A DNA stretch of 60,427 nucleotides from a virus (IMGVR_UViG_3300007734_000733:1-60427); one strand, 5' to 3'; positions 1 to 60,427 are shown, numbered from the stretch's first letter. Numbers and translations are program-made. The notes: generated by a model from the sequence alone, not told the origin.

Positions 1-127
1 ATTCCGGTGACCTTATCGCCAATATCCTCAAACGCGGCACGAAGGGCTCTGCCAAGATGCCCCGCTGAACCCGTGATGAGAACCTTACGTGCTGCCATTA
101 GAAATTCTCCATATTCCATCTATACCA
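1..127. repeat. Terminal overlap identical to 60301-60427 (circular contig)
   Basis: Exact 127-nt match between the start and end of the window. The dehydratase/SDR gene junction reads straight through it. Confidence 0.97.
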
Positions 128-1002
128 GACGGAGTTACATTTTCGGTTTCGGTGAACAACTGTTCCGTTAGTCTCTCGCCGGGGCGCAGGCCGGTTATCT
201 CAATCTCAATTTCCGTTCCAGGCGTTTTGCCTGACAGTCGGATCATGTCCCGCGCTAGGTCCATGATCTTTACAGGATGGCCCATGTCCAGAATGTAAAT
301 CGCCGGTTCCCCCGTTGCGGCTTGAAGCACTAACTCAACCGCCTCATCAATCGACATGAAGTACCGCTCCATGCTCTCATGGGTCACCGTAAGCGGTCCG
401 CCTTTAATAAGCTGGCGCTCAAATAAAGGTACAACCGAGCCGGAAGAGCCAAGTACGTTTCCGAACCGCACGGCGGTATAACGGGCACGGCGGCAAATAT
501 TCTCTGCTATTTCCTTCGTCTTACCCATGTAGCTGGTCGCATTGACGGCCTTATCAGTCGATATCAGCACCATCCGGTATACTTTGTGCCTGCTACACGC
601 CTGAACGACGTTGAGCGTGCCGGTTACGTTTGTTTTGAAAGCTTCGTTAGTATTACGCTCGACCAGCGGTACATGCTTCATCGCAGCGGCATGAAACACA
701 ACTTGCTCGCTATCGCTATACATGAAGTTCTCAACAGATTCAGCATCTCTCACATCGGCATATATGGCCGTCGCGCCGGGGAGTTGCTCGCTGATCGAGT
801 ACAGATTGAACTCACAGTTATCTACCAACACTAACTCGCTAGGCTTGAAGCTGTTGACTTGGCGAGATAGCTCCGAGCCAATAGAGCCCCCAGCGCCCGT
901 GATGACGACGCGCTTTCCGTCCAGCATCTTGCTGACGGCAGCGCGGTCACGGACTACAGCACGGCGCGGCAAAAGGTCGCCTAGATCAATGGCACGGATC
1001 AT
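85..1002 (-). CDS. UDP-GlcNAc 4,6-dehydratase, PglF/CapD/WbpM-type (catalytic domain only)
   Basis: TGAGGSIGSEL nucleotide-binding motif, HAAAMKHVP, STDKAVN..YMG.TK (Met-type triad), VRFGNVLGSSGSVVPLF, GLRPGE. Confidence 0.92.
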   Translation of the reverse strand: MIRAIDLGDLLPRRAVVRDRAAVSKMLDGKRVVITGAGGSIGSELSRQVNSFKPSELVLVDNCEFNLYSISEQLPGATAIYADVRDAESVENFMYSDSEQVVFHAAAMKHVPLVERNTNEAFKTNVTGTLNVVQACSRHKVYRMVLISTDKAVNATSYMGKTKEIAENICRRARYTAVRFGNVLGSSGSVVPLFERQLIKGGPLTVTHESMERYFMSIDEAVELVLQAATGEPAIYILDMGHPVKIMDLARDMIRLSGKTPGTEIEIEITGLRPGERLTEQLFTETENVTPSGIDGIWRISNGST

Positions 1003-1691
1003 ATTGAACGTATCTCCGCGACCATCTCGTTCAACTCGTTAGGCTCAATGCTGCAAATCTGATCCGGCCCGGCCAAGCGACGATCCAGGGTAAAGTGCTT
1101 CTCGATGACCTCCGCGCCGGAGGCCGCAGCAATGACAGATGCGGCAATGCCCTGCGTGTGGTCGGAGAAACCCACAGCTTTGAAATAGTCGGCAAGTTTT
1201 ACAAGTTTGCGAAAATCAATTTTATGAAGCGGCGTGGGGTATTGCGAAACGCAATACAGCGCCGTGTCGTCATAAGCGGCGCTGTTAAGAAACTCCCGCT
1301 CATTTGTCATACCATTGCTGACGATAAGCGGGAGCCCGGTAGCTCTTGCATACCGGACGAACGCCCTGTCCATGACCTTGCCGGAGGAAATCTTCAGGCG
1401 CTTCACACCAAGCTCAACAAGGAAATCCACCCACTCCTCGCTGAATGGCGTGGACATGAACTCGATCCCGAGTTTGTCGGCTTTCAACTTCAGCTTTTCG
1501 TGGTCATCTTTGGAAAGCTGCACGCTTCTCAGAAACGCGGTCAACTTCTCGTCGTAGCCAAGCGCGTCAGCCGTGAATGACTGGAACTTAACCGCGTCCG
1601 CGCCAGCATCCAGCGCAATATCAATCATCTTCAGCGCCCGGTCCAAAGACCCGCAGTGGTTGATCCCGGCCTCTGCAATGATAAATACCAT
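999..1691 (-). CDS. neuB: Nonulosonate (N-acetylneuraminate/legionaminate-type) synthase, lacking the C-terminal SAF/AFL domain
   Basis: IIAEAGINHCG, ADAVKFQ, FMSTPF, KISSG, CVSQYP, GFSDHT, IEKHFTLDR..GPD. Confidence 0.93.
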   Translation of the reverse strand: MVFIIAEAGINHCGSLDRALKMIDIALDAGADAVKFQSFTADALGYDEKLTAFLRSVQLSKDDHEKLKLKADKLGIEFMSTPFSEEWVDFLVELGVKRLKISSGKVMDRAFVRYARATGLPLIVSNGMTNEREFLNSAAYDDTALYCVSQYPTPLHKIDFRKLVKLADYFKAVGFSDHTQGIAASVIAAASGAEVIEKHFTLDRRLAGPDQICSIEPNELNEMVAEIRSI

Positions 1692-2389
1692 TACACATAT
1701 CCCTTATGATGTGCGTATTCAGCCATCTCAAGATCATGGAGCGAGTCAATCTCAATGCTGTGCCAACGGTCCATCAGCAATCCATAATTGCGAGCGCCGC
1801 CGTAAATGCTGCCGGTATCCATGAACATCTCCGTATCAAACACGTACAGCGCGCCGTTCATCGTCCACTCTTGGCGCAGGTCTTGACGGCGCAGATTACG
1901 GCCAACCCTGTCCATCTTCACAACAATGGGCGTTACAAAATCATCTGCCGGTTGCTCTGCAATGAACGTCGTGTGTGGTTCGGTGTGCTTCATGCCAACA
2001 ATCAAATGCGCGTCTTTGGCTTGCTTCATAGTCAGCGCGGTCACAATATGTTCCGGCAGCGTAAATGGCGCGCTTGGCTCCAGTAGAACAACCGTATCGT
2101 GATGCGTCTTCAACGTGGACAGCGCGTGCTTGATAACATCTGCGCTTGAGGCCGTGTCGGTCGCCAACTCGGCTGGCCGTGTAAAAGCAACCTCAACATT
2201 GTTGCGCCGGGCTTCTTTCTGAATCTCAGGGCACTCGGTAGAAATAACGATCCGGTCGTTGTTGGTGATGACTTGCTTGGCGGCATTGGCCTTCCAGGCG
2301 ACCAGCGACATACCGCCGATCTTTCTCAGGTTCTTGCCGGGGACGCCTTTAGAGCCGCCACGGGCCGTGATGAGATACAGAACGCTCAT
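1691..2389 (-). CDS. neuA: CMP-nonulosonate synthetase (acylneuraminate cytidylyltransferase)
   Basis: ITARGGSKGVPGKN, RPAELATD, LLEPSAPF, NGALY, SIEIDS..DL..AE. Confidence 0.93.
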   Translation of the reverse strand: MSVLYLITARGGSKGVPGKNLRKIGGMSLVAWKANAAKQVITNNDRIVISTECPEIQKEARRNNVEVAFTRPAELATDTASSADVIKHALSTLKTHHDTVVLLEPSAPFTLPEHIVTALTMKQAKDAHLIVGMKHTEPHTTFIAEQPADDFVTPIVVKMDRVGRNLRRQDLRQEWTMNGALYVFDTEMFMDTGSIYGGARNYGLLMDRWHSIEIDSLHDLEMAEYAHHKGYV

Positions 2390-2538
2390 TTCTTGGCCTT
2401 ATCCCTGTCGATCTTCTCAACACAGGCTTCATTAAAGAACCGGCTGCGCTCATATGGCGTTACAAAATCATCAATCTTCTTCAACAAATCCGGCGTAATA
2501 GTGATGTTGATCCTTAGCTTTTTTACGTGCTTAGGCAT
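2386..2538 (-). CDS. Ribbon-helix-helix (CopG/Arc-like) DNA-binding protein, 50 aa, not in the ORF track
   Basis: Manual translation MPKHVKKLRINITITPDLLKKIDDFVTPYERSRFFNEACVEKIDRDKAKK. Its stop overlaps the neuA start (ATGA). Confidence 0.7.
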   Translation of the reverse strand: MPKHVKKLRINITITPDLLKKIDDFVTPYERSRFFNEACVEKIDRDKAKK

Positions 2539-3034
2539 GTTTCACCTTGAAGATATCCTTGATGACGGATCGCTCTGTTGGCTTCCAGCTACAAACGGAA
2601 CGGGTCTTGTGATCCGATTTCTTCCGTTCTTCTAAGAACGGAAACACTACAGAGTTGTCCGGTATATCGACGTTCTGCACCACCGTATTGGCGGTGATGA
2701 ATACGTTGTTGCCGATCTTGGTATTGCCCAGCACCTTCGCGCCGGGGAACAAAACGACGCCCTTACCAAGTACGGGCCGGTTGCCGTCAATGTCAGACCC
2801 GACACCCACGTTCTGGTAGACGCAAAGGTAATCACCATACGTAGCGCGTCCCAGAACCGTGCCAACGGGATGCACCAACATCACGTTCTTAGGCAACACG
2901 ACTTCGTAATAAAGCTCACAGCCGTGTTCGGCGCGGATACGCTGGTAGTAGCGTTCAGCCATTTTAAGATCGCTGTCCTTCCACATATTGTAAGCGACAC
3001 GATAAAGCTGAAGGCATTGATCGTCTAAGTGCAT
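2531..3034 (-). CDS. Left-handed beta-helix (hexapeptide) acetyltransferase
   Basis: HPVGTVLG, YQNVGVG, hexapeptide repeats LGKGVVLFPGAKVLGNTKIGNNVFITANTVV. Confidence 0.85.
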   Translation of the reverse strand: MHLDDQCLQLYRVAYNMWKDSDLKMAERYYQRIRAEHGCELYYEVVLPKNVMLVHPVGTVLGRATYGDYLCVYQNVGVGSDIDGNRPVLGKGVVLFPGAKVLGNTKIGNNVFITANTVVQNVDIPDNSVVFPFLEERKKSDHKTRSVCSWKPTERSVIKDIFKVKHA

Positions 3035-4113
3035 ATTTTTTCCACAGCGTCTAAGACCGCCTCCACATCGTTATCGCTCATCGTTGGATACACAGGCAGC
3101 GACAGCGTGCGTTTCCCAACCGCGTCGGCCTGGGGGCAAGGCAGGGCGTTTTTATTAAAAACCGCCTCACGGCCAATGTTGGGGCAACCACCCAACCGCG
3201 CAGCTACACCCATGTTCTGCAACTCAACCATCTTGCGGTCGCGGTCATCCACAAATGCTATGTACATATACCGGCCGTGCGAATGGCCGTGCGGGACTGG
3301 GATACCGCCGAGAATGCCGTCATATACCGCCGCAATATGATTGCGCCGGTTTACCCATTTCTCAAGTTTTGCAAGCTGCAACCGGCCAATGACGGACTGC
3401 ATCTCGGTCATACGCAGGTTTGTGCCGAACTCCTCAACCGTCCATTGGAACTGGGTCATGTCCTTAGAGCCGACCATCTGATACCGACCGTGATCGCGGC
3501 GGGCTCCCATACGACGATGCAACAGCGCGTTGTTGGTAATCACCATGCCACCCTCGCCGCCGGTACTCATGGTCTTGCCAACGCAGAATGAGAAGCAGCC
3601 GATATCGCCAAACGTACCGACATGCTGCCCGTCAATGCGCGTGCCGTGGGCGTGGGCGCAGTCTTCAATTACACGGATGTTATGCATGTCAGCCCACTTG
3701 CAGATAGCCGCCATGTCACATGGTAGCCCCGCATAATGGACGACAATCACAATCGCAGTCCGGTGGGTCCGTCTGGCTTCCAGGGCTTCAACCGTGACAT
3801 TCAATGTCGCAGGATCAATGTCCGCCAGAACAACCCGCGCATTAGCCGTAATAACCGCGCTCGCAGTCGCCATAAACGTCCGGCATGGAACGATGACTTC
3901 AGACCCGGGAACAAGCCGCAGGCCATGCAGCGCCACTTCCAGCGCCGTCGTGCCGTTGGTGACCGCGAGGGCGTGCTTCGCTCCGGTATAAACGGCGAAC
4001 TCACTCTCAAACGCTTGCCCGTGAGAGCCCGTCCAATAATTCGTCTTACCTGAGCGAAGCACGCTAGCGACGGCGCTGATTTCGTCTTCAGAGTGATGCG
4101 GCCACAGAGTCAC
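3025..4113 (-). CDS. DegT/DnrJ/EryC1/StrS PLP-dependent sugar aminotransferase (PglE/LegC-like); likely GTG start at 4113
   Basis: NGTTALE, VVHYAG, IEDCAHAHG, FSFCVGK (PLP lysine), GEGGM, N.RMTEMQ, LSLP. The GTG overlaps the upstream stop. Confidence 0.92.
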   Translation of the reverse strand: MTLWPHHSEDEISAVASVLRSGKTNYWTGSHGQAFESEFAVYTGAKHALAVTNGTTALEVALHGLRLVPGSEVIVPCRTFMATASAVITANARVVLADIDPATLNVTVEALEARRTHRTAIVIVVHYAGLPCDMAAICKWADMHNIRVIEDCAHAHGTRIDGQHVGTFGDIGCFSFCVGKTMSTGGEGGMVITNNALLHRRMGARRDHGRYQMVGSKDMTQFQWTVEEFGTNLRMTEMQSVIGRLQLAKLEKWVNRRNHIAAVYDGILGGIPVPHGHSHGRYMYIAFVDDRDRKMVELQNMGVAARLGGCPNIGREAVFNKNALPCPQADAVGKRTLSLPVYPTMSDNDVEAVLDAVEKICT

Positions 4114-4250
4114 TTTACTTCCTTCACATAAAACGCGCCGCAGTACGGACAGCCACGGCCAGCAGACCCGGCCCACTCTCGCCCACAGCCCAAGCCCCAC
4201 CGCGCATTCTCAGGGTGTTCGCGCAGACAGATGAACTTGGCGGGGGTCAT
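4110..4250 (-). CDS. Small Cys-rich zinc-ribbon-like protein, 46 aa
   Basis: Manual translation MTPAKFICLREHPENARWGLGCGREWAGSAGRGCPYCGAFYVKEVK. Start and stop overlap both neighbours. Confidence 0.55.
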   Translation of the reverse strand: MTPAKFICLREHPENARWGLGCGREWAGSAGRGCPYCGAFYVKEVK

Positions 4251-4414
4251 TTCAATTTCTCTAATTCCGAAATGGCACGGCGCAATGACTCTAACTCAGA
4301 GCCAGCGTCCATCACCCCATGCGCGTCGCGGTTTTCAAGGAACATTGCCGCCATGCCCCAAGCCGATTCTTCGCGCTTGCGGAGGGAGTCTAGTAGGTCG
4401 TCAATTGGGGTCAT
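4247..4414 (-). CDS. Hypothetical protein, 55 aa
   Basis: Manual translation MTPIDDLLDSLRKREESAWGMAAMFLENRDAHGVMDAGSELESLRRAISELEKLK. AAGGAA RBS and ATGA overlap. Confidence 0.6.
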   Translation of the reverse strand: MTPIDDLLDSLRKREESAWGMAAMFLENRDAHGVMDAGSELESLRRAISELEKLK

Positions 4415-4431
4415 CTGTTTCCTTCTACAGT

Positions 4432-4458
4432 AAAGGGGGTGAACCGAAGCCCACCCCC
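4432..4458 (-). terminator. Intrinsic terminator-like hairpin
   Basis: Minus strand GGGGGTGGGC-TTCG-GTTCACCCCC-TTT, nearly identical to the hairpin at 27988-28017. Confidence 0.65.
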
Positions 4459-4464
4459 AACCGA

Positions 4465-4599
4465 TTACTGTTTGATGTTATTCAAAGCAAGCAAAGCGTT
4501 CGCAGCGTTCAAAGCCGCTTGCGAAAACTTCATTGCTTCGTCAGCCGTCTTGGCCTCTGTCGCTTTTATAATAAGAGATTGAATGTAATCTTTAGACAT
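4465..4599 (-). CDS. Small hypothetical phage protein, 44 aa
   Basis: Manual translation MSKDYIQSLIIKATEAKTADEAMKFSQAALNAANALLALNNIKQ. GGAGG upstream, terminator downstream. Confidence 0.6.
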   Translation of the reverse strand: MSKDYIQSLIIKATEAKTADEAMKFSQAALNAANALLALNNIKQ

Positions 4600-4662
4600 C
4601 GGGTTCTACCTCCGATAAATGCCGACACTTAATTCTGGCGTGTCAGCGTAGGCCAGCTACTC

Positions 4663-4887
4663 CTACTGCGGCGAGGCTGCGTCGATCATGATTTCCCAAA
4701 CGGTCGCATGAGCCTCGGTGTTACCGGCGACTACCATGCCAGCCTCACGCAGCATCTCCGTTGTCGGTGTACGCATGGCGCGGATCGCGGCGCGGGTAAT
4801 CTTCATGCCTTCTTCGGCGTTGCCAGAGTGATATTCCGATATTGCTAATAGCACTCGCAGTTCCATCTCAGTCGGTTCGCGGGTCAT
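4663..4887 (-). CDS. Hypothetical phage protein (AAIRAMRxPTxEM family)
   Basis: Motif RAAIRAMRTPTTEM...W..MIDAA, which I recognise from proteobacterial phages. Probable start MTREP. Confidence 0.6.
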   Translation of the reverse strand: MTREPTEMELRVLLAISEYHSGNAEEGMKITRAAIRAMRTPTTEMLREAGMVVAGNTEAHATVWEIMIDAASPQ

Positions 4888-5093
4888 TTGCCCTCCCTGA
4901 CGGCCCGCAACGCAGCGCGCCATTTGTCCGCAAACCGTAGGTCTTGGTCTGATGCGTAAATCATCTCTGGTGTCAGATTCGTCAGAGCATCCAGAATCTG
5001 ATTCGCCGCACCACGTGGTGTGATCGTCTGACGCTGCGCTTCGCGCACAATTTTCATTATTCTAAAAATAACAGTGTTCGGCTTATGGTTCAT
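4884..5093 (-). CDS. Hypothetical protein
   Basis: Co-oriented ORF overlapping both neighbours. Its LTPEMI.A...W.A.L segment resembles the adjacent gene. Confidence 0.55.
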   Translation of the reverse strand: MNHKPNTVIFRIMKIVREAQRQTITPRGAANQILDALTNLTPEMIYASDQDLRFADKWRAALRAVREGK

Positions 5094-5496
5094 GATACGG
5101 CACTTGGATCAGGTTGCCGTTCGCATCAACGCCCGTGTATTGCGATAACAGCGCGTTCCAAACGTCCTTACTGTATTTGTCGGTGTTCGCAATCGGCACA
5201 CCAATATACGGATTTAACGGGTACATAATCGGCAGAAGGTCATTCACCTTCGGCATGATGTATTCAGCGTAGTAACTGCCAATCAAGCCGTTCTCGCGTA
5301 CATCAATGGTGTTCTGCCAGCCATCAGGCGTGTCCTGGTAAATCGTGCCGTCGATGATCCATCCCGCCGAAGACAAATGCCCGATTACCATCGGTTCGCC
5401 AAAGCCGCTCATATCCGGCTCATTCCAAACGCCTACGGTGTAGGGGCCGCGTGTCCAGGTGAATCCGTTACCAACCGAAGGTCCAACAACCGCCAT
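5083..5496 (-). CDS. Hypothetical protein, 137 aa
   Basis: AGGAG RBS, co-oriented within the operon. Confidence 0.65.
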   Translation of the reverse strand: MAVVGPSVGNGFTWTRGPYTVGVWNEPDMSGFGEPMVIGHLSSAGWIIDGTIYQDTPDGWQNTIDVRENGLIGSYYAEYIMPKVNDLLPIMYPLNPYIGVPIANTDKYSKDVWNALLSQYTGVDANGNLIQVPYHEP

Positions 5497-5529
5497 GTGT
5501 AGTATCTCCTGTTTAAGTTAAAGCCCGCA

Positions 5530-6183
5530 TCAAACGCTCCGAACAGAAGCGCCCTCGCTGAATAACCAGCTACGCAGCTTAATCGGTGATTTGTCGGTGA
5601 AGAAAAACATGGACGAAATCGCAACCGCGTCAGCCCCAGCTTTGAACGCCTGAAGCGCGTGATCCAATTTACCGCAGCCTCCGGCAACGATAACCGGAAC
5701 ATCCCATTTGCGCTTCAATACGTCCAAGTCGAATCCCTTGCCCATTCCGTCGCGGTCGATGTCCGTTAGCAAAACCTCACCCGCGTAGTCAGGCACATCT
5801 TCTACACACAAGGTGTGATAGTCAATAGGCCAGACCACCGCCTGCCGACCATATTTTTGGGCAATGGCTTTGCCAAGTTCGCGGTCTTTAACCACCACTT
5901 TATCCGCGCCGCAGTCTTTGATTAGTTCGTTCACTTGGCTCATAGAATGAATAGACCCAGCCACGGTAACGGGGGTGAACACATCGGCGGTCACATCCCG
6001 AATCATGGCTGGGTCAATTACGCCCAAGTCGCAGAAGTACATCTCATCGACACGTAGGTCTTCATATGTACGCGCCGTAGACACGACGTTACCGGCCGTT
6101 CGGCGGTTGGTCGTGAACTGCTTGTACTTAACGAGCTTGCCGTCCTCGATTAGAAACTTCGCAATGATACGGCGTTTCAGCAC
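5530..6183 (-). CDS. HisF-like TIM-barrel protein of the sugar-amidination type (WbuZ-like)
   Basis: RRIIAKFLI (HisF catalytic Asp absent), FTPVTVAG, GADKVVV, GEVLLTDIDRDG..GFD, PVIVAGGCG. Near a WbuX-type amidotransferase. Confidence 0.85.
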   Translation of the reverse strand: MLKRRIIAKFLIEDGKLVKYKQFTTNRRTAGNVVSTARTYEDLRVDEMYFCDLGVIDPAMIRDVTADVFTPVTVAGSIHSMSQVNELIKDCGADKVVVKDRELGKAIAQKYGRQAVVWPIDYHTLCVEDVPDYAGEVLLTDIDRDGMGKGFDLDVLKRKWDVPVIVAGGCGKLDHALQAFKAGADAVAISSMFFFTDKSPIKLRSWLFSEGASVRSV

Positions 6184-6722
6184 TACGGCGTCGGCCCACC
6201 CACCGGATCAACCGCACCGGCCGGTGATTGGGTCATCACCTCAGTACCGGCAGCAACCGCAACGCCAGTCGGGCTTTCGTTCATCGGGCCTTGGCAATCA
6301 GCCAGCTTCGCTCCGTTGACCTTCTTGGGTCGCACAGTACATGGAAAGCTGAACATATTGCTCATGCCACCACCAGCCGCTGTGGTTGTCGTGAACTTGC
6401 GGAACGCCGCCGGGGTATCAGCCCAAGTCGGCGCTTGCGGGAAGCTAGAGCGCGGCTGAAACAAGCTCCAGACTTGATTTTTGCCGGGAGCGGTGCAGGA
6501 GTTATTCATCAAGTCCATGTCGGCCAACGCAGGGCCGCGCAGTACGGGGCAGACCGAAACGCCCAACGGGAACACCTTGCCGTTGACGGTGATGGTCTGG
6601 CCGGGGACAGGGGTTGTGGGACTGGCCGCGCACAGGGCGAACTCGCCTGTGCAGACCTGAATTGTCAAAGCGTGCGCGGGGGCCGTAAACGTCAGCGCCG
6701 CAGCAATCAGTAGTTTTTTCAT
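6183..6722 (-). CDS. Putative secreted Cys-rich protein
   Basis: Signal peptide MKKLLIAAALTFTAPAHA with an AxA cleavage site, six Cys. Confidence 0.7.
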   Translation of the reverse strand: MKKLLIAAALTFTAPAHALTIQVCTGEFALCAASPTTPVPGQTITVNGKVFPLGVSVCPVLRGPALADMDLMNNSCTAPGKNQVWSLFQPRSSFPQAPTWADTPAAFRKFTTTTAAGGGMSNMFSFPCTVRPKKVNGAKLADCQGPMNESPTGVAVAAGTEVMTQSPAGAVDPVGGPTP

Positions 6723-7855
6723 ATCCAATCTTTCATGTCTGGAAGTTCTGAACCAGCCACAATGGCTGACTTATCAAAGTCCCACGGATCAACCACATGG
6801 CTCAAGGCCATCCCATAGAAGTCATCACGGGTAATCCCAACCGTCTGTAGAAACCACCCCAGGCTGGCCGGTTCTTTGCCGTCGTATTGCTGGGCTAAGG
6901 CGGCCCCCGCCGCCCGATCCATACGGCCATGCCGTATCTCAATGTTGGCCAGATGGTTCGTCCGGCCAAAACCGCGCTTGATGTACTTCAGCCAATCCCT
7001 AACGCCCTGGAACTGGCACTCAATCTTCTCGTAATCAAACTGCGGTGGGATGCCCTCGACCACATCACCCTCCCAGCCAAGGTGGTCCTTAATCAACGCC
7101 ACTTGATTGCGGGTGTCCCACCGCACGTAGTCGCCCAGACAGATGCTTTGAACGCCAAGCGCGTCTAACTCGGCCTTGGGCGGGTATGCGTGCCAGTGCA
7201 AATCGCGCCGGTCCAGGCTGGGGTTAGCGTCCTTAATGAACTCCCACATATCGTCAGCCGTCATGCCGAGATTCATCGCCCGGTTAAACCGCACCTCGTC
7301 AACATTCTCCTTCTCGGTGGGGTCGAGCCAGGATTGGTATTCCTTCAGTGACTCACCCCAGAATATAAGCGGCGTGTTGAACTTAAGCGCCATGTGCATG
7401 GGGAACGAGTAGACTCCCGTATGACAGTGCCAGCACGAATCGCCCTTACGGGAAAGTGCCTCCAGCATAGTGGCCTGGACGACCTTCCAGTTCGGCTTGA
7501 AGTCCAAGACTTCAACGCCCAACTGCTTGAACACCCGCGCATTGTTCTTCTCCAACTGTGGCCGAGTTCCCCAGTGATTGTACCGCACAACCAAAGGCCG
7601 CAACCGTAGCTGCGTCACCACATACCAAAGCTGGTAGGTGCTATCTTTGCCGCCGCTGAATGGCACGATGCAATCGTACTGGCCGTTGCGTTGACGAGCC
7701 TGGGTAATGATGGAGTGTAACTCCATCATGCGTTCGTTCCAGTCCACCGCCGTCAGCTTATGGTCTACCTGCACGCAGACAGAACACGCGCCAGCCGCGT
7801 TGAATGAAATGGTGTCGGCAGTCTCGGTGTTGAGACAGCGGGTGCAGGATTTCAT
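6719..7855 (-). CDS. N-acetyl sugar amidotransferase (PseA/WbuX/PtmG-type, PP-loop ATPase)
   Basis: N-terminal CxxC...CxxC, YDCIVPFSGGKDS PP-loop, CWHCH, LIFWGE, KIEC...DWLKYIKRGFGR, IRHG. Confidence 0.92.
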   Translation of the reverse strand: MKSCTRCLNTETADTISFNAAGACSVCVQVDHKLTAVDWNERMMELHSIITQARQRNGQYDCIVPFSGGKDSTYQLWYVVTQLRLRPLVVRYNHWGTRPQLEKNNARVFKQLGVEVLDFKPNWKVVQATMLEALSRKGDSCWHCHTGVYSFPMHMALKFNTPLIFWGESLKEYQSWLDPTEKENVDEVRFNRAMNLGMTADDMWEFIKDANPSLDRRDLHWHAYPPKAELDALGVQSICLGDYVRWDTRNQVALIKDHLGWEGDVVEGIPPQFDYEKIECQFQGVRDWLKYIKRGFGRTNHLANIEIRHGRMDRAAGAALAQQYDGKEPASLGWFLQTVGITRDDFYGMALSHVVDPWDFDKSAIVAGSELPDMKDWI

Positions 7856-8028
7856 TTGCCGCTCCTACGGGCCAGGAACTCCGCAATCTTCTTGTCCCGG
7901 TCTGGGTCAACGGGGAAATTGCGCGGTTTGGGTTTGCGGCCCTTGCGGAAGTTGAGTGACACTTTGGCGTTCGGGCCGAGCATGGCCTTCTCGGGCGGGT
8001 TGTTGGCCATCGTCTTCTTGGTCTTCAC
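7852..8028 (-). CDS. Small basic protein, 58 aa
   Basis: Manual translation from GTG: MKTKKTMANNPPEK...DKKIAEFLARRSGK. Fills the gap with overlaps at both ends. Confidence 0.5.
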   Translation of the reverse strand: MKTKKTMANNPPEKAMLGPNAKVSLNFRKGRKPKPRNFPVDPDRDKKIAEFLARRSGK

Positions 8029-8438
8029 TAACGGTCTTGCATCTTAATCGTCGTGATGCGGTCCTCATACTCACCCCACGGCTGCGGCTCGGTCTTGCCA
8101 AGGGCGTCGTCAACGTCCTGCATGGTGCGGGCCTCAATGTACTGACCGCCGACTCTGGTGAACTTATCGAGCCAGTCGAGTTGGTCGGGGGACAGTGGGT
8201 TCTTGGTTTTACTGAACTCCGTCTCAATGGCAAACGACTGCCCGTAGTAAAGCCAGCCGATGTAGTGGTACGGGTGATATCCGTCCGCACCGCGTACCTC
8301 CGTCTCCTTGGCACGCTTCAACTGCACGCCGCGTATTTTAGGTGCGCCGTTGTGGGTGCTGATGGATTCATCCAGCCAGATGTCCTTGCGGCTCTTTAGG
8401 GCCTTGAGAATCTGCGGGTCTAGTTTGGGTGCGGTCAT
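8028..8438 (-). CDS. VRR-NUC-like protein, catalytic motif degenerate
   Basis: G.SFAIE....LSPDQLDWL....GG.YIEAR..DV pattern. The PD and E-x-K residues are not evident. Confidence 0.55.
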   Translation of the reverse strand: MTAPKLDPQILKALKSRKDIWLDESISTHNGAPKIRGVQLKRAKETEVRGADGYHPYHYIGWLYYGQSFAIETEFSKTKNPLSPDQLDWLDKFTRVGGQYIEARTMQDVDDALGKTEPQPWGEYEDRITTIKMQDR

Positions 8439-9007
8439 TAAAACTTCTCCGTTTCGTTTCCAAACACATCCCAGCCCCGGCGGCGGGTTCGTGCGAACAT
8501 TTCTAACCTAGGGACATCCCCGTAAAGATCGATAAGCCACCCAGGCACTTCATCCGGCTTGCGGCTGTGTTCACGCCGGGGGCTGAAGAACTCCTTGCGG
8601 ATGCCGTGGTTAAGAACCGGCAAGCCCTTGCCGCGCTTAAATAGCCAGCACTCCTCACAGCCGCCACCCCGCGTGTGATAGCCCATACCGAATGATAGCT
8701 TCTCTTCCATAGGGAATAGGCGAAGCTGGCCGGGGATGTCTCCCGTCTTTAACCAGCGAAATAACACCGTGACGAACTTAAAGCCCCAAGCTTCGGCTAC
8801 AGTAATCGCATCCGGCAACATTGGGTCGTAAACCCACATAGCCAGCAACGCATCAGCGTTAGCTGATGGCTTAATGGCGCTGATGCCAGCCGTATCGAGC
8901 GTGGAGTAATGCGCGTCTGGGGCGCGGTCTAATCCGGTGGTTTGGTCATACACAGTAAAGGACCACGGCGGGTCAGCGTAGATAAGCGAATATTGCGATG
9001 ACGTCAT
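8438..9007 (-). CDS. MT-A70 family adenine methyltransferase
   Basis: IYADPPW, A.L.MW, AWGF.F.T..F.W.K, GMGYHTR...E, REHSRKP, RLEMFAR..GWDVFGNE. Confidence 0.92.
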   Translation of the reverse strand: MTSSQYSLIYADPPWSFTVYDQTTGLDRAPDAHYSTLDTAGISAIKPSANADALLAMWVYDPMLPDAITVAEAWGFKFVTVLFRWLKTGDIPGQLRLFPMEEKLSFGMGYHTRGGGCEECWLFKRGKGLPVLNHGIRKEFFSPRREHSRKPDEVPGWLIDLYGDVPRLEMFARTRRRGWDVFGNETEKF

Positions 9008-9137
9008 ACACACACACTGCATACGGAGTGTGGATGGGTCAAACCAATTTTGTAAAAAAAAAATGGGGAATGGGGGCGAGGGGGTTAACTTTAACACCGC
9101 GACCGCCGCGCCGCCGCCGAATGGCCTCCGTGGGGTC

Positions 9138-9318
9138 CATAGCAAGCTATCCTATAGCTACCGATCCATAGTCGGCTATCCATAGCTCGCTATGCGATTT
9201 GGCGGATGCATAGCTTGCTATCCATAGCCGACCATTCAATAGCTTGCTATCCATAGCTTGCTATCCATAGCTTGCTATCCATAGCTTGCTATCCATAGCT
9301 CGCTATCCATAGCCGACC
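9138..9318. repeat. Tandem array of the 14-mer ATAGCTTGCTATCC and variants
   Basis: Four perfect copies at 9239-9294 plus degenerate flanking copies. The unit is internally palindromic (ATAGC-tt-GCTAT). Confidence 0.95.
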
Positions 9319-9423
9319 ATGCACTCAACACGCGAGTGCCCGAGCTATGCTGCGCTGCGGGAGAAACCAGCGCACATATGCTGCACTGCGGGAGCCGGCG
9401 ATAGTGATCCCGATGCAAAACAG

Positions 9424-9484
9424 CTAACCCATTGAAATCGTTATTATATCACTTTTGATATAAGTATTCTAACCCATTGAAATC
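9424..9484. promoter_or_regulatory. Direct repeat CTAACCCATTGAAATC x2, IHF-site-like
   Basis: Copies at 9424-9439 and 9469-9484, one mismatch from YAANNNNTTGATW. Confidence 0.45.
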
Positions 9485-9793
9485 ATTGCATAATTTCGAT
9501 GAGAACAAACAGTGGACAAATCGCGAGCATGGGGTGTCAGGCACAGAGGTGACACTTTGTCGCATGCTCACCCACGGGCCTCCCAGGCCATCCTAGGGCA
9601 TGCCCATTGCGCGAACGAATGTTGCGCGTATAATCCACCCGCTCGCATGCTCCCGTCGACGGCCATGCCAGCAGCACCCCTCGTCGCCCGTAACACCCCC
9701 GAAAAACATACGTACATATATATGTGTGACAACTTGCCACGTGTGATAAGATGTCACCGGGCAATACTGCCTTGAACCGAACCGGAGTCGTAA

Positions 9794-10831
9794 ATGTCGA
9801 ACGTAAACGCAACCGAACTAGCACAGGTAATCACACGTCACTGCGCACTGAACCAGCCGTGCTTCACGTGGGGCGATGCTGGCCTTGGCAAGTCCACGAT
9901 CCATCGCACTGCCGCAGCCAGCCTTGGCATGCGGTTCATCGACTATCGGCTGTCGCAAGTCGATGGAGTCGATATTGCTGGCTATAAGAGCATCGTAAAC
10001 GGCAGGACGATCAGCAGCGCCCCAGAAGGGCTGCCGGACTCTGATGATCAGACTCCCACGCTGATTCTATTTGACGAAATTAACCGCGCGAACAAGAGCG
10101 CGCTGTCAGCTGTAATGTCACTGTTTACAGAGCGCACGCTGTCGGGGGGCTATCGCCTGCCTGATGCCGTGAGACTCTTTGCAGCAGGAAACAGGCAGCA
10201 GGATGATGGCAGCGTGGCCAAGCTGTCGGTCCCGATGATCGATAGATTCGGCCACTACACGATTCTGCCTGACCTTGACTCATGGGTTAACGACTTCGCG
10301 AAGCCTGCCGGTATCGCGCATGAAGTGATCGGCTTTCACCGAGGTAATGATGGGTCCATGCTCCACATCACTGACCCCAAACGCCTGTGCCTGCCAGTGA
10401 CCACCCCCAGGGGCTGGGAGTCTGTCTCAAAGATTCTGCAAGCCTTCCCAGCTGATCAGCTGCGCAAAAAGATGATCGCGGCACGCATTGGTGATGGCCC
10501 TGCCGCAGCCTTTCAAGCGCACCTGACCCTGCTGGAAAATATGGTCACGCCATCACAAGTATTAGATAACCCTGACAGCGCACCTATCCCTGAGTCCCCT
10601 GGCGTGCTGTACACCATCGCGGAGGCCCTGGCACGCAGGTGCAGCCAAGCGCAGCAGCAGGCCCCCACAGCCCCCCGCGCGCCTGTGGCACAGGCTTGGG
10701 CTGCTGCCATGCAATACGCCCAACGCCTGCCTTCTGAGTACCGGGCTGTCATGGTCAGCAGCGCGACAGCCCTGTGTCCCGATCTCAAAAATACCGCCAC
10801 TTACATCGCCTTCGTAACGTCTAACCAGTAA
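9794..10831 (+). CDS. MoxR-like AAA+ ATPase
   Basis: Walker A GDAGLGKS, Walker B ILFDEINRA, AAGN sensor, DRF arginine finger, TPRGW. Confidence 0.9.
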   Translation: MSNVNATELAQVITRHCALNQPCFTWGDAGLGKSTIHRTAAASLGMRFIDYRLSQVDGVDIAGYKSIVNGRTISSAPEGLPDSDDQTPTLILFDEINRANKSALSAVMSLFTERTLSGGYRLPDAVRLFAAGNRQQDDGSVAKLSVPMIDRFGHYTILPDLDSWVNDFAKPAGIAHEVIGFHRGNDGSMLHITDPKRLCLPVTTPRGWESVSKILQAFPADQLRKKMIAARIGDGPAAAFQAHLTLLENMVTPSQVLDNPDSAPIPESPGVLYTIAEALARRCSQAQQQAPTAPRAPVAQAWAAAMQYAQRLPSEYRAVMVSSATALCPDLKNTATYIAFVTSNQ

Positions 10832-10848
10832 CCAAAGGAATCGGAATC

Positions 10849-11736
10849 ATGACTAAATCCAGTCTCTCAGAATCTGCGCTGCTCGTGTCTCTAACCGTGT
10901 CCATGTGGAGTGGCGTCAAGCTTGATAAGTCACTGGCCACTGAGGTCGAATTGCAACACGGCATGGGTGCGAACAGCGGGAAATACTCCAAGAATCTGCT
11001 GACAAAAGACGCGTTGAAAAACGCTATCGCAGCCAGTGGTGCGCTGCGCACGTACGTGCGCGAACAGACCAGCCCTTGGCTGGACGGTGGCGTGCGCATC
11101 TTGGCTGCCGTTAACTACGCCAAGGCGAACGAACGCATCACGAATCTCATCGATGACTTTGAAGCAGCTGCGCAGAATCTTTGCGCACGCCTGCCGGAAG
11201 AAAAGGCTGCCGCACGTGTGCGTTTGAACGGCAGCTATCGCGACTCTGATTACCCTGATGATCTGCGCGCTAAATTTAGCGCAGCTGTGCGCTATTTCCC
11301 GCTGCCCGACGAGCGCGACTTTCGAGTCCAGGCAGGCGAAAAGATCACAGCAGCAGAACGTGCGACATTGCAGGCTGGTTTTGCCAAGGGGCTACAAGAG
11401 GCCGAGTCCGCTGCCATAGCTGACATCTGGGGTAAGCTTGCTGGCCCTGTGGCTGCCATGGCTGGGAGCCTTGTGGACTACACTCCCGCGACAGCGACCA
11501 CCAAGGCTGTGGCCCCCTTCCGTGACAGCCTAGTCAGCAATATCCAAAACATTGTGGACCTGATTCCTAACCTAGACTTTAGCTCTAATCCTGACCTTGA
11601 GCGCGTGCGGCAGCAGGTACGCGATACCCTGCTGGTCTGCACGCCAGCAGCCCTGCGCGACGACTCAACCCTGCGCGCTGATGTCGCAGCCAGGGCTGCG
11701 AAGATCGCTGCTGATATCGCTGAATTGACAGCATAG
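10849..11736 (+). CDS. DUF3150-like helical protein associated with AAA/VWA operons
   Basis: LV.LTVS.WSG.KLD, SK.LL, T.PW...G.RIL, DYP....KF, FRDSLV.N. Position between the AAA and VWA genes. Confidence 0.65.
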   Translation: MTKSSLSESALLVSLTVSMWSGVKLDKSLATEVELQHGMGANSGKYSKNLLTKDALKNAIAASGALRTYVREQTSPWLDGGVRILAAVNYAKANERITNLIDDFEAAAQNLCARLPEEKAAARVRLNGSYRDSDYPDDLRAKFSAAVRYFPLPDERDFRVQAGEKITAAERATLQAGFAKGLQEAESAAIADIWGKLAGPVAAMAGSLVDYTPATATTKAVAPFRDSLVSNIQNIVDLIPNLDFSSNPDLERVRQQVRDTLLVCTPAALRDDSTLRADVAARAAKIAADIAELTA

Positions 11737-11741
11737 GGGCC

Positions 11742-13073
11742 ATGATCATGAACGCCTTAAGACTCACGCCTGCAATGGCCCGCTGCATCAAGATGCGGCA
11801 GCGGCTGCTGGAATCAGATTCCAACGGATTCTTTGGGCAGCTGTTGCTGAATCTAAGACTCGTGGAAGATGACTCGATACAGACAGCTGCTGTGGATATG
11901 GACCACCTATACTTCAATCCAACCTACGTGCTGGGGCTGCCCCTGCCACAGCTGATGGGGCTGCTGTGGCACGAAACACTGCACCCTGCCTTGGGGCATC
12001 TAACACGTGGCCATGATCGCGACCCTGCACAGTGGAACGAAGCCTGCGATTTTATCATTAACCAGATCGTGACCAGCCGTGGGGGGGTGCTGCCCCCTGG
12101 GGCGCTGATAGACTCACGTTATGCTGGTCTGTCGGCCGAACAGATATACAGCCGTCGAAACGGCCAGGGCCAGGGCAACAGGCAGCAGCCCCAGCCCCAG
12201 CCCCAGCAGGGCCAGCAGGGCCAGCAAGGCCAAGGCCAGGGTCAGGGCCAGGGCCAGGGCCAGGGCCAGGGTCAGCCCCAGCCCCAGCCCCAAGGCCAGC
12301 AGCCCCAGGGCCAAGGCCAAGGCCAGGGTCAGGGCCAAGGTCAGCAGGGGCCAGGGCCAGGGGGCAAGGCTGCTGGCGGCACTGTGCAGCATCAAGGCGA
12401 CAGCTGTGGCGGGTTCAAGGTGGTTGCCCAAGAAGGCACTGCCAAGGCTGCCGATGCGCAGGCTGTGTGGGTCGAACGCATTGCCAGTGCTGCGCGTGCT
12501 AGCAGCATGGCTGGCAAGCTTCCCTCTGATGTAGCCACCCTGATCCAGTCTGTACTGGCCCCCAAGGCCACGCCTGAGTCACTGATCCAGGGATTCTTTA
12601 TGGATCAGCGCAGCGACGAGTCCACGTGGTCAAGACGCAATAAGCGGGTGTCTCACATGATGCTGCCAGGGCCAGCCAGGGACGAAATGGGCTGTCTCGT
12701 GGTGGCCATCGATGTCAGCGCAAGCATCTCAGCCACAGCCCTGCGCACGTTTGCTGGCATGCTTAAGCTACTAATCGACACTGTGCAGGCTGAGGAGATT
12801 CACGTGATTACGTGTAATACCAAGGTAACAGGCTGCCGCACCTATCAGCGCAACGAAGAGATCGGCTTGGATTTTTACGGCAGTGGTGGCACAGCCTTCG
12901 GCCCTGTTTTTGAACATATTGCGCAGGCAGGCTGGCAGCCTGCTGGGCTGATATATCTGACAGACCTAGATTGCCATGATGCTCCCGCCGCTGACCCTGG
13001 TTACCCTGTATGCTGGGCCACTTATGACGCCAGCAGGCGCGCCCCCTTCGGGCTGGAAGTCAAAATAGACTAA
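11742..13073 (+). CDS. DUF2201-type metallopeptidase fused to a VWA domain, with a Gln/Gly/Pro linker
   Basis: TAAVD, HETLH (HExxH), WNEACD..IN, MIDAS DVSAS...GGT...TD. QG/QP repeat at about 12160-12365. Confidence 0.88.
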   Translation: MIMNALRLTPAMARCIKMRQRLLESDSNGFFGQLLLNLRLVEDDSIQTAAVDMDHLYFNPTYVLGLPLPQLMGLLWHETLHPALGHLTRGHDRDPAQWNEACDFIINQIVTSRGGVLPPGALIDSRYAGLSAEQIYSRRNGQGQGNRQQPQPQPQQGQQGQQGQGQGQGQGQGQGQGQPQPQPQGQQPQGQGQGQGQGQGQQGPGPGGKAAGGTVQHQGDSCGGFKVVAQEGTAKAADAQAVWVERIASAARASSMAGKLPSDVATLIQSVLAPKATPESLIQGFFMDQRSDESTWSRRNKRVSHMMLPGPARDEMGCLVVAIDVSASISATALRTFAGMLKLLIDTVQAEEIHVITCNTKVTGCRTYQRNEEIGLDFYGSGGTAFGPVFEHIAQAGWQPAGLIYLTDLDCHDAPAADPGYPVCWATYDASRRAPFGLEVKID

Positions 13074-13093
13074 CCCGCATCAGACTTAAGATG

Positions 13094-13122
13094 GGGGCCA
13101 CGCTTTGTGGCCCCTTTCTTTT
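13094..13122 (+). terminator. Intrinsic terminator
   Basis: GGGGCCAC-gcttt-GTGGCCCC followed by TTTCTTTT directly after the operon. Confidence 0.8.
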
Positions 13123-13130
13123 GTCTACTT

Positions 13131-13498
13131 GGACCTTGGCCTTGGGCCTTGGACCTTGGCCTAGGGCCTTGGACCTTGGACCTTGGGGCCTAGGGCCTTG
13201 GACCTAGGGCCTTGGGCCTTGGACCTTGGACCTTGGCCTAGGGCCTTGGACCTTGGACCTTGGGGCCTAGGGCCTTGGACCTAGGGCCTTGGGCCTTGGA
13301 CCTTGGGCCTAGGGCCTTGGACCTTGGACCTTGGACCTTGGGGCCTAGGGCCTAGGGCCTTGGGGCCTTTGACCTAGAGCCCTTGTGGCCTGCCTGCCTG
13401 CCTGCTGCCCTTGGCCTGCCTGCCCTTGGACCTTGGACCTTGGACCTTGGACCTTGGGCCTGCCTGCCTGCCTGCCCTGCCTGCCTGCTATCCCTGCC
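13131..13498. repeat. Heptamer array GG(A/G)CCT(T/A) grading into (CCTG)n
   Basis: Dozens of units, with a roughly 70-bp higher-order duplication visible. Confidence 0.95.
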
Positions 13499-13805
13499 AC
13501 AGGCCTGCGGCATGGCATGTCTGAATCAGGTGACTCATGGCGTGCTGGATATCAACACCAGCACGCGACCTCTTCGGATGCCGCGATCTCCAATATCCAG
13601 AATCAGGGTATAGCGACAGTAGATAAGCTATCCCATGCAATTGATTTGCCCTTAGAATCTGTATGACTCCATCCTGGCGCTGAATCACGTAGCGCCTTTC
13701 CCCTGCCGTTGTTGTTGCCTCCACAAATCCCAGGCACACGTAGACCGGCACTATTCGCTTAATAGCTACTATTTTGGATGTTTCGGACTCTAAATTTAAG
13801 CTCAT
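13488..13805 (-). CDS. Hypothetical protein resembling an isolated primase-helicase internal domain
   Basis: TAAGGA RBS. The motif LL.L.P...W...P....D...A...LI..C...G is recalled from phage primase-helicases. Confidence 0.5.
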   Translation of the reverse strand: MSLNLESETSKIVAIKRIVPVYVCLGFVEATTTAGERRYVIQRQDGVIQILRANQLHGIAYLLSLYPDSGYWRSRHPKRSRAGVDIQHAMSHLIQTCHAAGLWQG

Positions 13806-13818
13806 TTTATCCTTATAT

Positions 13819-13916
13819 CATTAGTCCGGTTCCATTAGTCCGGTTCCATTAGTCCGGTTCCATTAGTCCGGTTCCATTAGTCCGGTTCCATTAGTCCGGT
13901 TCCATTAGTCCGGTCC
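13819..13916. repeat. Tandem array CATTAGTCCGGTTC x6 plus one variant
   Basis: Read directly from the sequence. Confidence 0.97.
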
Positions 13917-13919
13917 CTT

Positions 13920-14310
13920 TAGCCCCCTTACCCCCTTACCCTTATTCATTACCCTTATTCATTCTAATAAGGGTACAGCAATATCAATGACTTAGACCCT
14001 TATTAGTTTTTTTAACTAAATCAAAAAAACATCACATAAACCATTGTTATAATTAACAAATTTAACAACAACTATGACATTGTGCGGGCTTATTAGTAGT
14101 GAATAAGCCCCCCCCCCCACCCAGCTAACTAAAAAAACCAGTTAATATTAACACATAGAACATAAGTAGAACATCCGGGGTGACCACCTCTCTACTATTA
14201 TCTATAATAAGTATATAATAATAAAGATAGTACAGTAATCATTGAACAACTGACCCCCCCCATATCAGTTTGACATACCCCTTATTAAGGCACTAATAAG
14301 CCCCCCCCTG
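13920..14310. promoter_or_regulatory. AT-rich origin-like region with three CTTATT-N6-8-AATAAG palindromes and an IHF consensus
   Basis: Palindromes at 13950-13975, 14086-14110 and 14281-14300. TATCAATGACTTA at 13982-13994. C-tracts, no ORF. Confidence 0.5.
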
Positions 14311-14444
14311 CACAGCGTTGTTCCGCGCGCTGTAAATCCTAATAGGATAACAGCATTAAACATTACAACCACGTAATTCAATACACACTTTACACCCGCG
14401 CATGGCTATGACCTTATGACACCACTGAACCCGAACGAAGGAAA

Positions 14445-14636
14445 ATGACAATGACCACCCGCCCTTGCCCCTGCGGCTCCGGTAAAAGCTCGTCCTGGGC
14501 ACATGATGCCAGGGGAATACCCCTGTGCCGCACCTGTGACGATTGCCACGACAAAAAGATGAAGACCTACCGGCCTGATGTGCTGTCTGACCCTAACTAC
14601 TGGGCCGACGAACCCATCGAAGCCGACAACTGGTAA
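14445..14636 (+). CDS. Small zinc-binding protein with a SEC-C-like CPCGSG motif
   Basis: CPCGSGK...DARGI.LC..C..C. AAGGA RBS. Confidence 0.7.
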   Translation: MTMTTRPCPCGSGKSSSWAHDARGIPLCRTCDDCHDKKMKTYRPDVLSDPNYWADEPIEADNW

Positions 14637-14661
14637 ACTCTCACCACAAGGACACCCCCAC

Positions 14662-14937
14662 ATGACCACCACCACCCACACCCCCGGCCCGTGGGTCTAC
14701 ACCCGCCAAGTTGGCATCAATCACGGTATAGCCACGGTCGATGATGCAAAGTCCACCGTAGGGTGGAGGTCGGTAGCGACCGCCGCGTCAGCAGCCAACG
14801 CCCGATTGATCGCCGCCGCGCCTGAGATGCTGGCGGCTCTGGAAGATGCAAAGCTTTGGCTCGACTCAGATGATGCTGGAGACAAAGTTGTAGTTGCCAA
14901 AATTAATGCCGCCATCACCCGCGCGGGGGGTAAGTAA
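14662..14937 (+). CDS. Phage early protein (HTPGPW...ANARLIAAAPE family)
   Basis: Characteristic motifs and AAGGA RBS. Confidence 0.75.
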   Translation: MTTTTHTPGPWVYTRQVGINHGIATVDDAKSTVGWRSVATAASAANARLIAAAPEMLAALEDAKLWLDSDDAGDKVVVAKINAAITRAGGK

Positions 14938-14969
14938 ATGACCCTCCGCCATCACGACGACCACCCAAC

Positions 14970-15239
14970 ATGGGGAGCCTACTGAAAGTGGAAAACAAAT
15001 CTTTAGAGGCCCTGCGGGGCGAGGTCGGTGGTGTTGCCAAGTCGGCACTCAAGTTGCTGGACCGTCTCGAGCGGCACCGTGGGCTTTCCACCCGAGCGAT
15101 CTACGGGTGGGGCCAGTTGGTCCACAAGAACGGCACCACCGGAAACCGTCTCTACGAACAGTACCTGTCCAACATGGACAAGTGCGATGCCGTGGCCGCC
15201 GAACTCCGCGCCCTTTTAGGGGGCCGCTCCCATGACTGA
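14970..15239 (+). CDS. Hypothetical protein
   Basis: Co-oriented ORF overlapping the next gene. Start uncertain. Confidence 0.5.
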   Translation: MGSLLKVENKSLEALRGEVGGVAKSALKLLDRLERHRGLSTRAIYGWGQLVHKNGTTGNRLYEQYLSNMDKCDAVAAELRALLGGRSHD

Positions 15240-15552
15240 AGAAGCCTCCGCTCCGCTAGGACTGACCGATCTGATGAAACGCGCGATTGCCGACTACGGC
15301 CCCGGCGACAGCAACTTTGTTGATCTGTACGTCGCGCTCACAGTTGGCGAGTGCCGCGAAGTCCTTTCAGCGGTCGAGTCCAAAGGGGAACTGCGGGAGT
15401 TGCTCCGCGAATATGTCCACTTCAGCCCCGCATTTTACTCCAAGCCGATGGGTGCGCCGGGCTCAGAAATCCGTGCGGGCCAAGAATATCACATCGCCCT
15501 CGAAGAACGAGCCCGCGCCGCCATTGCCCGCGCCACAGGCGTAGCACCATGA
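15232..15552 (+). CDS. Hypothetical protein
   Basis: Coupled ORF with a RARAAIARATG tail typical of phage early genes. Confidence 0.65.
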   Translation: MTEEASAPLGLTDLMKRAIADYGPGDSNFVDLYVALTVGECREVLSAVESKGELRELLREYVHFSPAFYSKPMGAPGSEIRAGQEYHIALEERARAAIARATGVAP

Positions 15553-15635
15553 CCCCCGCCCTTCGCGCCCAACTATACCTGCGCCTAGCCCTGCTGCTGG
15601 CCCTTGTGGTTTACGCCCTACAGGCCACGCCATGA
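15549..15635 (+). CDS. Membrane micropeptide, 28 aa
   Basis: MTPALRAQLYLRLALLLALVVYALQATP, with ATGA overlaps at both ends. Confidence 0.5.
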   Translation: MTPALRAQLYLRLALLLALVVYALQATP

Positions 15636-15715
15636 CCCGCGAAATTGTCATCAGCGCCCTAGGCGCACTCGGCTTCGCCCTCCTGCTTTATATGCTGTTA
15701 GTAGTTACACCATGA
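15632..15715 (+). CDS. Membrane micropeptide, 27 aa
   Basis: MTREIVISALGALGFALLLYMLLVVTP, with ATGA overlaps at both ends. Confidence 0.5.
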   Translation: MTREIVISALGALGFALLLYMLLVVTP

Positions 15716-16179
15716 ATATCTTTGCCCTAGATGAGAACCCGGCCACTGCCGCTGGCTGGCACAGCGACCGGCATGTGGTGAAAATGACGTTGGAAACGGC
15801 GCAGATACTATCCACCGTCCATCACGCATTTGGAAACCCAGTCAGATATAAACCGACTCACCCAAAGCACCCCTGCACGATCTGGGCAGGCGCGTCTGTC
15901 GCCAACTACCGTTGGCTGCTGGCCCTGGGGATGGCCCTGGGGGCTGAATACACGGTGCGCTACGGCAAGACCCACGCCTGTGCCGCGCTGTTCGACGGTG
16001 AACTATCCAACCCGCCGCCGCTTTTGACGGGCGATATCCAAACACCCTTCGCGCTGGCTATGCCCGATGCGTGCAAACACACCGATCCAGTTGAATCATA
16101 TCGGGCTTACTATCAACGCAAAAAAGACGACCACGCATGGATGACTTGGAAAAGCAGCCCCCCTGCTTGGCTCGTGTGA
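15712..16179 (+). CDS. Pyrimidine-dimer DNA glycosylase / endonuclease V-like protein
   Basis: MNIF.LD..P...A..H.D.HVVKM.LE.AQ.LST, YK.TH.KHPC..W, NY.WL, EY..RYGK.H, AMPD, YR.YY. Confidence 0.82.
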   Translation: MNIFALDENPATAAGWHSDRHVVKMTLETAQILSTVHHAFGNPVRYKPTHPKHPCTIWAGASVANYRWLLALGMALGAEYTVRYGKTHACAALFDGELSNPPPLLTGDIQTPFALAMPDACKHTDPVESYRAYYQRKKDDHAWMTWKSSPPAWLV

Positions 16180-16313
16180 CCTCTTGTATGACCTATTGAC
16201 ACCGTGACGTTCTGCGCTTACTCGTTGTACATATTGTAAATTGGTTTGTCGCCCATTGCACAGTTATCGCTGTGCAATAAGAGACAAATTAAAACCCAAA
16301 CGGAGCAAAAATC

Positions 16314-16742
16314 ATGAGCACACAAATCAACGGATTGCCGATTTTTAATGCCACAAGAAAATTATTTCTGAACATCACGAAGACCGACATCAAACGCTCT
16401 AAAGTAAAGCGTCCTGATTGCTGTGCTGTCGCCCAAGCATGCAAACGCCAACTTAACGCCAAAGAAGTCCGAGTACATTTGTCGCGTTTATATGTGCGGC
16501 TGGACTCAAAAAAGTGGCTTCGCTTTGAAACTCCCTCCGCGCTGCGCGACGAGATTGTTGCATTTGACCGAGGTGGTTCGTTCTCTGAAGGCCGGTTTAT
16601 CATAAACCCGCCAACCGACACGCGATATCTAACTGGCAAGAAACAAAGCCATTCGGCTGATGGTGATCGTACCAAGCACCGCAAGCGGAGCGGCCAACCG
16701 AACAAGATTCTAACGGATGTTCGTGCCGCTTCGCACTACTAG
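16314..16742 (+). CDS. Basic hypothetical protein, paralog A
   Basis: Shares P..C.VA.ACKR.L.AKEVRVHL.R.YV...W.R..TP..LR.EI.AFDRGGSF with the next gene. Confidence 0.8.
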   Translation: MSTQINGLPIFNATRKLFLNITKTDIKRSKVKRPDCCAVAQACKRQLNAKEVRVHLSRLYVRLDSKKWLRFETPSALRDEIVAFDRGGSFSEGRFIINPPTDTRYLTGKKQSHSADGDRTKHRKRSGQPNKILTDVRAASHY

Positions 16743-16816
16743 ATATTCACTCAATGGCTCGTTTCAACAACGAGCCATTACGAGAAAATCTAGAAACCTA
16801 AACAGGAGTATACAAA

Positions 16817-17242
16817 ATGTGTGTCACTAAAATTTCCAACATGCCCGTCATCAACGCCGTGAAAAATTTCATTCTGCATATCACCAAAGAAGATGTGCGG
16901 GGTGCTGATACAAAAAAACCCAATTCGTGCGTTGTCGCCAAAGCATGCAAGCGGTCCTTACATGCCAAGGAGGTCCGAGTTCATTTAGGGCGGGTATATG
17001 TCAATACCAACAACAAAAACTGGTTGCGTTATTTGACTCCAGGCTCGTTGCGTTCTGAGATAATTGCGTTTGACCGGGGTGGCTCTTTCACACTCGGTAA
17101 ACATGTTCTTGGTGCAATCGGTCCCCGCAAGTCCAGCGGCAAACGCCAAGGAACCAATAAAGACGTACCACGCGACCAGCACAAGAAGCGTAAGGGTGTT
17201 CGCCATGTGGTCAAGAATGTTCGCACCGGCCCAGCTTGTTAA
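16817..17242 (+). CDS. Basic hypothetical protein, paralog B
   Basis: Same shared motif as paralog A. AGGAG RBS. Confidence 0.8.
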   Translation: MCVTKISNMPVINAVKNFILHITKEDVRGADTKKPNSCVVAKACKRSLHAKEVRVHLGRVYVNTNNKNWLRYLTPGSLRSEIIAFDRGGSFTLGKHVLGAIGPRKSSGKRQGTNKDVPRDQHKKRKGVRHVVKNVRTGPAC

Positions 17243-17271
17243 TAATCACAACTAGGCAAGGGAAAAACATT

Positions 17272-17448
17272 ATGTCTTACCTAGACCAGTACCTGGAAAA
17301 CCAAAGCAAACTAAGCGCACTCAGATGGCACCTTCACTACATCAAGGGTGTTCTCGAAGCGGAGAAAACCAACCCCTCTCCACAAGTGACAATCGACCTG
17401 ATTCAAGAGCGTATTGAAGAAGCCTTCAAACAGTGGGACGGAAAATGA
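17272..17448 (+). CDS. Hypothetical protein
   Basis: ATG start MSYLDQ, ATGA overlap with the next gene. Confidence 0.55.
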   Translation: MSYLDQYLENQSKLSALRWHLHYIKGVLEAEKTNPSPQVTIDLIQERIEEAFKQWDGK

Positions 17449-17756
17449 AACTCACATACAAAACCACACACTCGTTCGACGGCGAGAACGATGTCGAGCT
17501 TTCCATCTTGTACGAATATACAGCCCCCTCACCGGCACGCGGCCCGTCCTACGACTGTGCCGGTGAACCGGCTGAGTACACCGAGGTCGATGTGTTGGGC
17601 GTGATGGTGGATGACATCGCCGCAAGACCAGACCAGTGGGACGATGTGATTGAGTGCGAACGGCTGTACGAAGCAATGGAAAACCACGGCGCTGACTGTA
17701 TCGCAGACGAACGCGCTGCGGCTGCTGAATACCGCGCCGAACTGAGGAGAGACTAA
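17445..17756 (+). CDS. Acidic hypothetical protein
   Basis: Y....P.RGPSY...GEPAE..E pattern, coupled start. Confidence 0.65.
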   Translation: MKLTYKTTHSFDGENDVELSILYEYTAPSPARGPSYDCAGEPAEYTEVDVLGVMVDDIAARPDQWDDVIECERLYEAMENHGADCIADERAAAAEYRAELRRD

Positions 17757-17816
17757 CATGCGCGACATCCTCACCACCGCCACGACCACGCTCTTTTACG
17801 CGCTGCTCATCATCCT

Positions 17817-18050
17817 ATGACCCGCACCCTTGCGCTAATCATCGACGCGGCACTGATTGCGTTCACGCCGTTCCCACTCGCATGGCTGGTCGCGCAATGC
17901 CTGCGCCCGTTCGTCGACATCCTGCCCGGCATCGCCAACGACGCCGCACCACTGCTTTGGGCTGAGGCCGTTTTGCAGTGGTGGCTGTTCGCAATCGGGC
18001 TGGGCTTGGTCGGCTACGGGATCGCAAACTGGAACAGGAACGGAAAATGA
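17817..18050 (+). CDS. Small two-helix membrane protein
   Basis: Two hydrophobic segments and ATGA overlaps. Confidence 0.55.
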   Translation: MTRTLALIIDAALIAFTPFPLAWLVAQCLRPFVDILPGIANDAAPLLWAEAVLQWWLFAIGLGLVGYGIANWNRNGK

Positions 18051-18214
18051 AAGACCGCACCGCAATTCAATGCGATTTATCGCCCGAGCTATTCAAACGC
18101 TTCGCCGCGCTACGCAATCGGCTGGGCATGGGCAACCGCGCCTTGCTGGAACGCATACTCATTGAGGCGTTGCCGCGCTGGGAAAACGTAACACTACCTG
18201 GAGATGCCAGATGA
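18047..18214 (+). CDS. Ribbon-helix-helix-like protein
   Basis: MKDRTAIQCDLSPELFKRF...LGMGNRALLERILIEAL. Confidence 0.55.
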   Translation: MKDRTAIQCDLSPELFKRFAALRNRLGMGNRALLERILIEALPRWENVTLPGDAR

Positions 18215-18372
18215 AAAAACTATATGAACGCTTACTTGATCGGCTGGCTGAACGGCTGCGCGGCCCCTGGCCGGATGCGAAGCCGCTCCCGGCGCACGTT
18301 GCCAACCTGAAGCTGGACCCACAACTGCTGCTGGTGCATCTGATTAAAACAACAAACGGAACTGGGCGATGA
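18211..18372 (+). CDS. Hypothetical protein, 53 aa
   Basis: Manual translation MKKLYERLLDRL...KTTNGTGR, with ATGA overlaps at both ends. Confidence 0.5.
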   Translation: MKKLYERLLDRLAERLRGPWPDAKPLPAHVANLKLDPQLLLVHLIKTTNGTGR

Positions 18373-18605
18373 AAATGAAAATAACCAAGGCAACGACTGA
18401 ACAAAAGTATTTCCGTGAATGGTGTGAATCCAATCCTGACATAACGAGAGGTAAATCAGGTGATTTGTTTGGTATTGATCTAAGAACAGTGCATAGATAC
18501 TTATCGTGCAAGACACAGCCACATGGCGGCGTTATCAGACTTATGGAAGCGTTCAAAAAATTTCCAGAAGTACAAGCCTATATGATTAAGCGTCATATAA
18601 CTTAA
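18369..18605 (+). CDS. XRE-like HTH protein
   Basis: ITRGKSGDLFGIDLRTVHRYLS...P helix-turn-helix pattern. Confidence 0.65.
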   Translation: MKMKITKATTEQKYFREWCESNPDITRGKSGDLFGIDLRTVHRYLSCKTQPHGGVIRLMEAFKKFPEVQAYMIKRHIT

Positions 18606-18612
18606 TACGGCG

Positions 18613-20973
18613 TTATTGCTGAGATTCACTCAGCCGGTAGACCATTTTTGGTCTGCCGGTTGTTTGTATAATTTCTTTGTACAATAGACCTGATTCCTCA
18701 AGGGCTTTGAGGGTATTATCACGGTCCCTCCCCAAGAATAGTGTTCGAGCATACAGCGCCGACTTAGTAATCTCGGCGTTCTTTGACTTCCTAACAACCT
18801 CCACCACACGCTTGGCTAAGTTCTCGGCGTTGTTGTCCGACACAAACCGTTCAACGCCCTGAATCATTAGCTTGATGCTACGGTCTGTGATTGCAAGACC
18901 GAAGGCAACATCATCTAAATCAATAATAGGGTCTTCTGGATTACGGCCTATGGCATGAATCATGGCTACTTTAATAGTATGTTCCTGCCGACGCGCCCAG
19001 AACCCGGTAAACGGGGTTCCTTCAAACTTGCGAAGCTTATCCAGGGTTACGCTTCCAATGACACGAAGCTCTGACGCTGCGGCGGGAGAGTACCCGACAG
19101 TCAACAGATCAGGAATGAGCGTTCCATACCCGCCCATATTACTACCGCTAAGTGGATTGCAAATGCGGGATAACAAATCAATAAGATCAAGCGGGACAAC
19201 TTGCTGTGATGGTATTTTATCGTCTGGATAGTTAACATCAGTCTCAAGTACTAAAAACCGAGCCAGAGAACCATCTACTGCGCTATTGGTTTCCAGAGCC
19301 TTCCAGAAGTTACTTGGCACGGTGGTCCCATAGACTGACACACACGGCTGTACAATCTCCTGCCGAGGACGTTCTCTCTGATTGGCGTACTCTGTTCCTC
19401 TAAACGTCTTATTGGACGTTGTGAAAAGCTGAGTGAGATTGTTTAAGATTTCTATTAAATGTGGAGGAGCCTTGTAACGATTGGCAATGGCTTGAAGAAA
19501 AGCTCCAAACTCATCAAGCTGAAACAAAATGGCTGGGTTTCGAGTGACCGCTGATAGCAACCCTGCGCCGCTGGCAATTTTATCCCCTCCAAGTCGGCCT
19601 CCGCATCCGAGAATATCTGCGAATAACCTGTCAATAACGGTACGGGCATGATCTTTACCAGCGCCGCTGTCTGCGAGGCTAACAAGATATATATTTGTGC
19701 GAAGGTCGGTTGGGCTTCTGTATTTTCTGCCAGCCAGGGTGCCAAGGGCACAAATCGCCGCACCCAACGCCAAAATGGGCTGAGAACGAATAGATGTGGC
19801 GTTGATGTGGTCGCATAGCTTGGCTAAAGCCCCCATTGCTGGCGGGATTCCCCCCATTAACGGGACCGGAGGGGATGCCTTGACGGCTGTTCTGCGCCAC
19901 GGCTGCTTGGGTTGCGCGTTGGCGGCTTGAGCGGCAACTTGTTGAGCGGCAACTTGTTGAGCGGTTACTTGGGGGACCACATCAACCACGGCCAAGTCGC
20001 TCTGTGTTGGCTCAAGATCGGGCTGGAATACGGTCTTTATAACTATTCCCAGGGCGTCTTTAAGCCAATCTACCGCGACATCTAAGTCCCCTCCTGTAGC
20101 CTTCATCACAAGGTCTATAGCTGAAAGCCCCTCGCCTGTACCAAAATCCACTATCCCCTTAGAATTTATACTTAATTTGTGTGTTTTCTTAGTAATACCA
20201 CGCCAATCTGGGTTGACTCTATAGCCACCACCAGCGCCTGGAATAGCGTCTGGAAACAATTTTGGAATCCATTTTTCAAGATTTGATATTGCAGTTTGAT
20301 TGATATCATTCCAATAGCTATCATACCCGTTAGTTGACTGAACACCGTTGCTATCATTCGGATCACTTACGTAATGTCTTTTTCTTTCAATGTTTTGAAT
20401 GGGTTGCGTTTGATGCTTAGAAATGACCTCGGCCACTTTATCATGGTAATCAAGAGGTATTTCTGGCAATTCACCAACAGAGGTGTTTTCCATAGTCTTG
20501 TCTGTAAGCCACCTGTAATTCATCCCTTCTGGGTGGAGGGACGGCGGCAAAACGGTTTGTTTGCCGTGTGCTAGAAGCTCAACCACGACCACCCCGTTAC
20601 AAATGTACTTCTTAGAAGTGTGTTTGAATCCTCTGTAAAAGTCCGTAAACCCCTTGGCACCCATTTTTCGGCAGGGGGATGATGGCAGCAAAGCCACCAG
20701 TTCAGCCCTAAGTTCCTCAGAACCGTAGTCGTAATCAATTGCCGTAATGTTGCTTGCACGACCCAAGGCCATACAGATCGACGGCTTGGGCCATTTGGCC
20801 CACATATCCATCTCAAATTTAGTAGGTGATCGGTCACAATACCGCTGCCACTGGGACATCCCTACCCACTGGTTGCCCCTGAACTCGCCGGGGCGCTTTT
20901 CATTGGGGATGATCGGGATGACCGAGTAGCCCCGCTCAATCAGGCGGCTTGCCGTCGTAATAAAGTCGGTCAT
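18613..20973 (-). CDS. Bifunctional primase-polymerase fused to a DUF3987-type helicase
   Basis: N-terminal GYSVIPI..K.P, AIDYD, QTVLPPS.HP..Y.W. C-terminal ADSGAGKD Walker A, LDEFG, DGSLARF, terminal winged helix TTGRP. Confidence 0.88.
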   Translation of the reverse strand: MTDFITTASRLIERGYSVIPIIPNEKRPGEFRGNQWVGMSQWQRYCDRSPTKFEMDMWAKWPKPSICMALGRASNITAIDYDYGSEELRAELVALLPSSPCRKMGAKGFTDFYRGFKHTSKKYICNGVVVVELLAHGKQTVLPPSLHPEGMNYRWLTDKTMENTSVGELPEIPLDYHDKVAEVISKHQTQPIQNIERKRHYVSDPNDSNGVQSTNGYDSYWNDINQTAISNLEKWIPKLFPDAIPGAGGGYRVNPDWRGITKKTHKLSINSKGIVDFGTGEGLSAIDLVMKATGGDLDVAVDWLKDALGIVIKTVFQPDLEPTQSDLAVVDVVPQVTAQQVAAQQVAAQAANAQPKQPWRRTAVKASPPVPLMGGIPPAMGALAKLCDHINATSIRSQPILALGAAICALGTLAGRKYRSPTDLRTNIYLVSLADSGAGKDHARTVIDRLFADILGCGGRLGGDKIASGAGLLSAVTRNPAILFQLDEFGAFLQAIANRYKAPPHLIEILNNLTQLFTTSNKTFRGTEYANQRERPRQEIVQPCVSVYGTTVPSNFWKALETNSAVDGSLARFLVLETDVNYPDDKIPSQQVVPLDLIDLLSRICNPLSGSNMGGYGTLIPDLLTVGYSPAAASELRVIGSVTLDKLRKFEGTPFTGFWARRQEHTIKVAMIHAIGRNPEDPIIDLDDVAFGLAITDRSIKLMIQGVERFVSDNNAENLAKRVVEVVRKSKNAEITKSALYARTLFLGRDRDNTLKALEESGLLYKEIIQTTGRPKMVYRLSESQQ

Positions 20974-21389
20974 TCTTGCCCTATGACACTTACAATCAAT
21001 TGTGGGATTTCGGCGTACCGCTTGGTAGCCGTCAGCTTAACGATCTGCGAGTCATCGACGACGACAATGCCGTTCATGCCGTCGAGGGCTTTGACGATGT
21101 TGTCTAGGTCAGGCTTAGTGATCGGCTTGATTTGTCCCGCAATGGCCGACAACCGCTTCTTCAACGACCATGAGGCTGGCACCACCATAAACGCCTGGAC
21201 AACAACTTCAACAGGTCCACCTATTGGCGGCTTACCGCGCATTGCTTCGGCTGCGTATGCCGACACCTGATTCTCATAGCGGCGCGTTTTCTCTGGCGTG
21301 TACGAACGCACATGACCACCATATGTAGATATTCTGGCGCGGCCCTTCGCTACAGGTTGTCCTGGGACGGTGAAGGTAACGACTCTCAC
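20970..21389 (-). CDS. rusA: RusA-family Holliday junction resolvase
   Basis: F.VPGQP.AKGR.R, KPDLDN..K.LD..NGIV..DDSQIV. Confidence 0.9.
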   Translation of the reverse strand: MRVVTFTVPGQPVAKGRARISTYGGHVRSYTPEKTRRYENQVSAYAAEAMRGKPPIGGPVEVVVQAFMVVPASWSLKKRLSAIAGQIKPITKPDLDNIVKALDGMNGIVVVDDSQIVKLTATKRYAEIPQLIVSVIGQE

Positions 21390-21580
21390 GAATAGAAGTC
21401 CTGCGGTTTTACTTTACCCCCAGTAGCCTTCTCGATTGCCCTGATGCATTCAGGTCTCGGCATTCGTTTCCCATCGTCCGTAGCCGTCCACCTGTGTATC
21501 GCACTTTCCGAAACGCCAAGCATCTTGGCGAACTCACGATTGGTGAGCCGTTGTTTTTCAAGCCAATTCCTTAACTTCAT
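21386..21580 (-). CDS. Cro-like HTH regulator
   Basis: MKL..WL....T..EFA..LGVS...I.RW...R.P.....IEKAT.G.V..DF. Confidence 0.85.
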   Translation of the reverse strand: MKLRNWLEKQRLTNREFAKMLGVSESAIHRWTATDDGKRMPRPECIRAIEKATGGKVKPQDFYS

Positions 21581-21608
21581 TTTATTCTCCGTGGATGAGA
21601 AAAATACA

Positions 21609-21651
21609 TTTGACACAATGGCTGGCGTTTGGCAATCTCCGAATTGTCAAA
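21609..21651. promoter_or_regulatory. Divergent promoter region with inverted TTTGACA / TGTCAAA
   Basis: TTGACA-N17-CAATCT on plus and an opposing TTGACA on minus, between divergent operons. Confidence 0.55.
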
Positions 21652-21680
21652 GCCGCAAAACATTTAACAACGAGGAAACC

Positions 21681-22085
21681 ATGAACTTCAAACCAAAAAT
21701 GTTTTCTAATCGTACTGTTGAAGATGCTGCGTCAGAATGGATGGACGCGAAGAACGAAGAGATCGCGGCAAACAAGCGCCGCATTGAAATCGAGGAGGAG
21801 CTTCTCTCCTTCCTCACATCAAAGACTGAAGGCAGCGAGTCCCATCAGGTCGGACCATACAAGGTCACGCTCACTGGCCGCCTTAACCGCAAGGTTGACT
21901 GGGATATGTTGCCAAAGCTTGGCATCCCCGAAGACATGCTGCCGCTGAAACACAAACCCGAACTGGACTTGAGAGGACTGCGCTACCTGGAAAGCAATGA
22001 ACCAGAAACCTACAACACCTTTTGCAAAGCCCTAACTATCGAACCTGCTAAAACATCCGTAACCGTCATTAGGACAGAGAAGTAA
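21681..22085 (+). CDS. Conserved phage protein preceding the Sak4-like ATPase
   Basis: GAGGA RBS before MNFKPK. W..AK..E..A...R..IE...RKVD pattern. Confidence 0.75.
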   Translation: MNFKPKMFSNRTVEDAASEWMDAKNEEIAANKRRIEIEEELLSFLTSKTEGSESHQVGPYKVTLTGRLNRKVDWDMLPKLGIPEDMLPLKHKPELDLRGLRYLESNEPETYNTFCKALTIEPAKTSVTVIRTEK

Positions 22086-22086
22086 A

Positions 22087-22848
22087 ATGGCAATTGACCT
22101 AAAATCATTACGAAAATCTAGTATAGCAAGACCTCCTCGCATAGTTCTGTATGGGACTCACGGCGTCGGTAAATCCACATTCGCGGCGCAGTCCGAGAAC
22201 CCCGTATTCATCCAAACCGAAGAAGGTTTGGATGCTCTAAACGTAACGGCCTTCCCACTGGCGCGGTCATATGATGAGGTAATGGAGGCTATTCAAGCAC
22301 TGTATAATGAGGAACACGATTTTCAAACCGTCTGCCTAGACTCAGTTGATTGGCTTGAGCAGTTGATATGGAAAAAGGTGGCTACCAATAATAAGGTGAC
22401 GAACATTGAAGATATTGGTTACGGCAAGGGCTACATATTTGCGCTTGAACTCTGGCACAGTATTCTTGAGGGATTTGATTTACTGCGTAACGAAAAAAAC
22501 ATGCAGGTAATCTTTCTAGCACACAGCCAAATCAAACGCTTTGACGATCCTTTGACTGATAGTTATGACAGATATCAACTTGACCTTCACAAAGGAGGTG
22601 CTGCAACAATATCAGAGTGGTGTGACATTCTAGCTTTCGCAAACTACACTGTTAATACGATAAAGTCTGACGTAGGTTTCAACCAGAAAAAAACCCGTGC
22701 GGTTGGTGCCGGGACTCGCGCCTTGCATACCCAAGAAAGGCCAGGGTGGGTTGCTAAATCACGCTGGCCTCTACCAGACACAATTTCTATGGATTATTCT
22801 GCATTCTCAAACGCCCTTGCAACCGCAATGGAATCACAAAAAACCTAA
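22087..22848 (+). CDS. AAA_24 / Sak4-like recombination ATPase
   Basis: LYGTHGVGKSTFA, FIQTEEG, LDSVDWLE, GYGKGY, AH, YDRY, EWCD, AKSR. Confidence 0.88.
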   Translation: MAIDLKSLRKSSIARPPRIVLYGTHGVGKSTFAAQSENPVFIQTEEGLDALNVTAFPLARSYDEVMEAIQALYNEEHDFQTVCLDSVDWLEQLIWKKVATNNKVTNIEDIGYGKGYIFALELWHSILEGFDLLRNEKNMQVIFLAHSQIKRFDDPLTDSYDRYQLDLHKGGAATISEWCDILAFANYTVNTIKSDVGFNQKKTRAVGAGTRALHTQERPGWVAKSRWPLPDTISMDYSAFSNALATAMESQKT

Positions 22849-22860
22849 AGGAAAAAACAA

Positions 22861-23340
22861 ATGGCTGATCTTGATTTTGTCTTTCTCGCAAGTGAAGTAC
22901 CTGAACGCCCAGACTTCAGCCTGTTCCCAGTTGGTGAGTACATCGCTGAAGTGACAGCCAGCGACTACAAGCCCACCAAGTCCGGCAACGGCAAATACAT
23001 TGAGCTTGAGTTCATCATTCTCGATGGCGAATACGCTGGCCGTAAATACTGGGACCGCCTCAATGTTCAGCATGAAAATAAAACTGCAATGGACATTGCC
23101 AATAGCAGTCTCAGGGACTTGTTAGAAGCCACTGGTCTATCAAGCCAGCCGTTTAGCAAGACGATTACGCTTCATAATATCCCCGTGAAGCTTAAAATCG
23201 GAATTAGCAAACGGAAGGACAACGGAGAAGAGCAAAACACCGTTAGATATAAAAGTGTTGACAGTACTTCCCCAAAAATTTCCTTGAAGGTTGTGGGCAA
23301 CACTTCCGATGGTCCGAAAAAGAAGCCCTGGGAAAAGTAG
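22861..23340 (+). CDS. DUF669-type single-stranded DNA-binding protein
   Basis: P.GEY.AE.T.S..K.TKSG.G.Y..L.F.I..G...GRK.W.RLN and a KKPW tail. Confidence 0.8.
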   Translation: MADLDFVFLASEVPERPDFSLFPVGEYIAEVTASDYKPTKSGNGKYIELEFIILDGEYAGRKYWDRLNVQHENKTAMDIANSSLRDLLEATGLSSQPFSKTITLHNIPVKLKIGISKRKDNGEEQNTVRYKSVDSTSPKISLKVVGNTSDGPKKKPWEK

Positions 23341-23348
23341 GATAAATA

Positions 23349-23460
23349 GTGACCCGATTTAATTCGGGCGCTTAACTGGGCCTAACGATCTGAGTTAATT
23401 CAGACGTATCAATACACCCAGCAGTCATCGCAAATGTTAGGATAGTGATGATTCTTTTTT
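23349..23460 (+). ncRNA. Candidate structured RNA/ssDNA element with twin hairpins and a pseudoknot
   Basis: Pairings identified by eye (see finding). Confidence 0.4.
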
Positions 23461-23496
23461 AGGATTGGCGCGGGGTGTAATGCCCCCGGTTTTATC

Positions 23497-23964
23497 ATGA
23501 TTAATGTGACTCTTACTCCAGACGAAATTTTCCTTGCCGCGAGTCATGGAATTTTTAGGCGTGTGAAGTTTCATGAAGGAAAGCGCGAGGATCGTGAACA
23601 AAAAGAACGATCAACCTGGGATAATGAGATTGAAGGAGCCTGTGCCGAATTGGCTTGGTGTAAATATTGGAATAATTACTGGACCGGTCTTACTGGTATT
23701 AGAAAAATAGATGGAGCGGGGGTTGAGGTTAAGTGGACCCGCCACGCCAACGGCGGGGTTATTCTTAAAAGAAACTCAGATAACGATAAGATACACGTTC
23801 TGGCTAGAGGGTTTGCTCCAAGTTTTATTTTTGTTGGCTGGATTACCGCTAAAGAGGGAAAAAAACACGCAATAAATACTTCTTTCGGATTATTGGTCCC
23901 GGCTGAATTTTTGAACTCATTTGAAGAACCAGCCCAACAGGAATTGATGCTGTGTCTACCGTAA
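23497..23964 (+). CDS. PD-(D/E)xK-fold nuclease-like protein
   Basis: EG..AELA...Y....DG..VEVK.T pattern. Confidence 0.55.
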   Translation: MINVTLTPDEIFLAASHGIFRRVKFHEGKREDREQKERSTWDNEIEGACAELAWCKYWNNYWTGLTGIRKIDGAGVEVKWTRHANGGVILKRNSDNDKIHVLARGFAPSFIFVGWITAKEGKKHAINTSFGLLVPAEFLNSFEEPAQQELMLCLP

Positions 23965-24005
23965 TAAAGCCCGAGAACGACTTAACTACTGTTGTAATAA
24001 TAGTT

Positions 24006-24339
24006 ACGAAGCCTAGTCAGCTAACACTGTTCGACGAAGCCGAATCACAACGGCGTAGAGATGAAGGAATTGATCTAGTCGGAGAAAAAAGTTCTGGATG
24101 GCACGACCGCGCCATGTGAGTAATTTGGCGACCCCCCCCTTGGTTGGAAGGGGATTGGGGAAGACATTCGCAAGCTGGTGCTAGAATCAGGCGCTGGACC
24201 GCCGCACCATCCCAATTGTTGGGGTTCATTAATCATGTACGCAACAAGGTGTAACATAATAAAGCGCACTGGCGAAATGAGGAATGCTAGATCGGTAAAA
24301 TCACATGCAAGCACTTACCCTATTGTTGAGAGAATTTAG
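24006..24339 (+). pseudogene. Disrupted conserved phage gene (GEDIR...PHHPNxWG...SHA family)
   Basis: ACG in place of ATG, in-frame TGA at 24117, +1 shift around C8 at 24132-24139. Ends at TAG abutting the next ATG. Confidence 0.65.
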
Positions 24340-25293
24340 ATGACTACTGTAACGCTCCCCGACCAAACATTAGCGGCTATGAACGAAGCACTTGTTAACA
24401 ACTATCAAGATGAACGGCGCGGCTATATTGGAGCGTCAGGAATTGGCACGGCTTGTGAGCGTCGATTGTGGAATCAATTCCATTGGATTGACAACGAAAG
24501 AATGTCTTCAAAATCTATCAAGGCCATTGAGGACGGTCATCATAGTGAAGGCGTAATGATTAACCGTCTAAGAATGGTAAATGGAGTTGAACTTCAAACC
24601 GAAGATTCGGATGGAAGGCAGTTTAGCTTTAAAGACGGCCATATCGGCGGGAGTCTGGACGGTATTATTCTAGGCACCGCACATGAGCCTGATGATCCGC
24701 ACATCTGGGAACATAAATGTATTAACGAAAAGAAATTTAACGCGCTGGTAAAGTTAGTGGTGAATGATGAATCCACCGCGCTGTTTAATTGGGACGAGCA
24801 GTATTATGCACAAGCCCAAGTATATATGCTGTATTTCAAGTTTAAGTGGCATTACCTAACGGCGTGTATGCCAGGAAGTAGAGATGAAATATCTTGTATC
24901 ACGGCCTTCAATGCCGAGGCTGCGGAGTTTTATAAAGAACGCGCAATACGAGTGATAAATTCCTCTCGTCCTCCTCCGCGCATATCAGAGAATGCAGCTT
25001 GGTTTCAATGCAAGATGTGTCCGTTTACAGATAATTGTCACGGCAACAAACTGCCACTAACTAACTGTAGAACTTGCATTAATTCCACATCCAACATGGA
25101 TGGCACTTGGACCTGTGAGTTGTTTGCCACAAAGATTACGGATGATGTCCAGCGTTCCGGCTGCGGGAAGCACCTGTATAACCCCGGCTTGGTGCCGGGT
25201 ACGCAGACTGACGCTGGTTCAGACTGGGTTGAGTACAAAATGAAAGATGGAACTTTAATTAGGAACGAAAATGCAAAGGTGGAAACATTATGA
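24340..25293 (+). CDS. Cas4-like/YqaJ PD-(D/E)xK exonuclease with Cys cluster
   Basis: R.YIGAS.IG..C.R..W, GH..E, GSLDG, WEHK, YYAQ.Q.YM, CKMC.F...CH...NCRTC. Confidence 0.88.
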   Translation: MTTVTLPDQTLAAMNEALVNNYQDERRGYIGASGIGTACERRLWNQFHWIDNERMSSKSIKAIEDGHHSEGVMINRLRMVNGVELQTEDSDGRQFSFKDGHIGGSLDGIILGTAHEPDDPHIWEHKCINEKKFNALVKLVVNDESTALFNWDEQYYAQAQVYMLYFKFKWHYLTACMPGSRDEISCITAFNAEAAEFYKERAIRVINSSRPPPRISENAAWFQCKMCPFTDNCHGNKLPLTNCRTCINSTSNMDGTWTCELFATKITDDVQRSGCGKHLYNPGLVPGTQTDAGSDWVEYKMKDGTLIRNENAKVETL

Positions 25294-25415
25294 GTTGGAT
25301 AGGCGGGCTGGCTGAATGGGTTGAAGGTGACACGGCATATCTGTCGGTCGCGTTATATAGACGATCACAAAAAACACGCGAGAAGTACGACGATCAGCAA
25401 GGATTGTTTATCTGA
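25290..25415 (+). pseudogene. 41-aa ORF, possible internally deleted gene remnant
   Basis: MSWIGGLAEWVEGDTAYLSVALYRRSQKTREKYDDQQGLFI, coupled at both ends. Confidence 0.4.
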
Positions 25416-27043
25416 TGCTCACATTACGACCATACCAGCAGCAGGCGGTTAACGCCGTATTCGAGTGGTTTGAGGGTGACGGTCATTCCTCCAACCCGCT
25501 GATCGTGCTGCCCACCGGCACGGGCAAGAGCATTGTATTGTCCGATATATGCCGCCGGTCCATTGCCGAATACGGCGAGATGAAGATCGTCGTCATCACG
25601 CATGTCATGGAACTGATTAAGCAGAATCATGATGAGATGCTAGCCCTATGGCCCCAAGCCCCAATTGGAATCTATAGCGCCGGGATTGGTCGCCGCGAAC
25701 ATCGGGCCGCTATTACTTTTTGTGGGATACAATCGGTCTATTCCAAAGCACACCTGTTCCAGAAGGTAGACTTCGTAATCGTGGACGAGGCGCACCTGAT
25801 CCCGCGCAAGGTCAACACGATGTACCAGAAGTTTCTCAATAGCCTTCGCATAGCCAACCCTCACATCAAGATCATCGGGCTGACGGCCACGCCGTACCGC
25901 ATGGACAGCGGGATGCTGCATACGGGTGATGGCGCTTTATTTGATGATATTTGCTACGACTACAGCGTCCTTGACGCAATTAAGGAAGGCCACCTCTGCA
26001 ACCTGATTACTAAGAACACAAAGCTAGGTCTGGATACTCAAGCGGTCCATGTGCGCGGAGGAGAATTTATTGCCTCAGAGTTACAAGACGCAGTTGATAT
26101 TGACGAGATTAACGAAGCTGCTGTGGAAGAGATTATAGAGTGGTCCGAAGGCCGGAAGTCATGGCTGGTATTCGGGTCTGGCGTGAATCATAGCCAGAAT
26201 CTTTGCAATCGGCTGATAGCAAAGGGTATTAATGCTAGGTGCATCTTTGGGGATACCCCAAAAGACGAAAGAGCCGAGATCATCACAGCATTTAAACGCG
26301 GTGAGATTCGCGCCCTTTGCTCGATGGGTGTTCTAACCACGGGGTTTAATGCCCCCAACGTGGACTTGATTGCCGTATTACGGCCTACTCAGTCCCCTGG
26401 CTTGTATGTACAGATTATCGGGCGCGGGATGAGAAACGCCCCTGACAAAAAAGACTGCATTATTTTGGACTTTGCCAGAAACATTCAGCGCCACGGCCCT
26501 GTTGATACAGTTAGGCTTAAGAAGCTTCCTTATAAAGAAAAGATAGATGAAAAAACTGGACCTCTCGTTAAAACCTGTCCAGCTTGCAAGAGTGTTGTTC
26601 ATCTGTCGGTTATGCAGTGTCTTGATTGCGGATATGAGTTTCCGCAAGAGATTAAGCTTGTATCCAGCGCCGCTGATCTACCTGTGTTGTCAACAGGTGC
26701 TACATCATATTGGGTTAATGTGGATTCGGTGCGATACAGTGTTCACACCAAGGAAGGAAAACCGCCAAGTTTTAAGGCAACTTATATCTGCGGGTTTTTA
26801 AAATATCACGACTGGGTTTGTTTTCAGCACGGAGGTTACGCCAGCACAAAAGCGTCTTCATGGTGGATACGCCGTACAGGAACTTCTGTGCCGTCCACGG
26901 TAGCCGAAGCGATTGCGCGGCAACATGAGTTAAATGTTCCACAGGCCATAGAGGTTATTCGCAAGGGCAACTTTGATGAAGTCGTTAAATACAAGTTTGA
27001 TGTGCTACGTGTGTCACAGGGAGAGTCGAGGCTTTCGGTTTGA
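25415..27043 (+). CDS. SF2 DEAH helicase (RadD/YejH-like) with zinc finger
   Basis: LPTGTGKS, DEAH, GLTATP, VLTTGFNAP, QIIGRGMR, CPAC...CLDCG. Confidence 0.93.
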   Translation: MLTLRPYQQQAVNAVFEWFEGDGHSSNPLIVLPTGTGKSIVLSDICRRSIAEYGEMKIVVITHVMELIKQNHDEMLALWPQAPIGIYSAGIGRREHRAAITFCGIQSVYSKAHLFQKVDFVIVDEAHLIPRKVNTMYQKFLNSLRIANPHIKIIGLTATPYRMDSGMLHTGDGALFDDICYDYSVLDAIKEGHLCNLITKNTKLGLDTQAVHVRGGEFIASELQDAVDIDEINEAAVEEIIEWSEGRKSWLVFGSGVNHSQNLCNRLIAKGINARCIFGDTPKDERAEIITAFKRGEIRALCSMGVLTTGFNAPNVDLIAVLRPTQSPGLYVQIIGRGMRNAPDKKDCIILDFARNIQRHGPVDTVRLKKLPYKEKIDEKTGPLVKTCPACKSVVHLSVMQCLDCGYEFPQEIKLVSSAADLPVLSTGATSYWVNVDSVRYSVHTKEGKPPSFKATYICGFLKYHDWVCFQHGGYASTKASSWWIRRTGTSVPSTVAEAIARQHELNVPQAIEVIRKGNFDEVVKYKFDVLRVSQGESRLSV

Positions 27044-27332
27044 CCCGAAAATCAGGGGATTGTTTGGCCCGGTGCTGCACTTTTGTTCAATGAGATGTAT
27101 GGGGGACCGTATGATTGATCCTACGGCAAACGAAAAGAAGGCAATGGAAATGTCCAGCGAACGGGCTGGGGAATACCTTGGCTGGTTGAAGAAGACCGAC
27201 ATGGCTGAGTTCAGCCAGAAGGAGTGGTCCGATCTTATCGAGGTGATCGTGACCGGCTACTTTGAGGGGATGCAGAATTTGGCTGAGAAGGCGCTGGAGA
27301 TTGAGCCAATACCATATTTCTCAAAACCCTAG
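27000..27332 (+). CDS. DUF6511-like zinc-binding protein
   Basis: C.VC.R..RGF...FCS..C, MIDPT..E..A. Confidence 0.65.
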   Translation: MCYVCHRESRGFRFDPKIRGLFGPVLHFCSMRCMGDRMIDPTANEKKAMEMSSERAGEYLGWLKKTDMAEFSQKEWSDLIEVIVTGYFEGMQNLAEKALEIEPIPYFSKP

Positions 27333-27545
27333 TTTTAAAAAATAGTTGAGCCTAGTTTCATTGACTCAACATTTTGAAAAGCTCGATTTCAGCCATCACT
27401 TAGGCCCGAAACGCCTAATGTCAAATCGCAAAAATTAAAAAGTTGTTCAAGCGGGCGTGAAGCGTTTGACGCACTTGGCCCCGAACCGCCGAAAAGCGCG
27501 GACCCCACTTGCTATGCTTCTCTTGTCGCGCCACTTGGGGTGACA

Positions 27546-27582
27546 CCCGGCGCTTGAACGCCGGGGTCTTTGACATCGTGAA
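27546..27582 (+). promoter_or_regulatory. boxB/boxA-like antitermination site
   Basis: Hairpin CCCGGCG-cttgaa-CGCCGGG immediately followed by GTCTTTGACATCGTGAA. Confidence 0.4.
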
Positions 27583-27597
27583 GAAGGAATAGACATC

Positions 27598-27981
27598 ATG
27601 GCACAAGCCAAGGTGAAGGACTACCTCGCGTACTGTCCAATCGGGGGCGGGTCAAGTTGGTGTCAAGATAGCGACATCCTCAAGGCTATCGCGGGAGTTG
27701 AGAAGCAAGCCCCAAAAGACTGGGGCCACTTGTTCGCGTTCCCCGATGGCCTCAACATCTACATCTACGATGTGACCGGCTGCGACGGTTGGCACGCCAC
27801 CGACGAAGGCGTGTTTCCGACCTACAAGGATCAGCCTAAAGCCTGGACGGTCGTTAACGGTGAGTCGATTGAGGATGAAGAAAAGCCCCTCACGAGAATC
27901 GCGAGGAAGGTCAGCACTTACTATGATAAAGCAACCCACAAGGTGGTAAGGGTTGCAAAGCCGGTCTTGGAATACGCATAA
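27598..27981 (+). CDS. Hypothetical protein in a stand-alone cassette
   Basis: AAGGA RBS, own leader and terminator. Confidence 0.75.
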   Translation: MAQAKVKDYLAYCPIGGGSSWCQDSDILKAIAGVEKQAPKDWGHLFAFPDGLNIYIYDVTGCDGWHATDEGVFPTYKDQPKAWTVVNGESIEDEEKPLTRIARKVSTYYDKATHKVVRVAKPVLEYA

Positions 27982-27987
27982 CCTCTC

Positions 27988-28017
27988 GGGGGTGGGCTTA
28001 GGCTCACCCCCTTTTTT
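27988..28017 (+). terminator. Intrinsic terminator at the convergence of the two arms
   Basis: GGGGGTGGGC-ttag-GCTCACCCCC-TTTTTT. Confidence 0.85.
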
Positions 28018-28023
28018 AGCCAA

Positions 28024-28452
28024 TCATTTAAGACCAAATAACTTTGCACCAAGCGCCCGTTGGTGGACTGCGCCGCCGCGTGCCTTCGCAATGTCGGGGT
28101 TGATTGGTGGTAAAATTAACTTTGATGTTGGTTCTTCTCTTTTAAAATAATCCTGAAGTTTATCAATACCACCAGCATTTTTTATGTTTGTTGGAGAAGC
28201 ATAAAACGTCCAACCTGTTTTATCAGACCCATCCCAACGGCCCGGTGGAGGTGAATCTGGTTCATTGGCATGAACACTATCATATGAATAAGTAATGTGA
28301 TTAGGAAGTTTAAATTGTGAAGTTAAATGTCCACGACTATCTGGAATAGCCCCGGCGTTAAACGCGGCTTTAAGATCGTAGTCTGAGGATTCTTTAATTT
28401 TGTATTTTTGAATCCAAGAACGGAATTTATCATCGTTATTTTCTTCACTCAT
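28024..28452 (-). CDS. Hypothetical protein with C-terminal ARGGAV motif
   Basis: DYDL.AAF.AG..PD.RGH....KLPNH.T.S..S pattern. Last gene of the late arm. Confidence 0.7.
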   Translation of the reverse strand: MSEENNDDKFRSWIQKYKIKESSDYDLKAAFNAGAIPDSRGHLTSQFKLPNHITYSYDSVHANEPDSPPPGRWDGSDKTGWTFYASPTNIKNAGGIDKLQDYFKREEPTSKLILPPINPDIAKARGGAVHQRALGAKLFGLK

Positions 28453-28661
28453 CACCCACACCCCAGCCGCTCAGACCACACGACGGCGTAGTCCATCATC
28501 CACTTAGTTGGGCTCTCTAGGTCAGGCGACGGGATCAGTAGGCACACTCGGTTTGGGTCCGTACTTGGCTTGGAGACGGTTCCACACGCGGCTACGGTCA
28601 GCGTCGGTAATAGGCACAGCAACCTTAGCAATGACGTCCACCGTTTCTTGTGCATTTTCAA
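28452..28661 (-). CDS. o-spanin-like lipoprotein
   Basis: Lipobox LTVAA-C. Overlaps the i-spanin in another frame. Confidence 0.65.
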   Translation of the reverse strand: MKMHKKRWTSLLRLLCLLPTLTVAACGTVSKPSTDPNRVCLLIPSPDLESPTKWMMDYAVVWSERLGCG

Positions 28662-28761
28662 AGGCTTGTTCCGACCGGCCAGCGTTGATTAGCTGGCGGT
28701 CCCTGAAGTACCCGAAGACCGCCCCGAGTGCCCCAAGGACCGCCTTAATCAAACCAATCAT
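28522..28761 (-). CDS. i-spanin-like protein
   Basis: N-terminal TM segment plus helical tail, in the lysis cassette. Confidence 0.6.
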   Translation of the reverse strand: MIGLIKAVLGALGAVFGYFRDRQLINAGRSEQAFENAQETVDVIAKVAVPITDADRSRVWNRLQAKYGPKPSVPTDPVA

Positions 28762-28949
28762 TTAACGATGGCGGTCTTGGTGACCAACCGAAGGGCGATA
28801 TTAACCAGCGCCAGGATGGTCGTCACCACGGTCGCCTGGACTTCAGGCGTCAGGCCGAGGTCGATCTTGAACCCACCGGCTAGAGTGGCGACGGTGGCGA
28901 CTACGTTAATCCACAGGGTCTTGCTGGCATAAAATTTGGTTGTATTCAT
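28758..28949 (-). CDS. Holin-like two-TM protein
   Basis: K.Y.SKT.W.N...NI.LR..T, next to the lysozyme. Confidence 0.7.
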   Translation of the reverse strand: MNTTKFYASKTLWINVVATVATLAGGFKIDLGLTPEVQATVVTTILALVNIALRLVTKTAIVK

Positions 28950-29354
28950 TTAAGCCTCCTTGAGTAGATCAGTTACACGCTTCGCGCGTTGCGGCGTCTG
29001 CTTAGCCCAGTCGCTATCCAGGGCTTCTCTACGGGCTGCATTGTAGTCTCGGGCTTGCAGAGCAGCGAGCATCTTCTGGAACTTCAGCAGCGCACCTATG
29101 CCCATCTGAAAGGTCATATTGGCTATGGCTCGTTGAACGTCTGGGGGCTTGGTTTCTAGCCAGGGTAGGGCCTTGGCAAGCTGGGCCTTGACCCGCTCGA
29201 TGTCGTTATCGAGCATCTCCATAGCCTCGTCCTGGGTAATGCCTACGTCGTCCAGGTTGCGTCCAACGCCAATGGTGGTCTTACCGGCTGGGCACAGGTA
29301 TGGCTTGAGCCGGATGCCCTCCTCGGCAATCAGGTCTTCCCTTAGCCCCCCCAC
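28950..29354 (-). CDS. Endolysin, GH24/T4-lysozyme-like
   Basis: EEG.RLKPY.C.AGK.TIG.GRN, NM.FQMG, DS.WAKQTP.RA.R. Confidence 0.92.
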   Translation of the reverse strand: MGGLREDLIAEEGIRLKPYLCPAGKTTIGVGRNLDDVGITQDEAMEMLDNDIERVKAQLAKALPWLETKPPDVQRAIANMTFQMGIGALLKFQKMLAALQARDYNAARREALDSDWAKQTPQRAKRVTDLLKEA

Positions 29355-29533
29355 GGCACGCCGTTAACCAGTAGCCAGCCCACCATCGCAATCAAAATTC
29401 CCATCAGGCCCCACATGATCTTATCCAGCCGGTTGTGGATGGTCTTGAAGACTTCTTTGATTTCACCATACCGTTCAGCGCAAATCTGCTCATGGAGGCT
29501 GAGGCGCACTTCGGTAACTGTGGGGTCGGTCAT
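29342..29533 (-). CDS. Holin/XhlA-like single-TM protein
   Basis: HE..CAERY coiled coil plus C-terminal TM segment. Confidence 0.65.
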   Translation of the reverse strand: MTDPTVTEVRLSLHEQICAERYGEIKEVFKTIHNRLDKIMWGLMGILIAMVGWLLVNGVPWGG

Positions 29534-32500
29534 CGGGCAAGGCTCCGCATGGCGCGTTTAGCGCGAATGGATGAAATGGTTGGATGCGTGTAAACGGGGC
29601 CACCGGAGGCGTAGGTGTTAGCAGAAACTTTTCTCGGCATTAATTTAGCAACGTAATTCTGAGTTTCTGGTGTCATAAAACTAATCCAGGGTTTTCCCGA
29701 AGATTCTGATTTTTTAATCGCAGTTTTAAGTCTACCAATGCCACCGTTGTACGCAGCGGCAGCAAGAATTGGGTCGCCAAATTCTTTAAGAAGCATTTCG
29801 TAATAAGCACCACCTAGTGCTTTGTTGTATTCTTCATCTCCATAAAGACGATCACGATCATATTCCAAACCAGCAAGTGCAGCAGCTTCTGGCGCGGTAT
29901 CTTCCATAATTTGAGCAGCACCAACAGCCCCAACTGGGGATATGACGGTCTTGCCATTTTTATCAAATTGCCCAGTAGCACTTTCAATCCCTAACATTTT
30001 TTGAAATGTGGGATTTAAGTTCGCGGTGTCTAGTGGCTGCGCTTCAATGCCGCCTGTGTTTACGGGCGCAGACGGGGAGGTGTTAATATTTATGCGAGAG
30101 ATTGGCTTGTCTTCAGGAATTTGAACAGAACCTGGAATAGAAGCATCAGGAATTTGAACAGAACCTGGGATAGAAGCATCAAGCCATTTTTGTATTTTTG
30201 GAAAATTTGCTGGCGTTACTTCAGTCTTAAGCAATTTTGCCGTCGCACCATTGGGATCAAGAAGTGCATCTTCAATTAATTTTCTTTTAGCTTCGTTGGG
30301 GATACCCTGAAACATATCTATAGCGCCTATAGCCATCCTTGCTGGGTAGTATCCAATCTTTGTTTTTAAAAGGGTCATAAGCAAAGCGCCCACAAGAGGT
30401 TTTGCTGCGCCTTCTTCAACAACGGCTCCTTTTACGTTTTTCGCGGCGGATATTGTTTTTGAACCTGCGGAAAACATATCAAGAAGCTCTTGTTCTTCTT
30501 TACTTATAAATAAATTGTTTAATTTTTCACGGTTTTTATCTATAAAATCATGCGCTGTAAGGTGGTCGGCACCTCTCGCTTTAGGATCGGTTATCATGTC
30601 TGTAATTATGCGTTTTGCGCCACTTACAGAATCATCAGATTTTCCAACAGCATCCATAAATGTATTCATAGCATTAGGGTCGCGGTCCCTCAGAACCTCG
30701 TTCATCTTTGCGTAAATCTGTTTTGGATCAGTCGGGTTGGAAGGAAGAAACCTGTTCTTCTCTGGCATGTTGACAAGATTTGGCTCAGCAACATTACGTG
30801 GCAATATTGCATCTTGAGCGGCTTTTATTTCTTTAGCCCTAGCTTTTGCGCTAGTTTCTGAAACTACTTTAAAAAATGATTTATTGGCTCTACCAAGGTT
30901 TCCAAAGTCAGCCCTTAGCTCTGGAAATTTTTCAAAAATGTAGCTATTTGAATTTATCCATTTTGGAATAGTAGACTTTGCGCCCAATCCCTCTCCCATT
31001 TTTTCGGAAAGGTCATGTCCTAACCACTGACGCAAGTTTTCTACAACAACTCCACGGTCCGCAGACTTTGAATTAGCAAATTGGTCAAGCTTATCTATGC
31101 TTTCTTTGCTTCCTGTAAACTGCGGGATTGATTTAGACGGAAGAGCGGCGGCTGTTCCAGTTGTAAACGCCGCTCGTACCGTGGGAACTTCTTGTGGCAA
31201 CCATTTTTTGTAAAAGTTTTTAGTCCCCTCGATATTTGACATCCATTGTTTATATTCAGGCGTAGTTATACGCCCTTTTGAAGCATTCAATACTTGAATT
31301 CTTAATTTTTTGGCTACTCTGGCTACATTGGCTTCCGTCGTATCTCTGCCTAATGCAGCAAGATCACTTCCTATTTGTTGAATTTGTTCTAGCGTGACGG
31401 GTTTTAATCTTCCTTTAGAGTCAACAAACGTACCAACTTTTGTTATGTCATTTATAATTGATGGATTAAGTATAGAAATTTCCGTATCGCTAAGGCCGTT
31501 AAAAGCGTTTTGTGAAAATGTTCCTCTTTTGCCTATTTTGCCATCCCTAAACAAAACTTTTTCAGGAGCCGACGCTTTCCACGCCCCTGCCTGATCTGCG
31601 TATTCTATATTCTTAACTCTCTCCAACTCAGCTTTAAGACCTGTAGAAGCAACTGTTTTATTTATGCTATTTGATGCCGCTGCTCCTGTTGCCGCTTTAC
31701 CAGTTTCCAGTTTGAAGGCTGCTTTAGCTTCTTCTTCAGCCTTATCTTTCGCGGCATCTATTTGAGCTTTGATTTGAGCTTTTTTTACAAGAACTTCTTC
31801 ACTTGAAGCAGCCAAATCCTTTTGGGACGCAGCTTTTGCAGATTCATTAGCTCTTTTTGTAGCTTCAATATTTGCCTCAAATGCATTTACACCTCTAACG
31901 GTAGGAGCAGATATTTCACCCGAAGGTCTTGGTGCATTTGCTAAAGCAGCTTCTTGTTCAGCAATTCTGGCCGCGTAGCTTTCGGGCGCGATGTTTTGCA
32001 AAACACCCTTAGCTTCATCTCCTTTAGGAAGAGTTGGCATCCCTGGGATAAGGGACTTTTCAGCTTCTACACCTTGTGGAAATAATCTTTGAAATTGTTC
32101 TTTTGCTCTGGTTGTCTGATCTTTTATAAAAGGAGCAATTATCCGTTGGCCTAATCTTGTTCCGCCAATGAGCAATTCTCCAGCACCGTGCAGACCCGCC
32201 CCAAAGACTGCTCCGGCAGGAATTGCCTTAACAGCTTCCTCAAGCTGTTGCCCTTTTTCAGCCTCTCCCGATGCTGTTAAAGCAGAATATCCCGCGCCCA
32301 ACCCTGCGGCTTTAGCCATGCGTCCACCGAATTCCGCCGCTCTTCCAGCAAGAGGAACGGCTTCAATCGCGCTTGTAACGGGAACGCCAGCTTCAATAGC
32401 CGCAGCACGAGCCGCATTTGCGGCCCTAGCAGACCGAGCGGCTTGCACTACTTTAGGAACGTATTTTAATTTATTGGCTGCTGCGGCAAGAGCCGTAACT

Positions 32501-32898
32501 GCGGCTATTTCAGGCGCGGCACCAGCCACTGCCGTGCCTATTGTCGTAGCAATAAGGGGAGAAGCTACGCCCCCTACAACCTCTCCTATAGTATTTAAAT
32601 AGTAAGGATTTTCTTGAGATGCTTGTTCTTGTTTTTTATTTAACCTTTTTCCCGGTGTATCACCGGTGACAAGATCAGAAAGATTTCTCTTTTGAATTAA
32701 ATCTGCAATATCATCTTCGCGCCCAAAAGTTCCGCCGTGCATAACGCCACGGCCAAAAGCTTCTAAACCACTCATGGATTCTTGTTTCGGTGTTGAAGCG
32801 CCGTAATGTTTAGACAAAGCACCCTTTATTATTTCCTGGCTTGTTTCATCAGGAAAATTAAAAGTTGAGCCGTCCGGACCTGTTACTGAAATTGTCAT
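29530..32898 (-). CDS. Large internal virion (ejection) protein with C-terminal lytic transglycosylase
   Basis: IES...SP.GA.G.AQIM..TA, AAAYNGG.G, ETQNYV. Hydrophobic Ala/Gly N-terminal region. Confidence 0.85.
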   Translation of the reverse strand: MTISVTGPDGSTFNFPDETSQEIIKGALSKHYGASTPKQESMSGLEAFGRGVMHGGTFGREDDIADLIQKRNLSDLVTGDTPGKRLNKKQEQASQENPYYLNTIGEVVGGVASPLIATTIGTAVAGAAPEIAAVTALAAAANKLKYVPKVVQAARSARAANAARAAAIEAGVPVTSAIEAVPLAGRAAEFGGRMAKAAGLGAGYSALTASGEAEKGQQLEEAVKAIPAGAVFGAGLHGAGELLIGGTRLGQRIIAPFIKDQTTRAKEQFQRLFPQGVEAEKSLIPGMPTLPKGDEAKGVLQNIAPESYAARIAEQEAALANAPRPSGEISAPTVRGVNAFEANIEATKRANESAKAASQKDLAASSEEVLVKKAQIKAQIDAAKDKAEEEAKAAFKLETGKAATGAAASNSINKTVASTGLKAELERVKNIEYADQAGAWKASAPEKVLFRDGKIGKRGTFSQNAFNGLSDTEISILNPSIINDITKVGTFVDSKGRLKPVTLEQIQQIGSDLAALGRDTTEANVARVAKKLRIQVLNASKGRITTPEYKQWMSNIEGTKNFYKKWLPQEVPTVRAAFTTGTAAALPSKSIPQFTGSKESIDKLDQFANSKSADRGVVVENLRQWLGHDLSEKMGEGLGAKSTIPKWINSNSYIFEKFPELRADFGNLGRANKSFFKVVSETSAKARAKEIKAAQDAILPRNVAEPNLVNMPEKNRFLPSNPTDPKQIYAKMNEVLRDRDPNAMNTFMDAVGKSDDSVSGAKRIITDMITDPKARGADHLTAHDFIDKNREKLNNLFISKEEQELLDMFSAGSKTISAAKNVKGAVVEEGAAKPLVGALLMTLLKTKIGYYPARMAIGAIDMFQGIPNEAKRKLIEDALLDPNGATAKLLKTEVTPANFPKIQKWLDASIPGSVQIPDASIPGSVQIPEDKPISRININTSPSAPVNTGGIEAQPLDTANLNPTFQKMLGIESATGQFDKNGKTVISPVGAVGAAQIMEDTAPEAAALAGLEYDRDRLYGDEEYNKALGGAYYEMLLKEFGDPILAAAAYNGGIGRLKTAIKKSESSGKPWISFMTPETQNYVAKLMPRKVSANTYASGGPVYTHPTISSIRAKRAMRSLAR

Positions 32899-34721
32899 TG
32901 GAGAATCATCTCCCCAGTTTTTAAATCGTATTTATAATTTCCTGGTTTGGGTGCTGTGCCAGAATTCCCTGACGGGTTCTTGTCATACTCAACGCCGGGG
33001 ACAGAAACTTGGCTAAGATAATTTTTCATAAATGACGGATATGAAGTTCCTTGCTTTACGTCAATCCCGCTTATATTTAAGTCTCGTTTGGTAACGCCCA
33101 TATCTCTATTTTTGCTAAGAAATTCTGCATTTGCATAAGACAATTCAGATTCATATTTTTTTAACTTGGCGTGTCCACGCAACCATTGTGCAATAATTTT
33201 TGGATCGGCTGTATCAGGTAAGAAACCTGCTGATGCAAAAACAACATCTTTGTCTGATGCTGCTCCCTTTGGAAGAAAAGAAATAATTCCTGTATTTTTA
33301 AAATGAGTGTATTCGTTTCTTAATTGAGAAACGTAATCTTCATTACCAGTAAATTGTTTCCAAACTTTCCCCATGCCGCCAAAAAAACCAGAAGATGGAG
33401 TTTCTGTTTCAAACCTATTAGCCAAATTTTCGGCGCTTATAGCTTCAGCATTAGAGTTCATGCCAGTTTGTGTATAGGTTTGTACCGCACCTTCCATTTT
33501 AGAAGACATTTTAGGGTTATCTAATTTTTCTTTTGCCGCAGCAGCCGCTGCCTCTTTTGCCGCCTGAGCAGAATCCGCATTTTGTTGGGCTATTAAAGCT
33601 AATGGTGCGCCCAAGGTAATCCGAGTTTGATTTGCTTCATCTGCTCTTTCACCAGCCGCATCTCTGTTAAACTTACCCTCTTCTTTACGAAAATTTATAT
33701 CGTCAACTTTTTCTTCTTTCCTCTGCGCCAAAGCAGCAGCCGCCGCTTCCGAAGCCTCTTGGCGTCCGGCCAGCGTCCCGTACAGCGTCATCTTCTTCAT
33801 TCTGTCCTGGGCGCGGGCGGCTCTGGCTTCTTCCAGACCTTTAACGCCCATCAATCCGCCTTGGCCGATTGATCCAAGGAACTTCGCCCCCGGCTGTGAA
33901 GCAGCCGCCATCGTTGCCAACCCAGCCTGGAGAAGCGCCATGTACTTATCTTTTTTCGAGGCTTCTCCGTCGTCGCCCTCTTCGGCCATCTTTTCAAGAA
34001 GAGCGTAATAGTCCTTGCCACCAGTACGCGCTGGTTTTTTCTGTCCAGCCGTTGGGTCGGGTTTAGTCTGATCAATATTTACCTCCGGCACGAAAGGTAA
34101 TTGCACATCAAAGTTCTGCATAGGCGCTGGCGGTGGCCGCATAGCCTCTGGCGCTGATTGAGCAACCTCTTGAAGTGGGGAGACATCGCTCGGAGGCGCG
34201 GCCTGACCACGCATGGCGTCTAAGGCTCTCTTAGCCCTTAATCTTCTGACCGAATCGTATGATGTAGTAGCAATCCTAAACAATTCAGTCGGGTTTGGCG
34301 GGAGGTCAGCTTGATAACTACTCGGATCATTTCCATCCGTGCCGTTAAGGTAATGTCTCACCGCCCCGCCATGAGCCATCGCCGCTACACGGCTGGCATC
34401 AGCCGCGCCCGACATCAGGGCTGCGGTTGACGATTCCTGCGGCGCTTCCGGCGCGGCCTGACGTTGCGGGATTTCGGGCTGCTCTTCTGGTCCCTGGCCC
34501 ATCATTTCCTGGCGCACAGCGGCCATAAACGCCGGGCTCATTTGGCTAACGCCCGTGCTGTCGCCGGTCATCTGCGGCGGCTGTGGGGCGTTAGCCCCGC
34601 CCCTCATAGTGTTCAATGCCGACATCGCAGCCATGCGCTGCTGCGGCGTAGCGCGGGGGTCGGTCATCATCGCCATCAGCATGTCGGGCGACTGCTGCTG
34701 TTGCATCGGATTGAACGCCAT
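32895..34721 (-). CDS. Internal virion/ejection protein
   Basis: Position, Gln/Ala-rich helical composition, AHGGAV motif, GA.SDKD. Confidence 0.65.
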   Translation of the reverse strand: MAFNPMQQQQSPDMLMAMMTDPRATPQQRMAAMSALNTMRGGANAPQPPQMTGDSTGVSQMSPAFMAAVRQEMMGQGPEEQPEIPQRQAAPEAPQESSTAALMSGAADASRVAAMAHGGAVRHYLNGTDGNDPSSYQADLPPNPTELFRIATTSYDSVRRLRAKRALDAMRGQAAPPSDVSPLQEVAQSAPEAMRPPPAPMQNFDVQLPFVPEVNIDQTKPDPTAGQKKPARTGGKDYYALLEKMAEEGDDGEASKKDKYMALLQAGLATMAAASQPGAKFLGSIGQGGLMGVKGLEEARAARAQDRMKKMTLYGTLAGRQEASEAAAAALAQRKEEKVDDINFRKEEGKFNRDAAGERADEANQTRITLGAPLALIAQQNADSAQAAKEAAAAAAKEKLDNPKMSSKMEGAVQTYTQTGMNSNAEAISAENLANRFETETPSSGFFGGMGKVWKQFTGNEDYVSQLRNEYTHFKNTGIISFLPKGAASDKDVVFASAGFLPDTADPKIIAQWLRGHAKLKKYESELSYANAEFLSKNRDMGVTKRDLNISGIDVKQGTSYPSFMKNYLSQVSVPGVEYDKNPSGNSGTAPKPGNYKYDLKTGEMILQ

Positions 34722-36403
34722 TATGAAGCCCTTGCAAACATACCAAGCCCACGGCTAGGGAGTTTACCGTAGCTGGATTTCTTCAACGAACCCTTCTTGA
34801 TTGCGCCGCCCTTTGCCTTGCTGGCCAGCATCCCGCCAGCAATAGTAGCACCGGCCCCGAGCAACTGACCCGACAGACTTCCCTGGGGAACCGAGCTTGT
34901 CGTGGTCGCGCTTGTCGGGCCAGGAGGCGCAGCAGACGCCGCACTAAGCGCCCTGTTCAATGGGTCATACAGGGCGGCAGTCCGATTGGTGACGTTTCCC
35001 TGTTTAGCCGCAATCTGGCGGTCTTGGTACGCCTGCTCCGATTCTCCCAGCCCACGCTGCGCCCCGATTTGCTGCATCGTGCTATTTTGCGCGGCATTGG
35101 CGAGGTTGATGTTACCAGTACCCACGGCAAGCTGACCCGCCTGATTGGCCTGCGTTAGGTTACCAAGTCCAGCGCCGACACCGGCCATGCCTTGACCAGC
35201 CGCAAGGGTGCGCGCCAAGTCGGCCTGACTAGCCTGGATGTTGGCCTGTCCGATGCTTTGAATGCCCTGGGCGGCCTGTAGACCACGATTGGCGTCCGCT
35301 CCGGTCAGGTTGGCTGCTGTCGATCCAAGAGCCGCTTGAGAAGTGCCGAGATTGCCAATGCCAGCGCCGACATTGCCATATCCACCAGCGGCACCCTGTA
35401 GAATCTGCTGCTGCTGCGTACCCAAACCGCCAGCCGTACCGGCAAGTTGCGCCTGACGGGCTAGGTCGGACTGGGAGGCCCCGAGGGCCTGCCCGTATCC
35501 AGATTGCAAGGCTTGGGTCTGCTGATTAAGGATGCTGGCTTGTGTATCCCTCGCGGCACGCCCCACCAGATCGCGCTGCCGAGTTGATCCATATCCACCA
35601 GCCTTAATAAAGTCGCTGCTAATCTGCGGGAGTATATTCTCCGACAGGTTACGTGCGCCCATCTCGGCAATTTGATCCGTCACGGCCCTATTGTACGGGT
35701 TCATGTACTCGCCAACCTGTTGAGCAGACGACTGCCCAGCCGCTTGCAAATACGGAGACGCAGAGGACAGCCCTAGAGCGCCCGTTGATTGACCATAAAG
35801 GTTTGCGGCCTGACCGTACTGGCCAGCGGCCTGCCCGTATGCGCCCTGCGCCTGGGCCGCGTAGGGGTTAAACACATCGGCGGTGTTTGTATTGGCGGCC
35901 TTTTCGTACATGCCGGTGGCTTCATTGAACTGCGCCTGCCCCGCTAGGCCAGATTGTCCGGCTGACGCTTGCCCGTAGTAATCGGCTGCCTGCCCATATG
36001 CAGGCGCGCCAGCGCCGTAGATGTCCATGCCTCCAGCGTTACCTAGTGCGCTTTGGGCATTGGTGAACGTCTGCTTCTGACCGTCTTGCAGCGCCCTGAT
36101 TCTTTGAGCAGACGTATCAAGATCGTAGTTCGAGCCCGCCGTTAGGGGTTCGTCGGCATTAGTATCCCAACCGCCCATTTCGTAAACGGGCTGGCCGTCT
36201 TGGTCTAGGATAGGCTTTCCATCAAAACCATACCTTTGTGGGCCTTGTTTATTTGGATTCCAAGTAGACCCGTAAACCGTCGGCGTGCGGGCCGACAAAA
36301 CCCCAAGACTAGCTAAGGTCTTGTCCCTTAGCGCCTGCGTAGCTGGGTCTGGTAGAGTGGTTACGGTTGAAACTGAGGTGTCGTAGTTGGTGTTGGTAGC
36401 CAT
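34721..36403 (-). CDS. Internal virion/DNA-pilot protein (Gly/Ala/Gln-rich)
   Basis: YMNPY...V, GGYGSTR, AKGGAI motif. Confidence 0.65.
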   Translation of the reverse strand: MATNTNYDTSVSTVTTLPDPATQALRDKTLASLGVLSARTPTVYGSTWNPNKQGPQRYGFDGKPILDQDGQPVYEMGGWDTNADEPLTAGSNYDLDTSAQRIRALQDGQKQTFTNAQSALGNAGGMDIYGAGAPAYGQAADYYGQASAGQSGLAGQAQFNEATGMYEKAANTNTADVFNPYAAQAQGAYGQAAGQYGQAANLYGQSTGALGLSSASPYLQAAGQSSAQQVGEYMNPYNRAVTDQIAEMGARNLSENILPQISSDFIKAGGYGSTRQRDLVGRAARDTQASILNQQTQALQSGYGQALGASQSDLARQAQLAGTAGGLGTQQQQILQGAAGGYGNVGAGIGNLGTSQAALGSTAANLTGADANRGLQAAQGIQSIGQANIQASQADLARTLAAGQGMAGVGAGLGNLTQANQAGQLAVGTGNINLANAAQNSTMQQIGAQRGLGESEQAYQDRQIAAKQGNVTNRTAALYDPLNRALSAASAAPPGPTSATTTSSVPQGSLSGQLLGAGATIAGGMLASKAKGGAIKKGSLKKSSYGKLPSRGLGMFARAS

Positions 36404-36412
36404 GATAAGCTC

Positions 36413-37738
36413 CTACGCCTGGGCGCTTTTTAGCAAAGAGCCGAAGCCCTTTTGCTTAGGCGACGCTTTGTTGGGATTCTTACGGCCTGCGCTACTGCGA
36501 ATCTTTTGTTTGATCTTTTCAATTCGCTGCTGGCCAATGTCGTTGTCGCCGTTCCCAAGATCGGACACCGTGGCGGCGTCGATTACATGCTCTCCGTTTG
36601 AAAGCATCGCGGGGATGTCGTCGCTCTTGCCGTCGCCAGGGCCGTGGATTTGGCCGCCAGTACGCGCGTTCAAATAACCCCACTGAGCAGCCGACATAAG
36701 CTGCGGCATGGCCGCAGACGGCGGCAACCCGATCCCAGGGGCGCTGCCATCGGCAGCAGCGGTGCCGCCATCGGCATATCCCTGCATGTTATTTTGGTAA
36801 ATATCGGTAGGCGTAAAGTTTTGAAAATTGCTCGCGGGCGATGCCATCAAGCGGCGCGTCTTAGCATCCGCTCCATAGGCAGGATTCAGCCACGGGAAAA
36901 CGTTGCTTTGGTCAAACGGAGTTGTTGGCGCGGGCGGAGGCAGGCCGCCGCCGCTATCTTGGAACGATTCCATAATTGGAGGCGTGGCCATGCCGATGGC
37001 AGTAACGGGATTCATCCTGGCAAAAGTACCGGCGTTTTGGATCGTCTGCATAAATGTTGGGTTAAACGTAGAGCCAGCGCCTTTCGTAGCCGCTTCCATA
37101 GCAGAGCCGGACACCGTTAATGGATTGGCTTTCGCAACGGAAGCTAGGCCGGTAACCGGCGCAGAGACTGCGGCAGGTGCAGCAGCGGGAGCAGCGGCTG
37201 CCGCTGGCGCGGCTGCGGCTGGCGCAGCGGCTGCTACTGCACCATCAGAAATTGCAGCGGCGGGAGCGGCGGCTCCGGCTTCTGATGCGGCGGCTGCGGG
37301 TGCGGCGGTAGATAACGCCCCCGCCGCCGCAGCCTTCCCAACTATCTCATTGCCGGTGGTTGTCGCTATGTTTCCCAGCCCCCGTGTGCCCGCAGCGTAG
37401 CTGCCTAGCCCCGCCGTTAGACCTGAGATAGCGCCAGTAGTTAGAGCGCCCTTCCAAGAGTCGCCCGTCAGCTTAGACACAGCCGCGCTTGCAGCAGCCG
37501 CGCCAAGGGGGCCGCCGTACATAAATCCAACCGTTGACGCGCCAATTTTGGCTACGGCCTTCAGGATTTTCCCAAACAGACTATACTCAGCCAACCCGGT
37601 CACAGGATTGGTGCGGCGACCGCCCTGCATGTAATCCAGCATTGCGGATTCATCGGGTGAAATGTGCGCCAGACTTTTGTCGGGTCCGCGCCCCTGTTGC
37701 TCAATCTGTCGAGCAGCGTGTACCAATCCCATAGTCAT
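36413..37738 (-). CDS. Internal virion protein with GPGDGKSDDIPAMLSNGE domain
   Basis: GRG.D..LAH....E...L...GG...NP.TGL.EY N-terminus and the conserved C-terminal domain. Confidence 0.7.
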   Translation of the reverse strand: MTMGLVHAARQIEQQGRGPDKSLAHISPDESAMLDYMQGGRRTNPVTGLAEYSLFGKILKAVAKIGASTVGFMYGGPLGAAAASAAVSKLTGDSWKGALTTGAISGLTAGLGSYAAGTRGLGNIATTTGNEIVGKAAAAGALSTAAPAAAASEAGAAAPAAAISDGAVAAAAPAAAAPAAAAAPAAAPAAVSAPVTGLASVAKANPLTVSGSAMEAATKGAGSTFNPTFMQTIQNAGTFARMNPVTAIGMATPPIMESFQDSGGGLPPPAPTTPFDQSNVFPWLNPAYGADAKTRRLMASPASNFQNFTPTDIYQNNMQGYADGGTAAADGSAPGIGLPPSAAMPQLMSAAQWGYLNARTGGQIHGPGDGKSDDIPAMLSNGEHVIDAATVSDLGNGDNDIGQQRIEKIKQKIRSSAGRKNPNKASPKQKGFGSLLKSAQA

Positions 37739-37980
37739 GGCTTACTCGCTAATATTTCAATAAAGCGTTGCGCCCAGGTATTAAAGTCCAAAAAATCATA
37801 CGGATTGGGCAAAACTATACCATTTAATGAGGGTATAAGTAGCGCCGCCGAAGCCCAGATTTTCCAGTCTTCCGGTTTTTGGATAGACGGCAAAATGCCA
37901 AATTTATCCATATACATGGCCATAGCGCCAGTCCATTCCACGGCATTAAGCCCCTGGGGGGATATGACATGGATGCCCAT
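37735..37980 (-). CDS. Hypothetical virion protein
   Basis: Coupled ORF with W..WA...PNPY.F..F..WA pattern. Confidence 0.65.
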   Translation of the reverse strand: MGIHVISPQGLNAVEWTGAMAMYMDKFGILPSIQKPEDWKIWASAALLIPSLNGIVLPNPYDFLDFNTWAQRFIEILASKP

Positions 37981-39821
37981 TAAGAGGTGATCCTACCATC
38001 GGCTGGCCTGACCTGGGCAACCGTGTCGCCCATCTCGTAGTTGCCGCCCACGACGTTGCTTTCAAACTTAAACCGCATCTGACGGCGCTGCTCACGGATG
38101 TACACAACCTGATCTTCCGCCGAGGTGGCTGTCGCCGGAAAAGATATGGGGTCGCTGGTCGCCTGTGGCGCACGGGCGTTGGAATACGAGCCAGCAACTT
38201 GGACGGTCATATCCCCAGACTGCACAAAGTCAGGCTCAAAGTAATCCACGTACAGACCCCGGTTGCTGCTGCCCTGCATTTCGGCTGGCCAAATCGCGTT
38301 GGTTTCAAAATACGACTGTACCGCCAAGGTTTTAATACCATCCACGCTGTCTGTGCCAAACTCCTGTTGCCATAGTTTGTATTTCGGTGCGCCGGTATTA
38401 ACTGTGCTAAATGTTCCTGCGGCGGGAGTAGCGGCACCAGATTGACTCAGGCTGTACAAGCCTGACTTCTCTCCAGTTGTAGCAGATGTAAAAATAACAG
38501 ATTCGGCATTTTGTACCGCTGTCCAACCAGGATAAGTGCCAGCCGCGATTTCCTGAGCCGTAGTTGTCAACGAGCCGTTGTTGGTAGCCGTAACATTAAC
38601 GGCCGTCGCGCCGTTAAGGACAATGTTGTAGCTAAAGGTGGATGTGCTGGCTGTCGTTACCGACAAAGACACAACGGCTGCATTCGGCGTCGGGTCAACA
38701 CCAGTCATCAGCGGCGAACGAAACACACGCGCGAACTGGCCGCTGGAACGGCCATCGTTCGGAAGCTCGGTGTCGTACCAAACCGCATAACCAAGAATGC
38801 GTGACAGACGCACATTGTAAATTACAGCGTGAGTGCATTCGGTGGCATTGCCACGCGGATAACACCACCAAATTTCGCCCCAACGCGGAACCTTAAAAGC
38901 AAACACCTTCTGAGACTGGCTGTAATTCAAATTGTCGTAGAACCAGTTAAGGTTCATACCGTTTTCGACTTCTTGGATAACACCGTTAAAGCTCAAGAAG
39001 TGATCTATGCCAGCCCAATAATAGATGCCGTCATATTCAATGATGGATTGAGAAGACAGCAGACTGTAAGCGGATGTGATGTTGTCAAAATTGAACAACG
39101 TAGTGCCGCCCACATACGTCATACGCACCAGTGATTCGATGCCCCAAATCAGGCCAGAGGGTCCATTACCCGCACCGGCACGTACAGGCAACCCATACAC
39201 CAGTTTAGAAGCGGTCGGCCTGTACGAGTTCGGCCACGCCGTTACGACATCATTCTCTATACTTACGTTTACGATGCCATCGTTTCCGTAGCTGACAGCA
39301 AACGGATTAAGAGAGAACACGCCGCCAGATACTGGGGGTGAGCCGGTGGCTGCTAAAGAGCCTGAACCGAGAACGTCACCATAATAAACATCAGAGTCTG
39401 TGGTCGCGGCTATGTCGGCTAAGTTTGCTCCCGAGTGAGCAAGCAAAACTGAAGCTGTGGTAGCTCCATCATATAGCGTATCAAACTGCCAAAGATTGTT
39501 TGCATCAACCACAAAGCCAACTGGCGTTCTATCTGCAATCGCAGATACGTTACCGCTCTGACTCAAAACAAATCGCTGTATACCGTCTGACCAGCCGGAG
39601 TGGGAGTACGTGTCCAGGTCGCTGTTAAAGACGTTCAGGCCCCTGGAGATGCCATATAGTTCAGCCGTTAGACGGCGATATCCGCCCATCTTACGCGGCA
39701 AGCCCTTGCGTAGCTGGAAACGGCACCACTGCGTATCGACATAATTATCTCCCTCCAGAAGTGTACCGTCACGTTTACACCCCGGTTGGGAGGCAATCTT
39801 TAATGGAGTGAGGTCGGCCAT
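37980..39821 (-). CDS. Tail nozzle/tubular protein B-like, with a Ser/Thr-rich insertion
   Basis: PG..RDGT...Y.D..W.RF..G.PRKMGG, EIWW.YP...EC..AVIYN, EPDFVQ.G. Beta-propeller-like composition. Confidence 0.7.
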   Translation of the reverse strand: MADLTPLKIASQPGCKRDGTLLEGDNYVDTQWCRFQLRKGLPRKMGGYRRLTAELYGISRGLNVFNSDLDTYSHSGWSDGIQRFVLSQSGNVSAIADRTPVGFVVDANNLWQFDTLYDGATTASVLLAHSGANLADIAATTDSDVYYGDVLGSGSLAATGSPPVSGGVFSLNPFAVSYGNDGIVNVSIENDVVTAWPNSYRPTASKLVYGLPVRAGAGNGPSGLIWGIESLVRMTYVGGTTLFNFDNITSAYSLLSSQSIIEYDGIYYWAGIDHFLSFNGVIQEVENGMNLNWFYDNLNYSQSQKVFAFKVPRWGEIWWCYPRGNATECTHAVIYNVRLSRILGYAVWYDTELPNDGRSSGQFARVFRSPLMTGVDPTPNAAVVSLSVTTASTSTFSYNIVLNGATAVNVTATNNGSLTTTAQEIAAGTYPGWTAVQNAESVIFTSATTGEKSGLYSLSQSGAATPAAGTFSTVNTGAPKYKLWQQEFGTDSVDGIKTLAVQSYFETNAIWPAEMQGSSNRGLYVDYFEPDFVQSGDMTVQVAGSYSNARAPQATSDPISFPATATSAEDQVVYIREQRRQMRFKFESNVVGGNYEMGDTVAQVRPADGRITS

Positions 39822-40978
39822 TAACTGAACATCTGCACATAAGCAAATGCGTCTAGTGTGCTTGGCACATTAAGATTAGTCCGCGCTCCAGAAGCTGTAG
39901 ACGCGCCCGTGCCGCCCTGCGAAATCGGTATCGGCGTTCCGAGGCCCAACGTCTCGGCAAGGATTACATCAGTTCCATTAGAATAAAGAATTGATCTGGT
40001 CGATGAATTTGTTATCGAAACGCCGGGAGTTGCCTGAGTTACTGTCCTAACGCCGAACACAAAAGCGCCGGTCGTGGAGTTATCAACCCAATACTGCTGC
40101 ACAGTAGACGGCACGATAATGTCAAGGTTGCCAGCCAAGGCCCCCGTGAACTTGATCGCCGTCTTATTAAGCTCAAGACCACTTAAGGTGTAAGTGCCGC
40201 TCAACCCAGCAACATTGATGCTCAAATAACTAAACGAAAAAACCGGGCTTTGGCCGAACCCGATTGTATACATATTGCTACCGTCAGTAATGACAATAAC
40301 CGTATCACCCGGATTCAACGTCTTAGTCGCTCCGCCGTCAATCGTGCCGCTCGGCGGCGTAAGCACAAGCGTGCCAGTGCCCTGGTTGGTGATGTTGCAG
40401 AACCAGCCGCTCGTAAGCGTAGCCAGGGCGCTAAAGTTGAATATACCGGCTCCGCCAGTCCAAATCACAAGCGCGGCACGCTGTGCCGTCGTCATGGTCT
40501 GCGGCGTTGAACTGTAAGAGAACCCGCATGGGTACTCTTGGTTCAGCGTAGTGGTGATGGCCTTGATACCAAGGCCAGCCAGTGCGCTGGGAGTTGCCGA
40601 CGATGTGCCAGCGCCCATTTGGTACGTGCGGTAATTGCCGGAGGCGGTCGTGTTATCAGTTACATATGCTGACCAAGCCGCACCAGTCGTCGCCGTAAGG
40701 ACGGTGTTGCCAGCGTTATCAAGAATCGTGAAGGCATTGCTGCCGACGTTGTTGAAGAGCGAGTTGTAACCGACCGACACCTGATTGGCTGGAGGCAACT
40801 TAAACGTCAGCGAACCAGCGGTGAAGCTAATGTCATTGATAGCAGCAACGACGTTCTGGCTAGTTGACGCCTCAATAGGCCATACGGACGTAATGCTGGT
40901 AGACGCCGTATAAGCTTTATAGCTGGGCTGCGCTGGGTCTAGCGTTCCGCCGCCGAATACTTGTGTAAAGCTGGTCAC
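39821..40978 (-). CDS. Tail fiber/appendage protein (Thr/Ser-rich)
   Basis: Beta-rich repeats (LPPAN, TDGSN, GGTGA.TA..AR.NL). Confidence 0.65.
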   Translation of the reverse strand: MTSFTQVFGGGTLDPAQPSYKAYTASTSITSVWPIEASTSQNVVAAINDISFTAGSLTFKLPPANQVSVGYNSLFNNVGSNAFTILDNAGNTVLTATTGAAWSAYVTDNTTASGNYRTYQMGAGTSSATPSALAGLGIKAITTTLNQEYPCGFSYSSTPQTMTTAQRAALVIWTGGAGIFNFSALATLTSGWFCNITNQGTGTLVLTPPSGTIDGGATKTLNPGDTVIVITDGSNMYTIGFGQSPVFSFSYLSINVAGLSGTYTLSGLELNKTAIKFTGALAGNLDIIVPSTVQQYWVDNSTTGAFVFGVRTVTQATPGVSITNSSTRSILYSNGTDVILAETLGLGTPIPISQGGTGASTASGARTNLNVPSTLDAFAYVQMFS

Positions 40979-41637
40979 GCCGTATTCCTTTTCTGAGCGC
41001 GGTCGAGAATCTTCTGCAAGTCCTCGCTATTTAATCCTGACATATCTCTGTCGTAAGCCTGCGACCACGCGGCTGCTTGCTCAGGGTTCTTAAGATACGT
41101 GAACGCCTCAACCAGCGTGCCGTGGAGAAGGGCGTTAGGTGCGTACTCAGTCAGCCAATTCGTTTGCGTTGTGTCATCGAGCAACGGGAGAAGTTGCCAG
41201 TAATTGATCTCATACGGAAATGTAGTAGATGGCGTCGGAGCAAAAATAAGGTGATTGTAGTCGTAGTCCGCGTAATATTTCGGCGTCCCAGTCTGTGTGT
41301 CGTCCGGCCAGTAGCTGCGAATATATTCATATGAACGTGGTAGCAACGTAACGCGGGTATTAAACGTAGTGGCTGTGCCAATGTTTGTACCAACATTAAT
41401 GCTGACGGTTTCGCGCCACCGATCCGGCTTCTGAACAACACCAACAGATGTTGTAAAAGCCGTGTTGACGTTATTGATAAAACCTTGAATTTTAAGCTCA
41501 CGCGCAATCTGGCGCTCTTTCAGATTGATGAACCCAGGAAGTTGAGTATTAAACTGAGTATCAACTGACGAGCCGCCGCGTTCGCAGTAGCTGCGAACGT
41601 CGCTTTGCAAACTCGTAAACGTCATCGCGGTCGGCAC
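40975..41637 (-). CDS. Head-tail adaptor / tail tubular protein A-like
   Basis: T...L...V..Y.ER, FI...E..I.R, G.PKYY, APTP...Y..E..Y, TNWL...AP..LL.G.L.EA..YLK. Confidence 0.75.
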   Translation of the reverse strand: MPTAMTFTSLQSDVRSYCERGGSSVDTQFNTQLPGFINLKERQIARELKIQGFINNVNTAFTTSVGVVQKPDRWRETVSINVGTNIGTATTFNTRVTLLPRSYEYIRSYWPDDTQTGTPKYYADYDYNHLIFAPTPSTTFPYEINYWQLLPLLDDTTQTNWLTEYAPNALLHGTLVEAFTYLKNPEQAAAWSQAYDRDMSGLNSEDLQKILDRAQKRNTA

Positions 41638-41640
41638 GAA

Positions 41641-42123
41641 TTACACCTGCGGCCAGTTGTTGTCTATGGCGTTGATTTCAGCAGTCGTAACGGCGCTACC
41701 GGCCGGAAGTGCTGCCGTCTTCATGGCGTTCAGCAGCTTCTTGGTCGGCTGACGCCGCCCAGGCTCGGCGGTGAACTTGGCAAACTTCGTAGCCACGGTC
41801 GGGTCTGTCGTGCCTTTTGCCGCGAGCAGGATCGTGCCGTAGCGGGTGTCACCGGCCGCGCCGTTGCCGAGTTGTCCCGTCACGTAGTCGATGAGGTCGT
41901 TTTCATTAAGCACCCTATCGATCAGAGAGACTGGGGGCGGTGAGGGATTCGTGAACGTGCCATTGCCGTTATCCAGCGCCCCGTGGAGAGTCCCGTCCGG
42001 CACGATGACGAATGGATTCTTCGCCAGCCACTCAGGATGAAATCGCGTGGCGAGAACTTCGATGCTGCTTGCCGTCTGGCAGTCGACCGCGTACCCACCA
42101 ACGATGCGTGCGAATGTTGTCAT
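41641..42123 (-). CDS. Tail fiber assembly-like protein
   Basis: FARIV.G, RFHP, VPDG...G...G.F..P. Follows the Gly-rich fiber gene. Confidence 0.55.
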   Translation of the reverse strand: MTTFARIVGGYAVDCQTASSIEVLATRFHPEWLAKNPFVIVPDGTLHGALDNGNGTFTNPSPPPVSLIDRVLNENDLIDYVTGQLGNGAAGDTRYGTILLAAKGTTDPTVATKFAKFTAEPGRRQPTKKLLNAMKTAALPAGSAVTTAEINAIDNNWPQV

Positions 42124-43151
42124 GGAGTATCGACCCACGTTATGAGTACGTAGCCCGCGCCGCCTGCACCGCCTTGGTATCCAAGTAGGGTCGTTGAGGT
42201 GCCAACACTGCCCCCGCCTCCACCACGGCCACCAGCACCGCCAGCGCCCTGGCTGCTGTTACCACCGCCACCGCCCCCGCCAAAGCCGCCGCCGCCGCCG
42301 TTACCAGCGCCACCGCCAGCGCCATTCCCGCCGCCGCCGAATGGCCCGCCGCCGCCACTTACGGCACCGCCGGGAGCGCCCGTGACCTGAAACGGCGACG
42401 TGAAAACGAACGGCATTGACGTAAGAATCGGAGCCACGGTCGCTGACAACGCTAGGCCGTTGTTAACGAGCGATTGATTCATAATCCCGGTGTATGCGGT
42501 AATTTGGCCCGTTGCGGCAACAAACGTAACTGGCCCTGCGGCTCCGGCTGCTGATGCAGTTGAACCTCCTGACGCAACCCATGCCGCTCCCGAAGACCCG
42601 CCGCTTGTAGAAAGAGAGGCTGCATTTGCTGGGCCTCCGGCCGCCCCAGCACCGTATGGGCTTCCGGAAGACCCCCCGCCAGCGCCGCCAGCAGTAGAGG
42701 CGGTTGTAATGCCGACGCCTCCGTTACCTCCCGACGCCGCGAATACTCCACCGCTACCACCTGACCCACCGGCCGCTGCCGTTGTAGCTACTTGTCCGCC
42801 TGCGCCAGCGGCGGCGGTAATCAAAGAACCAACTGAGGTCGTGCCGCCCGCACCGCCTGCCGAAGTTGGGAATCCAGCAGCCCCTGCGGCACCGACCGTC
42901 ACCGTCTGGCTCGTGCCGATGGCCATAGAAACCCAGCCAGCGCGGTACTCGCCGCCCGCGCCCGCGCCATTGGCTGAGACTGCGAAACTCGCTCCAGCGC
43001 CACCGCCTGCACCGCCGATGCAAACGACGTAGTGAGGACCCGTGTACTGAGGAACAAACGTGTAAGACCCGGCTCGATCCCACTGAGCGAACCGTTCCAC
43101 GCCGGGCTTGACGCTCGACGCGGGAAAATTTGGTGCTGGAGGTCCGGGCAT
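42120..43151 (-). CDS. Glycine-rich tail fiber protein
   Basis: G.YTF.P, V.CIGGAGGG, GG.GGTTS.G...A.GG, GG.G.V.I.W. Confidence 0.75.
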   Translation of the reverse strand: MPGPPAPNFPASSVKPGVERFAQWDRAGSYTFVPQYTGPHYVVCIGGAGGGAGASFAVSANGAGAGGEYRAGWVSMAIGTSQTVTVGAAGAAGFPTSAGGAGGTTSVGSLITAAAGAGGQVATTAAAGGSGGSGGVFAASGGNGGVGITTASTAGGAGGGSSGSPYGAGAAGGPANAASLSTSGGSSGAAWVASGGSTASAAGAAGPVTFVAATGQITAYTGIMNQSLVNNGLALSATVAPILTSMPFVFTSPFQVTGAPGGAVSGGGGPFGGGGNGAGGGAGNGGGGGFGGGGGGGNSSQGAGGAGGRGGGGGSVGTSTTLLGYQGGAGGAGYVLITWVDTP

Positions 43152-43156
43152 GTTCT

Positions 43157-43552
43157 TTACGCCGTTGCTGTATAGACACGTGAAACGACGCCGGTCACGT
43201 ATAGTCCGGCTGTAGCGGTACTCCAGAATCCGAAGATGCCGGATTTCGACATGCCAACGTCGTAGCTGTAGGCAGTCGTGAACGCGCCCCCGGCCACCGC
43301 GAACTGTCGATTTCCGGTCGTGGCCGTCGAGCCGATCTGTCCGTAGACAGTGATGGAAGCCGCGCTGACGTTGCTGATAACGATGTACGGCATATCGAGC
43401 GCATTAGCGTCGCAGGTATGCGCCACCGTCTGAGCGGCGGCCGTTGTGGCCGTGACTAGGATTGCCGGGGAAGAAGCGGTTGCTCCAGACAGCGGAAACA
43501 GGTCCGAGGCTGGACCAGAATTTACGCCTCTGCCGATAGCTCCGTAGCTCAT
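43157..43552 (-). CDS. Small structural protein (Thr/Ala-rich)
   Basis: Position and composition. Confidence 0.6.
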   Translation of the reverse strand: MSYGAIGRGVNSGPASDLFPLSGATASSPAILVTATTAAAQTVAHTCDANALDMPYIVISNVSAASITVYGQIGSTATTGNRQFAVAGGAFTTAYSYDVGMSKSGIFGFWSTATAGLYVTGVVSRVYTATA

Positions 43553-43553
43553 G

Positions 43554-43898
43554 TTACGTTACCTCGATAACTGTAAGCACCGCCGTCACGCCGGTCGTGG
43601 CGTAGGGCGTCACCTGTACCGCTCCACCAGTCGGCAACGAGTGCTTCTGGAACCCTTCCGCAACCAACATACCGCCTGGATAAAGCGGAGCCTTTTTAAG
43701 CAGAGTGTATGCAGTCGAGCCGTCGTACAGAGCTACATCGGCATATGCGATTACGTTTGTAGTCGCTGAGTTGGCCAGTGTAAGCGCGATGATTTGCCCC
43801 GTCGTAGCGGCGGGGACAGTGTATGCACCGACCGTTGTCACGGCGGTCGATGTGACCAACGAGGCTTTGAAAATCCATTGAGTTGCCGTGAAGGCCAT
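43554..43898 (-). CDS. Small structural protein (YTVPA family, Thr-rich)
   Basis: YTVPAAT...I..L...N...L..G..V..T pattern. Confidence 0.65.
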   Translation of the reverse strand: MAFTATQWIFKASLVTSTAVTTVGAYTVPAATTGQIIALTLANSATTNVIAYADVALYDGSTAYTLLKKAPLYPGGMLVAEGFQKHSLPTGGAVQVTPYATTGVTAVLTVIEVT

Positions 43899-43905
43899 AA
43901 TTCAC

Positions 43906-44298
43906 CTATGTCAGAGATACGCCGCGCCAGCCGCCAGTCGCGGCGTAAACCCAGAGCTTGTTATTCGTCGTGTCGAATTGAATCGGAATATTACCAACGC
44001 CAAACCCCACAGGCACGCCCGTGGGCGTACCGGCGCACGATGTAATCATTATATATCCAACAGTCGCATTAGTCGCTAAGGCCACGCCCGCGCCCAAAGA
44101 AATATTGCCTGCGCTTTTAACGGACGCGCCGGAGGCCAAAACAATGCCGGTCGCAAGAGAGGTTTGCATAACCCAATTCACGACTTGCGTAGCCGTGCAA
44201 TAATCAGCAGGCGGCCCAGCAGCGTGCTGAACCAGAAAGATGTCACCAGTTGCAAGCGCCGGAGATAGGTCTAATTCGCTGATGAGGACGTTAGGCAT
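43906..44298 (-). CDS. Structural/fiber-like protein
   Basis: ISEL.....L..GD N-terminus, DTTNNKLW.Y...W tail. Confidence 0.6.
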   Translation of the reverse strand: MPNVLISELDLSPALATGDIFLVQHAAGPPADYCTATQVVNWVMQTSLATGIVLASGASVKSAGNISLGAGVALATNATVGYIMITSCAGTPTGVPVGFGVGNIPIQFDTTNNKLWVYAATGGWRGVSLT

Positions 44299-44693
44299 TA
44301 CGGATTATTCCCGCACAGGAAGTTAAAACCACCGTTTGTTGCGTCTTGCGGGTTCTTGCCGGTAATGATGGGCGTGTCGTAATCTGCAATAATGAAATAC
44401 ATAGGTTCCGGGTTAAGCGCGTAGTTCTCTGGCCGGGGGTTCTTGATGGGAACCGGATCAGGCGGCAGAACCAATTTAGAATAATATGGGTTTGGAACGT
44501 CATCGCAAACGCCGCAGACGTACAGCTTGGTCCCCACCGGCACAGACCCGCCGCGATACTCCATTTTCTCAACCAAATGGGCGTGCATCGTCCACATGCC
44601 GCAGCCGTCGCAAACGGCGACGGAGCGAGGGCTTTTGACATCAATATCAATCGGTGCCCTAGAACGGCGATGAAGCGGCGATAACCGGCTCAT
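44298..44693 (-). CDS. Conserved zinc-finger protein of the head-completion cluster
   Basis: CDGCG...VC..C.D.P.P.....P.D..P...PRP. Confidence 0.65.
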   Translation of the reverse strand: MSRLSPLHRRSRAPIDIDVKSPRSVAVCDGCGMWTMHAHLVEKMEYRGGSVPVGTKLYVCGVCDDVPNPYYSKLVLPPDPVPIKNPRPENYALNPEPMYFIIADYDTPIITGKNPQDATNGGFNFLCGNNP

Positions 44694-45382
44694 GCCCACC
44701 TACCCGATAACAAACTGGGTTTAATGACCGTGGGCACCTTCTCCCGGTCCTCCGCAGCGGCAGCTTGGTAGGCTATATCAGCCAGTCCATGCAACGGCGC
44801 AGCGCGTTCTGGAGCCCACTTCACGGCTAGTCTAGCAGCCATTCCGGCTGCCATGGCATCAAACCAACGCTGCGGTACATCCAGCGTATTGGTCGGGTTG
44901 CCGGGGTCTTGGGTGAAATTCATGGTGTAGTAGTACAGCGTGTAGGCCGAGCTATCCGGCGTCGGCCATAGGTACATTGTCGGCGTAATGGTGCGCTCAA
45001 AGTAGTACTGAGTCGGCGGGGCTTGCTGCTGCTTGTTGGGGATAGACGCATAATCCGCCCTACTGATGGGCGAAAGCATAATGTCCGTGTTGATGCCGCC
45101 GCTGGTTGTGCGGCGGTAAACCTGGAAGACTTCCACGTTCTTTGAATTTAACGTCAGGCTCTGCTGGCCTTGAGTTAGGGCTGAGTTGTTAAGGGTAACC
45201 TCCCAAAGGTTGACCCCCTTATTAGCCCATTCAGAACATAGGTAACTAAGGCTACGAATGGCGCTTTGTACGTCATTAGCCGACAGGTCTGAAGCCTCAC
45301 GGCCCATACGCTCGTAAGCCTCGACGATTACGCTATCAAGTTCGGTGTTTACGCCAAAGTCATACGTGCCGGTAAGCGTCAT
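44690..45382 (-). CDS. Head-tail adaptor/gatekeeper-like protein
   Basis: I.EAYER.G, A.RSL......W.N.G.NLW, ISR.DY..IPNK...P.QYY, LWPTPD, DVP.R. Confidence 0.75.
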   Translation of the reverse strand: MTLTGTYDFGVNTELDSVIVEAYERMGREASDLSANDVQSAIRSLSYLCSEWANKGVNLWEVTLNNSALTQGQQSLTLNSKNVEVFQVYRRTTSGGINTDIMLSPISRADYASIPNKQQQAPPTQYYFERTITPTMYLWPTPDSSAYTLYYYTMNFTQDPGNPTNTLDVPQRWFDAMAAGMAARLAVKWAPERAAPLHGLADIAYQAAAAEDREKVPTVIKPSLLSGRWA

Positions 45383-45637
45383 TTAACAAGCCCACCTTTT
45401 GCGAGCGGCTTTTCCACGTTCGCCAGTCCACCCCTGCGACCTAGCACAAAAACTTTTTTTACGGCCAGACTCCGCCTCACTTTTGGGGTGTGGCGCTGGG
45501 GGCTTTAGATTGCTTCCCGTGCGCCGATTGATGGACGCCCTACCCTTGGCAGTCAAACCAGCGCCTTTAGCCACAGACAGCTTGTAGCCGCCTGAAACCG
45601 TCATCCCGCGCATCTGGTCTTTCTTGCCACGGGCCAT
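45383..45637 (-). CDS. Small basic protein (DUF6321-like)
   Basis: GLT.KGR...NR.TGSNLK.P...RKKSFCAR...RW.C. Confidence 0.7.
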   Translation of the reverse strand: MARGKKDQMRGMTVSGGYKLSVAKGAGLTAKGRASINRRTGSNLKPPAPHPKSEAESGRKKSFCARSQGWTGERGKAARKRWAC

Positions 45638-45642
45638 AGGGG

Positions 45643-46299
45643 TTAGTACCCTGATTGGTTAAAGTTGACGTTCATTGTGCCAGTAGCTGTAGTGCTGGCA
45701 AGGAAGATGGCGCGATACGCTGTGGCGTTGTCCGAGTAAGTAAGGCTGGTTGAAGTTCCAATCGCAGACAAGCCAGCGGCGGTAACTGCAACAGGAGTTG
45801 TGGTCGTAGAAATTGGATCAAAAGTGCGTTGAATTGTAACCAAAGAAGTTGTGGCTGTATTCATAGTGATTGCCACGGACACAGCTACAGGATTCTGGAA
45901 AGTATCAACTATAGCCCAGCGGCTGGTGCCGGTAATACCGACACCAACCGTGAATGAACTACTTGCTAAAGTCCCAACTGAGATTGCCGTGACTTTGAAG
46001 AACTCAGCCACAGTAGTGGCTGTAGCATTATTTGGCCCAGTAAGCGTTGTAGATACAGCATACCCAGACGTATCAATGCCCGTGATCGTAAAGGTCGCCG
46101 TGCTGATATTGCCGGTTGATGTGACCGTAAGTGTCCGTTGAAGGCCGGGCGCTACAGTCACCGCAAAGGGCGTTACACCAGCGTTAAAATTAGATAGCGA
46201 CCCATTAAGAACAAGGGACTGATCTGTGGCCGTAGTCGTTTGCGTAGCGCAAACGCCATTAACCGTTTGTGTGGGGAAGTTGAATATTACTGGGCGCAT
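45643..46299 (-). CDS. Ser/Thr-rich virion decoration-like protein (paralog of 47240-47992)
   Basis: About 32% Ser+Thr by manual count. Shares R....T..N.ST.TFT..G.D..G.....LTGP...F..VT. Confidence 0.7.
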   Translation of the reverse strand: MRPVIFNFPTQTVNGVCATQTTTATDQSLVLNGSLSNFNAGVTPFAVTVAPGLQRTLTVTSTGNISTATFTITGIDTSGYAVSTTLTGPNNATATTVAEFFKVTAISVGTLASSSFTVGVGITGTSRWAIVDTFQNPVAVSVAITMNTATTSLVTIQRTFDPISTTTTPVAVTAAGLSAIGTSTSLTYSDNATAYRAIFLASTTATGTMNVNFNQSGY

Positions 46300-47167
46300 T
46301 TGCTACTCCAAGAGAAGTGTCATGGCCGTTTGTTAATGGGAGTGGCCCCCCCAACATAGCGTCGTAAAGTTTATGTTCTCCGCCAATTCCAGCCGCCTGG
46401 GGAGCGGCAATCGGTTGGATAATGGAAGGAGTAGACACCTGAATGGTCTGGAACTGAGCGGCCAGTTTGGGTGGGTTACGGACACGTTCTTCGTGTACCA
46501 GAATCTGTTGTGCGGTCATAATCTTGCCGCCCATTCCAGGCGGATGATTGGGGTCGGAGAACCAACCGTAGGGCTGCTGGCGGTTGTATATATCCATCAG
46601 GGTCGAGTTCTGGGCAACGGCAAATCTGATGCCACGCTGGGTTCCGATACCCATGTAAAACTCACAACACGCCCGGCCAGATTCGGCCAGATGCACATCT
46701 GGATACGAAAAATCGCAGCCAAACAGGCCGATTTCGTTAAAGCCATCAGCCATTGCCAGCGCAATAGCGTAAGAAACGCTGGTATTGAAATAAGTAATGC
46801 CGCCAAACGAAGCCATAACCCGAGCGAACGGGTAAACGACATGGTTCGGATAACGGGGGTGCGGCCACGATGTATAGAACGGGGTGTTGTCCTTCAGCGC
46901 GTATTCGCACATATCGCGGACAACGGGGTGGCCCAAATAGGGGTGAACGGGGTCAACGTGGATAATGCGGTCGCAGCGAATCTGTGCGCCCATATAGTTA
47001 ATGCACCACGTTTCTGCATTCTGAAGAATTTCAGGGCGGCCTTCCATAAGCTGCGCCTGGAAGAAGTCCTGTCGGCTAGAACCCATAGCAACGATATTGA
47101 CCGCCTTACGGGCCGGGGCGTGCATGATCGCTGTAGGTGCTGCTTGTGCTAGATGAGCTTCTGTCAC
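46259..47167 (-). CDS. Putative nonulosonate/sialyl-transferase (CstII GT42 / Maf-like fold)
   Basis: VNIVAMGSS..., WCIN, IIHVD, and NTSVSYAIALAMADGFNEIGLFGCDF, which mirrors CstII-type TSGVYMCAVAIALGYKEIYLSGIDF (recalled). Confidence 0.65.
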   Translation of the reverse strand: MTEAHLAQAAPTAIMHAPARKAVNIVAMGSSRQDFFQAQLMEGRPEILQNAETWCINYMGAQIRCDRIIHVDPVHPYLGHPVVRDMCEYALKDNTPFYTSWPHPRYPNHVVYPFARVMASFGGITYFNTSVSYAIALAMADGFNEIGLFGCDFSYPDVHLAESGRACCEFYMGIGTQRGIRFAVAQNSTLMDIYNRQQPYGWFSDPNHPPGMGGKIMTAQQILVHEERVRNPPKLAAQFQTIQVSTPSIIQPIAAPQAAGIGGEHKLYDAMLGGPLPLTNGHDTSLGVANAPSNIQLPHTNG

Positions 47168-47197
47168 GGGTTATTTCCTTGCCTAGTTACCGTCAAT

Positions 47198-47230
47198 AAG
47201 AAACACCGGGGCATGACGGACATGCCCCGG
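47198..47230 (-). terminator. Terminator-like hairpin upstream of the transferase gene
   Basis: CCGGGGCATG-N5-CATGCCCCGG followed by TGTTTCTT on minus. Confidence 0.65.
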
Positions 47231-47239
47231 CGATTAACA

Positions 47240-47992
47240 TTAAGCAGAATACGGCGTTACGCCATACGTATTTTCTTTGGTGTCGTTACCAGCCAGAGTC
47301 CCGTCGTTCGGGGTAACAAACTGGAAGGTGACGTACCTGGAGCCGTTAGCCAGCACAGTCGTAGCCAATGCAACCGTTCCGCGAACATCAGCGGTGGTCG
47401 CCGTAGCAACGCCCGTAGCAGCAAAACCAGCGGTATAAGTCGGAGCAACTGACGCCGAGCCACCGTTGATATAAGCCCCAAGACCTTCGCCCACGTTAGT
47501 AAGGCGATAAGGCAAGCCGTAGGTATCCGATGTACCAATCGCCAAAAGGCCAGTGGCCGCGCCATTCGCAGATGCGGTGGTGACGGTCTTAAAAGCCGAA
47601 AGCGTAGTAACAACAGAACCAGAATTGCCGAAGGTATTGCCGGTCGGGCCGGTGAGGGATGCAGTAAGCGACGCACCATACGCATCCGTACCTTGGAAGG
47701 TAAATGTCGTCGTTGACATATTGCTGGAAGCCGTAATGGACACGCAACGCGGAACGTCAAAGGTAGCAACGCCGCTGCTGACCAAGGCACCCGTGCTGGT
47801 CAGCGTACCAGCAATTGCCGAAGACGCATAAAACACGCCGCTGGCCAAAGAAGTAGACGCTGTACCGAGTTGGTAAACGTAAGTCTGAGTCAGTGGGACG
47901 CCATAAATTTCGTCCTCAGCATACCCACTCGGGACGGTAGCGCGGTTGTAAGACGCACGCCCCATTTTGACGCTATCAAAAAAAGTTGTCAT
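47240..47992 (-). CDS. Ser/Thr-rich capsid decoration-like protein
   Basis: Directly after the major capsid gene. DVPR.V.I, G.D.YG, AFKTVT, GLP, ATATT.DVRGT. Confidence 0.7.
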   Translation of the reverse strand: MTTFFDSVKMGRASYNRATVPSGYAEDEIYGVPLTQTYVYQLGTASTSLASGVFYASSAIAGTLTSTGALVSSGVATFDVPRCVSITASSNMSTTTFTFQGTDAYGASLTASLTGPTGNTFGNSGSVVTTLSAFKTVTTASANGAATGLLAIGTSDTYGLPYRLTNVGEGLGAYINGGSASVAPTYTAGFAATGVATATTADVRGTVALATTVLANGSRYVTFQFVTPNDGTLAGNDTKENTYGVTPYSA

Positions 47993-48017
47993 AATGACGC
48001 CTCACTATTTTGTTGTG

Positions 48018-48057
48018 AAAAGGGCCACCGCGCCTATTTTTCGCGGCACGATGGCCC
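48018..48057 (-). terminator. Intrinsic terminator after the major capsid gene
   Basis: 13-bp GC stem with G-U pairs, followed by TTTT. Confidence 0.7.
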
Positions 48058-48083
48058 CATTCTCTATTCAAAAATCGGGGTTA

Positions 48084-48989
48084 TTAGGTAGCGCCCGAGC
48101 TACCATAAGCACCGCGAGAGTTCGACCAGCCGAACGAGTACCGTTCGATGGCCTTCGCCAACAGGTTGTCGCTCGTAAAGTCAGTGAAAACGTCAGTCTC
48201 AAGAGCTTCACGGACGTAGTGTTTCAAGCCGTTGGGGGCGTCGGTCATAAGGAACCAAGCGTTCGTGTCAGTCAGGAAGTGATTGACGCGATAACCCTGC
48301 GGCACGGCACCAATGTTATAGATCGCATTGATGTCGTTGTTCGCGGTGCCGGTGCGGAACTGCGAGTGCAGGATACGATCAGCCGTAAACTGAAGCTGCG
48401 GCGGAACGATCAGTTTGGTGGGCTTCGTCATCGTGATGAGGCCCGCTTGGTCGCGGAACTGCGAGATGGTCACAATGGCGTCTTGCAGCGACGATTCGTT
48501 CAGATCGACCTGAACGCTCGGCGTGTTGGCAAACGTGCCGGTGTCAATCGGGTGCGCCGTCGAGAACAGAGAAACACCGTCGCCGCCGGGGAACGAGGTC
48601 GAGAAGCCGTTGTTCAGCACCGAAGCGCCGTTGACTTCTTTGCTCTGCAACATCGAGTTACGCAGCGACTGAGCCTGCTGCGGGAACTGCGACTCGTAAA
48701 GGTTATCCTTCATCGCTTGGCGGGTAATCATAAAGCCAACGCTGGTATAGCGATGGTAGTAGGTGCTGATGACGCGCTGTCCCATGTCTTGAAACTGCGT
48801 CGGAGCGCCTTCACCCTTAATCGAAGCGAGGCCCAACAGCTTCATTTCGACTTCGATTTCAACAGCCTTGTCGGAGGTATGGGTGCTGAAAATCTCAGTG
48901 TATTCTGCCGGGTACATCGGATAGTCGCCGAAAACTTCTGCCAAGCCGGGGCGAAGAAGCTGCTGAATCGAACTGGTATTAATGGTCAT
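48084..48989 (-). CDS. Major capsid protein
   Basis: L.PGL...FG..Y, S..A.E, K.EG, IT..A..DNLY, LNNGF, GDGV.LFS.AHP, LIVPP.L.F.A.RIL.S, NHFLTD..AWF..TD.PNGLK, ERYSFG.S..RG.YGS.G. Confidence 0.9.
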   Translation of the reverse strand: MTINTSSIQQLLRPGLAEVFGDYPMYPAEYTEIFSTHTSDKAVEIEVEMKLLGLASIKGEGAPTQFQDMGQRVISTYYHRYTSVGFMITRQAMKDNLYESQFPQQAQSLRNSMLQSKEVNGASVLNNGFSTSFPGGDGVSLFSTAHPIDTGTFANTPSVQVDLNESSLQDAIVTISQFRDQAGLITMTKPTKLIVPPQLQFTADRILHSQFRTGTANNDINAIYNIGAVPQGYRVNHFLTDTNAWFLMTDAPNGLKHYVREALETDVFTDFTSDNLLAKAIERYSFGWSNSRGAYGSSGAT

Positions 48990-49013
48990 GTGTTTTTTCC
49001 TAGGCCAAAAGCG

Positions 49014-49613
49014 TTACGGACGCGGCGTTCCAGCAGAACGCTGGCCATTGTTGATCTGAACAACCCAGTTGGCGAACGCGCCAACGGCGTTGCCAACACG
49101 CGGATCAAGCGACGTAATTCGCATGTTCAGGCCAGACGCAGTACTCGCAGTGGCATTATTCAACGTAACGGCAGATAGACCCGTGCGAGTGCTGCCAGCC
49201 GTGTAAACGAAGTTCGCATTAAGGCCCGGAGCCGCAGAGGTGAGCGGAGTGCCCGCAGCGCCCGTAGAATCGCCCTCAGTCATCGTGTATTGCGCCATCG
49301 GATCGTCGATAACCAACGCGATGGGGGTGTTGCCCGTAAGGACGTTACCAGTCGCACCAGCCCACTGATTCGTGAACTGCCATACGCCGCTGGCGTCCTG
49401 GTATTTGCAGCCCTGGAAAGCGCCCAGGACCGGAGAGGTCGCCGCACCGCGAACGATGATGCCCACGGTGGAAAGCGCCACCGGGTCGTTCTGGAAGATC
49501 GACTGGCCGCCCGTCGCCGGGAGGTTGTACTGGTTGGTGATACCATTGAAGGTAACGCCGTTACCGCTATTAAGCGGCTGGAGGCCGAAGCCACCGCTTG
49601 CGCCGTAAGCCAT
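49014..49613 (-). CDS. Capsid cement/decoration protein
   Basis: FGL.P, IFQ.DPV, G.F.GC.Y, V.DDP, G.S. Directly upstream of the major capsid gene. Confidence 0.7.
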   Translation of the reverse strand: MAYGASGGFGLQPLNSGNGVTFNGITNQYNLPATGGQSIFQNDPVALSTVGIIVRGAATSPVLGAFQGCKYQDASGVWQFTNQWAGATGNVLTGNTPIALVIDDPMAQYTMTEGDSTGAAGTPLTSAAPGLNANFVYTAGSTRTGLSAVTLNNATASTASGLNMRITSLDPRVGNAVGAFANWVVQINNGQRSAGTPRP

Positions 49614-49659
49614 GTTTTGCTCCTGTCAGATGCACGGGAAAAGTGCGAAAAATACTGAT

Positions 49660-49767
49660 TGCCGTTGCGACGGCACGGAGCAGATACGTGACTGCACTTC
49701 GATAACGGGTCTGATAACCCGGCCAAGTACGTGATTGGCGTCGATAACCCAAGCCTGGGATCGTTAT
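49660..49767 (-). ncRNA. Structured leader of the capsid operon with repeated hairpins
   Basis: Two hairpins with TCACGTA loops, GTTATC x3 and three further stems. Confidence 0.45.
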
Positions 49768-49899
49768 ATGTTTCTACATTACCATAATTTTTAGAATATG
49801 TAAGTCCCGAATTATGGTGGGGTGGCCAGGATGGCCCCTTCACTCCTCCGGCAAGGGAAAGGTGGGCCGGGGCCATTATAACCCCAGCCACCCCGTACT

Positions 49900-50397
49900 T
49901 TAATCTTTGAACTGGGTAACGTGCCCAAATTCAGTTTTAGATTCATCAAAACGCGGCAGGGTTTGGGCAAACGGATTAGTACCAGAACTCTGAGTCCAAT
50001 TGGTGCCTTCCATCAACTTCCGGGCTCGCGCTTCAACGATATCCCGGTCCCTTTTTACGTCTACTGACGGCTTTTCACAAAGAATAAGGCCGCCTTCGTT
50101 AATATACTTATCGTCGTCGGTGCCAAAACCAATATTCGGTACTGGCGGGAACAATTCTGGGTGACGATCACGCGGAACCGGACGCCAGCCGGAACGATAC
50201 TTGTTGTTCCAGTTGTCTTTATTGTACGTGCCGGAGTTATCGAAGGCTACCGCTACCCAGGCGTAGGTCATCCCGCGAGGGATAACTTCTGCGGGGATGT
50301 GAAAACGGGATTCGTGTGTACTTTTGTGGACTTTACGTGTTTCCGCCGTGCGCGAATTACTATCGCGTGTTTCGGAATTGCGAGGCTTACGGCCCAT
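49900..50397 (-). CDS. Conserved head-module protein
   Basis: IP.G..Y.WV...N......GW.PV...HPE...I..GGLILC. Confidence 0.7.
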   Translation of the reverse strand: MGRKPRNSETRDSNSRTAETRKVHKSTHESRFHIPAEVIPRGMTYAWVAVAFDNSGTYNKDNWNNKYRSGWRPVPRDRHPELFPPVPNIGFGTDDDKYINEGGLILCEKPSVDVKRDRDIVEARARKLMEGTNWTQSSGTNPFAQTLPRFDESKTEFGHVTQFKD

Positions 50398-50408
50398 AGT
50401 TAATAATC

Positions 50409-51533
50409 CTACTGATTGTTGTTTTTCATAAGGCGACGAGCATAACTAACCTTGGCATCGTCAAAATTCATGGGTTGAAACGCCCTTGAGTGACCCTGCG
50501 GGTACTTTGGACCACCACCATTATCAACCATCTTTTTAACAAACCTAAGTTGATCTCCAGTCAGCTTGAATTTAGTCGGGCTTCCGGTTGCTTGGCCTCC
50601 AGAAGACATAGAGCGGGTCGGTGAAGCTACGGGAGAAGCCTTTCTGGTCTGCTGTTTGGGCTGCTCTTGTTCTTCTTCACCGAAATAATCGGGAAATTGA
50701 TCCCGCATATGCTCTTCGACTTCCCTAAAATACTCAGGTGACGACACTTTATAATTAAGGCGACCGTCTGCAATTTTACGTTCAAGGTTTGTGGCAAACA
50801 AAGTTGCCTCAGTATGCATAGCATCGTCATATTCTGGGTTTTTTAGAGGCCGACCCGACCTATCAAAAACAACACCGCCGCTATCATCTCGTTGGATAGA
50901 ATCGAAATAGCGGTTTTCCATAACCCAGTCTTTAACGGGTTCTGGCAATTCTGGGATATTAACAGCCACCCGCTGTTGTGCAGCTTGCTGTTGGCGCGGC
51001 TGCTCAACGGTCTTGGACTTTTCAGACTTTTTCCACGCCTCAACATCGTCCATCGTCGCTTTAGAAGATGCCAACTGCTCAGACGCCTCGGTAATCCTGG
51101 CCGGGTCGCCGCTTTCAATAGCCGCCGAAAGGGATGAGCGGGCATCACGCAAATCAGACTCAGCCTTAGCCGCGTAACTGTGCATCGCTACGTTTGATGC
51201 CTCGTTAGCCTTAGCCTCAAACTCAGAAGCACGCTGCCGTTCACGTTCCAATTCGGCCTGGAGTTGACTGGCATACCCACGCGCCTCATCACGCTCATGG
51301 GTCAGCGTTGCGTAACGCTTCGGCCCTCTGCGCTTAAAGATTTTCTGCGTATCTTCCGTAACTTCAACGGCTTCGGTTTTAGCTGGCTCCGCACCGTCTT
51401 CGTTCGGAAGTTCAATGTCTTCATCTACAAACTCCTCCTGACCAGTAAGGTTGCTGGGCGTAGGCGCTGACTCTTGTGTAGAGCCGCCTTCAGAGCCCTC
51501 CGGCGCGTAATTAGGCGTTTGAATGATTTTCAT
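50409..51533 (-). CDS. Capsid scaffolding protein
   Basis: Acidic N-terminus, coiled coil, W...N.YF, S.EY..E, FP.YF, KLT..Q. Position in the head module. Confidence 0.7.
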   Translation of the reverse strand: MKIIQTPNYAPEGSEGGSTQESAPTPSNLTGQEEFVDEDIELPNEDGAEPAKTEAVEVTEDTQKIFKRRGPKRYATLTHERDEARGYASQLQAELERERQRASEFEAKANEASNVAMHSYAAKAESDLRDARSSLSAAIESGDPARITEASEQLASSKATMDDVEAWKKSEKSKTVEQPRQQQAAQQRVAVNIPELPEPVKDWVMENRYFDSIQRDDSGGVVFDRSGRPLKNPEYDDAMHTEATLFATNLERKIADGRLNYKVSSPEYFREVEEHMRDQFPDYFGEEEQEQPKQQTRKASPVASPTRSMSSGGQATGSPTKFKLTGDQLRFVKKMVDNGGGPKYPQGHSRAFQPMNFDDAKVSYARRLMKNNNQ

Positions 51534-51544
51534 AATCTTGCCTA

Positions 51545-52030
51545 TCAGATTTTGGGGGCCATATAGACTGAAGTTACTTCAGTCGGGCCTTTGATGACTG
51601 CGATTACTTTGTCATCGGGAAGAAGGGCCATCGCTACATGATTGTAGTGACAAATAAACGACGACTGGCGCGGAATTACAATCCAGTCACCAACCCTGCA
51701 CCACGGTCCTTCGGGGTAGCGCACAGTTCCATCTGGGTTAAATCCCTTATAAGCCTGCGGCCCAACGGCGCAAACCAATGCAGAGACTGATTCAAACTTG
51801 TCTTGGTTTTTAGTAACTTCCGGCGTCCAAAGCGTTTGCTTTGTGCCATCCGGCATATCGACAACAAGCAATTCATCGGGACGAATGTAAATCTTTGCCG
51901 CAATCATGTACCCAGCGGGGCGAAGCTCGAATGGCTTTTGTGTAATTTCGATAAACTGCTTGTTAATGAGATCGGTTGCTTCGGAGATTTCGCTCTCTTC
52001 TACAAACGGCAGACTTTTAACTTTATCCAT
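51545..52030 (-). CDS. GroES-like co-chaperonin
   Basis: P.GY.I, V.AVGP.AY, GPWC.VGDW....R, LL.DD.VIAV. Confidence 0.75.
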   Translation of the reverse strand: MDKVKSLPFVEESEISEATDLINKQFIEITQKPFELRPAGYMIAAKIYIRPDELLVVDMPDGTKQTLWTPEVTKNQDKFESVSALVCAVGPQAYKGFNPDGTVRYPEGPWCRVGDWIVIPRQSSFICHYNHVAMALLPDDKVIAVIKGPTEVTSVYMAPKI

Positions 52031-52313
52031 AACTTATCCTTGCCTGTTGAGTGTTTTCTTTGTCCGGTTGATCCGAACTGGTAATTTTTTTGTATTCTTC
52101 CTCAATCATTAAAATGACCATGTTAATGGCATCTATGGTTGAGTTTGTGTCGATTGCAAAAAAAGCGATTTCTTCCGCCGTAGCGGCGGGAACCGCCGCG
52201 CCCTCGACAACCATCGGGGCGCGGGGTTTGCATCTTCGGAGTGCGTTTATCTTGTCTTCCCGAATTTCACGTAGTCGTGCCGTGACCTTCCTTGCCAGCA
52301 GGTCTGCACTCAT
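52023..52313 (-). CDS. Hypothetical protein
   Basis: Coupled ORF upstream of GroES. Confidence 0.6.
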   Translation of the reverse strand: MSADLLARKVTARLREIREDKINALRRCKPRAPMVVEGAAVPAATAEEIAFFAIDTNSTIDAINMVILMIEEEYKKITSSDQPDKENTQQARISYG

Positions 52314-52379
52314 TACTTACCTTTGCCTTTCTTTACGGCGGTCGGCTTCAGACGGATGTTTTTTACAGGACGCGACATA

Positions 52380-53399
52380 TCAACCTCCCTTTCCGTAAAG
52401 CATCATTTTGATCTTATCGGGCATCGGTGACTTCTTGCGGAGTTTGGCAGCGCCGCCAGCGGCCTTCTTCATGACCTTGCCGCCGTGCTTCATCGGGGGA
52501 GCCATTTGCGGAGCCATCGGGGGAGCCATGCCGAGGCCAGCCATGCGCGTGCCGGGCATCGGGGTCGCAGGACGGCGCACCTTCTTCAAGGCGCTCATCA
52601 AGGCGTTGGCCTCTCCAACAGTCCCCATGACTTTCTTTTTGTCGCCTTTGACCTTGCCGCCTTTTTTGTAGCCTTCTTCTTTAAGGCCCGTTCTAAATGA
52701 TTCTTTTCTTTTAGCGCGTTCTTTAAGGCCAATATTTTTTGAGATAGCAACATCGGCATCATCTAGTTTGTCTTTGATGTAATCTTTTCCACGATTAGCG
52801 TATGCACTTAATGCGTTGTCTTTTTTTGCTTTAGCTTGCCTATTTCTTCCGGCCAATTTTCCGCTGTAATAAGCATCTGTATCTCCAACGCCGGGTACAG
52901 GGCTCATCCCCTCAAAAGCATCAATTTCACCCGGGTTAGTCTTTCCACCATCAGCATACTTCTTCACCATCCCGCCGTTCATCAGCTTGGACTTCTGGCC
53001 GGGGTGCATGAGTTTATTGTGGCGTTCCATCAAGGCGCGGTCTTGCTTCTTGTCTTTTACTTCGCCGCCTTTGGCGTACTTGGGCTCTTTGTCCTTAGCC
53101 TTGTCTTGTGCAGCCGACTTGTCGGGAGTCTTCGGCGGGAACCGTTTCTGAATCTCCTTGCTGGCGTCTTTGGCTTCCTTATCACTCATTGGGCCAAGGC
53201 CCTGAGTGCGGTCGCTGCCATACGGGTCTTTCATCTTCCCGCCATCGGCCTTTTTGATCGGGCCGCCTTTTGCAAAAGCAGTCACGTTGCTCACGCCGCG
53301 TGCCGGTTGGTTGTTGTTCTTCAGGCCCGTGTCCGGCTTCTTATTCAGAGCCATAATATGCGGCATCATTTTCTGAGCATTGCGGCGCATTGAGTCCAT
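52380..53399 (-). CDS. Lys-rich internal head protein with repeated xGGx motifs
   Basis: FAKGGPI, ADGGKM, YAKGGEV, MNGGMV, YADGGK, YKKGGKV, MKHGGKV, AAGGAA. Confidence 0.7.
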   Translation of the reverse strand: MDSMRRNAQKMMPHIMALNKKPDTGLKNNNQPARGVSNVTAFAKGGPIKKADGGKMKDPYGSDRTQGLGPMSDKEAKDASKEIQKRFPPKTPDKSAAQDKAKDKEPKYAKGGEVKDKKQDRALMERHNKLMHPGQKSKLMNGGMVKKYADGGKTNPGEIDAFEGMSPVPGVGDTDAYYSGKLAGRNRQAKAKKDNALSAYANRGKDYIKDKLDDADVAISKNIGLKERAKRKESFRTGLKEEGYKKGGKVKGDKKKVMGTVGEANALMSALKKVRRPATPMPGTRMAGLGMAPPMAPQMAPPMKHGGKVMKKAAGGAAKLRKKSPMPDKIKMMLYGKGG

Positions 53400-55819
53400 T
53401 AGAATTTGCTCCTTGTCCCGAAGGTCTTTGGTTGGGAAATTTGTTTCTGCCTGTCTTTTTCGTAATTCAACATGGCAATACGCTCACGGGTCAGGCGGTC
53501 CTCGCGGCTGGATTTGAGCTTGAGCGTTTCCGTAAACGCCTTGCTGCTAGTGTTGGCTTGTATTTCTTGCAACTTGGCCTGGACCTTCGCGGCCTCGACT
53601 TTAAGCTGCTCCATAGCAATCTGACCGGGGGTGGGGTCTTCGCCACCCTGCGGCTTAGCAATTTGCTGCATTGCCTTAGCAACCAAGACAGCAATCTGGT
53701 TTTCAACTTCAGGCGGCAACTGCTGGCCTTCGGGCGGCAATTGTTGTCCCAGAATCTGCTCAACCTGAACCCGCATCTTGGCGGCTTCATGCTCGGCAAT
53801 GTGCGCCGGAACCGTTACCAACTCAGGCTTCTGCTGCATCAAAACCGTGTGAGCGGCAATATGGGCATCATGCTCTTGATAAGCGCCAACTTTGACCGGC
53901 TTGCCGTTGAGCAGGTTCTGATTCTCAGTCAACGGGTCTAGCGGCTGGGCTTCTTTCTTTGGCGGCAGAAGCGCCGAAATCCGCGCCTCGTCGATGCCCA
54001 TTTCGACGTACATTTGACGGAACGCCTGATACTGGTCATGTAAATCAGGCGCTTGAGTAGCAAACCGCAACAACGCTTCGGCACGCATCATGCGCTGGGC
54101 AGAAGACGTAATATTGGGATCGCTGACCGGGATAACGTCAACTTTATCCGAGAAATCAGCGCGCATCACCATGTTGGGGCCACCGGCCACCGGCCAGGGG
54201 TAGGGCTCTTCGGGCAGGAACTGGCCAAACAGGGCGGCAATCAGCCTGAACTCCCGCCTGTAAGCCCTGTGCGCGGCCTTGAGGGTAGCGGACTGTACGC
54301 GGTTGGATGCTTCTAAAAGGGCCACTGTGGTGCCTACAGGGGCGTCCTGGCGGCCTTCCCCGACAGCCACCTCAGTCATGCCGCCTAGGCGTTCGCCGTT
54401 CTCGCGGGTGGCCTTCCAAAGCTCCATCGACACAGGCGACGGCCCTTTGTAGGGCATCGTCATAATGGCTTGCTGAATTGGCATCCCGCCGGTATCGAGT
54501 TCGCGGAACTCGCACGGACCGATCATAATGTTGTTGTCGTCGCCCCTCATGCCCTTAACTTTTAGGCCGCCGGGGAACATTTCCAACGTAGCTGCATCAA
54601 TCATCTGACGCTGTAGGGAGGTCGCGCCTTTGGCCGTATTGCCGAGGATGTGGGCGTAGCCAATGCCGTAAAAGCCAAGGCCGGGGACAAACTTAAAGTG
54701 TGTAAAATATTGAATCTTTGCGTAAGTCTGGTCTTCTTCTTTCCAGTTACGGCGGATCGACAAAATCTTTTTGGAACCCGTCTCAACCGCGACAATGTAT
54801 GGCAACGGCAAGCCAGTCTCGGTCGGGTCTTCGTCCTCAGCCTCGCTGTCTGGGTTGGCCTCCGTATGCTCAAAGCCTTTTAGATTGAGGTCGATATGAC
54901 ATTCAAAAACCTCATACGGAGCCTCATCTGAATCCGTAGGTTTCTTCAGGCCCTGGGTATAGGTGGACTTATCGCCCAATGGCGAATTTTCGTCGTCCAG
55001 GTAATCCGGCTCTTTGAGGTCAATATCGCTATAAAAACCACTGAGTTGGCGCATCTTCATGTCTTTGGGGGACATTGAGACGACATGGGTGGCACGCGGA
55101 CATGTCTCCAAATCGTTCGTGCTAAACGAAACGATGAAGTCCTGCGGCAGAATAAACGGGCTAACAACCCGATTGAGAATAGGGTCTTGATAGGTCTTTT
55201 TGAAAGTACAGCCAACGAGCGGTAGCCAGAACAGCATTTGATCGTTCTGTTCAACCCACTCTGGCGCACCCTCCATCAGGTAGTAATTCATAAACTCTTT
55301 AACGCGAGAAGCCTGTGCTTCCGTTTCCGGCGTAGCCTGCCCAATAACCTGGGTTTTTACCGGCCCGCTGGCAGGCATCAATTCGGCGCTGGCTGTCGCG
55401 TGCCAGCGGATTACGGCTTCCAGCAGAATGGGGTCAAACACGCCAGCCGCGCCGGAAAACGGAATAGACCGATCCTCGATCTTTAGGCCGAGATACGTCA
55501 GACCTTGAGACAGCATACTTTCCCAATCTGCACGGGATTCGCGGTCTTCTTTCACATATTCAAGAATATCGTTGGCGATGGCCTGTAGGTCTTTTTCGTC
55601 CATATGCTCAGCTAGGTTGTCGTCATGCGCGACAGGCCCAGCACTTTCGCTATCAGGAGCGAAATCTATGGTTTCTCCGCCATCTTCTTCCGGCGTGATG
55701 GATGCGCCGTCAGCAAACGTGAGTTCGTCTTGAGGAACAGCCACATCTTCGCCACCGGAATCTCCTCCGGTAATATCATTAAGGCCAAGTACAGAAGCCG
55801 TTGCTCGATCAATAGCCAT
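53399..55819 (-). CDS. Portal protein
   Basis: NLAE, D..SR..W, PF.GA.GV..P.L.EA, P..GPVK, G..FKK.Y.D, RRNW, F.PG.GFYG.G, APVGTT.AL.E, PVSDPN, DP.TEN. Confidence 0.88.
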   Translation of the reverse strand: MAIDRATASVLGLNDITGGDSGGEDVAVPQDELTFADGASITPEEDGGETIDFAPDSESAGPVAHDDNLAEHMDEKDLQAIANDILEYVKEDRESRADWESMLSQGLTYLGLKIEDRSIPFSGAAGVFDPILLEAVIRWHATASAELMPASGPVKTQVIGQATPETEAQASRVKEFMNYYLMEGAPEWVEQNDQMLFWLPLVGCTFKKTYQDPILNRVVSPFILPQDFIVSFSTNDLETCPRATHVVSMSPKDMKMRQLSGFYSDIDLKEPDYLDDENSPLGDKSTYTQGLKKPTDSDEAPYEVFECHIDLNLKGFEHTEANPDSEAEDEDPTETGLPLPYIVAVETGSKKILSIRRNWKEEDQTYAKIQYFTHFKFVPGLGFYGIGYAHILGNTAKGATSLQRQMIDAATLEMFPGGLKVKGMRGDDNNIMIGPCEFRELDTGGMPIQQAIMTMPYKGPSPVSMELWKATRENGERLGGMTEVAVGEGRQDAPVGTTVALLEASNRVQSATLKAAHRAYRREFRLIAALFGQFLPEEPYPWPVAGGPNMVMRADFSDKVDVIPVSDPNITSSAQRMMRAEALLRFATQAPDLHDQYQAFRQMYVEMGIDEARISALLPPKKEAQPLDPLTENQNLLNGKPVKVGAYQEHDAHIAAHTVLMQQKPELVTVPAHIAEHEAAKMRVQVEQILGQQLPPEGQQLPPEVENQIAVLVAKAMQQIAKPQGGEDPTPGQIAMEQLKVEAAKVQAKLQEIQANTSSKAFTETLKLKSSREDRLTRERIAMLNYEKDRQKQISQPKTFGTRSKF

Positions 55820-55854
55820 TTAAGCTTGCCTAAAATACAAGAAGAAGTTCTATG

Positions 55855-57399
55855 TTAACCGTAAAGCGCCCCGTTTGCACGTTCCGTTATACGGAACGGC
55901 TCTTCTTCCATAGCATCAAGACTATTCTTAATCCAACCGCTGGTCTTCATTCGAATGATAGCTTGGCTGGTTGCGTCGGCATCATCTCGGGAATCTGAAG
56001 CCGGGAACGACATCAGAGAATTTACATACTCTTCGGCCCACCGCCTCGGAAGTGTGTAATTTGGTGGCTGACCGGGGACGTAAAACCGCCCGTTTTCAAA
56101 GATGTCGGTTGTTAGCAAAAGGCGGGCGTTCTTGTCGCCGTGTTTGTTTGGATTGAACCGTGTTGCAGCAATACCGGCCCGGCTCAAGTCGGCAATCAAA
56201 GGCTCGCCCGTTGCCTTGGCCTCGATAAGGATAACATCTGGTGGCTTTCTGCGGTTCCCGCTCATAGGAACCTCCAGATTATCATCCAGGTAATTAACTG
56301 CTAGGCGCTGAGCCATTTTACGCAATTCTGGATAATCAACCCTGCCCCGCCAACGGGATAGCAAGATAACGGACGGCAAATCCGTCTTGTCCTCTTTGAA
56401 AATACCAAACGTCAGGCAAACCGAAAATGCGCTCTTATTCTTGGACGTAATGGCCGTGTCCCAGCTTTGCAGGATGAAGCTGCATTTTGGGGGCTCTTTC
56501 TGGTTCCATATCTTAATCCAGTCACGCTTGATTACGTTACCGGACTCAAGAACTGGGCTTTGCTGGTACAAGCTCTCCCATTGCCGGGCCGTCATGGATG
56601 GCTGTGCCCGCCTACGGGCCAGGGCAGTCTTGTCTTCCCACTCCGGCCAGAGGGCTTCCCCGACCTTACGGCCTAGCGGGTCTTTCTCTTTAGCCAGCGC
56701 GGGCAGGATAACCTTGTCCCACTTATCGCCGCCTTTCTGCTTCTCAGCCGCCATGACGCGGCCAATGATGTCATCTAAGTGCCAGCGCGTTCCAATAATC
56801 ACCATCACGCCGCTGGGTTTCAAACGGGTTGATAAGTCAGAACCCCACCAATCCCACATGTTATCGCGCACGGTTTTTGATTCTGCGTCATCGACGCCTT
56901 TGAGCAAATCGTCGCAGATCACGCAATCAGCGCGCCTGCCCGTCACCGTACCGCCAACGCCAGTCGCGTAGTACGAGCCGCCTTGCTTCAAATCCCACCG
57001 GCCAGCGGAGCGGCTGTCATCCGACACTTCAATCTCTGGGAACAACATCTTGTACTCGTCCGACAACATAATGTTGCGGACCTTACGGCCCCACTGTTCC
57101 GCAAACGATTCGGTGTGGCTAACCGTTATGATGTTGTGCGTCGGGTTTCTTGATAAATAGAACGCCGGGTAATACAGCGACGACACCGTACTTTTGCCGT
57201 GGCCCGGTGGAAAGCACACCAGCAGACGGTCGCCCTTTCGGGTCATCTTGTCTTGCAGCTTATTACATAGAAATTCCATATGACGCGGCGGAGCCTTACC
57301 GTGCATGTACGTCATGAAGTCTGAGAAGTTTTCACGCGCCTGACGGCGACGAATCACTTCCGCAGCGGCTTGGTCAAGTGTCAGTTCTTGCAGGGACAA
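55855..57399 (-). CDS. terL: Terminase large subunit
   Basis: PPGHGKS, G.TGRRAD..I.DD, TRWH.DD, YQQ.P, QSWDTA, IE.KA.G, FP....DD.D. Confidence 0.95.
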   Translation of the reverse strand: MSLQELTLDQAAAEVIRRRQARENFSDFMTYMHGKAPPRHMEFLCNKLQDKMTRKGDRLLVCFPPGHGKSTVSSLYYPAFYLSRNPTHNIITVSHTESFAEQWGRKVRNIMLSDEYKMLFPEIEVSDDSRSAGRWDLKQGGSYYATGVGGTVTGRRADCVICDDLLKGVDDAESKTVRDNMWDWWGSDLSTRLKPSGVMVIIGTRWHLDDIIGRVMAAEKQKGGDKWDKVILPALAKEKDPLGRKVGEALWPEWEDKTALARRRAQPSMTARQWESLYQQSPVLESGNVIKRDWIKIWNQKEPPKCSFILQSWDTAITSKNKSAFSVCLTFGIFKEDKTDLPSVILLSRWRGRVDYPELRKMAQRLAVNYLDDNLEVPMSGNRRKPPDVILIEAKATGEPLIADLSRAGIAATRFNPNKHGDKNARLLLTTDIFENGRFYVPGQPPNYTLPRRWAEEYVNSLMSFPASDSRDDADATSQAIIRMKTSGWIKNSLDAMEEEPFRITERANGALYG

Positions 57400-57408
57400 T
57401 TAATTTAA

Positions 57409-57642
57409 CTATCTATAACCGGACGTTTTTCTAGCAATCTTCGGAGGTTGCGCTACAAACTGCTTACCTTCAGCTTTGCCTTTTCGCTTGGCCCTTGTCG
57501 TTGAAGCGTACTCTTGCGGAGACAGCGCCTTAATAGCTGCCTTTGGCAAATAACGCTCACCCGTATCTGACGACCGCTTGCCAGACTTTGTAGTCCACTC
57601 TTGCTTAGTCCAGTTCTTAAGAGAGAGTTGTGGTTTTTTCAT
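57409..57642 (-). CDS. Small basic protein (DUF5872-like, C-terminal half)
   Basis: Q.SLK.WT.Q.W.TKSGK.S..TGERYLP..A...LS..EYA.T..KR....GKQFV.QP. Confidence 0.7.
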   Translation of the reverse strand: MKKPQLSLKNWTKQEWTTKSGKRSSDTGERYLPKAAIKALSPQEYASTTRAKRKGKAEGKQFVAQPPKIARKTSGYR

Positions 57643-57644
57643 AA

Positions 57645-57827
57645 CTAATCCTTATAGCCTCCGCCTTTAGCCTTATATTCCTTAGCAAGAAGCTGCGCCT
57701 TGCGCCCACTCCATTGCCCCGCGCCAGTGCCCTGGGTGGACTTTGCTTTGATCTGATTAAAAAGTGTCTTACGCATTCCAGGCTTAGTGTAGTTGCCCGC
57801 AGCGTTTACTTTTGATTTTGCCACCAT
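57645..57827 (-). CDS. Small basic protein (DUF5872-like, N-terminal half)
   Basis: NYTKP.MRK...IKA....GQWS.RKAQ.LA.EYK..GGGY. Confidence 0.7.
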   Translation of the reverse strand: MVAKSKVNAAGNYTKPGMRKTLFNQIKAKSTQGTGAGQWSGRKAQLLAKEYKAKGGGYKD

Positions 57828-57838
57828 AATGAATTTTC

Positions 57839-58339
57839 CTAAATTTTTGTTATCGCAGGGCCATTAATCTGACTCAATCCAGTCGGAGTTATGTCAATCA
57901 TGTTCAAGTCTTCTTGTTTTGATTTCAAAGCAATGAACTTCATCAACTGGTCATCAGTCATGCGGGTCACATCCATCTTGTGAGTGACTTGAACAGTTTC
58001 CTGCAACACGCCCATAAGCTGCGCTTGTAACTTCTTAGCCGCAATGGCTGGCGTGTAGTCCTTGTCAATCATGGCTGACTGATGGATTGCGTCCAGATCG
58101 GAAATGATGCTTTCCCGCGTAATGTCTACAGACGCTGGCTTCTTGGCTTTGGACTCTTTTGCGACCTTAATGGCTTCTTGAATATCGCAACGGTCCAGCA
58201 AATATTCCGCAACCGTGCGGTCGTCGTAACCGTTAATGATAAAGCCAGCGCGTTTACACGCATCCAGACCATCGCCTGTCTGTAAATATATTTTTACAAA
58301 TATGGCATCTCGTTCAACGTCTGGCGGAATATTAAGCAT
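57839..58339 (-). CDS. Terminase small subunit (probable)
   Basis: F...Y..TG....A..RAG...A..LL....I HTH-like N-terminus, AI.A..L.AQL.G. Upstream of terL. Confidence 0.7.
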   Translation of the reverse strand: MLNIPPDVERDAIFVKIYLQTGDGLDACKRAGFIINGYDDRTVAEYLLDRCDIQEAIKVAKESKAKKPASVDITRESIISDLDAIHQSAMIDKDYTPAIAAKKLQAQLMGVLQETVQVTHKMDVTRMTDDQLMKFIALKSKQEDLNMIDITPTGLSQINGPAITKI

Positions 58340-58441
58340 CTTGCTTTCCTAAAGGCGTGACCGAGAGGCGGTGCGGAGTGGGGCAACGCCCTGCCCCTCG
58401 GTCTGCCTAGAGCGCGACGGCGGGGCACGAACGCTCAGGCA

Positions 58442-58702
58442 TTAAGATTCACCGAGACATAAATAATCAGAGTCATGCCAATGAGAGATCATCGCAATGC
58501 GATGAGCGTGCGCGCTGCAAACACACCACTCCCAAACATCACCTTGGCTATCTGCGTCCCCGAATAGAAAATTGTAATTTGGGTAGAACTCAATGCAGCA
58601 CACCATGCGCCCCGAAGGGGTGTAGCCTGCCAACAGGCCATCCGGCAGAGCGTCATTAATTTTTATTACTGGAATTTTTTTATAATTTGATGCTGGCAAC
58701 AT
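58442..58702 (-). CDS. Hypothetical protein
   Basis: Co-oriented ORF overlapping the RHH gene. Confidence 0.5.
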   Translation of the reverse strand: MLPASNYKKIPVIKINDALPDGLLAGYTPSGRMVCCIEFYPNYNFLFGDADSQGDVWEWCVCSAHAHRIAMISHWHDSDYLCLGES

Positions 58703-58862
58703 TTGTAACCTTATTCTTTTCGGAGGTTAAAAATCTGCGTATCGCTAATTCAATGACATACTTTTTGTACAGCAATTTATCATCGCAAAACTTATCCAAT
58801 TCGTCGATCAAATCACTGGCAATTCTAATGTTCAATTGAGACAGATTGTTTTTAGTTTTCAT
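58680..58862 (-). CDS. Ribbon-helix-helix DNA-binding protein
   Basis: QLNIRIASDLIDELDKFC.....KKYVIELAIRRFL. Confidence 0.7.
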   Translation of the reverse strand: MKTKNNLSQLNIRIASDLIDELDKFCDDKLLYKKYVIELAIRRFLTSEKNKVTNVASIKL

Positions 58863-59808
58863 TAAGCCACTTCAGAATGCTCGCGGATATAACATCAGCC
58901 GCGCCGCCTTGGTAGATCGGGTTCCAGCCGTTGGAGAGCGTTAGGGCATACTCAATGTCATCAACGGAACCAAACACAGACTGAGCCATTGGGCGTCCCA
59001 GTTGTCGGTTGCCGATATTGATGGACGGCACTCCAACCCAAGGCGCTTCAATCACGCCCGCCGAAGAGTTGCCGACGACCAAAGACGCACGCTGCATCGC
59101 CTGGATGTACTCAGAATGGGAGAGTGTCTTAACAACCTTAGCAAACGGTCGTTGCTCGCAGAAGATTTGAATCAGTTCGCCAATCTCTTCGCCACCGGGA
59201 TCGTTGTTAACGCCTGTGAATAGGATGTTATATCCCGCCGTGTACCATGTACTAAGTGCCGCCAGCATCTGTTCACACTGGCCTACGCCACGGTCTGGCA
59301 ACCGCGTCTCGGGATGATATGTAACCAGCATCTCTTTCGTATCTCTCCTGGCCGTGTCTCCGCCAACACCATCCAATCCAGGCGCGCCGCTAACTGTGAT
59401 GCTATCTGGATCAATGCCCATGCCTTTCAACTTACTGGAAAAGTCATCTGTAGCCACAAAATGCAACGTCGCCATGTGACTAATACTGTGACGCATGGCA
59501 TTATCAAAAGCGCCAGTAGTGGTTTCCCCACCATGAATATGGGCCACGGGTATGCCGATAAACATAGCCGCCAACGCAGCCGCCAGCGTCTCATAACGAT
59601 CCCCTAATACAACGACAAGTTTCGGATTGCTGGATTTGTATACAACAGTGAAAAATGTCATTGCCCGCGCAACAGCAACATCGGGGGACATGCCATCGGA
59701 TACAAAGCGCGAGACGGAACACCCCGGCATGGCTTTGATAACAGACTCCAACGGCCCGTCTTCGGCGCGCGAGTTGCTGACAACGACTACATCTGAAAAA
59801 TCTACCAC
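58852..59808 (-). CDS. neuC: Hydrolysing UDP-sugar 2-epimerase (NeuC/LegG-like)
   Basis: SRAE.G.L, LGDRYE, AHIHGGE.T.GA.D...RH.I, GAPG.D, VTYHPET, N.D.G, VGNSSAG..EAP, NIG.RQ.GR. Confidence 0.92.
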   Translation of the reverse strand: MVDFSDVVVVSNSRAEDGPLESVIKAMPGCSVSRFVSDGMSPDVAVARAMTFFTVVYKSSNPKLVVVLGDRYETLAAALAAMFIGIPVAHIHGGETTTGAFDNAMRHSISHMATLHFVATDDFSSKLKGMGIDPDSITVSGAPGLDGVGGDTARRDTKEMLVTYHPETRLPDRGVGQCEQMLAALSTWYTAGYNILFTGVNNDPGGEEIGELIQIFCEQRPFAKVVKTLSHSEYIQAMQRASLVVGNSSAGVIEAPWVGVPSINIGNRQLGRPMAQSVFGSVDDIEYALTLSNGWNPIYQGGAADVISASILKWLNEN

Positions 59809-60398
59809 GCGCTCAAACCCCCATCCACCATCAACACTTGGCCGGTGATGTACCGGGCCGCATCGCTACACAGAAACAACACCGGGCCTACAATGTCGTC
59901 TTCCGTAGCCATTCGATTAAGCGGAACCCGCCAGGAGTAACGATCAACAAAAGCCCGTCCCTGGCCGCGCTCAATGCCGCCGGGACACACACAGTTCACA
60001 CGCACAGGAGCCAACGTCGTGGCCTGATGGCGCGTCAGAGCGACCATTGCGCCCTTAGAAGCCACGTACCATTCCGGCGTCTGTTTAACGCTGGTGTCTT
60101 TATAAAGGCGCGCATCACTGCCCAACGTGCCGTAAATGCTGCCAATGTTGACGGCGCACATTTTAGCAGAGGTGACCAGCGTATGATGGGCTGACCACTC
60201 TTCTACTTTGGCATTACAGATAACGACATCGTAATTATCGGGGAGAATGATTTTTTCCACAAAATCCAAGTCACAATTAATCTCTGCATCTTTCAAATCA
60301 ATTCCGGTGACCTTATCGCCAATATCCTCAAACGCGGCACGAAGGGCTCTGCCAAGATGCCCCGCTGAACCCGTGATGAGAACCTTACGTGCTGCCAT
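59802..60398 (-). CDS. SDR oxidoreductase, PtmA (flagellin modification protein A)-like
   Basis: ITGSAGHLG, NIGSIYG, Y..SK, RVN...PGG, P..RM....D, YITGQ.L.VDGG..AW. Start MAARK overlaps the dehydratase end across the junction. Confidence 0.88.
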   Translation of the reverse strand: MAARKVLITGSAGHLGRALRAAFEDIGDKVTGIDLKDAEINCDLDFVEKIILPDNYDVVICNAKVEEWSAHHTLVTSAKMCAVNIGSIYGTLGSDARLYKDTSVKQTPEWYVASKGAMVALTRHQATTLAPVRVNCVCPGGIERGQGRAFVDRYSWRVPLNRMATEDDIVGPVLFLCSDAARYITGQVLMVDGGLSAW

Positions 60399-60427
60399 TA
60401 GAAATTCTCCATATTCCATCTATACCA
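60301..60427. repeat. Terminal overlap identical to 1-127
   Basis: Exact match. Confidence 0.97.

Follow-up and report, generated by a model that had tools for sequence, protein, structure and literature searches.

The stretch of DNA analysed here (the window) is 60,427 nt long and its ends overlap: bases 1-127 are identical to bases 60301-60427. The record is therefore a circular assembly with a unit of 60,300 bases, in which the gene for a compact short-chain dehydrogenase (SDR) lies directly after the dehydratase gene, and the sugar gene cluster does continue across the window ends as a preliminary description had proposed. The cluster comprises nine sugar-pathway genes on the minus strand, immediately upstream of the terminase genes, and encodes a PglF-type dehydratase, a DegT aminotransferase, a CysE-like acetyltransferase, a NeuC/LegG epimerase, NeuB, NeuA, the compact SDR, WbuX and a HisF-like WbuZ protein (Table 1). 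All genes named in that description were recovered as minus-strand ORFs, with boundaries that agreed exactly or to within a few bases. The genome also contains genes for a terminase large subunit, a portal, an SU10-type adaptor, a capsid-like protein, primase, helicase, RusA, Sak4, SSB and lysozyme, and no recognisable integrase. The genome is that of a freshwater phage whose structural module is SU10-like (podovirus-type). The GC content of the cluster is 0.53-0.57, and that of the genome ranges from 0.41 to 0.61.

Table 1 Features of the nonulosonate cluster and its surroundings, in window coordinates.
Feature	Position	Strand	Evidence
Terminal overlap	1..127		direct repeat D7, 127 nt, 100% identity
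UDP-GlcNAc 4,6-dehydratase, PglF type, soluble catalytic domain, 305 aa	85..1002	-	PF02719, 329 bits
Nonulosonate synthase, NeuB/LegI type, without SAF domain, 230 aa	999..1691	-	PF03102, 207 bits
CMP-nonulosonate synthetase, NeuA/LegF type, 232 aa	1691..2389	-	PF02348, 60.5 bits
orf50, small ribbon-helix-helix-like protein (lead only)	2386..2538	-	70-84% identity in 8/8 loci covering the position
Left-handed beta-helix acetyltransferase, CysE/EpsC-like, 167 aa	2531..3034	-	PF00132, 30.5 bits
PLP-dependent sugar 4-aminotransferase, DegT family, 391 aa	3025..4200	-	PF01041, 315.6 bits
Variable cassette, small ORFs of 55, 86, 69 and 137 aa	4247..5496	-	strong hairpin at 4435-4458
HisF-like (WbuZ-type) barrel protein, 217 aa	5530..6183	-	PF00977, 97.1 bits
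orf181, secreted Cys-rich protein between the WbuX and HisF genes	6183..6728	-	signal peptide in translation
WbuX/PseA-type N-acetyl sugar amidotransferase (PP-loop), 378 aa	6719..7855	-	TIGR03573, 320.7 (cut-off 203.2)
Terminase large subunit (TerL)	55855-57399	-	PF03237 and PF17289; phrog_38, 333.6 bits
Terminase small subunit (TerS), directly downstream of cluster	57839-58339	-	weak TerS match, 17.6 bits (cut-off 26.1)
orf60, second small ribbon-helix-helix-like protein (lead only), downstream of NeuC	58680..58862	-	60-71% conserved, 8 relatives
Hydrolysing 2-epimerase, NeuC/LegG type, 318 aa	58852..59808	-	TIGR03568, 241.3 (cut-off 235.9)
Compact SDR, 205-aa ORF	59802..60419	-	PF13561, 81.7 bits; likely start Met8 at 60398

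The same cluster was found in the same position, adjoining the TerS, TerL and portal genes, in nine related IMG/VR contigs, and lake and viral metagenomes obtained independently contain it too. Its borders are bridged by contigs of other studies: a 1861-base contig spans 7408-9268 with zero differences, and a viral-metagenome contig extends 3305 bases beyond the window start. All nine enzymes are under purifying selection, with dN/dS values of 0.02-0.34 (8 pairs). The shared synteny, the dN/dS values and the independent metagenomes therefore argue that the cluster is neither chimeric nor decaying, which agrees with the earlier attribution to the phage. An assembly chimera with host DNA, or a decaying remnant, finds no support beyond several proteins being shorter than their bacterial counterparts, and in about 80 protein clusters these short forms keep their length. 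Given also the circular contig, we regard this explanation as refuted as far as sequence data go. The cluster had further been called very unusual, which holds for deposited phage genomes, where NeuB was matched in 3 of 50,697 GenBank records and WbuX in none of them, but not for viromes, since IMG/VR holds at least 594 NeuB stretches. The gene set is already known from lake viromes, as reported in 2019 for Lake Biwa (10.1101/655167).

Among solved structures the dehydratase is closest to PglF (5bju, 223 bits, compared with 116 bits for PseB, 2gn4), and on alignment it shares with 5bju the Thr-Asp-Lys triad as well as the Met, in accordance with its previous classification as a Met-type enzyme. 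The NCBIfam PseB model scores 160.7 on this protein, under its cut-off of 407.75. For the aminotransferase the nearest solved relative is 7l7x (Pcryo_0638; 266 bits, runner-up 175), whose product is reported to be UDP-2-acetamido-4-amino-2,4,6-trideoxy-D-glucose (PMC8040287). The equivalents of Thr60, Asp156, Ser180, Lys185 and Asn239 of Pcryo_0638 are kept, and Gln183 is replaced by Val. The C4 stereochemistry is not readable from sequence, and the product configuration is probably D-gluco.

A pseudaminic acid pathway might be read from the top NCBIfam names of three of the enzymes, PseB, PseC and PseF. All three matches are far under their cut-offs (the PseF model on NeuA scores 106.2, cut-off 205.7), the PglF-like dehydratase has Met where PseB has Tyr, an epimerase of the NeuC type is present, and the synthase fits NeuB/LegI (TIGR03569, 240.6 bits) over PseI (187.3 bits), each under its cut-off. 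Neither PseG nor PseH (GNAT) was found in the profile searches of the genome, and we consider a pseudaminic acid pathway extremely improbable. The PglF-like Met dehydratase, the Pcryo_0638-like aminotransferase and the LegG-like epimerase instead uphold the preference for a legionaminic-type (UDP-bacillosamine) route, which is the best reading of the cluster, and the absence of a PtmE-type nucleotidyltransferase, also noted before, was confirmed.

The GTG start of the NeuC gene overlaps the SDR stop, leaving no space for an extra gene between them. The nearest solved relative of NeuC is 5xvs (LegG, a GDP/UDP-N,N'-diacetylbacillosamine 2-epimerase) with 135.6 bits, while the UDP-GlcNAc enzyme GNE reaches 85.1 bits. 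The AlphaFold model of NeuB has a pLDDT of 94.7 and eight beta-alpha units, and its best Foldseek match is 6ncs (TM 0.92). With the SAF domain the protein has lost the substrate-binding Arg, and the ten catalytic positions checked are kept; they are invariant across 161 loci rows except in other viral rows, where seven have Gly for Ser and one a gap. The position equivalent to E134 is occupied by Glu or Asp in 79 of the 80 cellular enzymes and by Lys105 in the phage enzyme, with Asp108 three residues on; the SAF-less viral NeuBs thus have a relocated active-site acid. NeuA is closest to the CMP-Neu5Ac synthetase of N. meningitidis (1eyr, 97 bits).

In principle NeuC, NeuB and NeuA could make CMP-Neu5Ac from UDP-GlcNAc, with the dehydratase, aminotransferase, acetyltransferase, WbuX and WbuZ forming a second product, a UDP-diamino/acetamidino hexose. 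WbuXYZ was initially linked to an acetamidino hexose, and Neu5Ac and legionaminic enzymes are inseparable by the NCBIfam NeuB and NeuC models. The lake virome paper, in its passage on the gene set, took it as genes for N-acetylneuraminic acid together with further sugar genes (10.1101/655167). Two separate products nevertheless appear unlikely to us, since the nearest solved epimerase acts on diacetylbacillosamine, and two products would call for two acceptor systems in the host. Among the closest cellular NeuB loci, moreover, the majority have aminotransferase and PglD genes beside NeuC, NeuB and NeuA: within 10 kb of the closest 80, among them a Legionella worsleiensis locus, we counted DegT in 57, PglD-like genes in 49 and NeuC in 66 (SDR in 24, WbuX in 19, HisF in 20).

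The acetyltransferase was considered as a PglD/NeuD-like enzyme and rejected on its NCBIfam scores, the top match being EpsC (73.7, cut-off 150) and NeuD/PglD reaching 21.2. Its solved relatives are serine acetyltransferases without exception, and its homologues are mostly metagenome proteins of 150-190 aa on contigs of up to 65 kb. This CysE-like protein, which from its sequence may serve either N- or O-acetylation, is the only acetyltransferase of the phage genome, where the PglD-type 4-N-acetyltransferase usual in the pathway was not found; five of the nine sister contigs carry one and four do not. Of the claim that the pathway is near-complete, the part concerning the named enzymes stands, whereas a PglD-type 4-N-acetyltransferase, HisH and an ElaA-type oxidase are missing.

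What is missing is precisely what a host cluster would provide: PglD in the case of this genome and, for every phage copy of the cluster, HisH and the ElaA-like oxidase. HisH is present in 3/3 bacterial clusters checked. It is thus possible, and we put it forward tentatively, that the cluster is incomplete alone and supplements a host legionaminic pathway, raising the flux or altering the product (amidino form or epimer), and so gives infected cells a different receptor glycan. A parallel is found in the prophage genes epaA and epaB, which are reported to modify host-made pseudaminic acid (PMC12053666). On the other hand, the core steps from dehydratase to cytidylyltransferase are kept under purifying selection, although they would be redundant in such a host.

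WbuX exceeds the curated cut-off of its family, which supports its description as a PseA/WbuX amidotransferase; all sequences of alignment A2 keep its SGGKDS loop and four N-terminal Cys, and its sole solved relative is 8wex. The top NCBIfam match of the HisF-like protein is WbuZ (147.7, cut-off 299.7). The product of orf181 (181 aa) was considered as a HisH candidate and rejected, as its signal peptide marks a secreted protein. It has no Pfam or NCBIfam match, and its Atlas clusters are virus-only and hypothetical; orf181 is present in the related loci L004, L007 and L008, and its slot holds another gene in L003 and none in L002.

For the SDR the nearest solved relative, also by fold, is 6uh2 (95.9 bits). 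The gene end at 60398 assigned previously corresponds to Met8, where the relatives begin, and in the AlphaFold model (pLDDT 83.6) residues 1-7 have a confidence under 50. Approximately 16-20 and 36 residues found in bacterial homologues are absent, as is the helix normally bearing the catalytic Asn. The alignment shows no variation in the Gly-rich loop or at Ser94, Tyr118 and Lys122.

Several small ORFs are interleaved with the enzyme genes. The proteins of orf50 and orf60 have an N-terminal motif in common, and orf50 has a weak HicB C-terminal match (19.3 bits, cut-off 27). The ORFs of the variable cassette gave no family matches in profile searches; orf137 and orf69 have no counterpart in the relatives, in five of which the slot is occupied by a different ORF of 173 aa, and bases 4251-4657 are replaced in contigs from other runs. 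The hairpin in this region has 10 pairs followed by a T-run.

Taken together, we think it probable that the phage carries, as auxiliary genes, a reduced but functional form of the UDP-route pathway by which bacteria make a nonulosonic acid of the legionaminic-acid type. Retained function is supported by the dN/dS values, the catalytic positions of NeuB, the intact PP-loop of WbuX and the confident NeuB and SDR models. Against this reading count that only two of the nine enzymes, WbuX and NeuC, reach NCBIfam curated cut-offs, that the PglD-type enzyme, HisH and the oxidase are missing, that NeuB has no SAF domain and has Lys at the E134 position, and that the SDR has lost the helix with the catalytic Asn. 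From the gene identities we infer the following chemistry. The dehydratase would convert host UDP-GlcNAc to UDP-4-keto-6-deoxy-GlcNAc, the DegT enzyme would aminate C4, probably in the D-gluco configuration, and either the CysE-like acetyltransferase or a PglD-type enzyme of the host would acetylate the amine. NeuC/LegG would then strip UDP and epimerise C2, the SAF-less NeuB would condense the resulting sugar with PEP, and NeuA would activate the NeuB product with CTP. WbuX and the HisF-like protein would turn one N-acetyl into an acetamidino group, and, if the ElaC step at C8 is taken as a guide, the compact SDR may alter the configuration of a hydroxyl. Most likely the activated sugar is passed to host glycosyltransferases, because no recognisable transferase is encoded by the phage, and would change the surface glycan of the infected cell.

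It is also conceivable, but doubtful, that the sugar is made for the virion and put on capsid or tail proteins, which would account for a cluster heading the packaging and structural operon; the nonulosonate could then mask these proteins or aid adhesion. In this phage lineage the terminase genes follow the cluster directly, TerL is just downstream also in two loci (L018 and L060) of a distant second viral lineage, and a family-2 glycosyltransferase gene lies inside the cluster in all three loci of that lineage examined. In the present phage, however, no Pfam glycosyltransferase family was found in any scanned ORF, and although the gene order suggests late expression, timing is not given by gene order alone.

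Compared with known systems, the cluster of the phage shares its enzyme families with bacterial UDP-route legionaminic clusters in Legionella worsleiensis (L096), Ramlibacter (L117) and a Pseudomonadota MAG (L088), namely PglF-type dehydratase, DegT, NeuC/LegG, NeuB/LegI, NeuA, SDR, WbuX and HisF. The bacterial clusters differ in gene order and in having HisH, a Gfo/Idh/MocA oxidase, a PglD-type acetyltransferase and a NeuB with SAF domain. Identity between phage and bacterial-cluster proteins is at most 46% (NeuB) to 51% (dehydratase), and WbuX of a gammaproteobacterial MAG is 47% identical to that of the phage. With the WbuX/WbuY/WbuZ (PseA and HisH/HisF-like) acetamidino system the phage shares WbuX and an adjacent HisF-like partner, while the glutaminase WbuY/HisH is missing in both the phage lineage and the second viral lineage.

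The ElaABC 8-epimerisation cassette of Acinetobacter baumannii KL49 is described as combining a cytidylyltransferase with an adh_short_C2 SDR, as in the phage, and 6uh2 served as search model in solving the ElaC structure (PMC13656337). In the Ela system as reported there, a Gfo/Idh/MocA oxidase acts before the SDR step, whereas the phage has no ElaA-type oxidase or aldo-keto reductase, and its SDR is approximately 55 residues shorter. The prophage genes epaA and epaB demonstrate that phage-borne nonulosonate modification is possible, although what is reported is two modifying genes and not a de novo pathway (PMC12053666). The Lake Biwa genome LBVG_26 resembles the phage in its gene list, with neuA, neuB, neuC, capD, pseA, an aminotransferase and pglD; the one sentence given to these genes reads them as N-acetylneuraminic acid genes, offers no enzyme-level analysis and proposes a role in changing the host cell surface (Okazaki et al., 10.1101/655167). 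The second viral lineage (IMG/VR loci L018, L041 and L060; contigs of 57-60 kb) has a GDP-type route with LegB-like and LegC-like enzymes and a nucleotidyltransferase, unlike the phage, and in addition a radical SAM/SPASM protein, a methyltransferase and the family-2 glycosyltransferase. It has in common with the phage a cluster upstream of TerL, a short NeuB, NeuC, NeuA, a WbuX above the cut-off and HisF without HisH.

The entire assembly is a single contig, the window itself. The 127 bases at its start recur without change at its end, from which we conclude that the assembly is circular and that its unit measures 60,300 bases. The molecule is the genome of a tailed phage, in which Pfam and PHROGs scans found TerL (phrog_38, 333.6 bits), a portal, an SU10-type adaptor and a capsid-like protein. 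Further phage genes include a primase, a helicase, RusA, Sak4, SSB, a Cas4-type exonuclease and a lysozyme, while no integrase family and no tRNA genes were found in the genome. The label "podovirus-like" would follow from the SU10 adaptor match (96.6 bits) together with no matches to sheath or tube proteins. No close relative was present among 50,697 deposited phage records (no megablast match, best TerL identity 35%), and a scan of 185,579 species genomes with TerL, made in search of the host, found no relative.

The pathway genes belong to a long minus-strand block, which extends leftward from 9145 to base 1 and, across the junction, from 60300 to approximately 28000. Their order is listed in the table below and, together with the identity of the ends, it bears out the gene cluster of the preliminary description, including its continuity over the window ends.

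Order of the genes in the leftward block around the nonulosonate cluster
Feature	Position	Strand	Remark
MT-A70 methyltransferase	8438-9145	-	first gene of the leftward block
WbuX	6719-7855	-	
secreted 181-aa protein (orf181)	between WbuX and the HisF-like gene	-	
HisF-like protein	5530-6183	-	followed by four small ORFs
DegT aminotransferase	3025-4200	-	
hexapeptide acetyltransferase	2531-3034	-	followed by a 50-aa ORF
NeuA	1691-2389	-	
NeuB	999-1691	-	
dehydratase	85-1002	-	last before the junction
SDR	59802-60419	-	first across the junction
NeuC	58852-59808	-	followed by two small ORFs, TerS, TerL and portal

In positions 1-10000, scans for regulatory signals gave 8 promoter-like sites where 7.1 were expected and 11 terminator-like sites where 9.8 were expected; the corresponding counts for positions 55000-60427 were 3 (expected 5.6) and 14 (expected 6.3). 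A hairpin at 4435-4458 was the sole standout. In the gap between the leftward block, beginning with the methyltransferase, and the rightward block, beginning with an ATPase from 9794, lies a tandem array (9136-9313) in which a 14-base unit containing a palindrome is repeated 12.6 times; the array is a possible origin or operator region. In the rightward block the MoxR-like AAA ATPase (9794-10831) and a 295-aa ORF without assignment adjoin the gene for a DUF2201 metallopeptidase/VWA-like protein (11742-13073), which has an internal GGCCAG-type repeat run at 12228-12362 and is followed by dense, apparently non-coding tandem arrays of 7-, 14- and 77-base units (13128-13498 and 13819-13922).

The enzyme matches favour a legionaminic over a pseudaminic pathway. 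The dehydratase scores 223 bits to PglF (5bju) against 116 to PseB (2gn4), and in the 5bju alignment it keeps the Thr-Asp-Lys triad and a Met in place of the usual SDR Tyr, as would be expected of a retaining PglF-type UDP-GlcNAc 4,6-dehydratase. The best structural match of the aminotransferase is Pcryo_0638 (7l7x, 266 bits; runner-up 175), which by kinetics and structure converts UDP-4-keto-6-deoxy-GlcNAc to UDP-2-acetamido-4-amino-2,4,6-trideoxy-D-glucose (PMC8040287). All five residues given there as strictly conserved are retained, and Gln183, which contacts the 2-acetamido group (PMC8040287), is replaced by Val. The phage enzyme is thus nearest to one forming the D-gluco (bacillosamine) sugar, the C4 stereochemistry itself not being readable from sequence. 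The epimerase lies above the NeuC cut-off (TIGR03568, 241.3 versus 235.9) and is nearest in structure to the hydrolysing diacetylbacillosamine 2-epimerase LegG (5xvs), pointing to a hydrolysing 2-epimerase of the NeuC/LegG type. NeuB scores 240.6 bits with the NeuB/LegI model and 187.3 with PseI. NeuA has the CTP_transf_3 fold (PF02348, 60.5 bits; 97 bits to the N. meningitidis CMP-Neu5Ac synthetase 1eyr) and is a predicted CMP-nonulosonate synthetase, and WbuX is far above its cut-off (TIGR03573, 320.7 versus 203.2) with an intact PP-loop in which SGGKDS is invariant.

A pseudaminic pathway was rejected on several grounds: the PseB score of 160.7 is below the cut-off of 407.75, the dehydratase has Met and not Tyr, the GNAT (PseH) and PseG are missing, and a NeuC-type enzyme is present. 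Pfam and NCBIfam scans of the genome found no PseG, GNAT or nucleotidyltransferase. The preliminary description had preferred the legionaminic route on the Met-type (PglF/WbpM) dehydratase plus the NeuC-like enzyme, and had seen no PtmE-type guanylyltransferase; both statements hold. Among the 80 closest cellular NeuB loci, with genes counted within 10 kb, 57 had DegT, 49 a PglD-like gene, 66 NeuC and 47 NeuA, followed by SDR (24), HisF (20) and WbuX (19). Among them is a Legionella worsleiensis locus, and the closest cellular NeuBs, at 36-46% identity, are scattered across many phyla. Taken together, the enzyme matches and the gene content of these loci support a legionaminic-type product made by the UDP route, which probably carries an acetamidino group. 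A NeuC tree was also tried as a test of substrate; labels showing whether the locus holds an aminotransferase did not cluster (20 changes against a shuffled mean of 23, with 31 of 500 shuffles as low), and the tree is therefore silent on the substrate.

Both NeuB and the SDR are short. NeuB has a barrel match (PF03102, 207 bits) and the equivalents of E25, K53, Q55, K129, S132, Y186, H215, E234, H236 and D247, and its model is a confident eight-unit (beta-alpha) barrel (pLDDT 94.7) that is nearest to the SAF-less Leptospira enzyme 6ncs. With only 230 aa it ends where the next gene begins, has no SAF domain with Arg314, and scores below the cut-off of TIGR03569 (240.6 against 399.65). Position 134, where Glu or Asp would be expected, is Lys105, and an Asp (Asp108) is found three residues further on. 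SAF-less NeuBs are described from environmental bacteria (PMC8208679). Approximately 80 metagenome protein clusters of 229-246 aa, on contigs of up to 62 kb, have 50-99% identity to the phage NeuB, while cellular relatives reach at most 49% and in their majority have a SAF domain. In a comparison of 161 loci, two of which ran off the contig, an acid at the 134 equivalent was lacking in 39 of 49 short-tailed NeuBs, 32 of these 39 having Asp or Glu at +3, as compared with 1 of 110 NeuBs with a SAF-sized tail. Since the sequences compared are mutually related, these figures describe a pattern rather than a number of separate events; in this pattern the NeuBs without SAF tend also to be without the Glu134-equivalent acid and to have Asp or Glu at +3 instead. 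Two segments known from bacterial homologues are missing from the SDR, among them the helix with the catalytic Asn; the enzyme retains the Gly-rich loop, Ser, Tyr and Lys (model pLDDT 83.6). Its nearest structure is 6uh2, which had served as search model in the structure solution of ElaC (PMC13656337).

The pathway had been described as near-complete, and this holds for the core enzymes but not for the canonical N-acetyltransferase, making the set in the window more pared-down than first noted. A PglD/LegH (NeuD-family) 4-N-acetyltransferase was absent from the window when searched by tblastn with the gene of a sister phage, the sole match (28%, E 0.003) being on the CysE-like gene. The PglD-like gene occurs between SDR and NeuC in five of the nine related loci (L001-3, L007 and L008), is missing from L004-6 and L009, and its protein reaches 129.6 bits with TIGR03570 (cut-off 160.8). 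In the window the NeuC start overlaps the SDR stop. The acetyltransferase shared by all copies of the cluster resembles serine O-acetyltransferases, and its homologues are nearly all unnamed metagenome proteins on phage-sized contigs. It may either N-acetylate the 4-amino sugar or O-acetylate the nonulosonate.

The WbuXYZ amidotransferase set, with a HisF-like WbuZ and a HisH-like WbuY, is likewise incomplete. The best match of the HisF-like protein is WbuZ, at 147.7 bits below the cut-off of 299.7, and no class-I glutamine amidotransferase (HisH-like WbuY) was found in any scanned ORF. The secreted orf181 was considered as a hidden HisH and rejected: it has no family match, carries a signal peptide and belongs in the Atlas to virus-only hypothetical clusters. 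Epimerisation at C8 of the ElaABC type, by an oxidase and an SDR acting on the CMP-sugar, is not matched either, as Pfam scans of the genome found the SDR but no Gfo/Idh/MocA oxidase. Nor did Pfam at E 0.01 find any glycosyltransferase or sialyltransferase in the 27 + 35 ORFs scanned.

A chimeric assembly with host DNA was ruled out, to the extent that sequence data allow, by synteny, coverage and bridging contigs. A search of viral databases recovered the same cluster in nine IMG/VR contigs from different data sets, in the same order beside TerS, TerL and portal where the related contigs reach that far; the exception is L009, with no dehydratase match between NeuB and SDR. Near-identical DNA was found in 20 runs from 9 studies, with the labels metagenome, viral metagenome, lake water or freshwater sediment. 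One lake-water run, which belongs to another study, covers all 30 bins of positions 1-12000 and has a 1861-base contig that spans the cluster border from WbuX to the methyltransferase with zero differences; a 5081-base contig from a viral-metagenome run extends 3305 bases beyond the window start. The nine enzymes and the PglD-like gene have dN/dS values of 0.02-0.34 (aminotransferase 0.12 and SDR 0.19 between the window and L002), the values for TerS, TerL and portal being 0.01-0.06. We conclude that this is a real, conserved and phage-borne legionaminic-type pathway.

Divergence between the relatives is uneven along the cluster. Between the window and the related contig L008, dS is 0.31-0.39 for WbuX, acetyltransferase and TerS and 1.2-2.5 for dehydratase, SDR, NeuC and aminotransferase, which suggests module exchange between related phages. 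The methyltransferase is variable, the relatives aligning over its first ~50 residues only, and 8438-9007 is skipped by a contig of run X15. A 339-aa ORF after the portal (52380-53399), possibly coding for a variable protein of the head or fibre, has its first 48 residues 91% conserved in L002 and L003 and the remainder diverged or rearranged among the relatives. Five relatives (L002, at 6280-6801, L003, L004, L006 and L007) have a conserved 173-aa ORF between HisF and the aminotransferase, with Atlas scores all below 0.9, in the slot where the window carries four other small ORFs. In L008 (6929-8667) a 217-aa ORF opens with a copy of the first ~48 residues of the aminotransferase, and the aminotransferase ORF that follows is without its own first ~20 residues.

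Nonulosonic acids are commonly treated as bacterial surface sugars linked to virulence and phage receptors. Here the cluster takes up ~8 kb, or ~13%, of a lytic-type 60-kb phage genome, and such a conserved investment under purifying selection means that the sugar must matter during infection. The most economical reading is that the sugar is fed to host transferases and alters the surface of the infected cell, virion decoration being a bolder one. Use of the sugar for DNA modification was dropped, as Pfam and PHROGs scans gave no pointer to it. A wider reading, which we consider unlikely as a whole, is that lake tailed phages of at least two distant lineages keep streamlined legionaminic-type pathways at the head of the packaging operon, to decorate virions or to rewrite the receptor glycan of the dying cell with a phage-specified nonulosonate, and that the enzyme set would be virus-specific, with a NeuB that has no SAF domain and a catalytic acid shifted by three residues, a glutaminase-free amidotransferase and a minimal SDR. 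Candidate uses are superinfection exclusion, virion decoration, and keeping progeny phage from binding to debris. The genes offer a clonable system for phage use of an activated sialic-acid-like sugar and for the lower size bound of the pathway enzymes, and the compact enzymes are possible tools for making legionaminic acid derivatives chemo-enzymatically.

The cluster had been called very unusual. This is true of the 50,697 deposited phage records, with three NeuB matches (one a bacterial contig by name) and no match to WbuX, but not of viromes, where at least 594 of at least 606 pattern matches in IMG/VR encode NeuB relatives. Among the viral auxiliary genes of fresh water, such clusters are thus a class that has been under-described. 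A FastTree built from 162 NeuBs places the window together with its nine relatives in a single clade (support 99), and the successive sister groups of this clade are all viral. Because similarity to the phage enzyme guided the choice of both sets, and because the inner nodes have low support, a long history of NeuB within viruses is only hinted at. Literature searches found no characterised phage-encoded de novo nonulosonate pathway and no experimental work. A preprint on the Lake Biwa virome gives in one sentence a similar list for a viral genome (neuA, neuB, neuC, capD, pseA, an aminotransferase and pglD), takes it as neuraminic acid synthesis and suggests that the genes alter the host surface (10.1101/655167). 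This kind of gene set is thus already in print, and the gene tables of the preprint may list the genome type of the window.

Compared with bacterial clusters of like make-up, the phage lacks the class-I glutamine amidotransferase, which adjoins HisF in all three checked. One checked bacterial cluster has a Gfo/Idh/MocA oxidase ahead of NeuA and SDR, whereas the phage has no oxidase; that bacterial order is the ElaA-ElaB-ElaC arrangement, which stands for C8 epimerisation (PMC13656337). Among viruses, 8 of 73 other loci hold at least four further pathway genes by tblastn with the window proteins. Three of these eight (L018, L041 and L060, contigs of 57-60 kb from a second, distant lineage) follow a different route, a GDP-type legionaminic cluster with LegB-like and LegC-like enzymes and the nucleotidyltransferase that the window lacks, accompanied by a radical SAM/SPASM protein, a methyltransferase, a family-2 glycosyltransferase and interspersed HNH genes. 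Like the window, they have a WbuX above the cut-off and HisF without HisH, and in two of the three TerL lies just downstream of the cluster.
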